A stretch of 63,505 nucleotides of DNA, filler included, from Folioceros fuciformis (Eukaryota): NCBI GenBank assembly GCA_049999805.1. It is 7 parts of 7 records of this genome, joined end to end, with 100 filler letters (N's around TTAATTAATTAA, not from the genome) between each part and the next. Parts side by side here need not be neighbours in the genome. Positions count along the whole stretch, not along the records: positions 46,849 to 58,906 come from JBNGIO010003179.1; 6 more parts are not named here. One strand, given 5' to 3'. A program made the translations under genes and the position numbers. Below, piece by piece: positions 1-63,505 of the stretch (position 1 is its first letter; each line of letters opens with the position of its first letter). The notes under the pieces were generated by a model. It searched no databases and was not told where the DNA came from. It saw only the letters and a program-made list of their open reading frames with translations.

Positions 1-94
1 TCATGTCTGAGGGCCACTTTGCCAGCAGACAATGACGAGGTACTGCATGCGCCACATACCTCTAGATTCATGATTGTTGATATATGCGTTGTAG

Positions 95-3307
<3,213 letters not shown>

Positions 3308-3842
3308 AGCATATTTTTTGCTTCCCGTGGGACTTCCACCTTATTTGACGAACCGCTTAGGGCTGAGAGGGGTCGCAACGCATGAACAGGTTTAAGTTTG
3401 ACGCGCCATCAGTGGAGCTCGTTTTAGGACCATTAGTAACTGCAGTCCAACGACTGAAATCCGTTCTGAGTGGACATAAAGGTGGACTCTTTTTTCTTCC
3501 TCTACTAGCACAGCAGTCCGCCGCACTACCAGTCCAGAACTTCGCAAAGGATATAATTTGTTTGGCAATTTCGTAGGAAATGCCTTGCTCGGAATTGGGG
3601 GAACGTCATCATTTCCTTCACCATTTCTTCAGCACGTCTGAAATTACACCGTTGCCAAAGCCGGAGTCGAACAAGACCACTTTTGCAACAACCGACGGTC
3701 ACGGCCACTTACGTTATCTGAGATATAATGATAGCTTCTACAGTTGTTCTTAATGGTTGTCGCAACTTCATCCTCTTGACACCTTTCCCTTTCCCTCGCC
3801 CTGCATTCGGGTGCAACCATTCGGCTATGGAGTTTCATGCCG

Positions 3843-6299
3843 CTACCCATGTGGCTCCCGAATGTCCACAGATAAATCTCCGTAGTTGTCCCGGCTGATT
3901 CGCAATTTGTTATCGATATACCTGCACGAGAATGCACGGACTTATATCAAATACGAATTGTTCGGTTAACATCCATATCAAACACCCACATACGAAAGCA
4001 CGAGCAACTTACAATATGTCTAGGTAGCCGTCGACACTTGTGTTCCGGAAGGGGATGCGTAGAGTTCCAATTTCCATGATGCATCTGTTGATTAGGATAC
4101 CGCAACGTTGGGGGCAGCTCGCTCTGCAGTACAAAGATGAGAAACCAGATAGGCAACTTACACAAGCCAACTGTATTAGACTAAACCAGTTACGAAATAT
4201 GACTGACGCTGGCGTAGGGGGTTCTGTGCACCGTACACTGACACAGTGCTTCCTTCAGCGAGGAACTGGATTCCAGGGAAAACTTCAACCACATGTTCCA
4301 AAGCCCCATCCTCCGGTCTGATGATCTGGATAGCAGAGCTGGAAGGATCCATAAGATTGATCACAGGAAGTGCGACAGAAATGACCCCAACGGACAAGAA
4401 TATTCACAGCTTGCTGATATTCTTAGCCCAGAATAGGAACCAGTCATTGCACACAGGAGAAACCCAGTCCACCCGAACAAATGCTTTCCTACTTCAAATT
4501 GAAAGGAACATTTGAGTCAGCCTCCTGACCTGCCAGTTCGTAAGGCTAGCGATTGAGCGCTGAAGCCAACTGGCCCTTTCTGCCTATAGCCCACGGCAAC
4601 CATCTCAGCCTAAGGGTAATCCCATGGAAGTGTCAGGGTGCTCATTAAGACAACCCAACCTGTGAGCGCCACAGATTTCGCCATCTGCCGGGTAGGACAC
4701 CTAGATTCACCTCTTTAGAATGCTGAACAAGAAACTCATCAATAGCCTACAGACCCACACATATGGCATTCAGTGGCTGAGCAAGTTGGTTTAGTGTTAA
4801 ATTCCTATACAAGTACACATCATGTCAAAGAAAACCTTCTCCACATTGGCCCCGGAGGACACGGCACTCAGGAGGTGCTGGCGAGCGTCAAGACTCCGTT
4901 GTAAGACAAATGTGGTACCCTGCAATGCGAACTGTACGGCATCACATGCAAACTGCAAGGGATCCCATAAGCAGTCAACCACTTTATCCTTCTTTTCTAT
5001 AACATTACCTTGTTGCCGCGGGCAATCCTTACGGCACCAGATGGGGACAGGTAAGTAATATCAATCCAACCTTTTGCCTTGTCTCCAAGCAATTTGAATG
5101 GCACAGGATAAGGCACCTTGAAAGGCAAAAATTTGAAGGAAAATGCAGCTCTATCAAACTGAAAGAGTATCCTCCTTTCGTCTTGAATTGAAGCAGCAGC
5201 CTGAAATGCCTCGGCCAGCAAAGTCTGCTGGATCAGACCCTCCATACGCCAACACTGAATTTACAGAATCCTATAACTGCTAATACCTCAACAAGACAAA
5301 TCCGCAGCTCTACCGCCAAACAAGACCATTGTTGCTGGCACCTAATTGCCAAAAACTATATAGTTGGCTTCACGACGGAGGTACGGACCTCTATTTTGAG
5401 CTCCCCGATCTCTTCAGAAAACCTGATAGTGTTGCACACCCTTTTCTGATCGGTATCGACAAGCGCGAGGGACTGAAAAACTTCAAATGAGTCTATTCCG
5501 ACAAACGTTCGCTGCATGGACAAGGGCACAGCACGAGAGCCTTACTGCCTACTACAACTCCAAATTAAGGGGCAGGCCGGCAACAACCAGAGATGAAAAG
5601 ACGGTCTTCCACATACTTGGATAGGGGACGCAGTAGCGGGCCTTGTCAAATACACCAACCTCCATGTCCCGTCTATATACGGTGACCTTGTCTGCGCATT
5701 CAGCGGAAATGGCTTTCAGAACGACACGCAGGGAGTGACGACTGCCCACGTCGAAACTAACTGGAGAGCAACAGTTGCATACAATGTCTCCTAACGGGCT
5801 GGACCCAATCCATCCTATAACTCACCGCGTTCGGCAGGCCTTTCAGTTCTTCCAGCACCTTTACTGCGTCCCGAACCTCCTGCACCCAGGTAAACGTCTT
5901 AGCCTGTTTCCAACCACATTGTAACCATCCAGCATGGCAAGCCTCCACCACCACCACTGCATCGAGATTGAGATGAAATTGCAGAATTTTGTAAAAGAGA
6001 AGCAACCAATGGACCTGTAGCTGCTTGACAGATGTAGCCCTCACACGGCCTTGCATGCCAAGCAGAGCCTCTACAAGCGAGGACTCCGCCCCTGCTACTT
6101 GATCCTCGTCCGAGACTGAGGAGCTAGCCGTTCTCCCTCCACTCTCAACCGCTTTGTCCAAGGCCTTGGCTCGTGCAGAATTGAAGCTGCAACTCGACAA
6201 TATGAGTCTATGACATGCACGATCGATTGACCAATTGCGCTGCGACGTGCTCATGGTTGGCCCACACAGGCCCCAAACCTGCTGCGTTGCCGCCATCAT
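3843..6299 (-). CDS. Plastid lipid-associated protein / fibrillin (FBN10/PAP12-like), multi-exon
   Basis: ATG at 6299 (or 6296), followed by a Ser/Arg-rich transit-like N-terminus. Exons then encode LVEALLGMQGR, EVRDAVKVLE, IDGTWRLVYLTRPATASPIQ, RTFVGIDSFEVFQ, ILFQFDRAAFSFKFLPFKVPYPVPFKLLGDKAKGWIDITYLSPSG..RGNK, GTTFVLQR, AIDEFL..GRWRNLWRSQ and YIDNKLRISRDNYGDLSVDIREPHG-TAG (stop at 3843-3845). The introns I traced are GT-AG. Matches my recollection of the two-domain plant fibrillin FBN10. Confidence 0.88.
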
Positions 6300-7682
6300 T
6301 CGATGAAAATGTTGCAGTAGGCTACCTACGCCTGTCGTGACACTCACAAAAAGCAGTGCCAGCGGGTTGCAGCCTACAATATTGTAAGCTTAGTTTTCAA
6401 CCGTGCTCAAGACGTGATTAACGATTTACTTTGAGGTACTTACCATGGGAAGACGGGGTGATGGCAATCGCCGGTGGCATGAGCCTGCACCAAGGCAAGC
6501 ATGGGCCAACCTCCAAGATTAGACAGCGAAAGGTTTTGATGGCTAGGCGATTCCAGGAATTCAGATTTTACCATGAACCTGATAAGTGGTGCTTTTCGAA
6601 GCTAAGTCCTTTGGAGAACGCAGGCTGAAGGCTGCCCAGCAGTAAGGGCTATGAGCGGAACAGAAGAACAGCACCTAGGAGCACATCGAATTTGCATTTT
6701 GAGCAAGATAATTCAACCAAATGAGAACGATAGGCGTTTTGATCAGACTTTCGCATAGAACTCCAATGCTAGGACTAGGGACCCGTGGCAGGAGGATTCT
6801 CCACCACACAACACACTAGTTCAGACATGCCTTTTATCTGTTCACCAGCATTCCAGCCGCAGTCAATTCTTGACCCGGTAACATGTGCAGTGTTCAAACC
6901 CCCCCCCTCCGCCGAATTTGTCCATCCCCAACGACTTGCTTAGCGAACTTACCCTATCTCGTGAGGGTTATATGGAATGATCCCGCGTAACCTTGGATTA
7001 CTTTGTCTCGTGGAGTGTTTCAGGTAATGAACCTTAACCCTTTCCTTGTCGGGAACGAAAAAAAAAAAGATGCCTAAGCAAATAATACTAAGCTGGATTA
7101 TCACCAACGAGGCAACAAATTTCATCGGAAATCACCGTCTTGATGAGCACAACATGGAATACAACAAACGTGACCCCATATTTGGATCATGGGTACTAGA
7201 AAAATGTTCTCACTGCATATGGTGGATCACGAAGATGGCCACAAGTTCCCTCTCTTTCAAAGAAAACTTTGTAACACAAGCAATGCTTATGTCACACTTT
7301 TTTCTTGTTCCTTTCTCACGAAGGCATTAAGCTAGGGTTTGCCATGTTAGCAAGGCCCTTGTAATATCCCACCCATGTGCATGAGAAGCAAAAGTGAGTG
7401 TATGGGAAAGCATGAGAAGCAAAAGTGAGTGTATGGGCTTTCCCATGGATGTAGAACAAAGTTTAGGGGTTGAGGAATCCACACTATGCTATTGCCACAT
7501 AGCCTTAGCACAAGAACAACCCATAAGCCATAAGCCACACACCCACACTAAATGTGGCCACAAACATTAGTCTACATTATTGGCCAACCATTAGTCTACA
7601 TTACAATAGTGTAGACTAATGTTTAGGGTACATACCAAAGAAAACAAGTGTTTGTCCACCCTTTGGTGTGGGCTCCTCCTTC

Positions 7683-8172
7683 ATCCACAACTGCAGGTAC
7701 GTTCCATTCCAATAACGTCCACGACTGCAGGTACCTTCCATTACAATGACCTCCATGAGTGCAAGTACCTTCCATTCCAATGACATCCACGACTGCAAGT
7801 ACCGTCCATTCCAATGACATCCACGACTGTAGATACCGTCCATTCCAATGACATCTAGGATTGCAGGTACCTTTCATTCCAATGACATCCACGACTGCAG
7901 GTACCGTCCATTCCAATGACATCCATGACTACAAGTACCTTCCATTCCAATGACATCCACGACTACAAGTACCTTCCATTCCAATGACATCCACAACTGC
8001 AGGTACATTCCAATAACGTCCACGACTGCAGGTATCTTCCATTCCAATGACATCCACGACTGCAGGTACCTTCCATTCCAATGACATCCACGACTAAAGG
8101 TACCTTCCATTCCAATGACATCCACAACTAAAGGTACCTTCCATTCCAATAACATCCACGACTGCAGGTACC
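7683..8172. repeat. 34-bp minisatellite, about 14 copies
   Basis: Head-to-tail unit CCATTCCAATGACATCCACGACTGCAGGTACCTT with point variants, one shortened copy and no spacers. Confidence 0.93.
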
Positions 8173-8696
8173 TACTTCTACACTCTTTGCATAAGGTCAT
8201 GAAGGCTAGGTGCAGTTGCTAATGTTAGGGAGGTAGTCCATACCCTCCAAGCCCTTGGCATAGGCATTGTCGTAGGCAACTTGCAGTACTTGCATGCACC
8301 ACCCATGGAGATGGCTTGCATACACCACCCAAGGAGATGGAAGAGGCATTGCACATGCCAAATAAGGAGGTTGAAGCCGTAGAATCTATGTGCAATTATA
8401 ATCTACAAATGAGGGCATCTTTTGTGCTAATGGCAGAAAAATATAAAAAATGAGAATAGAATTGAAAAGTTGGTACAAAAGAGTCTTGTATACTAAAATA
8501 CATATATCCCTAAGTGACCATTTAATAGGGGGTATTTTCTATGATTGAAAAAGAGATGGAAAGTCCCATCTACTCTAAAAATTGGAGGAACAACCCCATT
8601 AGGGCCAAAGGCAAAAAGAGGTACTATCCCTTGCGAATATCATTTTAAAAACTACTTACGGCTCCCAAAATGTCATGATGTGGAATAATAAAATGC

Positions 8697-9281
8697 CTAC
8701 CTACCTACCACCGGTGACGAAGAAGCCGCTTGACTTGCGCTTGTTGCTGTTCTAAAAACTGCATTGGCCAGTGCTCGTTGCAAAGCAATGGATACACGTT
8801 GTCAAAAGAAGGCCACCACAGAGGAAAGAGGGAGAACACCATTCCTATTGCTTTGATAAACCGTGGCACACTCCTTAATAAACCTTGAAAAGTCCTTGCC
8901 CATAGCTCCATGAGTCTCAAGAGCAAGGGGGATGAAAGTATGCCTGTTTTGCAAGGGAAAATACTTATGGACTTTGGCACTTGCACAACCCTCTGCCGCC
9001 CAACCAGGGGGGTTGATGATGACGTGCTCACAAATCAAATCCCTAGTGGTATCCGTAACAACCACATCAGCAACACAAACTTGTTCTCCCGTAGTGAAGA
9101 AAAGGTCGGCTCTAAGTGAAACCCCATTGCGCAAAGTATATGGACGCTCCCTATATGGAAGAAACCCACACTCCCTGGCCATTGAGAACATGACATCCCG
9201 AACTACATCATGAGTGGCAATGCGGTGCCCCCCAACGGGACAACGTGCCAAATGGGACCCTGTATCGACAATGGCAACCCC
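8697..9281 (-). mobile_element. 3' end of an RLE-type (CRE-like) non-LTR retrotransposon: zinc knuckle plus restriction-like endonuclease, with one premature stop
   Basis: Translation reads DTGSHLARCPVGGHRIATHD (knuckle H..C plus RHD-like motif), then ER..LRADL..VADVVV..AKVHKY..FIPLALETHG, then FF*QRVSIALQRALANAV. This is the PD-(D/E)xK-type RLE with the QRxSxALQRxNA-like tail typical of CRE elements. It runs into the gap at 9282. Confidence 0.8.
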
Positions 9282-9381
9282 NNNNNNNNNNNNNNNNNNN
9301 NNNNNNNNNNNNNNNNNNNNNNNNNTTAATTAATTAANNNNNNNNNNNNNNNNNNNNNNNNNNNNNNNNNNNNNNNNNNNN
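9282..9381. other. Assembly gap/linker (N44-TTAATTAATTAA-N44); the same linker occurs at 18616-18715, 28224-28323, 41523-41622, 46749-46848 and 58907-59006
   Basis: Six identical 100-bp blocks, each with a six-frame-stop palindrome in the centre of an N run. Artificial sequence. Confidence 0.97.
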
Positions 9382-10203
9382 GAAGTACGGGGCCAGGGGA
9401 CAGTCGGGCGCGCACTTCCGACGCTGGTACTTGCACGCCGCGCAAGCCTGGTTAGTGATCGCCATGCAGCGGCCGCGGCTGCGGCGGCCCCGGTCTGCTG
9501 TCTACACCGGCGCCGCCATCGCGCCAGTGCTTGCTCGTGCGATGCAGATTTCCAGTCTTGCTGCTGCGAGAGCAGGGACTCCAGGGAAGGGAGCCAGGTT
9601 CTCATCCCCCACACTCACGCGGGCAAGCCAGCAGGACCCGAGGCGATGTGCGCTCCAGGAAACCACACCCTGAAGCCGTGTTCTACATACAGGGAAGGAA
9701 ATAGCCTATCCCAAATTTAGACTTTTCCTCTTTCCCGCAGTTATGTATGTACGTAGGGCGCGAACCCAAACGCTGCGTAGAATGTTTGCGAGGATTTCGC
9801 CGCTTTAATTGCAGGTGGCCCATTTCCTTGCCTGCTACTGCGCCCTACCGATCTAAGGTCAGTTGCACGCACACGCCCATCGGATGGGCCCCACTTCACC
9901 CCTCCAAATGGCTCTTCATCACGCCGTGCCTGCCCAGTACTACCGCCCAGTACTACCGCCCTACACTTATCTTCCACAACATTACGCAACTCTTTTATTT
10001 TATCACATATATTTTAAGAAAATAACATTTTAATCAATTTTATTTATATATAAAAAGGTAAAAATTAATGAAAGAAGTGATAAAGCTGCGCCAGAGTGTG
10101 TTTAGTACCATAGCTTACTAAGAGAGCATGAATAACCATTCAGCCCTAGGAAGGGAGTGGTTGTAGGTAGAATTTACCTTGGTCTTTAAGTAAGTAGAAA
10201 GGG

Positions 10204-13200
10204 TGATGAAGACCTAGTCAACAAGACAATTCACGCCACTCAGTGAACCAACACATGCTGCCTGAACACACATCTTGCTCAACCGTAACACCTCTTCACA
10301 GGCACTACCATAAGAACATGAACAGTAATGTATGTAATCAAAACAATCTATTATAATAGAACAAGATTCAGAGGCACTACCATAAGAACATGAACAGTAA
10401 TGTAATCAAAACAATCTGTTGTAATAGAAGAAGATTCACATGCACTACCATAAGAAGATGAACAATAATGTAATCAAAACAATATGTTGTAATAGAAGAA
10501 GAATCACTGCACATCTCTACATTTTCCCATGGTATCAGAGCCTCAAGGGTCACCTTATGAGGTTATGAGGTGAAAGGGTCACCTCATAACTCGTGGCAAG
10601 AGAGCTCGTTCGTGGGCAAGAACGGTGTAGGAGGAACGCTAGTCTCCTCAATAACTTAATTCTCCTCACGGTGCTCCACGATGTGAATGTGAACCTGTGA
10701 AGAGAATAGAACAAGTAGCCACAAATCAAAGATAGAGCAAAACCCCTACCTTTGACAACCGCGTGCTCAGGAAGCTCTGCCAGATTGAAAATGAGGTCAA
10801 TGCTAAGACTTGCCTGTTGCGCAGTTTCCCTAGCATCATCTGAAGAGACGTGAGGGACCTTCTCCAGGTGTGTGAGGCTCCATTCAATCCCAGCCCAAGC
10901 CATCGTTTTCATCAGTGCTGAAGCTTTGTGAAGAAAAACCCTAACCATGTCCACATCTAGAGGAGCCAGTTGAAATGCCGCCGTTGATGGTGCAGATGTT
11001 GCCTCAAGTGGTGCATATGTTGCCGCAAGTGGTGCAGGTGCTACCATTGGTAGTGGCACTACTGCCGCAAACCCTATTGCCTAGCACTTTGCTAACCTCC
11101 GGATCGAAATAAAGGAAAGGGATAGGTTCACAGGCATAGACTACGACGTCTAGGCCACCCAGATGTAGGGACACCTTGAGGACGCAGACCTATGGACAAT
11201 AGTTGATGGATCGGTGCCATGCCTTGCATTAGGAACCCCAGACTATGATCAATGGATCAAATCCGACATAAGAGCCCGCAATCTGTTAATTGCTAGTCTT
11301 GATAAAGATATGGTTCATCATACCTTTGGGTTCATCATACCTTGGGGTTGCTTCAAACAAATGTTTGAAGCCACTGATGCTTAGCACTCTGCCACTATTG
11401 TAAGGAACTTCCAAAACCTTAAATATAAGGACAGGGAAAGCATCTAGGCACATCTCAGCACCTTCTGCACTGTGAGAGCAAGATTGGCCTCTTGCGGGAC
11501 CGTCTTAACAGAGGATTAGGCGGCCATAACCCTTCTGATAATCCTGCTGGCAAGTTGGTGCATGTTTGTCGCAACCTAGAACGGCCTTATGAAGCAATCT
11601 GCACACGTAAAGACGCTCAAGCTAGGAGAACTTATGACCCTCTCGGAGGTCATCGCTACCATACTTGAGGAGAACTCTGCTAGGGGTTCCTTCAAGAGCG
11701 TAGCCTTCGTGCAAGCTCTCTTCATCTCATGGCCCAACAAAGAGAGACATATGCGAAACAAGAATTGGCAAAGCAGGAAAGGAGGGGAAGGTTCTTCCCA
11801 ATCAGGCCCTACTAACCCCTGTCGTAAGGGGAATTGTAACTAGTGCAGCAAGCCAAGGCACTTGAACTTCAACTAAGGCAGAGATAACCAAGCTTTGGCA
11901 CCTACAATTAGGTCACCTCAGCTTGAAACGGATAAAAGAAATGCAAGCTAGCTAGCATTATGCCGAACCCCTTCTTGAATTTAGTAACTCCCTCTTCTGT
12001 GAAGGTTGTCTACTAAGAAAAAGTAAGAAAGTGCCATACCCCCGTACTTCCTCTCATCGTGCCACCGAGCTCCTTGAGCTGGTGCATATTGATCTTTGTG
12101 GACCCATTTGGAGGAGCTTCTTATTTGTTGCCTGTCATTGACAACAAGTCTCGTATGATCCACACCTACTTTCTCCAGCTCAAGAGTGAAGCCTTCACCA
12201 AGTTCAAGGAGTTCCACACAATGGCTGAATTGCAGACTGGCTATAAGCTTAAGTGCGTATGCTCGGATGGAGGAGGTGAGCTCTTCTTTGGTAAATTCAC
12301 CTCTTATCTTACAAATTGAGGCATCACTCGACAAGTCACCGTCCTATACGCCCATGCACAAAATGGTGTTGCCGAGAACTATAACTGAAGGCTTTAGAAG
12401 ATGGCCAAGGCCATGCTCTCACATACCGCCTTGTCACATGGGTATTGGGCCGAGTATGTCTCTACTGCAACACACCTGCTAAACCGACTACCTACCTCTA
12501 CTCTTCCAACACAAACCCCCTTTGAGGCTTGGACAGGACACAGACCTCTCTTACTCTTCTTTAAATGTTTGGGGTTGATGCACACTCTTGAATTCCGAAG
12601 GAGAAGCACTCTCTGCTTCACAACCCCAAGACTGGAAAATTTGACCCTTGAGCACAAAAGCTGATATTTGTTGGCTACATTGATGGTGTGAAAGACTACA
12701 AACTTGTCCATCCAACCTCACATCACATCACCATTTCTCGGAGCGTCAATTTTCGTGAGCATCTCGATGCTCCAAGAGGTAGCGGGAGTATTATCGGCTC
12801 CTAACTTGACCTCACCGACCCTGTTCACAATGAGGAGGAGAACATGGTTGAAACTGAGCTCCCTATCATTAAACCTCCGTTGGTGCACCAAGCTGCCCCA
12901 GCTTCCCAGGCTGTGCAGCTTTTAGTGCACCAACCTATCGCTCCAATTGGTTCATTGCTCCCTTTGGTCGCTGATGCAGGTCAAGCCCTGGTACCTCAAG
13001 ATGTCGTTGCCCCCAGAGTAAATCCTACTCCGCCTAGAGCTAATCCACGAGCTGCCATGTCTGGTGGACGCCAATCCACAAGAGCCCGCCACCGTCCTGC
13101 ATATCTTGATGACTACTATGTTCCCAATCCGACTCCAGCAGATACGGCACCTATTGCTCTTGAAAAGGAGAACCTGCATGTAGAGTCAAGTATTGAGACC

Positions 13201-15055
13201 GACACTTCTGTTAATCTCATGGCAAAGGCAATGCTAGCTACAACTCATGTTCTTAAACCAGCAACTCTTGAAGAAGCACTTGCATCACTTGACAAGGAAG
13301 GATGGATGAAGGTTGTCTAGCAAGAATATGACTCCATAATTGAGTTGAAGACTTGGGTGCTCATCCCACTCCCTCTCAGTCGCAAGGCAATTAAATGTAA
13401 GTGGACATTCAAACGTAAGCTGAAGTATGATGGAACCATAGAAAGACTCAAAGCATGACTCGTGATCAAGGGCTATAGTCAAAGCTCTTGCCTCAACTAT
13501 GGAGATAATATCTATGCACCTATGGTGGCCACTCAATCTGTTAGATTCCTCATGGCTATTGCGATTAAGCATGACCTTGATGTGCATCAACTCGACATTT
13601 GAACAGCCTTCCTCTACGCCACACAAAAGGAGGAAATTTATATGGAGCAACCACCAATGTATGTGGATCCCAAGAGACCTACTTGGGTTTGCATGCTACT
13701 TAAAGGACTATATGGTTTTAAGCAAGCACAAGCTGAGTTTTTATGTGCTGATTGATGATCACCTCATCCAATTCGGCTTTGTTAAGACCTTAGCATATCA
13801 GAACTTGTACTTGCTGCGAAGGGGAGACAAATTCTTGGCACTGGCCCTATATGCCGACGATTGCATCATGTTTACCAATGATCCAGGAAAGCTACTTGTA
13901 GACATAAAGGAGATGCTTGTTGCCAAGTTCAAAATGAGAGATCTTGGACCTTTGGAATTCTTCCTCGTTATGCAGATTTGATGGGACAGAGAAGCAGGTA
14001 TGTTGACTCTTCTTCAGTCTAAGTACGTCCTCAAAATTCTAGACAGGTTTAAGCTATTAGATGCTCGTCCTTCGCCAACTTCGCTTCCAACTAGAGTGAA
14101 GCTCACAGTTGATGACTGTCCCACTACCAAAGCCGAGAAAGACAATATGGCCAAGGTGCCATACCTGAGTGCTTTTGGTAGCCTCATCTACCTCCACGGT
14201 TGGACATGATATGATATCTCTTATGCCGTGTCTACTATTGCACAATTCATGTCTAACCTTGGTAGGGCACACTGGATGTGCGTAAAGAGGATCTACCGGT
14301 ACTTGAAGGACACCACGCACTCTAGAATTACTTACAAGAGATCCACTGATGACAAGCTCAACTTTGAGGGTTGGGCATATCCGAACTGGGCATCCGATCC
14401 TAATGCCCAACGACGTGTTGTAGCCTACACCTTTACCCTCGGTGGCTTAGCAGTCTCATGGTCAAGCAAGAAGCTTGCTACCATTTCGTTGTCTAGTGCA
14501 GAGAGTTAGTATGGGGCACTATCAAAAGCTGGAAAGGAGGTTATTCACTGCAGGCAGATCTTGAAAGACCTTGTCTATGATCAGTCTGATCCTATCATCC
14601 TACATTGTGATAACATAGCTGCAATCTCGTTGATAGAAGGTGATAGATTTCATGCTAGAACCAAGCATATCGAAGTAGCTTACCATTTTATCTGGCAGCT
14701 GGTAGCTAAGAGTATTGTTAAAATGCTCTATGTCCCCACAAAATCTAACCTTGCTAACTTGCTCACGAAGTCACTACCTAGGATCCGCCATGAGTTACTA
14801 ACAACATCCCTAGGATTAGTGACCACTGCAAGTAAGCAGCATTCTTGAGATGGCTTGAACTGAGCGGGAGTGATGAAGACCTAGCTAACAAGACAGTTCA
14901 TGCCACTCAGTGAACTGACACCTCCTGCCTGAACAGACACCTTGCTCAACCGTGACACCTCTTCACAAGTGTTGCCATAAGAACATGAATAGTAATGTAA
15001 TCAAAACAATTTGTTGTAATAGAAGAAGAACACTGCATATCTCTACATTTTCCCA
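10204..15055 (+). mobile_element. Complete but decayed Ty1/Copia LTR retrotransposon
   Basis: 5' LTR 10204-10529 and 3' LTR 14871-15055 (both TG..CA). PBS TGGTATCAGAGC (tRNA-iMet type) at 10530, PPT TGAGCGGGAG at 14861-14870, TSD AAGGG on both sides. Remnants of gag (IKERDRFTG), integrase (LVHIDLCGP, SDGGGE, NGVAE), RT (LYADDCI) and RNase H (HCDNIAAI, HARTKHIEV) lie in Copia order, with many stops and frameshifts. The protease region appears to be missing. Confidence 0.95.
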
Positions 15056-15180
15056 AAGGGGACTTGGCATTGGGCTGAGGGGGCGAGATCGACACATATC
15101 CCCTCATGCCTTGAGAGCACGGAATTCTTAGGCTGTGAGCAACCAATTGTGTGTTGTAAGAAAGCTCTTTTGAAGACGGT

Positions 15181-15565
15181 CAAGTGGAGAGAGATCTAAG
15201 CTCCTAGCTTAGACGAAGATGGAGGAGTTCTCTCTAACCCTCCTAAGCTCCTAGGGCTTAGGCGAAGATGGAGGAGTTCTCTCTAATCTTCTGGTGTTGT
15301 ATGTTCTTGTTGAGGTTGATTGGAGAGAGATCTAAGCTTTTGGTGTTTTTATGTTCTTGCTGAGGTCAATTGGAGAAAGATCTAAGCTCCTAGCTTAGGT
15401 GAAGATGAAGGAGTTCTCTGCAACCCTCTAGTGTTCTATGTTCTTGTTGATGTCGAGTGGAGAGAGATCTAAGCTTTTAGCTTAGGCGAAGATGGAGGAG
15501 TTCTAAGGTCCTAGATTAGGTGAAGATGAAGTTCTCTCTAACCCTCGGGTGTTGTATGTTCTTGT
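15181..15565. repeat. Degenerate tandem repeat array, units up to about 90 bp
   Basis: Recurrent GGAGAGAGATCTAAGCTCCTAGCTTAGGCGAAGATGGAGGAGTTCTCTCTAACCCT...GTGTTGTATGTTCTTG modules. Confidence 0.8.
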
Positions 15566-17059
15566 TGGCTTGTGAATTTGGAATAAAAAGTTGTGAATTT
15601 AGAATAAAGTGTAGTAGTAAGGGTCCTATCTACGAGTTTCCTCTTAGGAGAGGGGGCGACGTGGAGGCCTAATGCTGGTGTCTAGTGTTTAATATTTGCT
15701 CTTGCTTTGGCTTCTAAATGCATGGATTTCCCCACCCTTGTGGAAGGTCATGTTACTCCCTCCTATAGGCGCAGAGGATGGGCTACTTGGAGGCCTAGTG
15801 CTGATATCTAGTGTTTGCTCTTGCTTTTGCTTCTAATTGCATGGTTTGGTGTTGAGTGTTCAATATTTGCTTGTGCTTTTGCATCTAATTGTGTGGTTTT
15901 TGTCACCCAATACTTGCTTGTGCTTCTACATCTAATTGCGTGGTTTTTGTCACCTTTGTTCAAGGTGGTGTTCATAAAGCACCATAAATCCCAATTTCTA
16001 CGTAATAAAACCCAATTTGGATCCATAACAGAAAGCATTTAGATTATGAAGGTAAGAAAATTGATTGTAAAGGAAGAAAAACACATTTTGCAATTACGAA
16101 GTACTAATGGGAAGGATCATAAAAATAAATAGTTCTTTACATGTACAAGAATTTAAATCATAGATCAAGACTTTATCAACCCTGAAAAGAGAAGAAGCAG
16201 CTAAGAAAGAGGATACAAAAATTCTATCAAATTCTTTCTTGCAAATACATGGTCTAAAGAAGGGGCATGTAGGCATCTTTTAACTTATTTGAAAATTATG
16301 AAAATTAAATATGAAAATTTATTTAAATATTTAAAAAAATGATTCAAATCCTTCTTCTTTTTTTATATTGCATGAAGCATTTTGAACGCTTTTTTGGTTG
16401 GTTAGCCCTTATATGGTTTAACTTAGGTCTATCAAAGCATCTTTAATTCCCATACTAACTAAAAGCACTATCCATAGCTTCTTTCCTCTCATTCTTATTA
16501 ATAGAAAAGATAAGCATGAATTGGTTGGCATCATAGGCTTAGACATCTTTGAATGCCTCAATAACAACATCTTTGAATGCCTCAATAACAATTGGTGATA
16601 ATAGACTAGATAGGCATGCACTGGGTGAAATATATAGGTATGCATGAGGTGAAATAGTTGGCCCCAAATGGTGATGATAGACAAGGTACACCAGCATATG
16701 TTGGCTAACATCATTGGCTCAGCTGTCTTTAAGTGTCCTCATCGAAGATTTGGCAAGATGACAAGTGTGTCTCTTCATTACATCTTGGGAAGCTTGAAAT
16801 GTGGAACATAGAGGCTTCTACACCTATCGCAAATGACTCTAAAATGAGGACTTCCTTGTTACAAAGCATGAGATTAGGATAAGGTTGAGAGGGCCAACAT
16901 TTCCTAACAAGTGTTCTTCTTGGTTGGCAAAAGATTCCTTATCCTTGGAGCTAAGGCTGCAATACGGTACCTCCTTCCATCTCACTCCTTGAAGTTAGCT
17001 CCAAGTCAAACTTCAAGCATCCATTGTGGAGAAGCAATATCAACATGCACAACTAGCTA

Positions 17060-17565
17060 TCCTTTGAGATTTCTTTATGCTAGATTTCATCATCCCTCAA
17101 ACAACTTAGGTTGCCTTCACAACTAGCCCTCCTTCCAGATTTCTTCATCCCTAAGGGACTCAAGCTTTCCTTCACAATTGGCCCTCCTTCGAGATTTCTT
17201 CAACCCTAAGTGACGGAAGCTTTCCTTCACAATTGGCCCTCCTTTAAGATTTCTTCCTACCTAGATTTCTTCATCTCTAAAGCAACTTAATCGCTTCTTC
17301 AACCCGGGAGCTACTCAGACTTTTCTTCATCCATGATGCAACTTAATCACATCTTCGCCCAAGAAGGGACTCACACTTTTCATCATCCATGAAGCGACTT
17401 AGACTTTTCTTCGCGATGACTGCCTAGAGCACCAGCTGAAGCGACTTAGACTTTTCTTCGCGATGACTGCCTAGAGCACCAGCTGAAGCGACTCAGGCTT
17501 GCCTTCGCACCACCTGCAGTGTATCGGACTCAGGCTTGCCTTCGCACCACCTGCAGTGTATCGGG
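17060..17565. repeat. Degenerate repeat tract ending in two near-perfect tandem duplications
   Basis: CTTCACAA(C/T)T(A/G)GCCCTCCTT..AGATTTCTT modules, then GAAGCGACTTAGACTTTTCTTCGCGATGACTGCCTAGAGCACCAGCT x2 and CTCAGGCTTGCCTTCGCACCACCTGCAGTGTATCGG x2. Confidence 0.75.
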
Positions 17566-19799
17566 CTCGTCGCCGCTCTCAATAATGGTAAGAGCCACGC
17601 CCTTCTATTAGAGATATTTTGAACCCCGATCCCATTCTACAAGAAATAATTTGAACTAGGGGTGAAACTTGTTTAGACCTTTTCTAAAAGATTGCAGGGA
17701 AAGGAGTTTCCTATCTTCTTCTTTATTGAAGATTCAAATGGATGTATCATCAATCTGAGCACAACAAAGTAGTATGTCACACATTTATTCCTAGTTAACC
17801 AACAGGTTTCGAATCGAACGGACATATAGGGTTGTCCATTCATGGACAGCCAAGCTCGTTGAGAAAGCAGCTGTGCATCTAAAGCTTGAGCTTCTGAAAC
17901 CACGTACATATTATGTTGCGTGAGAGATGCAGACTCTCACAGGGACACTGCCTTCTGGAGATTCCAAAAGGTGGGGGATCCACGAGTAGACAGACAAAAC
18001 GAAGGATAAGCATTTCAAACAGTGCCAGCAGCCATGTTAGCAGCCTTGAGGTCTCTTGCCAAAAAAGAGACCGAGTAACATGGTTTCACCCGGCGCTCGA
18101 CACTTGAGAAAAAGGGACAGCAACCTAGTCAGGACCCGCTGTACCAGGAGACGGGACAGAAATGACAAAGAGACCACTGAAAGCAAGTCTACACGAACGA
18201 GTGCCAGACCGGAAGTGGATGACACCCGAAACACGCAGACAGCCATGGATGGATTGACATCAGAGAGCAGTAGACAGACGGCAGGGCAGAGTGAAAAGGG
18301 CTGGCAGGCAGATAGAGCTAAGGGAATGGCTTTGTGACATGTATGGGCACGATAGGCGGTTTAGGGTCAGGATGCGGGTCAGGACGCTCGTAGGCATAGT
18401 CCATGGTGAAATACTCTAACAGGAACCTGGCGACAGCCGAGCCATCTCCGATCCTCACGATCTCCTGCCAACCCACAACGACAAAACCCACTGAATGAGA
18501 AATCGAAACCGCCCACAAAGTCCGGTTGAGAGATTGAGACGACCCACAATGCTTGATTCAGCGCACACGCATTGTCAAGGCCAGATTGGAACACAACATC
18601 GACAGGAGGGCCAGGNNNNNNNNNNNNNNNNNNNNNNNNNNNNNNNNNNNNNNNNNNNNTTAATTAATTAANNNNNNNNNNNNNNNNNNNNNNNNNNNNN
18701 NNNNNNNNNNNNNNNACGGGGTATTCCCAGTGGAAATGGGAGTACTACAACTGGCAACACGTACCCTGCGGGCCTTAGTCAAGCGAAGGAAGAGGCACGA
18801 CAGGCTTGCCTTGCTGTGAAACACGGTGATGACTGGGGGGCTTTGAAGAAATGTATTGATCTAAGCATGGAGACAACTGCCTTGAGTGATACTACAACGG
18901 TGTCAGAGCAGAGCTACTGATCAGACCCTCGGATAGTTTCTTCGGAGGAGCTGGTTCGACAACGCAGTGTCTTAGTCTCGGTCTCGTGAAGTGACAAACG
19001 TGGCGTTTGTTTCACGAAGACTTGCTGCATTTTTCCAGGTTCAAGAGATCCGAGAGTGACAACTAAGCATTTTCGATTTGCGGCGACGTCTTTCGATGGT
19101 TCTCTGGCAATATTTTGGATGTGCTAGGAGCGGGTATCAGATCCTTGCCCTGTAATTTATGTGGCAGGTTTTGATAAGGGCGTATGTGTCGGTGCCTGTG
19201 CTCTTACCAATTTTCCAGAACAAAGTTGCATATCTTTTATTATTCTTTCCAAAGCAATTGGATACCGAGAGTCTGTATGCAACTCGCAATCCACTTCTCC
19301 GTCCGTGACATATGTATCATTTAGAAGAAACTTACAGAACTTCTTCTCAAGCTGCTTTAGGGAGAGACTTCGATAGGTCTGTGATTTTTCTGTTTAAACG
19401 GTTTTAGATTCTATTGTAAATATATGCATCTATACTTCTAATTTTTTGTTTAAACTTTTTTGTCTTTCACGCTCACATAAATACTTGTTGAGCACGTTTT
19501 TTACTCATTTTTTTCAAAGCTGGTTTAAGAATTTTGTCCATCTAACACACTCTTGGCACTAGTGCCAAATAGGAATAATAATCATCTACTTCAAAAAAGA
19601 AGAAGAAAAATACATATAGGAATAAAAATCATTTATGTCAAAAAAAAAGAGAAAAAATACACTTAAGAATAATAGTCATCTACTTCAAAAAAAAGGAGAA
19701 AAAAAAAACAAAAGAATGGCCAAGCTAAAGAAAATTAGTCAACAAAGCCACTATGTGTAATTTGAAGCTACCAATCACACCTAATGTATCTCACTAAAG

Positions 19800-20740
19800 T
19801 TGAATCCCTTGTTGATACACCTTTGGTTAAGCCAACCTTTCCTCTTGTGTTGTGGATGCACTTAGGTATTTTAAATTTCAATGTAACCTTACTTATTGTG
19901 TTACTTATGTGTAGATGATGTACCCATGGTATGATAAAATTATGAGTAACCTCTTGTCATGGCTTGTTGATGCACTTCAGTATTTTCCAATTCAACTTAG
20001 CCCCACCTTGTTGCACCTTTAATATTTTGAAATTATGCATAATCTCTAATGATGTGATATTGATGGGTGCACACTTTGTATTCTAAAATTCAACTTAACC
20101 TCGAGTGATGTATTGTTAATGCATCCACAGGAATTTAAAATTCAGCCTAGCCTCTTGTGATGTGTGTCTGATGCACCCTTTGTATTTGAAAATCCAACCT
20201 AGCCTCGTTCGTACAGTGTTTCTTTGATGCTCCATCTGTATTCTAAAATTTAGCCTAGTCTCTTGTGATGTCTCCTTGATGCCCCCTTGGTATCTTTAAC
20301 CTAATTGAATGTTTGCTCCATATGGTGTTTCATTGATGCACCCATGGTATCTTTAACCTAGTTGAATGTTTGCTTCATGTGGTGTTTCTTTGATGCACCA
20401 TTTGTATTAAAAAATTCAGCCTAGTCTCTCATGATGTCTCATTGATACACCCTCGGTATCTTTAACCTAGTTGAATGTATGCTCCATATGGTGTTTCTCT
20501 GATGCACCATTTGTATTCTAAAATTCAGCCTAGTCTCTTATGATGTCTCATTGATGCACCCTTGGTACTTTAACCTAATTGAATGTTTAATCCATATGTC
20601 TTGTTGATGCACCATTGGTATTTTAAAATTCAACTTAAACATTTGACTAGCCAAATGTTCGTTCCCTACTGTAATTTCACCCGTAATGTGTCAATGATGC
20701 ACCCTTCATTTTTTTTAAATTTGACTTAGCCAAATGTTTG
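19800..20740. repeat. Degenerate tandem array of about 55-60-bp units with an alternating two-unit structure
   Basis: More than 12 recurrences of the TTGATGCACC core, followed either by TTGTATTCTAAAATTCAGCCTAGTCTC or by TGGTATCTTTAACCTAGTTGAATGT. Confidence 0.8.
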
Positions 20741-21954
20741 CTCCATACCCTTAATCAAATGTCCACTTCATATCCTAATACGAATGGGATTTGATGATGA
20801 CATATAAAATTGAACCAAAACATTTCAAAAAAACATAACCAAGCTATGCCTAGCTCAATGGAATTTGGTGGTGACATATAAAATTGAACCAAAATATTTT
20901 AAACAAACATAACTAAGCCAGAAAAGAACTATATCCCATGTGCAAAATGGTACCTCATAATAACAGATGAAATGAGTTGAAACATTTACAACAAACATGG
21001 CTAAGCTAGTTAACAACTACAACCAACACACTACTATGAGATCGTACAGGCAAGTGAGGTCATATCATCTTATCACAGCATCTCAAGAAATACTTTTCAC
21101 CTATTAGTTTATATTACATAAGACTAGAACAAAGTTCAACTAGAATGTATTAAACATATCAATAGCGTTTGTGAACACCATACCTCTAGCTGAAAGTTTA
21201 ATTCCACTAAATCATTCTATCCTTTGTGAACTTTCAACTAACTAAGTTGAAAGTCTACACGAAAGGTTGGAAGCCTCTTTTTAATTTGTGCTTACATCAC
21301 AATTGGAAAGAGTAGCAAACCAATACCTTCTAATTCATTCAAACTAGATCAAAGACAATGATGTAGCTATATGAAAGAGGCAATGATGTAGCTATATGAA
21401 AGCTTTACTAGTTGATAGTGTGCACCAACATGGAGTACACCATCATTCCATATCCTCTAGCTAAAAGAGCGAACATGCAATGGCACTCCAACAAACATGT
21501 GCTTGCAAAGGCATTCGAGTAATCCAAAATCCTTACAAATGCACCTAGAGAGGCCTCTATAAACTCAAACTTGCAACTGTACCTAGACACTAAAGAAATC
21601 TTGCAACTGCACCTCTTGCAACTGCACCTAGGCATTTGCACCTAGGCGCTAAAGCAATCTTGCTACTGCACCTAGGCATTAGCACCCAAGCACTAAAGCA
21701 ATGCTTGTATATAATGTTGTTACTTGTGGTAGGAAGAAGTTGCTACACCCTATGCAATGAGACAAGTTCTTTGTGGTGATAATGGTGAGAAAAGTATGGA
21801 ACATTAACATTGAGATTGGTATTCCGTACTCCCCTTTAAACCAAATGAGGCCATGTACAAGGTATTTTCCAAGTTTTTGAAGTTTTGTGCCAAAGTGGTT
21901 CATAGCAAGAAAAATGGGTTTGGTCGTCCTCTTTCGACGACGACATTGCTCTGT

Positions 21955-22275
21955 GCGACGAGTGTTGGCTAATACCATATACAAATCATAACATTGGTAG
22001 GCGGAGGGTTTTCATTGCTCTATGGCAAGCATTGGCTAATGCAATGTACATATAAAAACATTGGTAGGCAAAGGGTTTCCATTGCTCTATGGCAAGCATT
22101 GGCTAATGCAATGTACATATAAAAACATTGGTAGGCAAAGGGTTTCCAACGAGCGTTGGCTACCAATGCATGCGTCGCGCATGGAAACCGACGCTTCCAC
22201 AACAGCGAGCGTTGGCTAATGCAATGTATAAATAACAACATTGGCAGGAAAGGTTGCGTTAGCAATTCCAGTAGG
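21955..22275. repeat. About 66-bp tandem repeats with TTGGCTAAT/CATTGGTAG motifs; possible subterminal region of a CACTA-like DNA transposon
   Basis: TTGGCTAATGCAATGTACATATAAAAACATTGGTAGGCAAAGGGTTTCCATTGCTCTATGGCAAGCA is repeated. The array ends at AATTCCAGTAG, whose reverse complement CTACTGGAATT resembles a CACTA terminus missing the first two bases. The repeat is certain; the transposon identity is tentative. Confidence 0.55.
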
Positions 22276-22991
22276 TACCATAATATTTTAGGTGCTGTAG
22301 ACAGTCATTAAGCTTCAAGGCTAGGCCTTAGGGTCCCAATCATGATTTATCTCCTCTTTAGAGGATAGATGGGTTATCGATCTTGTTTTCTTAAAATAAA
22401 TGGAGACTTAAAAAGGAGCTCTACATTCTAGTGAGAGACTTGTACAAAATAGGATAATATAAATATTATTCTTATTTTTACTTGAAATAATATTTATAAA
22501 TACAAATTTACAAGACAGGGTGATACAAGTATGTACGTATGTAGGGCAAGAGCATAATGGGAGGCAATGCCCGGAGTTGGAAAATCTCTTCCCTTGGTGA
22601 TCACTGCATGGCGTTGTATCGGCGGGCTCTAGTAAGGGCACGTAGAGACGGACACGTGGCGGCTGGGCTGGGTTGTTCCGAGCTGCTCGACCGTGCTGAT
22701 GCTGCTAGCATGACACGTGCACGCCATCGCGTAGGCTTGTACTCGACGTCGACAGTGGATCGTGGATCATGTATGCGACGGTTTCGAACAAGAGACTATG
22801 TAGTGTACGTCTAAAGGCGCGCTGCGAATTGGCAAATCCAGATGCTCTTCAAAGTAGCGTAGAGTAGGTATTTGCGGGGATGTCTGCCTGTCCTAATATC
22901 TACAGATTAGGCGAGTCATCGCAGAAATCTCTGCACGCCATATTAAATCAGAGTAGCCTAGAGGAAGTAGAAGCAAGCAGCATCAGGCCCA

Positions 22992-23597
22992 TCAGTTGTG
23001 CAGAGGATTGGGGCCACTAGGGACGACATGAAGCGATGCTCCCATTATTACTTGCAAGGGCTTCTGCACACCCCGAGGTGGTGAAGGTGACCGTTTGAAC
23101 CAAACCCTGGAGTCGGCTTGGATGGTGAGAATTGAGATGGAAGGTTTTCCCGGGCTTTCCGCCTCCTGCGGCAACTCAGCAGCCGCTGGAGGGCAATCCT
23201 CAAAGACCTGCAGAGTGGACTTCAGCTTCCTGTTTGTAGCAGCAGCAGTACTAGAGGCTTTGCCCCCAGATGCTGCACTGCCCCACTGCTGTACATGAGC
23301 TTGCCGCCAAAATGCTGTGTGCCCGGCCGACGGAGCTCTCCTGGGCACAGTTTCCATTTGAAAAAGCGGGGACATTGACAGCCCAAACCACATAGTTGCA
23401 GCTCCCACTAAGAGAAAGAGCAAGACCAGGGTGCTGGAGACGAGTGCTCTGGGAAACGAAGTGGAAGGCCTGTTTTGTCTGCGAGCCTCGCAGAGCATTG
23501 CACTTGCAGCCGGGTCAGGAACAGGTGATTCCATCTTTCTTCTTACGAGGTTTTTATCAGCTGTGACCGCTGCTGCTGGATAGAATGACATGCACAT
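22992..23597 (-). CDS. CLE (CLAVATA3/ESR-related) peptide precursor, single exon
   Basis: The ORF has a hydrophobic signal/anchor segment (ALVSSTLVLLFLLVGAATMWFGL), a variable middle, and a C-terminal dodecapeptide HVVPSGPNPLHN directly before the stop (22995-23030). The true start Met is uncertain; there are several in-frame candidates. Confidence 0.9.
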   Translation of the reverse strand: MCMSFYPAAAVTADKNLVRRKMESPVPDPAASAMLCEARRQNRPSTSFPRALVSSTLVLLFLLVGAATMWFGLSMSPLFQMETVPRRAPSAGHTAFWRQAHVQQWGSAASGGKASSTAAATNRKLKSTLQVFEDCPPAAAELPQEAESPGKPSISILTIQADSRVWFKRSPSPPRGVQKPLQVIMGASLHVVPSGPNPLHN

Positions 23598-25974
23598 TCA
23601 GAAATCAGGTGAGGATGAGCTCAGGTTGAAGAGATTGTATCAATAAATCTTGCGTCAGACAAAAGCCATCAAACTCACCGGCGGTGCCAAATGGGAACAG
23701 GATGCAATTTCTCAAGTGAAAGCAAGTAGAAATGCAAGACGCTCTTGTTCAGCAGGAACAACACACTGAAATATCGGCCGTGAGCTGTATACTTGGGATG
23801 TCCGAGCGTGCAACCATCCCCTCGTCGAGAACGCGAGTCAGAAGGCTGGCTGGGAAGCGGAGGAGAGGCTATAGCCAGCTGGAAACTGGCACCACGACTC
23901 GACTGCGACTGCTGGCACAGGTCTGTTACTTCTCCCTGTGCATCAAATGTACCCTCAAATACACTTGCGGCATCGAAGCACAGGTCACGTCTGCCTCTGC
24001 CGCGCTGAGCTTCCTTCTTCCGGACGATTCCACAGAGGTGAGTGCGCGCGTCACCCACGGCCTGGAAACCATATCTAACTATTGACGTCGAACAGCTGCT
24101 TCCGAGAGTCCCAGCATTGGTCAAAGGCTTTCGTCCAAGTGGGTACCAGCGGCACTCCATGCAGCCTGCAGGTGTACTTGCTTCCACACCAATGTACCCC
24201 ACTTTCTCAGCAATAAAGCTTTTTGCTCTGCATCTTCAATCAGTAACTGGAAGCGATTCTGTCTCACCAGGGACCTCTGCGTGATTGCAGGGCCTAGTAA
24301 GAACAACGTGGGCTTTGTGGGCTCCACGCGCCCTCTTTTTCTCTGAGCCTGCGCACATGGTCGGTCACATGGCAGCAGGTGCTACAAACTCCCTTCCGAT
24401 GCCTTACGACGGCTTACGTGCCTTTTTGATGCCAGCCACGCTCTGCCCCAACCCAACTAGGGCATGCACGACGTCTTGACAAAGGTTTTGAGGAGGGTTG
24501 GGTGATCATTTCCCGGCCACCATTGCAAGGAGAACGAGGTGTACACGCATGCCAGTTTTTGGCTCATTCTCGTTTCCGGGGGTCCAGGTAGTCTGAATGT
24601 GGATTCGTGGTCTGTATCAGCAGGAAGGAGGTGGGAATCGTAGGGAGTGGGCCTGCTGGCTCGCAGAAGCGGACCAATTCAACAAGGCAGGCCATGCTGT
24701 CACCGTTTATGTATGAGCGAGCAGACTGGACGTGAGGACTGATGACATACGGTGTATCCAACACGGAGGCAGAGAAGACTGGTGTAGGACAGGATCGAGT
24801 TGACTTTATGTGGCAGCAGGGGGTGTCAACTTCTCTGGAATTGCGCATATGAGGTCAGGGTCAGATCCACGATAGTATGTGGAGAACATCTGGAACGAGA
24901 ACTATGCTCCCATACCAGCTTGTCGTGCCTAAAATCCACCACGGGAATTTCGTGGTATGAACAACTTGTGACTGTCAGCAAAAGCTGTGCAGCACCACTT
25001 ATTAGTTTTGGGTGTCTGCATCATTGTACCGTGCTTATTTCATGCAGGGATAATCAGGTTGAAGTGGACTGGGACGGTGGTGTATCTGTTGTATACATGC
25101 TCGAACTCCTGCGGTCTTAGATTTATAAGTCAGAGATGGTTACATTTGTGCTTCATTGGGCTCCTTACGACATCGAGCTTTGACAGCTATAATGTAGGCC
25201 GCCTGCAGCTCCTTAAGAATTCTTTCTCAAGTTTGATTTTACACTGGCCACAGGTTTCCGGTGTTGACTATGGTTATGAAGGAGGCAGAAGGAGCATCAA
25301 CGAAGTTTGTACATCAACAAAGTTTGGAAAGGATCCTTGGAGACGAACTTCGCTAAACATGCTCGATGGTGACGAAGAGGGACACGCCTTGGAAAGGGTT
25401 TGAAGCTGTCCGAGTGCAGTGGGGAAGTGGGAAAAGACGCCTCTGGAAAGTTCCAGCTTCTGGAATTCGGAGTGTCTGAAGAAAGTCTGAATAGAAGGTG
25501 GCCTGTTCTGCTCAATCTATGGGATATTTAGGTCCTGACCAAGTAAGTGTAACAGTGAAACTGAGGTGAAAGCCCGCATCATTGTTTTCTTTCCTGTGCT
25601 TCTCCCATCGGCTACCTGTTTCCTTTCGTCACTTCTCTGTATTGTTTATGATCCATCTGCTGGGGTTATGGCACGTAACATTTGCTGTCAGGCTGGGTCG
25701 CACAGACATGTCCGATCAAATATCAAGTCTGACTTTCGACGATCTGTAGCCCAGGTGGATCAATTCTTGTCGAGAGATCATCCATTTGATGCATCCATCA
25801 AAGGTGAAATCATCATCTCGTAATGGACGCTGCCACCGAGGGGAGTGAGCGCGCCACCCACGGTCTGGAAAACATACGTAGCGAATGACGTGAAACAGCT
25901 GAATCCAAGACACCCAGCAGAAAAACCTAAGTTCGATGACGGCTCACGACACAGGTTCTTTCCCACACACTGTT

Positions 25975-26065
25975 CAAACGACCAATGTGTGTGTGCAAAA
26001 GACCAATTTGTCTGCAAACGACCAAAATGTCTGCAAACGACCAAAATGTCTGCAAACGACCAAGC
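25975..26065. repeat. 19-bp tandem repeat, 4-5 copies
   Basis: GCAAACGACCAAAATGTCT repeated, with degenerate 5' copies. Confidence 0.75.
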
Positions 26066-26999
26066 CACTTCGTTTGTCCAGCTACATCTGATATATTGTG
26101 TCGGTGATCCCTTCTGAGTGGATTCAACTTTTCGACGTGTTTGGTGCCATCCACGCGCCGATTCCCCATCCGTGCACCGTGGCAGCCCGCAACGGGTAGC
26201 AAGAAGGACACACAAAGACAGTCCACAGAGGGCAAAGTACACGCGAGGACAAACGTAGAGTCTTCGTGTCTCTAATGCCACACACCGTCCACGACAGAGT
26301 GTCAGCGTGGTGCTTGTCCGATGTTGGCAGAGACACTACTGATCATTATTCTCGTTCGTCTCGTTTACTAAAGAGTGTCAGTTGGCGCCTGTCGCTTTTC
26401 GCCTATACCCCACACGAATCCCTGTTCTTGTTCATCTCTTTCTTTTCCCAATGTATATTTAAATATATATCTGCGTGAATAGCAGCTTGCGTCGGGTATA
26501 GCAGTTTTGTGGTCGGATCGAGAGAAGGGTTCCGGAATGTACTGAAAATTGAAAATGAGCCTACGATGTATCATGTGCATTATTTAAGGGGTAAACAATT
26601 TTAAGAGTAGAGCATAAAGAAAGGAGTGGTCTACTAGAAGGGTCTTGAGATTATGGATAAGAGAAAAAGAATGCTCTGATGGTAACACTCAATGAAGTTG
26701 CAAGTTTGCAACTTAGTGAGCAAAAGGGGAGAGAAGGTGCGAAAGGACTAGGAAAGGAGTGGCCCTACATCTTAATTGTTCACTGCACACATGTGGGCTG
26801 AGAATGAGTATGGCAAACCAAACAACACAAAGGGCCTCCCCCAACTTTTTCATCAACACCACCAAAGTATTTGTTGTGGTGCATCTTATGACTGTTCAAC
26901 CTAAAAACCATAATCCCGTAGTGGAAAAATGGGATTGAATCTGAGCTTAGGTTAGCCCAAGCCCAAACTATCAGGGCACCTATCACCCACATCCATGAC

Positions 27000-28223
27000 A
27001 AACCTGCGCTCAGCCTAGCCCTCATGGTGAGAGGAAGGTCCACTTCAAAGGGGAAGTACAAGGAGCGAAGTTCTTCCCGTAGCAAATCTCGTAGTCGTAA
27101 CAATGTTGAGTGTTACCCTTGTCACAAGAAGGGTCACATTAGAAGGGACTGCGAGAAGTTCAAGAAGGAAAAAGGCAAGGAGAAGAAGCAGAGCGACAAC
27201 AAGGTAAATTCGAGTATCGAGCGTGATGAGGTGAACTCTGTTGACGATGAAGATGTTCTTATCTCTTCTTCTTTTGGTTCTGCACAACTGACAGCCATGG
27301 AGAGTCACTTATTCTCTAATTGGATAATTGACTCTGGAGCATCTTTCCATGTTACTCCGCATAGGGAGTGGTTTAGCACTTATGATGCTACTAGGAAAGG
27401 ATGTGTTCGGCTTGGAAATAACTACGCGTGCGAGATAGCAGGCGTTGGTGATGTGCAGCTGAAGTTCGACAACGGATCTTCATTCACACTAAAGGATGTC
27501 AGGCATGTTCCGAAGTTGACCAAAAGCATGATTAGCGCAGGGCAGTTGGATGACGCTGGCTACCACTGTTGCTTTGGAGATCGTTCTTGGAAGATCTCCA
27601 AAGGTTCTCTTGTGATAGCTCGTGGATCGAAGTGTGGCACTTTGTACTCACTTCAGGTAACCACTGTCAAGGATCATGTGATTTGTGTAGCGGAACAGCC
27701 AAGTGTTTCCTTGTAGCATAGTCGGTTAGGACATATGTCTCAGAAAGGAATGAAGATCTTATCTCGTTTTGGTTACGTCCCTGCTCTTGACTTCTCCGAT
27801 TTCTCCATGTGTGAGCACTGTTTGTATGGAAAACAGACGAAGTCACCACATGGAGCAAGAGGTAAACACAAAAGTAAACCTCTTGAATTGGTTCACAGTG
27901 ACATTTGTGGACCTATGCCCACTGTGTCGTTAGACGGTGCATCTTATTTTGTCACTTTCATTGATGACTTCTCACGCAAGGTGTGGGTTTATCCTTTGAG
28001 GAAAAAGGATGATGTTCTGACAGTGTTTCAGAAATTCGTCACCCTTGTGGAGAATCAGTCTGGCCTCCGGCTGAAGTGTCTAAGGACAGACAATGGGGGA
28101 GAGTATGTCTCGAAGGCTTTCCAGTCATTCTGTGATTCCAAGGGAATCAAGAGAGAATTGACTGCACCGTATACTCCTCCCCAGAATGGTGTGGCTGAGC
28201 GGATGAACAGGACCATCCAGGAG
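27000..28223 (+). mobile_element. Ty1/Copia (Tnt1-like) fragment: zinc knuckle, protease, GAG-pre-integrase and integrase core
   Basis: CYPCHKKGHIRRDC, WIIDSGASFH, L*HSRLGHMS, CEHC, LVHSDICGP, FIDDFSR, RTDNGGEY, QNGVAERMNRT. It has one premature stop (27714-27716), is 5'-truncated and runs into the gap. Confidence 0.93.
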
Positions 28224-28323
28224 NNNNNNNNNNNNNNNNNNNNNNNNNNNNNNNNNNNNNNNNNNNNTTAATTAATTAANNNNNNNNNNNNNNNNNNNNN
28301 NNNNNNNNNNNNNNNNNNNNNNN

Positions 28324-29407
28324 CAGCCAATACATGACCTTCCGAGATCCTTGACTCCAATCCTTCAGCGCCTTAATCTGCTCCGCTGTTGCATTCCGTT
28401 CAAGTACTACAGGGGGTTTTTCATGCTCCCCCTCAATGTAGTCCCAATAACCCTTTCCCATAAGAAAGTTTGTAAAACGAAACTTCCAGGCATGGAAGTT
28501 GTTTTTGTCCAGCTTCTCTTGTACGATCTGGTTAATACTGTCACTGGCCATTCTTGCCACCACTCAAGGTTGACACTCAATCCTTTCTTGAGTACTCACA
28601 CCTGATAAATGTCTGAAAGAACCAGACTGCTTCTGATTGGAGTTTTACTCACAAGACCTTAAGTCTCTTCTTCCTAAGAGCAATATGGTGCGGAATCACG
28701 CTGCCCTGCGTGAACCAGATTGTCTCAAGCTCCGTGTCCTTACAGACTCTTGACTGTCTGCCCACAAAGCTCCCGTGAGATTTCCTGTCAATTCCTTCCC
28801 TGCTGCCAAGCTAGGGTTAGCACGCTTTCTTGCTGCTGCTGAGGCTATTGCAGCTGTTGCCTCCACTTGTCAGCCCTTCCACAGAGCTCTGGGGATCAAC
28901 AGCTAGTCCAGTAAGCTGACAGGGCCTTGTCGCCCTTCTCCTCACTTCCTGCACACACCGATATGAGAGTTAGCTGCCGGGACGCTTGCTGCCGATCTCC
29001 CTCCAAGCTGCTCCAACTTCTCGTAGCTGCTCTAGCTTCTAGTGTGCACTCTTGCTGCCTCTTGCAGCACCTCCTACGCCGATCTTGCACCGCCTGCACC
29101 GGGCTCTGATACCATGTCAATAGGATCGACTCCAATCTACGTGCAAGTGTAGGAGAGGAGAGGAGAGAAGAGAGGGTGGTATTGGTGATCACAACCATGA
29201 AAACAATACACATCACCACTGTCTTACTATGGAGGTCCGAGGTCTCCATTTAAGTAGTACATTTAGGGCTACACAACTTCCAGGTTCAATATGGGATAAT
29301 CTACACTATCCTAAGTTCATTAATAACTAGAACTAGTCTAGTATGAACCCAACTGGGATAACTAACACCACATGAGTTTAGCTCATATAGAGCTCGATAA
29401 CTCAACA
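28324..29407 (-). mobile_element. 5' end of a Ty1/Copia element: LTR, PBS, leader and gag start
   Basis: LTR 29115-29407 (TGTTGAG..TTGACA on the minus strand), PBS TGGTATCAGAGC at 29103-29114, gag MASDSINQIVQEKLDKNNFHAWKFRFTNFLMGKGYWDYIEG running into the gap. Confidence 0.9.
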
Positions 29408-30015
29408 ATACGCACAAGAGAATTGCTACCTTGCTTTACTCCTGTGTGTGTGCAGGCAAGACAACTATAATCCTGCCATTTTCACCTCCGCCTTAGGACT
29501 TCTCCAAAACGGAGCATACATAAAGACCAAGTTACCCTCTGGATCACAATCAGCAGCATCAAGAATCATCTCAAGGCCTGGACACGGCAACAGCTTGCGG
29601 AAATCCTCCTCATCCGAAGTGGGAGGATTTAGAACCGAACACCTCTCGGCAAATCTTTTCTGCTCCCAGGCAGCAACGCCGACCAGTTCCAACAGCGGGA
29701 GCAATGGAACAAAGCTGCCATCCAAGTGAGAAATGCCGCCAACACTCAGCATAGCTGCAATCTGTTCTGCAGGCGGAAAGTATGCGAAAGACTGAGGACG
29801 GCCGGAGGTTGCGGCGTAAACAAGTTCACGACGGTGGGAATGCGGAATAAGTGGGGGTAACGAAATAAGGTTGCCCTAATATATCCCGCTTCCCGGCACT
29901 AAGCGTAGTCCTTAGTTAAATATACATATAGAATACGAACAGGCACGAACTGTGCCCTAAAGAACGATTACCCATCAACCGTCGTATAGGTTCACGGGAC
30001 ACGGCCATAAAGGCC

Positions 30016-31612
30016 TCACACACTCACACATGTATTAGGGTTCATTAGTTTAGTTAAGTTAAGAGCCAAGGGGACCAAGGAGGAATCCAGGCCACTGATA
30101 AGAAGTGCTATAGCTATACCATTAAGGTTGTCCCACTTCTCAATGTCTATGGCCGAAGGAGCTGGGTTAGTTGTTGGGTCTGGTTTGGGGAGAGTCTTAT
30201 CCACAACCTTCCAGACACCTCTACCAATGAGGGTGGACTTCATGCAAACACGCCAGATAGGGTACTGTAAGCCATTGAATCGGTCTTTCTCTTTTATATG
30301 GTCTGTGAAGACGGGACCTGAAGAGGATGTGGTGTGTGCACTGCTGGTAGCCATAACTACTGCGTTGTTAAGTGACAGGGAGTTAAATTGGCCTACAAGT
30401 TGATTTATAGACATGTAGGTCTATCATGAAGAGTTATATCTAACATCATGTGTGCAGGGGGGAAGGGCACACTCAATGAAGCACAAGTAGGAGGACATGC
30501 AGAGGCATGTGAGCCTGCTTGTGCCACGCTTAGTGGTTCTTCCTCCCTCATTCAGATATGTTAGATAATAAAGCCAAGACGTGGTCAGGAAAAAGGCAAC
30601 ATTAGGGTTAGTAGTCCTTTATTTCTTGACCTGCTCTCACAAAGTTGGCGGTTGGCTCCTCATGTTCAACAGGTACAGGTGTGCCTCTTCACAGCTTGTG
30701 TGGAAGGAGAGGAACAAAGGTCGGTTGCCGTTCCTCCTGCAAGGGTCACAAGGCAACCACGTGGCAGCACAATGTGTGACGCTTCCAAGGGAATGCGCTG
30801 CTTGGAGTCTCTTGCCTCCCTCAATGCGGCGGAGTCAGAGGATTGGATGCTGACGACTACCGCACTTGGAAGATTGGGGCAGTCTGTCCTGAATTGATTG
30901 TGATCCAAGACTGGTTGTGAAATCTGCTATATTCCGTAGGTGAGCCTTTATCACTACATCCCTATAGTGAACAACCCTGAGGAAATGCTGATATTGTTCC
31001 TCAATTCTCAGCCCAATGTGCCACTGATTATTAAGAATCTAATCAAGTTGGGCTTGTAATTGTGCAGAAGAGGAGGGAAAAGCCTCAGGCCGCGGTCTGA
31101 AGAAGTAGTCCTCTGAATTCTGTCCTCTCCTTTCACAAAGTTCTCTGTAGAGACGATCCACTTGTTGATTGCTCTGTAGAGAATGGGCTAATCCAGGCTG
31201 TGAACTGCGTTGTGCCACAAATCGTTGTAGCCAGATGGCAGGGTAGTTTTGCTCGTAGAGGTCCAGCAGAGTGTCTATCGGCACAACTGCCGTTTGTCGT
31301 GGCAAGGGGCCTCCACGAAATTGTTGTGTCAGAGGTCCGGCCCGACATTGCTGCTTAGGCAATCCACCCTGCCTCGGCATTCTTCAAGGATTTTAGTGAA
31401 TTGCAGAGCATGGGTCTGATACCATGTGCATTTCTAGAGGAATAGAGAAGACTCACATGGGATAGCAAAAGTATAATAATAAAAAAGTACGAATAATAAA
31501 ACATATGGTCAAAAGTTTTCTAGATAACTAGTCACCTAAGAGTCATACCCCTTGGGCTATCTTGGCCTAATATAACTAAACCCAAGCGAGTGGGGATTAC
31601 ATATACTTAACA
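30016..31612 (-). mobile_element. Truncated Ty1/Copia element: putative LTR, PBS, leader ORF and gag N-terminus
   Basis: PBS TGGTATCAGA at 31415-31424 abuts a putative LTR at 31425-31612 (TGTTAAG..GCACA on minus). The gag HIKEKDRFNGLQYPIWRVCMKSTLIGRGVWKVVD..NGIAIALLISGLDSSLVP breaks off near 30070. Confidence 0.8.
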
Positions 31613-34600
31613 CTGACCCTAGGGCCTTGTTTTTATGACAAAGGAGCTGGCTGTCAAGCAATCCTAGCCGGCTACACGCAACTTTACTACAGTATCTTGG
31701 ACTAGGGAGATAGCCGGGGAAATTCGGAACAAGGGAATTGCTTGGAACGTCCATCGATGGTGATAGCGCTAGTGGCGGCTCCGGGTCACTGTGGTAGAGT
31801 GAGCTATCAAGGCAGCATCTCGGAAGATCAGGTGGCAAGATTTTCCAAGACTTACCTGGGATTCGTCAATCGAAATGAGAGTGGTGGAGCGGTGGAGCGG
31901 ACTTCCCGCTCAAGAATCTACTCCTCATTGAAAACTCGGCACGCGCCGAGACTCTATAATTAGTGTGCTAGGTGTGGTGTGAATTTTAGATAACAATTAG
32001 CATCTTGCATGGTGCTGTAGGTGTCAATAGGTAGCGGTGGCCTCCATCCATAAAACATGCCTAGCTCTAGTTAGACATAACCACTTCTCCCAGCTCTTGG
32101 TCGCAGAGGGGACCTCCCTCTCAAGGGGAGCGGAGGAACCCCTGTTGGTTGGCATACGTGTCACCATCTCGGAGGAGGTGGTCAAGAGGGGGATGTGGTC
32201 CGGTTTTCTAGAAGTTGGCCTAGTGCTTTGCAAGTTCTCACCCCTAAAGCCTCGGGAAGGAGTCCCTGGAGGTACCGGCTAACCAACACTGGTGGCCTCA
32301 ACATCGCTAGCAGGAGAAAAGAACTAGTCCATTGGTCATTCATGGCCAACATAGGAGCTAGAGGAGCGTGTGGTGGATGGAGACACTTCTCTCCTTCATC
32401 GTCCGGTGGTTTCTAGCCACCTACTTCAATAAATGTGAGTATTGAGTGTGACTTATAGTTGGTATTTTGAGTTGAGTGGTAGGTAAGTAGATAGCCGCTT
32501 CTAGCATGACACTGGACTCAAGGGGACGGACTCTGGGAATGATTCTACAACGACCAGGGGTGATGTAGCCACGATCGTGGGATTGATAGCCCCACATGGT
32601 ACTTGCGTGGACCCTTAGTTCTCCCTCTCACCCTGTCTCCTCCCTTCCACCTCCTTCTCCACCTTCATTTCTACTCCCATCCTCACCCCCTTCTCCTCCT
32701 CCATTGCTTTCACTTCTGCCGCATTTCCTCTCCTTCCCTCACCCCTTCTCCTTCAGTTTCCGCCCTAAGTACCAAGTGTACAAAACCTCGGCACTATAAT
32801 GACTCCAAAAGCAACATCTAGTCGCTGACTTGTAAGAGTACCAAAAGCAAAAGACACACCTTCTCACGCAGCAAGTTTGTGGAGCGCAAGTCTTCCAACA
32901 ATCAATGTTTCTCCACTTCCTTTGCGCGCAACTCCTGCACAATTGCAGAAAGCTTGGTTCTCTCCACCACCCGTAGTGCAAGTTCTTCCTTTATCTCCTC
33001 CACCTCCTTCTCAACTTGCGCGTGAAAACTGGCGAAGTTCCTCATTTGTGAACTTGTGGGTCTCTGTGAGATTCCACTTGGACCTTGGCAAAGCTTGTTC
33101 ACTACTAGCCAGAGCCTCTTCTACCTTAGCACCACTTGCTCCTTAAGCCTCCTCCTCTTCTTCTCTCGCTTTTCTTTCCTGCTTTGTTTCAACACCCTCT
33201 TTAGGCTCCTCTTGAATTGATGGTTTTATAACTGTCACTGACGTGCTCACAGGCTCCTCACTAGCCTTGCTCTCTTCTTTTGAGGAGGAACTATACTCAA
33301 GCGACCGCTTGCTCCCAAACCTTGAAACAAGTGTCACACCCTCACACACTAGGCTGCCCAAATATTCTAACTACTCCACTGCTAGCTCACCCATTGGTGC
33401 TCCTTCCTCCTCTACCTCCTTTGCCGTTGAAGGTGCACCCACACTCACTTCCTTTCTTGCTGATTTTGATTGCTCCTCTCACTCTGCCTTCTAAAAATGT
33501 ACTCGTGCCCGTGCCTACTCCCTTTCTTGTTGGTTTTGGCTCCTCCTCAAGCTCCTCTACTAGGAGCGCATTTGCACCTGCACTTGCTTCCCTTCCTATC
33601 AATTTTGATTGCTCCTTCGACTCCCCTGCTAAAAATGCACTCGCACCTATGCCTGCGCTTGCTCCCTGTCTTGTTGGTTTGGGCTCCCCCTTAAGCTCCT
33701 CTATTGGGAGCACACTCACGCTGCTGCGTCTACTTCCCTTCTGGCCAATTTTGACTCCTTCCTAACCTCCTTTGTTGGAAACACGCTCATGCTTGCTTCC
33801 ACTCCCTTTCCTACTTCATCCTCTGCCCTTTCTTGATCTTGTCCTTTGGTTAGAAGCACACTTGCCACCTCTCCCTTGCACGGCTTGCCCGGGCTCGCTC
33901 CCTCATGTACTTGCAGAGCCGCTCCTCTCGGCCCTTATCCTCTAAGCGGTTCTTTTCTCAACCTAACCTTCGTCTTCCCCTTCTCCACCCCTCTAATCAC
34001 ATGCACATCCACCCCCTCCTTGTAGCTTTCTTAGCATGAACTGCCTCCTACTCCCAAACCATGCAAGTGACCAAGCCCCGAAGGTGGAGGAAGAATGGGC
34101 ATCACACAAATGTTCTTCAATCGCTCCAAGTTCTAGTTGTTGATCTCCTTGAGTTGTTCCAACTCAGTGGCTTGCTCCTAGTGTTGCTTTAAAAGCTAGG
34201 CCTTGGTAAGCCTGCGCATTGATGGAACCTTGGAGCTGTCTTTGACACGCCTACCGGTTTGAGTAGTAGAAGACCCCACAAAACCTACCTTCTCCTTCCT
34301 TTTGCCTGCCACAGCCCTACCCTTCACCTTGCTTGTTTCCTTCAAAGTTCTCCCAATTTATGCCTTTGTTACTTCCCTACTTGCTCCCTTATGGTTCCCC
34401 ATTGGTCCAAAAACCATGACTGAAGTCCTCTTCTTGATTAAAAATTTCCAAGAAATCAAAGTACTACACCATTGTTAAATCTCTCTTCTTCCACCATTCT
34501 CAACTTTTAGGACACAATTGACACCTCCAAAAAAACCCTCGTAAACAACAAACCTTAAACTAAACCCTTGTTCGTTTCCTTGCCCATGCAAGCTCTACTC

Positions 34601-36001
34601 CACCCACAATCTTTCCAATCAAAAGATTGTTTTTTTCAAAAGCTTTAATGCATCATAACTTTCAAATTAAAACCAAAATTAACCACAAAATCCCTCAACC
34701 AACTCCTAGTTACTTTGGATAGTCCTTGAAAACTTTGTATCTAAACATACAACACTCATTCCTAAGTTCGTCAAGTGCTTCACTTACATTGACCCCTTCG
34801 CTACCCATCTATGACAAGTTAGCACATCTAGCCATTTACTCCCCCAAACTTCAATCAATGAACCTCCAATCAATGAACCTTCCCTTGAATCCTCAAGAAC
34901 AAACGAGGCATTCTTTTAATAGTGACAAATTTTGTGATATCAGTCCGACTTCACTTTGTACCACATCATTGCAATCTTTTCACACATGTGTCAATGCAAA
35001 TTTGTGACACAAAGGCTTTGATTCAATTGTTTAGTTCGCTAAGGCTTCTCACGCAGTCACGGTTGGCAAGAAATCTTGAACGTCTAATAGCTTACAAAGT
35101 TGTCTTCGCGAACTATCAAAAGAATGCCCAACTACCTCTTACGAACCCTCATACAGTTGTCAACAATCCATTTGCAATTACTACCTAGGCGAGCATTCTG
35201 AATGAATACTAACTGTTCATAAAGTTAACTTCCAAAATAACTGTCTATCAAAAAATCGTCTTTCTATTATAACTTTTCATTTGCTCGTTGTGCACTTAGA
35301 TTTAACATAGTGACTTTATTCTCCATGCTCATTCTCCACTGTTTGTTGACTTCTATGAGCTCCATTTGCGCAACAAGTTCAAACAAGCACAACCTTCCAT
35401 AGATTTTCCAACTCATGACAACCCGTATCTCTCTTTCAAGCTTTACATACTTATGCGATAATTTTATTGAATAAAATTATCACATAAAATTATCTGATAA
35501 GCTGGAATAGAATAGACAATAAGATAGTATGATGTAATCAAATAATCATTAATATTCAACATAGATTTTTTATTTTTATAATATTTATTAAATAATATTA
35601 TTAAATTAATTCAGGTTAAATTTAACTTTATTATCATATTTTAATCTCACGATGAAAATCCTTCCTCAATCGACTTTAATAAAATTCTTGTTCTTTTCGG
35701 TTTAACCATACCATACCACACAAGCTAATGCCGTCGATAGGAGACGACGGGTAAACAATACGAATATATAAAGCAAGAAGGTGAAAGTAGTATGTCTTTT
35801 CTGGCCCCTGTTAATTGGACAATGCGCAGGGTTGCGCAGTAGACTACCGTGATTCGGAGGCGCAGGTCAAGATGGGCATGCTGCGCGTGCCCTACACTTA
35901 GCTCGTTTTTCGCCAGTGAACGAGGTGGGTGGAAGCTGGGCTTGGGGCGGGCTGTCAAGCATGCCATATCAACCAGGTCCAGCCTCCTGTCAGAGAATGT
36001 G

Positions 36002-38986
36002 ATGGGCAACAGTGCGTCGCGTGTGGTGGGGTGCTTCGGTTCTCAAGCATATGATGACGGAGAAGGCCCGGGGGTCGCATCCTCCGGGACGTTGGATGAA
36101 GGCTTGGGTCACTCTTTCTGCTACATTCGGCCTGCGTTGGACTCGCCTTCACTTTCGCCGTCCCACTCGCTTCAACCTGCGGAGCTTGTGGACAAAATTG
36201 GTGTGGAATCCGAGCTGACGGAGTATGATGCCTCTCACGAGCACCACTTGGACGACTCGGCGCCGAAGAGCCGAGCTGGGCCTGACAAGTCTCGAGGGCT
36301 TTCAGACAGGCCCAGAAGTTCTTTTGAAAAACTCAAGCCAGTGTCAGAGACATCCTTCAAGTCTATCTCAGGGGCCTCTGTCAGCGCCAACACGGCAACA
36401 CCTCGCTCCATGCTATCCAATGAGCAGTTCACCACTTATTCAAGTATACATTTTGATCGCGCAGCCGATTTCAAGAGCACAGCCTCTTTCAGTGCCCTTC
36501 CTCTGCAGCCAGTGCCCAGAAGTGTGTCCATTTCAGGACCGCTCAGCTCAGGCCCTTTGTCGGGGCCACTTGACCGAGGTTTTCTCTCTGGGCCATTGGA
36601 AAGGGGATTCATGTCAGGTCCACTAGAGCGGGGTTTCCTGTCAGGTCCCCTGGAGCGAGGATACTTGTCTGGCCCATTGGAGCCAGTGGATCGCAGCCAC
36701 TTCTCAGCTCCCTTAGGAGGACGCTACTCTGGCTACATGAGAAGGAGGCGGCATTCGTTATCAAAATTCGTCAAGGCGGTAAGTAAGCCTTTCAAGAAGG
36801 TGATTGCAAAGACGTCTGCCAGGCTCGCACGCACTCAGAAGTCCTTTCTTTTCGGGGATAAGCGGCTCAGAGATGCTCAAGATTCCCCTCCGGACACGGG
36901 GTATACGTCCTCGGAACTCGAAACGAGGGCAAATGATAACCTTCAGTGGGCGCAGGGAAAGGCTGGTGAGGATCGGGTTCACGTCGTATTATCTGAGGAG
37001 CATGGGTGGCTTTTCGTCGGTATTTATGATGGTTTCAATGGTCCAGATGCGCCTGACTTCCTTATGAGCAACCTCTATCCTGCTATTTACAGGGAACTTA
37101 AGGGGCTTCTTTGGGACCAGGACGGATTTGAGCTTCAGAACAATGAGGAGCAAGAACATCGGGCAACTGGTATATGTCAAAATGGCCTGTATGGAAATGG
37201 AAGTGACATGTCAGGCAGCCAAGAAGAATGTTATGTGGCTGTTCAAGAGGCTGAGAGCGGTCTTTTGGGACTGCATGCTGTGGTGGATAATAGAGATTTG
37301 CTTAGTGCGGCTAACACTGGGTCGGAAGAACCAGGAAAAGACGGTTTGCTCCTAGATGGGAAGAAAACAGTAGATGAGCAGCCTGGGCAAAAATCCCTAC
37401 GTAGTCAACTCCTTATGCCTCTTGAATTTGAAGACAAACAATTGCTTGTTGAACAGGAAGGGACATCCAAGAAGCTCCAAGGGCAGGGAAGCTCGACTTC
37501 CTCAAGTTTGTGCCCAAAGCAAGTGCCCATGGGAATGATAACCACGCAGCATCCCGATAAGAGGAAAAGTATTCAGAAAAAATACTTGCAGTGGAGGTAT
37601 GACTGGGAACAAGACAAGCTGCGTGGAGACAGTAACCTTGCTGATGGGAAGAGGGAAAATGAGCACACCCAAACATGTACCTGGAGTAAGGGTGTGGCTG
37701 ATCATTCAGCTGTGTTGGGAGCACTTGCACGGGCTTTAGGGGCCACAGAAGATGCTTACCTGGACATGGCTGACCAAGCTTTGGAAGAAAACCCGGAACT
37801 GGCTCTTATGGGGTCCTGTGTGTTGGTTATGCTTATGAAGGACGAGGACGTGTATATTATGAATGTCGGGGACAGCCGTGCCATTTTAGCACAATACCCC
37901 AAGGTGGAACCTTTTGACCCGTTGCTAAAACCAAGCAGATACCACAATATGGCCCACTCTAACTCTAGTAAGTCTGAGGACCATGATAGGATAGGAGCAA
38001 GAGACTCTTTGTTGCGTCTGGAACTCGAGCGCATTATCGAGGAGACTCCAACTGAATTAGCTGCCCTGGAAGCTTATGACGCAGGCAAAATGGGTCCTCC
38101 TTCCTCAGGGCAGCTGTTGGGTGCCTTGCAGCTGTCTTCGGATCACAGCACCAGCATACATGAGGTTATTGAAACTTTACTACATCACATGCTTATTTGT
38201 ACAGATTCTTGCCTCAGCAGAGATGTTGAATTTTGGCGTTCTGTATTTGTGGCGCAGGAGGTGTTGAGAATCAGAGCAGAGCATCCTGATGACGATTCAT
38301 CAATTTGCAATGATCGCGTCAAGGGCAGTTTAAAAGTTACTCGTGCTTTTGGGGCAGGTTTTCTCAAGCAGGTATACCCTTCTTTACTGAGGAAGGTGCG
38401 ATTAAGTTGGACAGCTGTGGACCTTGGGCTGATGATTTGAGAATGTTGTTTGCTTTGTGGCAGCCAAAGTGGAACAGTGCTTTGCTGGAAATGTTCCGCA
38501 TTGACTTCATTGGTACCACCCCATACATCATTTGCACGCCGTTCTTACATCACCATAGGCTGGGCCCTGACGATCATTTTTTGGTGCTTTCATCTGATGG
38601 CTTGTATCAGTACATGAGCAATGAGGAAGTCATCTCCCATGTCGAATGGTTTATGGAGAAGTTTCCAGATGGCGATCCTGCCCAGCATCTTATAGAAGAG
38701 GTTCTCTTCCGGGCTGCCAAGAGTGCAGGTAAGCATCACAGATAAAAAGACAGATCAAGGACTGTAGTTCCCTGAGACTGCGTGTAGTACCTTTTTGACA
38801 TCATAGTTATATAATCTCCTCTCTGATTCAGCAAGTTGCCCCGTTTGGGTGTTTGAACTGGCTACTGTAGGCATGGATTTTCATGAATTACTGGATATTC
38901 CTCAAGGGGACCGGCGAAAGTACCATGATGATGTATCAGTGATGGTCATATCCCTTGAAGGCAGGATATGGAGATCATCAGGCTAA
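36002..38986 (+). CDS. PLL: POLTERGEIST-like (POL/PLL, clade C) protein phosphatase 2C, about 885 aa
   Basis: Exons 36002-38164, 38258-38371, 38464-38728 and 38871-38986, all GT-AG. Motifs: [12 protein letters not shown] (N-acylation type), [15 protein letters not shown] repeats, [102 protein letters not shown]. Confidence 0.96.
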
Positions 38987-40379
38987 GTTTGCTATTGGAT
39001 ATTGTGATGAAAGTATATAGGGTTGGAAAGGTCGCCACCGGGCTACTATTCTGGCATGGTTGAGGCTCGAGCTATATGTGATTATTCATTTTCCGAACTT
39101 TAATAACTGAGGTTGGTATGAAAACCTCATCAGAATAATTCATGTTCTGATAATGCATATGCTGCAGTGAAAAGTCATCCGTCTTCACCACAGGTGGCTC
39201 AACCCTCGTTTGCTATATCCGGGTGTCGCCACTCTGGTGATGCCATGCCCTTGGACACATGGTTCAGGGTCATGCTTTTTGAGGGTGTAGAACATGGGTT
39301 GACTAAGCTTGCCAACAAGTCTCAGTCCTCCCCTCTCTAGGCCAACCTCGTCGGCTACGCCTGCCATGTTCTCCCTCAGTTAAAAAACCCACGTCAAAAT
39401 ATGTGGATGATGCTTTGTGAGTTAGATTGCTTTGAGGTTGTACACAAAAAACAACTGGAAGTGATCCGCTGGGACGAACATTGCGCCTCCTGTGTGACAC
39501 GGGTTTGAGGTTCTACACTCCGCGGGGCCTTCAACCGCGTAATATAAGACCACATCCAAACCCGCTCCCTTCCCCCGAGAACGGAATTAAGAACTTCGTA
39601 TGTTGGTAAGGATAATGATAAAAATAAAAGAAAACTATATTTATACGATAATGAAATTATGAAATAAATTTGTTAGTACGAGTAAAACTAAAAAAACGAG
39701 ATAAAAAAGGTGGAAATGAAAGTTAATGGTTATCTATGGCTTACCAAAGCATAGAGAAGGGGTCCTTCAAAAAAATTTCTTTACAAAACACGCATGGCTG
39801 CTTTGGGTTTGGGAATGATTTCTTTACAAAACACGCACGCCTGCTTTGGGTTTGGGTATGAACATTTAGCTGCTAGCCACAATCGCCATTCGCCACTTCA
39901 CAAGGAAATATGGCTTAGGGTTCAAAGCTTCACCCCCATACTCTGATTGTTTCACCGCCATACTGTGATTGTTTCCCACTCTCATCTTTTAGATCTAGGG
40001 AGATCACGCTAGCTGTGCTTAGGGCTTGGTGCTAGGAGGTGGAGGTGTCGGTTTGCTTGAACTCAATTCATGCCGCTATGTTTCAGGGTTTGGGGCTAGG
40101 TGGTGGAGGCGTTAGTATGCACGAACCTCACACCTCCTTGTCCCTCCAGTTTTTAGGGTTTACGGTTCTTTTCCCTATTAGTGCTGGCCTCTTCTCTCCA
40201 TCCTTCTTCGCATGCCTCTCCCATCTTCTCCATCCCTTTTCACATACCTTTCTCCTCATCTCCATTCTCCTTCACAAACCTCCATCCTTATTGTAGTGGC
40301 CCCCCAAGCCATAGCTCCCTCCAGCTGCAACTCCCCCTAGCCCACCAAATCGTGCCTCCCCCTATCCCTAGCAGCACGT

Positions 40380-41309
40380 GTAGACTCTCATAACTCCTTT
40401 CACTACCTCCCAATGCTTCCTGCCAGGGTTTGACATAAACCTGCTAACCACTCCCACTGCAAAGGCAATATCAGGACGTGTAGCAATTATTGCATACATC
40501 AAACTCCCTACAGCTGATAAGTATGGAACCTTCTCCATTTCAGCTTTGTCCTCCGTAAAACTTGCGCAATCCTTGCTCGATAGTTTCACATATGGAGGCA
40601 ACGAAGTACTTAATACCTTCCCCTTCTCCATATTGAAACATTGAAGCACCTTGCTAATGTATTCAGTCTGAGACAAGTAAAGCAAACGCTTCTATCTGTC
40701 TCGACGAATACGCATGCCAAGAATATGGCTTGCCTCTCCCAAGTCTATCATGTCAAAGCGAGCATTCAACTTTGACTTCAACACTGAAATCTCATCATTG
40801 TTAGTCCTAGCAATTAGCATATCATCCACATACAGGACCAGAATGAGCAAGCTTCCATCCTTAGCTTGCTTCGTATAGAGGCAGTGATCCTCATCGCTAC
40901 GCTTGTAGCCTTGAGAAAGCATAAACGAGTGGGACTTGAAATACCACTCCCTAAGTGCCTGCTTCAAACCATAAAGGCTCTTCTTTAACCTGCACACCAG
41001 ACTCTCTTTGCCCTTCTCAATAAAACCCTTTGGTTGCTGCATGTATACCTCTTCCTGGAGATCACCATGCAGAAATGCCGACTTCACATCCATCGGGACA
41101 AGTTCCATGTCGTGCCTCGCAACCAGACCAAGAACACATTGCAAGGTGGTCATTTTGACAACTGGTGAGAAAATCTCATCAAAGTCAATACCTTGCTGTT
41201 GCTTAATACCCTTAGCAACCAATCACGCCTTGTACTTGGGTTTGCCATAATGGGGTATGTCCTTCATCTTATACACCCATTTGCATGGCAACGCCTTCTT
41301 GCCCCTAGG
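40380..41309 (-). mobile_element. Ty1/Copia (Tnt1-like) reverse transcriptase fragment, decayed
   Basis: KKALPCKWVYK, GIDFDEIFSPVVKMTT, MDVKSAFLHG, LKKSLYGLKQA, LVLYVDDMLI, VPYLSAVGSLMYA..TRPDIAFAVGVVSRFMSNPG. Truncated before RNase H and interrupted at 41310. Confidence 0.92.
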
Positions 41310-41522
41310 TGTTGGATTAATAACCCCGACGGTTAAATATCCCTACTTACCTTTAGGTCATATTATTTAGGGTTAATAGACTACATTTAGTATAAATACA
41401 TCTTCATTAATTGTTAATATATATCATCATTCTTCTTGCTCAACGTTTTTCGTGTGCTGGTCAACTTCGTGCCCCCTTTGTGCTGTATGCACAGAATGTC
41501 AAGCTATCTTGATGTTATACCA
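41310..41522 (+). mobile_element. Probable 5' LTR/leader start of an element inserted into the RT fragment
   Basis: The RT reading frame stops abruptly at TGTTGGATT.., a typical LTR start. A TATA-like TATAAATA follows and the sequence runs into the gap. It may belong to the element at 41623-46748. Confidence 0.6.
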
Positions 41523-41622
41523 NNNNNNNNNNNNNNNNNNNNNNNNNNNNNNNNNNNNNNNNNNNNTTAATTAATTAANNNNNNNNNNNNNNNNNNNNNN
41601 NNNNNNNNNNNNNNNNNNNNNN

Positions 41623-44600
41623 TGGATTTCAAGCTTCTTACCTTGTTAAAACCATCTTTGCTTGCTAACTCTGTACACAAAGGTGTAGCCTGCAAGCATG
41701 CAACGAAAACAAGTAAAAAACATATGTTTGGAAGTCCTAATTCTTGTCCACCCTGCTCTATATATGCTTACAATAAGTGGGAGATTAGAAATCAGAAAAT
41801 CAGAAACGGAATTCAACAACAAGAGTCAGAAGCTAGACCTGTAGCTGACAGACTCCCTGATGCTGTCAACATACTGTAACTGAGCTGCATGTGCATTACA
41901 TGTTTGAAGTCGTTAGTTTTCTAACCCCTGCAAAGCCATCACCGAATCTTAGTAATTTTGGGAGTAGCTAACCCAAAAATACCAAAGGGGTAAAATGGCA
42001 TTTGCAATAGATACCTTATCTAGCTTGGGTGGGGAAGGGTTCAAGGAGAAAGATAGGTTTGGAGGTCAGGATTACGACATATGGGTAATCCGCATGAAAG
42101 GGGCCTTACAAAATAGGAAGTTGTGGAAGGTAGTCATTGGGGAAGAGAAGGCCCCAGTGGCCCCCACACCTCCCACATTACCTACAGCTGCTGAGAAAAA
42201 GTTAATTGATGCATGGGATGCAAAGGATGAGGCAGCTATGTTCCTCATTAGGAGTGGTCTTACCTCAGAGATGTTAAGACAGACTTCAGGATGTACAACC
42301 TCAGCAGAAATATGGATAAGACTTCAAGACCTGTATGCAAGCAATAACCATACAAGTCAAATGACAGCTTTGAGAAATTTACAATTATGTAAAATGAGAG
42401 AAGGAGAATCAATCGAAAAGCACCTTGGACACTTTAGGACACTTGTGTCCAGACTTGAAAGTGCTTCAAACGAGGTTGTTAAAGATGATACACTAATACT
42501 TTACTTCCTCATATCCTTACCAGACTCTTGGTCACATTTTGTGACCTCCTTCAATGCCTCGAGACTCCAGACTGAGAAACTTGCAAAGGCAGCAGGTGTA
42601 ATCCTGCCAGAAACCAGCTTTGCAGAGTTAGTGGGAACCTTATTGCAAGAAGAAGCAAGCAAATCTTACAACAGACGAGCTGGTAAGCAGCAAGCCCTCT
42701 ATACATCCAACAGAGGACGTGGAGGAGGAAGACCCTATAACAGGGGTGGGGGCAGTACCTCGAGAGGTGGTGGTTCACAAGGACGTGGAACCAGCCAGAG
42801 AAAACCCAAAAGGACAGGAACTTGCAACTGGTGCAAATTACCTGGTCATTGGGAGCGTGAGTGTAGGAAAAAGCAGGCTGGTGTACCTCGCAAGGAGGGT
42901 TCGACCAGTGCTGAGACTCGCATGGTTGTTAAGAAGCAACCAACCCCCTCTGTTCTCACAGTTGGTACAACAGTGTTTGCCACAAGTTCATCCTTGTCAC
43001 CTGCTTGTTTGTCAGCAAATACAAAGGTTAAGTATACCATAGATTGGTACTTAGACACAGGGGCTACTGCCCATATTTGCCTAGACAGAAAAGCATTTCA
43101 AACGTACAAATCAGTTAAGGATCAGTACGTATACCTGGGGGATGACAGATCTCTGGTGTCTCCTGGCATTGGAACAATAGAACTGCATGTTCCATCAGGA
43201 AATGTATTAGTGTTGCATGATGTGTACTATGTACCAGACATGACACGTAACCTCATTTCAGTCAGAAAGCTGAATTCTGATAATCACTGTCACATTCTCT
43301 TTACTCAAACAGAATGTCAAGTATTAGATGCCTTTAATCATACTAGAGTACTTGCCTTTGGGTCTTCTGAGAAGGACTTGTTCCGTCTACATACAGATAG
43401 AAGTATACCATTTTCTCATTTGACCAAGGATGCTACTCATGCATCTGCACAGCAAATAGAAAAGTCAAAACTATGGCATTTACGATTAGGGCACCCACAT
43501 TCAGCAAAATTACAGAAATTAGCTGTAAGTGATCTTTACCAGCATGGGCAGATAGGTCCTCTGGTGCCACTTCCTTTGTGTGAGTCTTGTGTTCTCTCAA
43601 AGTGGCATCAAGCAGCCTTTAAGAACAAAGAACCACACAGAGCTACAGATGTCCTGGAACTTGTTCATACGGACTTATGTGGACCACTATCACAAGAATC
43701 CATTGGTGGTGGCAAGTATTTCCTGACATTTACAGATGACAAGACAAGGTTTGTAACAACCTATATCTTAAAGCAAAAGAGTGAATGCTTCAGCTATTTT
43801 AAAGAATATCTCAAGTATGTTGAAAGGTGGACTGGAAAACAACTAAAAACCCTAAGATCTGATAACGGGGGAGAGTTTACCTCAAACGAGTTTCAGGACT
43901 ACTGTTTAACTGAGGGTATTGGACGCCAGCTTACAGTTGTCTACACGCCTCAACAGAATGGCGTGGCTGAGCGGCTCAATCTTACGTTGCAGGAGATGAC
44001 ATCTTCTCTCCTACATCATGCTCAGCTGCCCCTGCCATATTGGGCAGAGGCCATTATGACATCAACCTATCTCAAAACCAGACTGCCTACCACTTCAGTA
44101 GTTGATCTTACCCCTTATGAAGCGTTCACAGGGCGCAAGCCATCCATACTTCACTTGCGTATCTTTGGTTGTAAAGCATACGCCTTTGTTCCTAAGGAGA
44201 AAAGAAAGAAGCTATTAGACAAGGTTAGAAAACTTCTGATGTTAGGCTATACAAAGGGCATCAAAGCATATAAACTTTATGATATACCTAAAAATAAAGT
44301 TATCTACGCTAGGAGCGTTACTTTTGATGAAGGTAGCACTTGGGCCTCAGTGGGAGTATCCCAGGATCCTCCTCTTGGTGACGAAGAGGCATCAGCGTTT
44401 CAAGATTCACACTTTGACCAGACTGATCATGGCACTCAAGTTGTTCCTGTTGAGGATGTTGCCCCTGTGGGTGGGGTAGATCCGGCTGATGATATTGATG
44501 ATTCAGCAGGTTTTGATGATGTAGCTGTAGAACCTGCACAACAAGATGTTCCAGACAATCATCAGGATCAACAGGACCATCATCCTCCAAAACCAATTGC

Positions 44601-46748
44601 TGATCCGACTGAGCCTACCTTAGATGCTGAGCTTGTTGACCCTCCAGTTGCTGAAGAACCAGTTAGAAGGTATCCCACCTGCCAGCGACAACCTCCTGAC
44701 TACTACCGTGCTCCGGATTTCCGAGCTTCTTCTTCTCATGTGACTGTCAATGCTGCCACTTCTCTTGATCCCATTGAGCCTCAATCCTATGAAGAGGCGT
44801 TGCGTAGACCTGATCACAAAGAATGGGAAAAAACAATTCAATCAGTGTATGACTCATTAATGGAGAACGGAACATGGGAACTAGTGGAGTTACCTCCAGA
44901 AAGAAAGCTAGTTTCATGCAAATGGGTTTTCAAACTGAAGGTTAAGGCAGATGGTACCTTCGATCGTTACAAGGCTCGTTTGGTGGCAAGGGAATTCTCT
45001 CCGATCCCTGGCTTGGACTATCTTGAAACGTTTTCTCCAGTAGGCAAGTTGTCCACTCTTCGAATTATCCTTGCCATATCCACACATTACGATTATGAGT
45101 TGCAAATGTACGATGTCAAAACAGCTTTCTTATACGGCAAATTAGACACAGAAATATACATGCAGCAACCGCCTGGATATGTAGTGAAGGGTAAAGCAAA
45201 CTATGCCTGTAAGCTGATCAAGTGTATATATGGGTTAAAGCAGTCAGCTATGAATGGAATGTTGCCCTAGATACAGAACTTCTACAGCTTGGATTCACAA
45301 AGAGCCAGGCAGACAACAGTCTATACATATACTCGAAAGGAGAGGTTATATGCTATCTGGCAGTCTACGTGGACGATCTGATACTGTCCAGTAATAGTCA
45401 GGCCTTTATAACAAGCATTACAGATGTGTTGGCCACTAAGGTTAAGATGTCTTGTTTGGGACCCTTACAGAGCTGCCTTGGAATACACATTCAGAGGGAT
45501 AGAAAACAACGGGTTATGACTCTTACTGAACCATGTTACCTTCTTGATTGTGTTGAACAGCTAGGTTTAAAGGATGCCAAGCCTGCATCGACACCCATGG
45601 CAGCAGGTCAGAAACTTAGCAAGGCTATGTCATCAACTACACGTGATGAGAAAGAACAGATGAAGGGCGTACCTTACAGACAAGGTGTTGGCAAGCTTAT
45701 ATACGCTAGTAACACGACGAGACTTGAAATAGCTTATTCTACAAGTGTACTCTCCCAGTTCTTGGAAGATCCAGGACTGAAGCATTGGACAAGTCTTAAG
45801 CGTGTGTTCAGATACCTGAAAGGAACACCCAGATTAGGTATCACGTACAAGTATCAAGAAGGAAAAGCATTGGACCTGGAAGTCTTTACTGACTCTGATT
45901 ATGCAGGTGATATTGATAGCAGTAAATCAGTATCTGGTTACCTGATTACAATTGCTGCAGGGCCAGTTTGCTGGTCAAGCAAAAAGCAGCCTACAGTCGC
46001 TCTTTCTTCGACAGAAGCAGAGTATCGTGTACTGGCTGCAGCAGCAAAAGAGGTAGTTTGGTGTAAGCTACTGTTTAAGGAGTTAGGCATCCCGATCCCA
46101 ACTTGTACCACAACACAAACCGACAACCAAGGTTCGATGGCTTTAGCCAAGAATCCAGTGTTCCATGCACGAACGAAACACGTGGAGGTGGAATACCATT
46201 ACATCAGAGGACTGGTAGCAGAAGGAAAGATTGAACTTCAGTATGTCTCAACTCAAGAAAACCCGGCAGACATACTTACAAAGGCTTTGAGCAGAGATGC
46301 TCACAATAAGCACATTCAGCGTCTTGGTATGGGAGAGGCACAAGCCTTCTCATCCAATACAATCTAACAAGAAACCTAGCCTAAAACACCGGTGACTCAT
46401 AGCCATCAAAATAAGCAGAGCATCCAAAGTCTATCTCGTCTCCAGACTGCTGGGATTCGGAAGTAGACTCATCTTCTATTGGGTAAGGGTTGTGACAGCC
46501 ACCAGGTGACAGATCTCTAGGAAAGCCAGGATGGACTCTTTTCTTGAGAGGGGTTTCTTCAACTCTCAGCCTTTCTTCCTTCTTAGCCTCCTCCCTGAGT
46601 CTGAGAGTAGACTCTGAATGTAAACTGAGAAACAAGAAGATTGTAAGTAATCCTGCAAAAGATAACAGCAACAAAAGGACTTGATACAGCAAGCAAGAAC
46701 AGCAGCAGCTACTTACTATACGTGCTGACCACATGGACAGGGATGTTC
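41623..46748 (+). mobile_element. Nearly intact Ty1/Copia internal region; gag-pol 41995-46367 with a single frameshift near 45250
   Basis: gag FKEKDRFGGQDYDIW, zinc knuckle CNWCKLPGHWEREC, protease WYLDTGATAH, integrase LWHLRLGH..CESC..LVHTDLCGP..TDD..RSDNGGEF..NGVAER, RT CKWVFK..YGLKQS..YVDDLI, RNase H DSDYAG..EAEY..DNQG..ADILTK. Both ends fall in gaps. Confidence 0.96.
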
Positions 46749-46848
46749 NNNNNNNNNNNNNNNNNNNNNNNNNNNNNNNNNNNNNNNNNNNNTTAATTAA
46801 TTAANNNNNNNNNNNNNNNNNNNNNNNNNNNNNNNNNNNNNNNNNNNN

Positions 46849-49200
46849 TGGGGGCGGCTGCAACCCCTGCCTCTAGCTCTAGCTAGGGCATGGCCTCCAC
46901 AACCGTTCATGCCAGCCAAGCAATCAGCCAGCCTATCGTCAGACCCTGACCCCTGACACTGACACACCCAGATACCCCTTCCTATGTTCAAACCATTATT
47001 ATATTATTATATTATTTTAATATTATTATATTATTATTTAATTATTTAATATTATATCTTTAAATAATAGTAAACTAATCACCCAACCCTATGGCCCGGT
47101 ACCGAACCTAAACCTTCCCAGGTCTGGGACCAAACCTATACCCACTCTTATAACCAAACCAACTATTTCCTGGTCAATTAACTTAATTAGCACAAAGAAA
47201 AATAGGAAAAATGACCAGAAAATCAAGGAAAATTAGGGAAAATAAGTTGAAAAAGAAAACCAAACCATACCACTATTAACCCTTTTTCAACCAAAACAAA
47301 CTACTACCCCAAACTTTGGAGGTTCACAAGCACCTTGGGGTTGCTTTGATGAACTAGGAGGGTACTAATGCAAGCCTGTCCTTGAATAATTGTGTTCCCC
47401 TCGTAACTCTTGTTGAACAACATTGAAGGAAGAACCAGTGTGCTATACACCCCTCTTCCTAAATTTATAACCACAACCTACAATTCCTTTGTGGACCACC
47501 TAGCACAATAGCTTAACTCACTGTCATTAGACTCCGCAATTTCTATAGCGAGCAGCACGTCGTCCACCTTCACAGGTGCATACGATCATATGAAGGAAAA
47601 AGATCGGTTCAACGGACAACACTTCCCCGTGTGGCGCACACGCATGAAGTCCATCTTGATAGGTCGAGGTGTTTGGAAGATTGTCGATGGCACCCTTCCA
47701 AAGCCTGACCCTTTTGCCACTCCACCCCCGCTAGTCGCTGTTGTTGAGAGATGGGAATATTTGAACGGGATCGCAATTGCTCTCCTCATTAGTGGACTTG
47801 ACTCGAGTCTAGTGCCTAGCGTAGAGTTCCTCACGGAGGCTTGTGCAATCTGGGACCAGCTATCAAACACATACAATGTTAACAATGTTCTGACCTTGTA
47901 TAGTGTAAGGTAGGAATTCAACTCGTTAAGGATGAAGGAGACAAATACAATCTCTGTTCATACCTTGAAGTTCAGACTTCTGCGAGGGCAGCTTGCCTCC
48001 CTTGGCTCAACCATGTCGGAGACCAATGCCACTGCACAGCTGCTAATGAGCTTACCACCGTCTTACAAAAATTTCGTGACCAACCTGATGTTGGTATCAA
48101 CTCATGGTAAGTCAAGTACACCCTCCACCCTTACAATGGAGGACATTATCGGCGCTCTGTATCAGAAGGAGTAGAGCCGCCTTAGCTCTGTAGGAGGGTC
48201 CAAGCCCAAGGCAGACATGGCGCTTTCTACCCGCTTCAAACCCGGGAGGAAATCAAAGGGCAAGGCGAACTTCATCCCTAAAGGTGACTCAACCTCTGTC
48301 CCTCCTCACCGAGCTCAAAATTGCAATTGGTGCGGAGCTGCTGGCCATTGGGCACAAGAGTGCCACAAGAAAGAGGCCGGAGAGCCGCAAAAGGCTGACC
48401 TGAGATAGGTAGCCAGTATTGCAGTTAAGGGGAACGCCAACACAATGGAGACAAAAACCGTAAAGATACTTACGGTCTGCCTCAACACCCAGTTGCATCA
48501 GGATGCGGGGTGGTATCTGGACAATGGAGCCACAGCCCACATATGCAACAATCGTACTCTATTCACCAAGCTGAATACTCGTCCTCTCAGGGAAAGGGTG
48601 TTACTCGGTGACAAACATAGTAGATCTAGCTTGCTAATCATGGGACAAGGCACTTTCAAATTTCCCCTTGAGGACGGTTTAGTGCTTACCTTGGAGCCTT
48701 TGCTCCTAGTCCCACAGATGGGCAAGAACTTGGTCTCCATGATTCAACTGCCGAAGCAAGGCGATCTTAAGATGCTTGCTTCAAGGGGGGTCATGCTACT
48801 TTTTAGGACCACAAATATTGACTTGTGCCTCTTCAATGTCGTGCCTCAAGATGGCCTATACAGGCTCTCATTAGCCTTCAGAGGGAGCGCATCAAAGAGG
48901 AGCATCGCACTCCCTGGGAGATAGCCTCCACCACTGGTCAAGTTACGTTCATCTTAAGAGGGAGTGTTAAGGAATGGATAATCTGCCCGTAACCCTGCCG
49001 ACCAGCTAGTTACCGTAGGCCGTAATTAATAGTGTTTAATAATTACGAACATGTGTGCCTCTTCGGAAGAGACACCCAGTGACACTATTTAAGACACACT
49101 TTGTATACACCTTCTGCAGATTAAAACACGAAATATCTTTTTGAGCATTGCGTCTTTATCATGCTAGACTAGATGCAATCCTATTGCTAGGATTTTCACA
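46849..49200 (+). mobile_element. Internally deleted Copia (gag plus protease only) with PPT and 3' LTR
   Basis: gag MKEKDRFNGQHFPVW.., CNWCGAAGHWAQEC and WYLDNGATAH. There is no integrase or RT before the PPT AAGAGGGAG (48956-48964) and LTR 48965-49200 (TGTTAAGG..TTTTCACA). Confidence 0.82.
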
Positions 49201-49935
49201 GTACTCAAGCTGTTAAAATGCATATATAGGCTTAAGCAAAGTGGGAGAGTATGGTACCTTACTATGCACGAGTATTTGCTTAGCATCAATTTTGTCCATA
49301 ACAGTGCAGATACCAATGTCTACAAGCTCGCTGAAGGGTCTTCTATAGTTGTCTTGGTATTGTATGTGGATGATGTTATCTTTGCCACAAACAACCATAA
49401 GCTACTATCAGCTGTTAAGGACAAACTCAGCCACAAGTTTAATATGCAAGAGATTGGGGGGTTGAAGTTTTGTCTTGGCATACAACTTCTTCGTCTTAGA
49501 TTTGAAGGTTTACTAATCCTTCACCAATACAATATGTTAATGAAACCCTCAAGAAGTTTAACTTAGACCAGGCACGCCTAGCCACTACACCTTATGTTGT
49601 AGGGACCAAGCTCACTCGACTTCACTGTCCTACAACAACAGAGGAGATAGAGGACATGAAAAACATAACTTACAAACATGTAGTTAGGAGCCTTATTTTT
49701 GTCGCCAATTGAACAAGGTCTGATATGCAATTTTAAGTAAGCACAGCTTCTCATTTCCTTGAAAATCCTAGTAGGCCCGATTGAACAGCAGTCAAACGGA
49801 TATTCCGTTATCTCAAGGGCACACACCAAACAGGATTGATGTATAAACATACTGGGACATCCCAACTTACTCTCACAGGCTTCACTGATGCTGACTAGGC
49901 ATCTGATCAAGACTCCAGACATAGCTTGTTTAGTT
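49201..49935 (+). mobile_element. Decayed Copia RT fragment, host of the preceding insertion
   Basis: Resumes mid-domain as VLKLLKCIYRLKQSGRVWY, then LVLYVDDVIF, LKFCLGIQ, VKRIFRYLKGT, GFTDAD*ASD. Confidence 0.85.
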
Positions 49936-51355
49936 ATGACATAAGCTTCACACCAGGATAGAGATTCTATCAAAGGAAGGGAAGGATTCCTGTAGAGATT
50001 TCCCTTAGACATTTGAATGAGTTTTTGGCTATTAAGATGTCCTAATCTACAATGCCAAAGTACGGTGATATTGCAGGTTACAAAATTTTGAGAAGCTACA
50101 TGTATACTATCATGTGAGGATCCCACTTTGGCAGACCAATAACCCGTCCTCTAAAGTGCCTGTGCAGATGTTGAAAGATTCACCTGGAAAACAAGCGATT
50201 AGACAACTATCTGCATTTAAAATGACTTGCAGACAATGTTCTAAACATAATCTAGCGGCTGACACAAATTTTTTTTACAAATGGATGGTACGTGAAGGAC
50301 ATTAGAGAGAGAGAGCAGTTGGCTTGAAGAACATCTGAGAGTGACTGAACCTCCACTAGAGATGAGAAGGTTGTGGTCATTGCCCAATAGGACAGTCTGG
50401 TACCCGATTATTGGCGAATTAATGGTCTAATTAACTTAATCACACATGTCCAGAGTGTCATCTAAGTCATTTGTCCCCATATTTCTTCGAGTATTTCTCA
50501 AAATAGCACTTTGAGTTGTGACAAATAATCTATAGGAGGGTGGCAAGGAGGATAATAGAACCACGAAGCAATTTAGCTCGAAAATCTTTGTATTAGCCTC
50601 AAGTTGAGATCGTGCCATGCGGAAAGCATTGACATGATGTTCAATGGAGTCTGACTCCTTTATCTTGAGGTTGTTGAAGTTGCGAGTAGCTGTCATGAGG
50701 CTCATGACATCTCTGGAAGAATATAACTGGCCCTAAACCCTAAAATTAAACCAATATGATTGGTAATCTTCGCAGCAAGATAAGTAATTGAATCATTTGT
50801 GGAGTCTTCCTACTTTAGACATTGCAATTCATGGCTCTTATGATCTCGCTTCCATTTTGCAGCCAAATCTACTCTCCAAAATCTATGCTTGGATGTATAT
50901 GAATCCATTTGGAGAGACTTGAATGCACAAGTTGTGTATTATGAAGATTTGAGCATAATAAAGTTGATATTGCATATGAAGCCTTCTTGGAGCATGTTTG
51001 AATATTAAAATGCTTCTAGAATAGAGTAGGCATAGGAGATAATGGCTTTATAGATAGCAAGCAAAATGCTTAAGAATCAAGAGCAATGTGCCCTGATACC
51101 ATGATGAGAATCAATAGCTCTTAGGCATAAGAGATACAATACAATGAATTAATTGAAGAGTAAAGTGCAAGCCTTTATATAGGCTAAGTGGTTAGGCGGT
51201 TATAACAATATGTTGTTATAACCACCAAGTTGTTGTAACTAATGTAAAACTAACTACCTAGACAAAATAGGTAACTACCTAATGCCCTAGGCATAATTAA
51301 TGTTTAAGTAATGTGGCCCTAATGAATAGTGCCCTAAACTAAATATATTTCATCA
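49936..51355 (-). mobile_element. Decayed Copia 5' part: LTR, PBS, gag and pre-integrase remnants
   Basis: LTR 51102-51355 with TGATGA..TCATCA inverted ends, PBS TGGTATCAG at 51093-51101, gag RNFNNLKIKESDSIEHHVNAFR..LLSSLPPSY, and LWHCRLGHLNS. Confidence 0.83.
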
Positions 51356-52900
51356 GTACTGTTATATAGGATGTGAGGAAATTATTCTAGCAAGGAGGGA
51401 GCGAGAAGAGGATTTGGAGACAAAGTTCATCATTTATCACAGCTTTCCCTATAGCCCCTTCTACCCTAGATGCTGATGATCTAAAGGTACTTACATGTTT
51501 CTCTATTGAATCCCCTTCTTTCATGATATATGTTTGGAAAGCTTGCGCTGCTGACATCATGTTGATAACATTTTGTCCAGCATAAAGATCTTCCAACCTA
51601 GACTAGATTTGGGCAGAAGTCTTAGCCCCTCTAGTTTGTCTCAACATCCTTGATGCTAGACCACCGTGAATAAAGTACAAGGCCTCTTCATTTTTGGTTG
51701 ACCATGCATATGATGCCAAACCTCCTATAGACTTATCTTCCTCACCCTTAGAGAGTTTCCAAAGCTTATTGCATTGGAGAACACCTTTCATGCGCATGAC
51801 CCATATATCATAATCTATGCCATTAAAGTGATCCTTTTCTTTGAATCCTACATAATTTGAGGATGATGATTGTGCCATGTTGAAGGCGCACTTGATAATC
51901 TGCAAGTAACTGGAATTTCTCTTTCTCTAGGTATATCTCTCTCCTTTCTCTTATGTCTAAACAGGTAGAAGAGTTCTTTTACAACAGCCACACTAGTGCA
52001 ACAGACCGATATAACCTAGGTTCCAAGGTTCAAGGTTTAAGTTCCAAGGTTTGATTCGATGCTCTCAGCTCATCAAATATCCTAGTATTCCTCATCACCC
52101 ACTTATTATATGCATAAGTTAGGCATGAAGGACATGAGTTAGGTTGATCAAACTTATGCTCACGTCTTGTTTTGTTAGCATGCTTACACGTTGTTTACCT
52201 AAATGCAAGATTTTTCAACAACTCAGGCTTCAATAATGTAACTAGCTTGTAATCAATGTGAGCAATTTGTCCCTTCAAATCATGAACATCTACGCTGATA
52301 CTAGACACATGTCCATCAATTTGATAAACGTCTTTCTACATTTCTACTATTTGCCTCAATGTGTTCTATTGATGTATTGACACTTACATGTGGTGCAACC
52401 TATGCAGTTAAGAAACCATGAGGACTACCATTTGCCCCAAAGGCTCTGCTTACCCGTACTCCAAGCAAGTTTTTTGGATTTCTCAGAGGGAGAGGGAATG
52501 CCAAGTCTAACTCTTGTGGAAAAAGAGTTTCAACAATTATGTTGAAAGCATCCTTGTATGTTTGTATTTGGTGTGTAGGGTTTCTGAAACGCCATTCATA
52601 CACAAGTTGACATAGATTTTTCCTCAGCCAGACAACTTGCCAAGATCAAAACAGAGTTTGTAACCCAAAGTATCAACCTGAATTTGGAAAGGGGCTGTAG
52701 GAGGATGAAGCGTAAAGGTTACCTAATCTCCTGTCTAGCCCATGTTGACCCTGCATCCTTCAGTCTTCATCAAAATCCACCTCTTTGAGCCTGTTTAGCA
52801 GCCTGATAGTGTTCTCCGACTGCTTGACTAGGCCTTGTCTCCTAAGAAAAATAAGGAATGCTAGAAACGTGTAAAGGTAGCTTGACATCGTGTGTGCAAT
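51356..52900 (-). mobile_element. Decayed Copia gag N-terminus and leader, interrupted by the element at 49936-51355
   Basis: FKEKDHFNGIDYDIWVMRMKGVL..TSAQI*..MKEGDSIEKHVSTFR..LFSLPP, closely similar to the gag at 41995. Confidence 0.8.
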
Positions 52901-53009
52901 AGCCAGCAAGCAATAAGGAATAACAAAATAATGAATTGGATAAACATCAATGAACATAGAGTTGTTTATATAGTTTAAACCTAATACGCCTAGGTTAACG
53001 TATATTTTT

Positions 53010-56000
53010 CATACTCCCACATAACCTAGGCAGTATTTAAGAACTGAATGAAACGTGCATCGTGTGAAACAGTGAGCATTATGCTTTTGAAAACGGAACG
53101 GGAAGCTCAAACGACGGGGTCTTCCACTCGCAGAGAGCAGTGCCAACACCATGTCTCAACTACTTACCGTCGTCGCGCTCGTAATAGCTGTGTTCTGTAT
53201 CATCATCCAGTGGCAAGAGTTGATGACGACGAGAAGCAGAGCGCGCTACCAGCTTGTAGAAGGTGAGGAGCTGAGCGCCAAAGAAGGAGGCAGAAGGAAG
53301 AAGTCTGCGCTTAGGGCAGAGTGGTGCAAGCCCATGGAATGAAAACTTTTCAACCTGCAGCACTATTTGAGGAGCTGGCGGCAAGTGTTACTATGAGGAA
53401 GACCTCAGAGACTAACAGGCACAACTTGCCAATTGGGAAGGAAGAGGTGGTTGACCTAGGAGACATTCCTGCAGTGGACCCTCTCAGGGGCATGAGAGTG
53501 CGATGGCGTGAAGCGGTCAATACTCCGCTGCCCGCCGAAGATGGGGAAGAGGAAAAGGTTCCTGCTGAAGTTGTAAAGCTGTCTCAAGAGATGATCAGGC
53601 TTTCACACAGAGACAAAGGGAAAAGGACGCAAGGTTAGGTAAGGACTATTGGCTTCATCCATGCTCCTTTTCCTGTGTGCCGAAAGCAGGAGGGTAATGA
53701 ATGACCTGTAGATTGTGTTTGTGTGTATCGCAGGACACAAGTAGATAGGAAATGTAGGAAAGTTTGTCAGTTGAGGCTGCAATATGTAAAACCTAAATTA
53801 TAAGGGGGTTTTTGAGATCAGAGGACATAGGCCCTCACCCCTCCCACACAGTCCAGGTCAGTTGTTACCTTCCAAGTAGGTGGCTGAAGTCTTTAAGTCC
53901 AAGCGATTCCATGTGCAATCTGTGCTTTAGCTTAGGCAGCGCTTTTGTCAAGATATTGGCTATGTTCTCAGCAGTGGGAACATATGCCAATTGGATAACT
54001 CCTCTTGCAGCTGTGTCTCTGATATTGTGGTGCTTGATCTCGATGTGTTTCGTCCTTGCATGAAATCTTGGATTGGCAACCAAGGCAATTGCGAAAATGT
54101 TGTCACAGCGAAGGATTGTGGGTTCCAGCTGCTCAACATGAAGATCCTTAAGATAAGCATGCTCCCACTCAGCCTCCTTTGCAGAATCAGTAAGAGATAT
54201 GTCTTCTGCTTCAGTGGAAGACAACGCGATTGACTACTGTTTCTTGCAGGACCAGTTCACTGCAGCACCAGCTAATAGGAAGCAGTATGTGGAAAGACTC
54301 TTCCTAGAGTCAGAGTCTGAAGCCCAATCAGCGTCCGTGTATGTAGATAATTGAAGACCTGAAGGTGACCCAACTTGATAGAAGAGTCCAATTGTCATGG
54401 TACCCTTGAGATAGCAGTAAATCCGCTTCACAGCTGCCCAATGCACACATCCAGGCTTCTCCATGAACTGAGATACAGCACTAACTGCGTATGAGATGTC
54501 TAGCCTGGTCCAATTAGAAATGAAGATTAGGCAGCCTACTGCATGCCTGTAAGGTATGTTCTCTATATCAGCAATCTCATCAGCAGATGTGGCACATTGG
54601 TCCACAGTTAACTTGACTCCCACAGAGCCTGGTGTCGAAACTGGACGTGCTTGATCAAGTTGAAACCTCTTCAGAATCTCAGCCAGGTATTTCTTTTGAT
54701 GAATCACGATCAGACCTGCGTCTCTGCGATGTAGAACCTGAACACCTAGGCAGAATTTTAACTCTCCCACATCCTTCATCTCAAACTCAGTGCTAAGGAG
54801 ATTTTTAACGGTGGCTAAGATGGATGTGTCTGTGCAAGCAAGATACAATCATCTACATAAATGGCTAAGATGCAAAAGGTTGAACCATCTACAAGGTAGT
54901 ATACAGAAGAGTCTGCAGCACTCTAAACAAAACTGAGCTTCTTGAGATGAGTATCCAACCTTTTGTTCCAAAGCATGGCGCTTGGCTTTAAGCCATAGAG
55001 GGCCTTAAGGAGTTTAAGTACCTTGTTGGGCCATTGCTTGTGAACATAACCTTATGGCTGCTCCATGTATATCTCCTCTTCAATTTCACCATGTAAAAAT
55101 GTTGTACAAACGTCCATTTGGTGCAGTTCTAAGTTGAGCTCAGCAGCAAGAGCAAGGATAATTCTAATACTCTGAGCTTTGACTACAGGAGAAAAAGTCT
55201 CCTGGTAGTCAAGGCCAGCAACTTGACTGAATCCACTAACACAAAGTCGAGCCTTGTAGCGGGCGATTTCACCATCAACATTCAGCTTTGTTTTAAAAAC
55301 CCATTTGCAGCTAACTGGTTTCCTCCCTTCTGGCAAGTTTTTAAGTATCCAAGTATTGTTCTTAATGATGGATTGATATTCCTCCTCTACTGTAGCTTGC
55401 CAGTGATGAGCATCATGTCCAGAATAAGCTTCATCCATAGAGGCAGGGTCAAGATGGAGAGGAGCACTTCCAGGGACTGCTGTATGAGCTGAGGGTTTAT
55501 GCCAAAAATCAAAAGACTCATAAGGTGGCTCGTGCCAGTGATCCCAAGGAATTCGGGCTCGCAAAGTATAACGAGGAAGAGGCGCAGCCTCAACAGGTAG
55601 TAAGGCCTTTTCCTTAGAATCTACAGTAGTAACTTGGGATTCTTGAAGCGCAGGTAGGTCAGGTTGCAAGTCATTGTCTAATGGTGGGATTGGATGTGGA
55701 ATTGCATCAACAAGCTCATCAATAAGATCAAGAGGGTGATCAACAAGGTCAGGAGGGTCTGGTGGATCTGGAAGTTGCACATAAGGTAGCTGATTGGGTG
55801 CAGGATCAGCAGTGCCGGGAAAGGTGGTCGGAGGAGTGGCAAATACGTCTATTGTGGATGATTCGTCATCTGATATATTAGAATCAGAGGAAGGGTGAAT
55901 GCCTGCGTTTGGGGAAACTGAGGTCAACAGCTCCTTAAAGACAATACTCCTAGCAAGAACAGGGGTAAGAGATTGCAGGGTCAATCATTTTGTATGCCTT

Positions 56001-58906
56001 GGCTTCATCCCCATAACCTACAAAAATCAAAGCTCGTGATCTATGATCAAGTTTCTGACGTTTCTCAGGTGGGATGTAGGCGTATGTAGGAGAACCGAAT
56101 ACCCTGAAGTGCATGATACTGGGCTTACGTCCCCAAAACATCTCAAAAGGCGTTTTACCTAGAAGGGAAGTTGTGAGAAGGCGGTTGAGGATGTAAGTGG
56201 ATGTGGTGAGGGCCTCTGCCCAGTACTCTGCTGGAAGTGAAGCCCAACTAAGCATGCTATGGGTCATGCCCATAAGGGTTTGATTCTTTCTTTCAGCAAC
56301 CCCATTCTGCTGGGGAGTGTATGCAACTGTCAGTTGTCGTAAGACACCATGATCTTGGAGAAAGGCATCAAAGGTATTGTTGCAGAACTCTGTTCCATTG
56401 TCAGTACGTAAGCATTTGAGAAAACAGCTAGACTGTCTTTGAGCCATGAAGAACCACTCTTTAAAATAGGGAAAGGTCTCACTTTTACGAGACATAGTAT
56501 ACGTCCAGGTAAAACGACTAAAATCATCTGTTATTGTAAGGTAGTATAAAGCTCCTCCTAAGGATTGTGTTTGCAGTTTACCAGAGATGTCGGCATGCAC
56601 TAGATCTAACAGCCCTGAAGTTCTGTAGGCATGTTGTGGAAACGGCTTCTCCTTCTGTTTGGCCAACAAACATGCTTCACATATGGGTAAGTCCTTAAAG
56701 CAAGAAGGTAGAGGCTCAACATAGCAGTCGTGTGTCGACATCTTAATGAGTGAATTTTTATTGACATGTCCAAGGCGGGCATGCCATAACTTGGCTTGTT
56801 CGCTGGCAGGTAGATATGCTGGTGAAGTTGATGTAATTATTGGTGCTGGAGATGAAGTCTCACAGATCGCATCCAAACGATATAGCTCCGAATCGGGGAC
56901 ACCTTGACCAATACACTGCTTAGATGAGGTACGTCGAAAAACTTCACATGTGGTGCCATGAAAACGAAACTCCAGATTGTGATGAATCGCCAAGAGCCTG
57001 ACTGACAGCAGATTTTTGGCCATGCCAGGAACATACAGTACGCCTGGCACATTGAGAACTGAATTGTCAGTCATAACGGATCGACAAGTACCATAGCCTT
57101 TAATAGGTAAGCTTGTTGATCGTTGTTCATCTCCAAGCAGGACAGATTGTGTGGAATTTGTAAGTTCCTTGAAGCTGCGAAATAATTGCTGATCTTTGCA
57201 AATATGTGCTGTCGCACCAGAGTCCAGAAACCAGCTACTAGGATCACTCGAAGAAGAAGACAAGCAAATGGTAAGAATCTTCACGACTGCCTTGCCATTG
57301 TCATGTTGAGGTCTTTCCTTTGTGACTGAATTGACTTTAGGCTTGGGACGACGGGGCTCGCCTGCCTTCTTTTTGCGGCAGTCCCTCTCCCAATGTCCTG
57401 GCACATTGCACCAATTACAATTGCCTGGTTTCTTTGTAGATGGAGTGCCAGTAGGGGAGGTTTGTGGGCGAGAAGCAGGTCGTCCGCCTCCTTTGCCCCT
57501 CCCTCTCCCAAAACCTCCACGCTAACGGGAGATATAGAGAACTCGATCAGTGCGCAGCTTGCTGGAGCCGCTCGAACTGATACGAAGTCGGCTTTGCTCC
57601 TCTTCATAAAGGGCAGCAATCACGGCCTCCAAGGAATAATTACTAGGGTGACTAGCAGCAACATTCTGGCCAGCAATGGCTAAGGGACCATTTTGTAGAG
57701 ATACAAAAGTCTGTTATGATGGGGGGAGCAAGAGCAAAAGATGAGCCACAGCATCCTCCTCTAAAATAGTCGAGTTCAACTGGGCAAGACGGGATCAAAG
57801 TTGTGGAAACTTGCTGGTGTGGGCAGCCACACTGTCACCCTCTCGCATTTTCAAGGTATAGAATTCATGTTTCACTGTGCACTTAGTCATCATATTCCGG
57901 ACAACATAAGTATTATTGAGTTGACTCCAAATCTGATGTGCCTCGGTAAGGTATTCCACGTCAAGAATCAGCACTTCGTCAAGGCCTATAATCAAGATGG
58001 CAACAGCAATTTCGTTCATTGTGTTCCATTTGTCTACATCAGCCTGTGTAACTTGAGTGCCTCCAATTGTGGTAGTGGTTCCAGCAACAGGAAGCACAGG
58101 CTCCACATATGTGCCGTCAACAACCGTCCACACGCCTCTTGCACGTAATGTAGTCTGCATTCGAACTCTCCATACTTCGAATTTAGTTCCATTGAACTTG
58201 TCAAGGCCTCTGAGGTCTATTGTGAAGGATGGAGTAGAGGAAGACATGCTGACTACAAATTGTGGCTGTACAAGAGGAAGAGGTGGAGGTGTCGAGGGAA
58301 TAGGGGCCGGATTAGGTGGTGGATTGGAAGGATGCACAGATTCTCGTCGACGATGGAGATAAGGTGACAGAGGAAAATTTAAAAGATGGTCTCTCGTAGA
58401 CATACATTAGGGAATTCACTACAAAACAAGTAGGGACAATTAGATCTGAAAAGACTTTTTTTTTTTAGGGTTTCAGCAGAAAAAAGTCTAACTTAAACTA
58501 CTGCCTTCTTTTCTAGGGCACGTTTGGATTCAGGTGAAGCGGTTAGTAACCGCCAATGAAAATAAATCAGCAGAAGAAAGGGGCCTGAAAACCACGAAAA
58601 TCAACAGACATCTGAATGCAAAGTGCCTACACTAGAAAAGGGTAGCAAATGTCAGTTCAATTTGATCGCTCCTCGTCAGAGGAGCAAAGGGCAATGTTCA
58701 AAATCTCAAATTGTCTAGAAAATTGACTAATTTCAAATGAAAATTTAGAGATTAATTTTTGAATTTTAAAATCTGCAGAATCCAAACACTTAGAAAATGT
58801 CTCTTGTCGCTGGACAACTACATTCAGGGTACCTTCTAGAATTTGTACCGCTGATTCATAATTCAATGCATCACTTGCAGATGTACTGGCTGGCTCAGTG
58901 CGTGGA
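53010..58906 (-). mobile_element. Ty1/Copia element with a full domain set broken by frameshifts and stops
   Basis: gag 58403-57795 (LDKFNGTKFEVWRVRM), CNWCNVPGHWERDC, WFLDSGATAH, integrase (LWHARLGH, ITDDFSR, RTDNGTEF, QQNGVAER), RT (CKWVFK, LHQMDV) and RNase H ending at 53865. There is a putative PPT GTGGGAG near 53014-53020; the LTR boundaries are unresolved. Confidence 0.92.
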
Positions 58907-59006
58907 NNNNNNNNNNNNNNNNNNNNNNNNNNNNNNNNNNNNNNNNNNNNTTAATTAATTAANNNNNNNNNNNNNNNNNNNNNNNNNNNNNNNNNNNNNN
59001 NNNNNN

Positions 59007-62000
59007 TGGTCATATTGCTAAGGACTACTATAAGCAGCAAGCAGACATGAGAGGAAAAGGAAGGCAGCATGGGAACTTTGCCTCCTCTAGTAATGCTGGA
59101 AATGACCAGGATAGGTTGTTCACCATGCAACATCTCTCTAAACAGGATGGGCAGAATGATGAGAGATGGTACATTGATTCAGGAGCATCAAACCACATGA
59201 CTCCGCATGGCGAGTGGTTTAACAAGATGGATGCAGGTCCCCATGGTCATGTGTGTACAGGAGATGACACACAACATGACATAAAGCACAGAGGAATTGT
59301 TCCTCTTAGGATGCCAAATGGTTAGCAGAAGAGTCTGCAAAGATGTGTTGCATGTTCCAACCATTACGAAGAACCTGTTGTGTGTTGGACAGATGGCTGA
59401 ACAAAATCTACTGGTTTGATTCAATAAAGATGGATGCTTTATTGAAGAATATGACAGAGGGCGCAAACTGATTGCTAAAGGTAGTAGGAATGGACAGATG
59501 TTCACTCTGGATGCATCCATTCCAGAGCTAAATGCAGCAATGTTTGCAAATGATGCAGGTGCCATACGTGATGTTGAAATATAGCATAAGGGGATTGGGC
59601 ATGTGAACATAGAGAAGCTGAAATCTATGCAATAGAAAAGCGTGGTGGAAGGATTGCCCAAGTTCAAGTATGTTGATCTTGGTCATGTGTGCTCTGCATG
59701 TCAATTTGGAAAACAGTCAAGGTTTTCATTAGTGCGACACGTGCAGAACAGCTCGAGACCTTTGCAATTGATACACTTTGATGTATGGGGTCCTTCACAG
59801 AATGCATCGTTTGGAGGAGCCCACTACTATGTCTCCTTCATTGATGATTTCAGCAGGTACACGTGGCTGTACATACTGAAGCATAAGGATGAAGTGTTTG
59901 AGTCTTTCAAGGACTTCAAAAAGCATGCTGAAAATGAATTCAGCTGCTCCATCTCTTGTATAAGATCAAATGGAGGGGGAGAATATGTCTCAAATGAGTT
60001 TGAAAGGTATCTTGCAGATCATGGTATACGAAGACAGCTGACTTGTAGATACACACCATAGCAGAATGGTGTTGCAGAGAGGAAGAATAGGATAGTCATG
60101 GCAACAGCAAGGGCAATGCTGAATGAGAAGTGCTTACCTAATGATTATTGGGCAGAAGCAATGATGACAGCAGTGTATGTACTGAATCAAACTCCTACGG
60201 CAGGAATTCATGATGCTACACCAATTGAGAGACTGTATGGCTATAAGCCGAATATTAGGCACTTGAAAGTGTTTGGGTGCATTGCATATGTGCATGTACC
60301 TGATGAGAAGCGTAGGAAGCTGGATCCTAAAGCAGTGAAGAGTGTTTTTCTGGGGTATGCACGAAATAGGAAGGCATATAAGTGTTATGTGCCATCCACA
60401 CATGAGATCCTGATAAGCAGGGATGTGGTATTTGATGAGTTAGCCTCCTAGTATAGCAACTCAGTTGCACTACCCTATGACAAACCCACAGGGGAGAGTA
60501 CTGTTAAGAGTACTCCAGCAAAGAGTGAGGATGTGACCAATGGTGGATCACCAACGGTGAATCCATGGTCTGGAAGACTACGGAATGGTAAACCGAAGAC
60601 CACTAACCTGGATATGTCAGTGAGGGGGAGAGTAGAAAGCAGCAAAACTGGAAATGAGGGATATGAATCCTCAAGTAGTGAGAGCATAGACAGTGAGTTT
60701 GGCATTCCGTCTGTGGAAACGCCAGGTGCTAAGGAGCAACAATATGCAAGGCAGGTTCAAAATGAACCAAGACCAAGGAGATCTGAGAGGGTTAGGAAAC
60801 CCATTGACAGGTACACCTATACAAGCTACAATGCGCAACATTATGCGTATATGCAAGGGTCACAGCTTGTAAGGAGCCAACCAAGTTTGCTCAGGCAGTG
60901 ACAGATGATAAGTGGTGTCAAGCCATAGATGAAGAATACTCAGCATTAGTTGAGAACGGAACGTGGGATTTGGTTCAATTGCCTAATGGCAAGGTTGCTA
61001 TTGGTTCTAAGTGGGTGTACAAGCTGAAGTTCAAGTCAGATGGAACGTTGGAGCGTTACAAGGCCAGGTTGGTTGCAAAGGGATATGCACAACAGTATGG
61101 TCTTGATTATGAGGAAACCTTTAGTCCAGTAGCCAAGATGACAACTGTAAGGACAGTCATAGCATTAGCAGCAGCTAAAGGATGGAAGTTATGGCAAATG
61201 GATGTCAAGAATGCTTTCTTGAATGGTGAGCTGTAGGAGGAAGTGTACGTGGAACAGCCTGAAGGCTATGTTCATCCTAAGTTTCCAACATACGTCTGCA
61301 AACTGAAGAAGGCATTGTATGGACTCAAACAGGCACCTAGAGCATGGAATGCTCGTATCACAAGCTATTTGAAGGAGCGAGGGTTTGTGATTGGAGATGC
61401 AGATCACAGTCTGTTTGTAAAACAGACTAAGGTAGGACAAGTGTGTCTTGTCGTTTATGTTGACGACCTGATCATCACAGGAGATGATGCAGATGGTATT
61501 GCAGATGTTAAGGCAAATCTGCAAAAAGAGTTCAAGGTGAAGGATCTTGGTGAACTCAGATACTTCTTAGGAATTGAGGTTGTGTCTACACCTCAAGGAA
61601 TCTGGCTATTCCAAAAACAATATGCTAAGGATATGTTGCAGAAATATGGCATGACAGATTGCAAAGCGATGGATACACCATTGGAGCAGAACGTCAAGCT
61701 GCAAATGGATGTAGGAGCTGAGCTGGAAAATGTGACTATGTATCGACAAATGGTCGGAAGTTTGATCTACTTGACTATCACACGTCTTGACTTAAGTTAT
61801 GCAGTGGGACTGATTAGTCAATTCATGCAGAACCCAAGGAAACCGCACTTGGATTTAGTTAGAAGAATCATGAGATATGTGAAAGGAACTACTGAGTTTG
61901 GATTGCTCTATGAGCATAGGAAGCATCTTGAGCTGACATGATATACAGATGCTGATTGGGCTGGTTGTGTGTATGATAGAAGATCAACCAGTGGATATGC

Positions 62001-62677
62001 ATTTAGTCTGGGAAGTAGTATGATCAGCTGGCAAAGCAAGAAACAACCGATAGTTGCTTTGTCAAGCACAGAAGCTCAGTATCAAGGAGTTGCAATGGCA
62101 GCCTGTGAAGCAGCTTGGTTGCAAAAGTTGCTACGTGATCTTGGAAATATAGTAAACAGCAAGGTTACAGACTACTGTGACAACATGAGTAGCATGAGGT
62201 TGGCTACTAATCCTGTGTTTCATGCTCGTTCGAAGCACATAGAAGTACATTATCATTTCATCAGGGAAGCGGTATTATCTGAGAAGATAGATCTTCGGCA
62301 CGTGAAGACCGAAGACCAGGTAGCAGATATCTTTACTAAGTCGCTAGGTAGAGATAAGTTCTTACACTTTCGTGAACTACTTGGAGTGTTACAAATAGTC
62401 TGAGCTTGAGGGGAAGTGTTAGAAATCAAGCTCTAACTGAATTGTTATTAAGAGCATACAACACTTAGGATAGTGTAGATTATCCCATGTTGAACTCGTA
62501 GTTATCTATCACCTAAGTGTTATCAGGATATATCAGGATATACTAGGATATTGCACCCTCGAGACTAAGGCTTACCTTATCAAGGGTTGCCCCGCCTGAA
62601 GGCTATATATGTAGCATCCTGTGCACCATAAGTAAGGAACTGTGGAGTCCTTCTAGGCATGTGGTGCTATTTCAACA
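59007..62677 (+). mobile_element. Ty1/Copia element, 5'-truncated by the gap: protease, integrase, RT, RNase H, PPT and 3' LTR
   Basis: [79 protein letters not shown] (ends 62403). PPT GAGGGGAAG at 62408-62416 and LTR about 62417-62677 (TGTTAG..TCAACA). Several premature stops. Confidence 0.94.
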
Positions 62678-63505
62678 GTAGGTAGGTCACAGGTCTAGGT
62701 TCCTCTGGTTAGGGTGTCCAGGTTAGGGTGTCCAGATGTGAGTGGAGCTGCCTGGAGTGGCCAGGCAGGGCACAACGACGACAAGCCTCTGGAGAGTCGG
62801 GGCATGCTTGATCAAGGGCAAGGTAGAACGGGGGCTCCGAGGCGGACGCTGTCAACATTATTAGAGCCTAAGCAGGCAGCCCGCAAGGCAGATCCTGTAG
62901 CGCACTCTTACTTGCTAGCTGGAATGGATGTGGGTGACAAGGCCAGGGGATGCAAGTTGGACTAGCTTAGCCAACAAGCTGATTTACTCGCTATCAGAGG
63001 TGGCTATGGCTGGGATTCGTCCCTGACACCCTATATCTTGTCCGCCTGTATTGTGGGCACGGGGGGCTGGAGGATGCGTAGGCTGTGCTGCAGCCAAGCA
63101 CCAAGCTGGCATCTTCGTTTAGGGCAGGGAGATTTGGAGATCTATCATGGCAGATCTACTGCAACTGGGGCATCAAGGATGCGGAGCAAGGACTACTGGA
63201 TTTGTCTAAGGGCTTGATGAACAAAGCGGTGTACTACAATGCTACAATGGGCAATGGCATAGGGTTCCGGACAGGCTGGGTCGCGGCACTTCTTCAATGA
63301 CTATGTGATCAACAACTGCGAGCATCCAGGTGGTTGTGCAGCCAGGCGTTGTACTGCAGGTGGCTAGATCCAGGCGGTTGTGCAGACGATGGCGGATCCA
63401 GGCAGGTGGTGTGGACTGGATCCAAGTGGCTGGCATGCTGGCCGGGGTGGATCTGAGCCAGGCCGGAGCCAGGAGCGGGCCGAGGGCCAGCTAGCTGGCT
63501 GGCTG

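Follow-up and report, generated by a model that had tools for sequence, protein, structure and literature searches.

Does the DNA behind the pol gene of a Copia element carry a gene that is read against the element? Several Ty3/gypsy lineages have antisense extra ORFs in this place, a feature still without an explanation. In Folioceros fuciformis, a first-pass annotation had proposed two such ORFs behind a Copia pol and had interpreted them as a lineage-wide membrane-protein module, either one frameshifted ORF of about 160 aa or a stop-start coupled pair. The locus was analysed within a stretch of 63,505 nucleotides, hereafter the window, made of seven contigs joined by 100-nt linkers of the form N44-TTAATTAATTAA-N44, which carry stops. 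The Copia studied here (46849-58906) and the "first" Copia (41623-46748) are separate contigs; owing to the joining, these apparently neighbouring elements are unrelated contigs. The features of the locus are the following.

53865 to 58406, minus strand: degenerate Ty1/copia gag-pol (gag, protease-like beta-barrel, integrase, RT, RNase H), from Pfam and tblastn.
52850 to 53021, minus strand: putative short 3' LTR, with TG at about 53021 and TATATAAA at 52968-52959 on the minus strand; outer end from read depth.
53034 to 53040, plus strand: TATTTAA, which may be an antisense TATA box; 111 nt separate it from the ORF1 ATG downstream; from a pattern match only.
53151 to 53342, plus strand: ORF1, 63 aa, antisense to the element, from the ORF call and hydrophobicity.
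53339 to 53638, plus strand: ORF2, 99 aa, acidic/basic and hydrophilic, carrying a coding-type signature, from codon-position scores.
53339 to 53342, plus strand: ATGA, the ORF1 stop and first ATG of ORF2, from the sequence; judged incidental.

On the minus strand, the Pfam domains succeed each other as Retrotran_gag_2/DUF4219, Pol_BBD, gag_pre-integrs, rve, SH3_retrovirus and RVT_2, and the element has the domain order of Ty1/copia (gag - protease - integrase - RT - RNase H). Eight lesions disable gag-pol in this heavily decayed copy: six in-frame stops (57797, 57716, 57524, 55054, 54925 and 54236) and two frame changes in about 4.4 kb (frames 2, 3, 3, 2 by tblastn with the other Copia's polyprotein). 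The two Copias are 40-46% identical in RT/RNase H, and 46% in the RNase H part. No LTR direct-repeat pair, 5' LTR copy or PBS was detected in contig 46849-58906: 52600-53900 did not match 58200-58906, and the best PBS candidate agreed with the PBS motif at 8/12 positions. Upstream of gag the contig continues for 500 nt, so that the 5' LTR may fall outside it. At the other end, a unique contig sequenced at single-copy depth matches 51326-52871 without a difference, and beyond it depth climbs from about 4-10 to 45-104; read depth thus fixes only the outer end of the repeat (about 52850-52871), not the PPT/LTR boundary near 53014. By eye, the putative LTR shares the motif atgtcaagcta with the end of contig 4, a possible likeness.

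The last pol frame ends at 53865 (-), and the interval from there to the LTR is about 0.85-1.0 kb long, with a GC content of 0.49 and a plus strand richer in GC and purines. Rfam gave 0 matches over the whole contig 46849-58906 (E up to 1), and Tandem Repeats Finder 0 arrays in 52500-54000. Coding on the sense strand was considered and rejected, since no minus-strand ATG-ORF in the interval exceeds 47 aa and the minus frames score at most 0.001 bits/codon.

Of six sequencing runs listed, two matched part of the stretch (shares 0.39 and 0.32), and no RNA run with the stretch was among those listed. Depth was 43-104 across 52970-53860, roughly 5-10 times that of unique sequence (4-18 in the flank). 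A contig of 688 nt from a second run (depth 38.6) spans 53461-54148 without gaps, bridging ORF2 and RNase H. The segment belongs to a repeated Copia family and is present in sister copies. The refuting case named by the annotation, captured sequence absent from sister copies, therefore does not apply. For presence in all or most copies, as expected of antisense ORFs behind pol (aORF-3R), the observations are repeat depth and the multi-copy bridging contig, which bear on the segment rather than on the intactness of its ORFs. The case for the ORFs themselves is built on one degenerate copy and on statistics only. One run, guessed to be RNA, gave two contigs, both on pol at less than 90% likeness and none on the spacer; it is silent on expression.

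Both ORFs were found where the annotation had placed them, antisense to the Ty1/copia gag-pol between the pol stop and the repeat end. ORF1 has the start context aacaccATGtc and begins MSQLLTVVALVIAVFCIII; ORF2, which begins in the ATGA, brings the pair to within 226 nt of the pol stop. Their lengths are near chance. In dinucleotide shuffles of 53014-53865, an ORF of at least 99 aa arose on either strand in 267/2000 cases and on the plus strand in 61/2000, and such an ORF accompanied by a second of at least 63 aa in 120/2000. What exceeded chance, by every in-window and shuffle control, was the frame-specific hydrophobic run in ORF1 and, in ORF2, the codon-position signature.

ORF2 has a marked position-specific composition (G1 0.40, T1 0.07, G2 0.17). 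Its chi2 of 23.7 was reached by 0/807 shuffled ORFs of at least 85 aa (median 6.3, 95th percentile 14.0), and windows of real pol had medians of 14.0 (n=20) and 8.3 (n=9). The complementary frame gave 24.8, the mirror image of the ORF2 pattern. A position model was trained on the Copia and host ORFs of the window, with scores in bits/codon. ORF2 scored 0.124 in its own frame and the other five frames between -0.212 and 0.001; the best of 786 shuffled ORFs attained 0.099, and of the 98 short ORFs of the window ORF2 ranked first. Its signal extends over about 53290-53650. Sliding 297-nt windows were scored on both strands outside gene- and TE-coding regions, and only 2/5816 reached 0.124, both in 53291-53737 (+), as against 17% of 121 windows in real coding frames. 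No other non-genic DNA in the window has as strong a codon-position signal of coding type as ORF2. Its 61-codon usage score was only 0.046 (8th of 98), on a measure of low power in which coding and non-coding distributions overlap and which separates ORFs worse than the position model does. Among ORFs of at least 60 aa in real Copia 3' spacers from metagenomes, 3/42 reached 0.124 (62, 66 and 140 aa), in a control less clean than the in-window and shuffle controls. Of the two antisense ORFs, coding capacity as judged by codon position is seen for ORF2 only.

ORF1 is distinguished by hydrophobicity. Its positions 4-19 (LLTVVALVIAVFCIII) make up a strongly hydrophobic segment, after which come R28, R30 and R32. 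The Kyte-Doolittle 19-residue mean (KD19) is 2.74 over residues 1-19, compared with -0.26 and -0.74 in the other two frames, so that the segment is frame-specific, and it lies within a stretch of balanced composition. This KD19 is the highest among the 103 window ORFs of 60-130 aa, and in 3000 shuffles only 4/2740 ORFs of at least 60 aa attained 2.5, none on the plus strand. The segment has the properties expected of an anchor (about 19 residues, Kyte-Doolittle above 1.6, charged flanks), with no charge before it and arginines after it. The ORF1 product is accordingly predicted, from sequence, to be a single-pass, N-terminally anchored membrane protein. By codon position ORF1 has no signal (-0.026 bits/codon; 43% of 1470 null ORFs score as high), and its codon usage is non-coding-like (-0.127; tail -0.252). 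The well-supported sister-copy differences in ORF1, among those listed, are at 53238, 53272 and 53281, and all three are non-synonymous in the ORF1 frame; 1989 further differences lie outside that list.

Could the 850-nt spacer simply be non-coding, so that the two ORFs with their ATGA, the hydrophobic segment and the apparent splice signals described below are coincidences noticed after the fact? Chance would account readily for the ORF lengths, for an interval in which all six frames are unusually open across 53091-53638, for the codon statistics of ORF1 and the non-synonymous differences listed in it, for the spacer ORFs that equal the ORF2 score, and for the lack of homologues in every database searched. 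It would have to produce as well a signal that no shuffled ORF matched, that is confined to one of six frames and that recurs in non-genic windows on ORF2 only; a frame-specific hydrophobic segment of the rarity given above; and the placement of these two independent rarities side by side on one strand, joinable in frame. We consider this explanation unlikely, if by no means negligible.

The searches for relatives were broad. With Pfam at E up to 10, neither ORF matched a family; ORF1 and a 72-aa frame gave the only two rows, both sub-threshold. ORF1, ORF2 and the ORF at 46381-46734 discussed below had no homologue among 5.8 billion clustered proteins; 1.84 billion representative proteins gave only 2 matches, both to tandem-repeat proteins with weak summed per-repeat scores. 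PDB sequences and 80 metagenomic Copia loci held no homologue, the viral and prokaryote contig collections no relative of ORF2, and exact look-up of 10 window proteins in a 15-billion collection found none present. The source assembly is not in the protein collection, so that protein searches are uninformative on sister copies. The metagenomic loci were 80 kept out of 475 confirmed relatives of the RNase H, all 37-49% identical, and at that identity none is a member of the family.

These searches also bear on a passive origin of ORF2, as an exon of a host gene or of another element taken up in antisense by an ancestor of this family, with ORF1 unrelated to it; ORF2 would then look like coding DNA while being neither expressed nor selected any longer. 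That LTR retrotransposons transduce gene fragments is established in the part of PMC7264820 consulted. A coding-type signature present in ORF2 and absent from ORF1 is what such a relic would leave, and in a copy with so many lesions in gag-pol an open frame carries little weight. Yet no donor gene was found in the 1.84 billion representatives, Pfam or PDB, and one-off captures sit in one or a few copies, as that part of PMC7264820 has it, whereas the present segment is found in a repeated family. A relic would also leave unexplained the adjacent rare hydrophobic ORF and the in-frame splice signals, and we hold it to be decidedly unlikely.

We tentatively regard 53151-53638 (+) as an accessory gene of small size, intact or decayed not long ago, that this Copia family carries antisense to gag-pol, a reading that we put somewhat below an even chance. 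The two ORFs can be joined in one frame by a candidate intron.

53151 to 53262, plus strand: putative exon 1, 37 codons + 1 nt, with start codon and hydrophobic anchor, from a donor match.
53263 to 53360, plus strand: putative GT-AG intron of 98 nt, predicted from donor and acceptor matches.
53361 to 53638, plus strand: putative exon 2, 2 nt + 91 codons + stop, from an open-frame check by script.

The donor AAG|GTGAGG at 53262|53263 agrees with the consensus at 8/9 positions and is the sole donor of at least 7/9 giving in-frame joins; donors of the 8/9 class occur in the window at 0.40 per kb-strand (51 in 2 x 63505 nt). The acceptor ttttcaacctgCAG|CA at 53360|53361 has the highest pyrimidine fraction (0.56) of 8 in-phase acceptors. 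These signals were picked post hoc, and AG is frequent in this purine-rich stretch. The spliced model, whose open frame and length were checked by script, is 390 nt long and codes for 129 aa; the codon at the junction is GCA. Along with the ATGA, splicing would take out the ORF1 tail and the two third-frame stops (53264-53266 and 53312-53314), and it would leave one of the three differences listed in ORF1 in exon 1 and two in the intron. An EF-G-like host gene in the window has five inferred introns of 77-170 nt, with donors of 5-7/9 and acceptor pyrimidine fractions of 0.56-0.72; a size of 98 nt, being within that range, is typical for a host gene in the window. A gene in frame 2 running from the ATG at 53048 or 53081 through ORF2 was tried and rejected: two stops would have to be removed, the in-phase acceptors reach pyrimidine fractions of only 0.33-0.44, and upstream there is but a weak signal (0.05-0.07).

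The two-frame layout could also come from a mutation, a single-base shift within 53315-53342 having split an ancestral antisense ORF of about 160 aa, much as the annotation had suggested; there would then be no intron, and the ATGA would be a scar of the shift. The open frames do overlap over those 28 nt, the ORF1 tail is purine-rich and codon-like by eye, and with two frame changes in the gag-pol of this copy one more in 0.5 kb is plausible. Against it, no frame is coding-like across 53230-53350, and the ORF1 tail scores -0.252 on codon usage. A strong donor lies exactly where the coding signal is lost, and the best acceptor restores the frame; and none of the best-supported 12 of 65 sister-copy indels falls in 53151-53638. 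We give it little credence.

Translation of both ORFs from one mRNA by termination-reinitiation at the ATGA is hardly credible: the overlap exists and contains the first ATG of the ORF2 frame, but the coupled pair proposed earlier has no further support, TGGGA (the core of the 18S-complementary motif) is absent from the approximately 100 nt upstream (53240-53342), the intron would remove the overlap altogether and explains the two frames better, and we know of no such case in LTR retrotransposons. In eukaryotes, reinitiation after an ORF of 63 codons, as known for overlapping stops and starts from caliciviruses and influenza B M1/BM2, needs that motif upstream; the ATGA is common to those systems and to this locus, which lacks the tethering motif and is a cellular retroelement. 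Over the coupled pair we favour, from the splice signals, a two-exon antisense accessory gene.

That the family carries specifically a spliced antisense gene for a 129-aa N-anchored membrane protein is a more guarded proposal, and one rather to be doubted than assumed. Transcription would start in or beside the 3' LTR and proceed toward pol, possibly from the TATTTAA; ATGs at 53048 and 53081 lie between or near this motif and ORF1, and in a transcript beginning upstream of them they would precede the ORF1 start. Exon 1 would supply the start codon and the N-terminal hydrophobic anchor, then arginines, and after removal of the intron exon 2 would supply a charged, hydrophilic domain of 91 residues. 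The product would be tethered to a membrane by its N-terminus, and the positive residues behind the anchor should place the charged domain on the cytosolic side. As an antisense intron is not recognised in the sense genomic RNA, it would be copied faithfully at each retrotransposition. The ATGA overlap would be a by-product of the intron's sequence. We infer transcription, splicing, translation, membrane insertion and any role from these features of the DNA; as a guess, the protein might regulate the element's own cycle at a membrane, or the antisense transcript might also feed silencing. The roles that the annotation had put forward (movement, particle targeting, counter-silencing) are likewise conjectural.

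Is the arrangement shared by other Copias? The annotation had pointed to a matching layout behind the other Copia.

46381 to 46734, minus strand: comparison ORF of 117 aa behind the pol of the other Copia, on a different contig; judged compositional.

The annotation had itself noted no obvious sequence identity, and BLASTP indeed finds no similarity between this ORF and ORF1 or ORF2. The resemblance is not one of homology. The comparison ORF is hydrophobic in all three frames of a stretch with 40% T, its open frame reaches to 2 nt from the contig end, so that its start is not fixed, and it has no codon-position signal (chi2 3.8, -0.019 bits/codon). Its codon-usage score of 0.091 (about 5th of 98), above the value for ORF2, is the sole measure in its favour. 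We judge it, on composition, to be unrelated to ORF1 and ORF2. The window contains four Copia pol 3' ends; one of them passes directly into its LTR, and another shows no antisense ORF above 64 aa. None of 69 metagenomic Copia 3' regions held an antisense ORF of at least 99 aa or one with a comparable hydrophobic segment, a result weaker than it looks, since these spacers are AT-richer (GC median 0.385, maximum 0.475, versus 0.49 here) and redundant (69 in 26 clusters). An antisense coding sequence between pol and the 3' end probably was or is present in this family; the lineage-wide spread found no support.

Antisense ORFs between pol and the 3' LTR are known, usually as orphans, according to the parts consulted of PMC7264820 and PMC11963269, which give Ty3/gypsy examples (aORF-3R / eORF-3'R) in maize Grande gene23, rice RIRE2, Silene Retand and Phaseolus PvRetro13. 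By analogy, 53151-53638 would most likely be the Copia counterpart of these ORFs. It has the same position between the pol stop and the 3' LTR (whose exact start is putative), is likewise antisense to gag-pol and carried by a family, and would share a presumed antisense promoter of its own; the product is likewise an orphan. The differences are that the element is Ty1/copia, that the interval of 0.85-1.0 kb is shorter than the 2.9-6.6 kb given for Retand in that part of PMC11963269, and that 99-129 aa compare with more than 200 aa. Retand-type ORFs carry TRP28 (PF04195) or a DNA-binding domain in at least 600 bp, whereas the present ORFs have 192 and 300 nt, no TRP28, SMC or other domain, and instead a hydrophobic anchor and a possible intron; nuclear localisation is not reported for ORF1/ORF2. 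In the consulted part of Neumann et al. 2019 (PMC6317226), an extra ORF counts as an eORF if it lies outside the polyprotein and has 250 codons or more, and such ORFs were counted in 582 Copia elements, with no orientation given there; ours fall below that length with 63 and 99 codons, 129 spliced or about 160 as one frame.

A membrane protein is also predicted for the sunflower Athila 14 aORF(-), with one transmembrane helix, mid-protein and of type I topology (PMC11728184, in the part consulted). Both are extra ORFs labelled (-) with a predicted single-pass product; Athila is Ty3/gypsy, the comparison is by description, and the ORF1 anchor is N-terminal where the Athila 14 helix is not. Env-like aORFs are treated in general in the part of PMC7264820 seen, where an antisense promoter in the HTLV 3' LTR is also mentioned. 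The literature searched yielded no antisense extra ORF from Ty1/copia, nor one as small as these or one containing an intron. Sirevirus-type Ty1/copia elements have env-like ORFs behind pol, with transmembrane segments and several hundred residues, on the sense strand and expressed from the element's own transcript; common to these and to the present locus is an extra ORF behind a Copia pol with a transmembrane segment, which is predicted here; the ORF is short and antisense. Among vertebrate retroviruses, HTLV-1 HBZ is made from a spliced antisense transcript of the 3' LTR, HIV-1 ASP is a hydrophobic antisense protein, and HIV-1 Vpu joins an N-terminal anchor to a short charged cytosolic domain. 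The likeness to these is architectural only (antisense start at the 3' end, splicing, membrane product).

If the gene is not real, the locus is a useful caution that in a TE spacer neither the length of an ORF nor its hydrophobic start counts for much, as the compositional ORF at 46381-46734 illustrates. If it is real, Copia elements would also recruit antisense accessory genes, and such genes, far below the usual length cut-offs, would be missed by surveys. An antisense intron could then ride along with a retroelement, preserved because it is invisible on the sense genomic RNA. The locus would offer a cellular-retroelement analogue of retroviral antisense and accessory proteins, and a short, testable candidate for contact of a retroelement with cell membranes or with silencing.

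Two short open reading frames (ORFs) lie on the plus strand behind the pol gene of a Ty1/copia element, antisense to its gag-pol, with the lengths and the overlap that the first-pass annotation had reported:

53151-53342, plus strand: ORF1, 63 aa, start context aacaccATGtc
53339-53638, plus strand: ORF2, 99 aa
53339-53342, plus strand: ATGA overlap of the two ORFs
58406 to 53865, minus strand: gag-pol, domain order as in Copia

Their contig (46849-58906, 12,058 nt) is one of seven in the 63,505-base window (9281, 9234, 9508, 13199, 5126, 12058 and 4499 nt). The other Copia, carrying the comparison ORF at 46381-46734, is on a different contig (41623-46748, 5,126 nt). The contigs are joined by linkers of 100 nt each (N44 + TTAATTAATTAA + N44; 9282-9381, 18616-18715, 28224-28323, 41523-41622, 46749-46848 and 58907-59006), so neighbourhood inferences across these positions are void. 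A repeat search scored the linkers as one "repeat family". The contig of ORF1 and ORF2 also holds Copia debris, which suggests old insertions, nested or adjacent:

47512-49566, plus strand: gag, protease and RT pieces
49578-51926, minus strand: gag, RT and integrase pieces

The gag-pol copy at 53865-58406 is old and, when aligned to the polyprotein of the other Copia, shows two frame changes and six in-frame stops. The other Copia is intact except for one frame change inside RT (45213-45267), where open frames of 1100 and 384 codons overlap by 55 nt; this may reflect a genuine frameshift in the element, an error in the sequence, or programmed frameshifting. In the RT of the old copy, residues 38-60 of the 54234-54848 frame (54669-54737, minus strand) score slightly over the cut-off for Pfam Gemini_AC4_5 (Geminivirus AC4/5 conserved region; 24.2 bits, cut-off 23), and this family is probably built partly on RT-like sequence.

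The LTR/PPT boundary had been placed at about 53014. The contig yielded neither an LTR pair nor a PBS for this Copia, and the region behind pol did not match the 700 nt that precede gag. Mapped contigs of public runs are at single-copy depth (about 4-18) as far as roughly 52670, a unique contig stops at 52871, and from there depth stays at repeat level through spacer and pol (43-104 in spacer bins). The outer end of the element is thus near 52850-52871, and the spacer is part of the repeat. A 688-nt contig of depth 38.6, gap-free over 53461-54148, makes the distal half of ORF2 contiguous with RNase H in sister copies. Among the well-supported, non-bisulfite sister-copy differences listed, those inside ORF1 are at 53238, 53272 and 53281, and all change an amino acid in the ORF1 frame. 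One DNA run from the same sample (X3) gave, on 50000-58906, C>T at 422 and G>A at 392 places and other types at 6-61 each, as expected of a bisulfite-treated library; what it shows as "variants" within the ORFs does not reflect changes in sequence.

ORF length by itself is no more than chance. Of 2000 dinucleotide-shuffled versions of 53014-53865, 267 contained an ORF of at least 99 aa (61 with one on the plus strand), and 120 a pair of at least 99 and at least 63 aa. The interval has a GC content of 0.49-0.52 versus 0.43 contig-wide, its plus strand is purine-rich, and stops are fairly sparse in all six frames. Composition does not explain two further properties, the periodicity of ORF2 and the hydrophobic start of ORF1.

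The three-base periodicity of ORF2 is strong, like that of real genes, with G at 0.40 and T at 0.07 in codon position 1 and G at 0.17 in position 2. Its base-by-position chi2 of 23.7 was reached by none of 807 shuffled ORFs of at least 85 aa (95th percentile 14.0); for comparison, the medians for windows of real pol are 14.0 (n=20) and 8.3 (n=9). Under a position-specific codon model trained on Copia and host ORFs of the window, the ORF2 frame scores 0.124 bits/codon and the remaining five frames -0.212 to 0.001; none of 786 shuffled ORFs scored as high, and ORF2 ranks first among the 98 short ORFs of the window. Sliding a 297-nt window along both strands outside gene- or TE-coding sequence gave 5816 positions, of which only two reach this value, both on ORF2; among 121 windows placed in genuine coding frames, 17% reach it. 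The signal is distributed across 53290-53650, with no single motif behind it. By 61-codon usage, a score with little power, ORF2 is 8th of 98 (0.046).

Outside annotated coding, codon-position scores of at least 0.10 were otherwise seen at only three stretches, which may be exons or orphan genes missing from the annotation. They are listed here with two further features of the window:

8799-9275, minus strand: ORF of 159 codons, no Pfam match
29489-29845, minus strand: ORF of 136 codons, no Pfam match
33089-33657, both strands: ORFs of 166 and 124 codons, no Pfam match
35843-38742, plus strand: 865-codon open frame, then an overlapping 143-codon frame, weak PP2C phosphatase matches in both; both frames probably belong to one host gene, interrupted by an intron or frameshift between them
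7682-8173: tandem array of period about 34 nt, self-matches at offsets that are multiples of 34, 83-89% identity

ORF1 begins with a hydrophobic segment whose Kyte-Doolittle 19-residue mean (KD19) is 2.74. Values of at least 2.5 occur in only two of 103 window ORFs of 60-130 aa, and in 4 of 2740 ORFs from 3000 shuffles. The segment is frame-specific (the two alternative frames give KD19 of -0.26 and -0.74) and base composition there is even. No coding signal was detected in ORF1 (-0.026 bits/codon, as high in 43% of 1470 null ORFs; 61-codon usage -0.127). That both frames are chance ORFs, as their lengths and the ORF1 score would allow, is rather unlikely given the periodicity of ORF2 and the hydrophobic start of ORF1, for which composition does not account.

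The layout of the two ORFs may be explained by splicing. The candidate sites are:

Exon end 53262, plus strand: donor AAG/GTGAGG, 8 of 9 consensus positions, the sole strong donor in the region
Intron end 53360, plus strand: acceptor ttttcaacctgCAG, the best pyrimidine tract of eight in-phase acceptors
600-3200, plus strand, contig 1: for comparison, a host EF-G-like gene of many short exons (GTP_EFTU_D2, EFG_III, EFG_IV and EFG_C pieces)

Joining 53262 to 53361 links the ORF1 frame to the ORF2 frame in an open stretch of 390 nt (129 codons, junction codon GCA), and the putative 98-nt intron takes out the ORF1 tail, the ATGA and both third-frame stops. Across 53263-53360 no frame is coding-like. 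The five inferred introns of the EF-G-like gene are 77-170 nt long, with donors of 5-7/9 and acceptor pyrimidine fractions of 0.56-0.72, so the putative intron fits the Folioceros genome of the window. Donors of the 8/9 class number 51 in 2 x 63,505 nt (0.40 per kb-strand), and both signals were picked post hoc in a stretch where AG is frequent. We favour this splice model as a working layout suggested by the sequence, rather than as an established one. The TAG stop of ORF2 is itself embedded in two overlapping donor-like sites, AAG/GTTAGG and TAG/GTAAGG (53633-53644, plus strand); the first would extend the ORF2 frame into another exon, and the downstream plus strand is without coding-like signal.

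The idea that 46381-46734 and ORF1/ORF2 represent a lineage-wide antisense membrane-protein module was not supported. The two Copias share 40-46% identity in RT/RNase H, and no sequence similarity was found between the comparison ORF and ORF1 or ORF2. The comparison ORF lacks periodicity (chi2 3.8; -0.019 bits/codon), its 61-codon usage score of 0.091 is above that of ORF2, its hydrophobic part, in a 40%-T stretch, stays hydrophobic whichever of the three frames is read (2.65, 2.15, 2.29), and its open frame extends to the contig end. Four Copia pol 3' ends are present in the window, two of them without such ORFs. In contig 2 (LTR pair 10203-10529 and 14870-15055), pol stops at 14848, some 20 nt short of the 3' LTR, leaving no spacer, versus a 0.85-1.0 kb interval behind the pol at 53865; in contig 7, antisense ORFs are of at most 64 aa in the 1.1 kb behind pol. 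Among 80 metagenomic Copia loci, 69 have at least 850 nt behind pol, and being AT-richer and redundant (26 clusters) they are a loose control. Antisense ORFs of at least 60 aa occur in 11 of the 69, of at least 99 aa in none, and with KD19 of at least 2.5 in none, and sense ORFs of at least 60 aa in 23 and of at least 99 aa in 8; 3 of 42 ORFs of at least 60 aa there reach 0.124 bits/codon.

Pfam at E up to 10 gave no homologue of the antisense ORFs, a search of 5.8 billion protein clusters no relatives of ORF2, ORF1 or the comparison ORF, and PDB sequences no homologue. Viral and prokaryote contig collections contained no relative, tblastn against the 80 metagenomic loci returned nothing, and neither did Rfam or Tandem Repeats Finder. 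Searched exhaustively, 1.84 billion representatives yielded two matches (E 1e-5 and 5e-5), each to a tandem-repeat protein, in one case a bacterial cadherin/Big_9 protein; weak per-repeat matches sum up in them, and they were rejected as homologues. The source assembly is absent from the protein collection, and the protein searches therefore say nothing on sister copies. A relic of captured coding sequence, carried passively by the element, seems improbable.

A single-base frameshift splitting an ancestral antisense ORF of about 160 aa would agree with the two frame changes already in 4.4 kb of this copy; with no coding-like frame across the putative intron, we consider it a minor alternative. 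Stop-start coupling, also proposed earlier, draws on the ATGA itself and nothing beyond, and, the tethering motif TGGGA being absent upstream, is very improbable.

From the sequence of one decayed copy, our favoured but tentative reading of 53151-53638 is a small antisense accessory gene of this Copia family, which we hold possible rather than probable. Such a gene would be transcribed from within or beside the 3' LTR, where simple pattern matching places TATA-like motifs at 52967 and 53034, and its transcript would be spliced once. The product, 129 aa long, would begin with a membrane anchor at its N-terminus (predicted to point outwards), continue with arginines and end in a 91-residue charged domain (pI 5.7; 15 K+R, 17 D+E) presumably facing the cytosol. 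Splice signals are strand-specific, so an antisense intron would remain unspliced in the sense genomic RNA and survive retrotransposition. Transcription, splicing, translation, topology and function of the gene are all inferred.

Among Ty3/gypsy elements, Grande, RIRE2, Retand and PvRetro13 are known to carry extra antisense ORFs between pol and the 3' LTR, mostly orphans whose function is not known (PMC7264820). The Retand interval spans 2.9-6.6 kb, with a TRP28 domain in 97% of clusters (PMC11963269), and a single TM helix is predicted for a sunflower Athila aORF(-) (PMC11728184). For Copia, the cited part of Neumann et al. 2019 counts extra ORFs of at least 250 codons in 582 elements and distinguishes a 3'R class, without the antisense share (PMC6317226); our full-text literature search returned no description of an antisense TM ORF in Ty1/copia. 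ORF1 and ORF2 resemble the Gypsy antisense-ORF families in position and orientation, but differ from them in size and domains. If real, the antisense Copia gene would be a variant on the known antisense extra ORFs of Ty3/gypsy.
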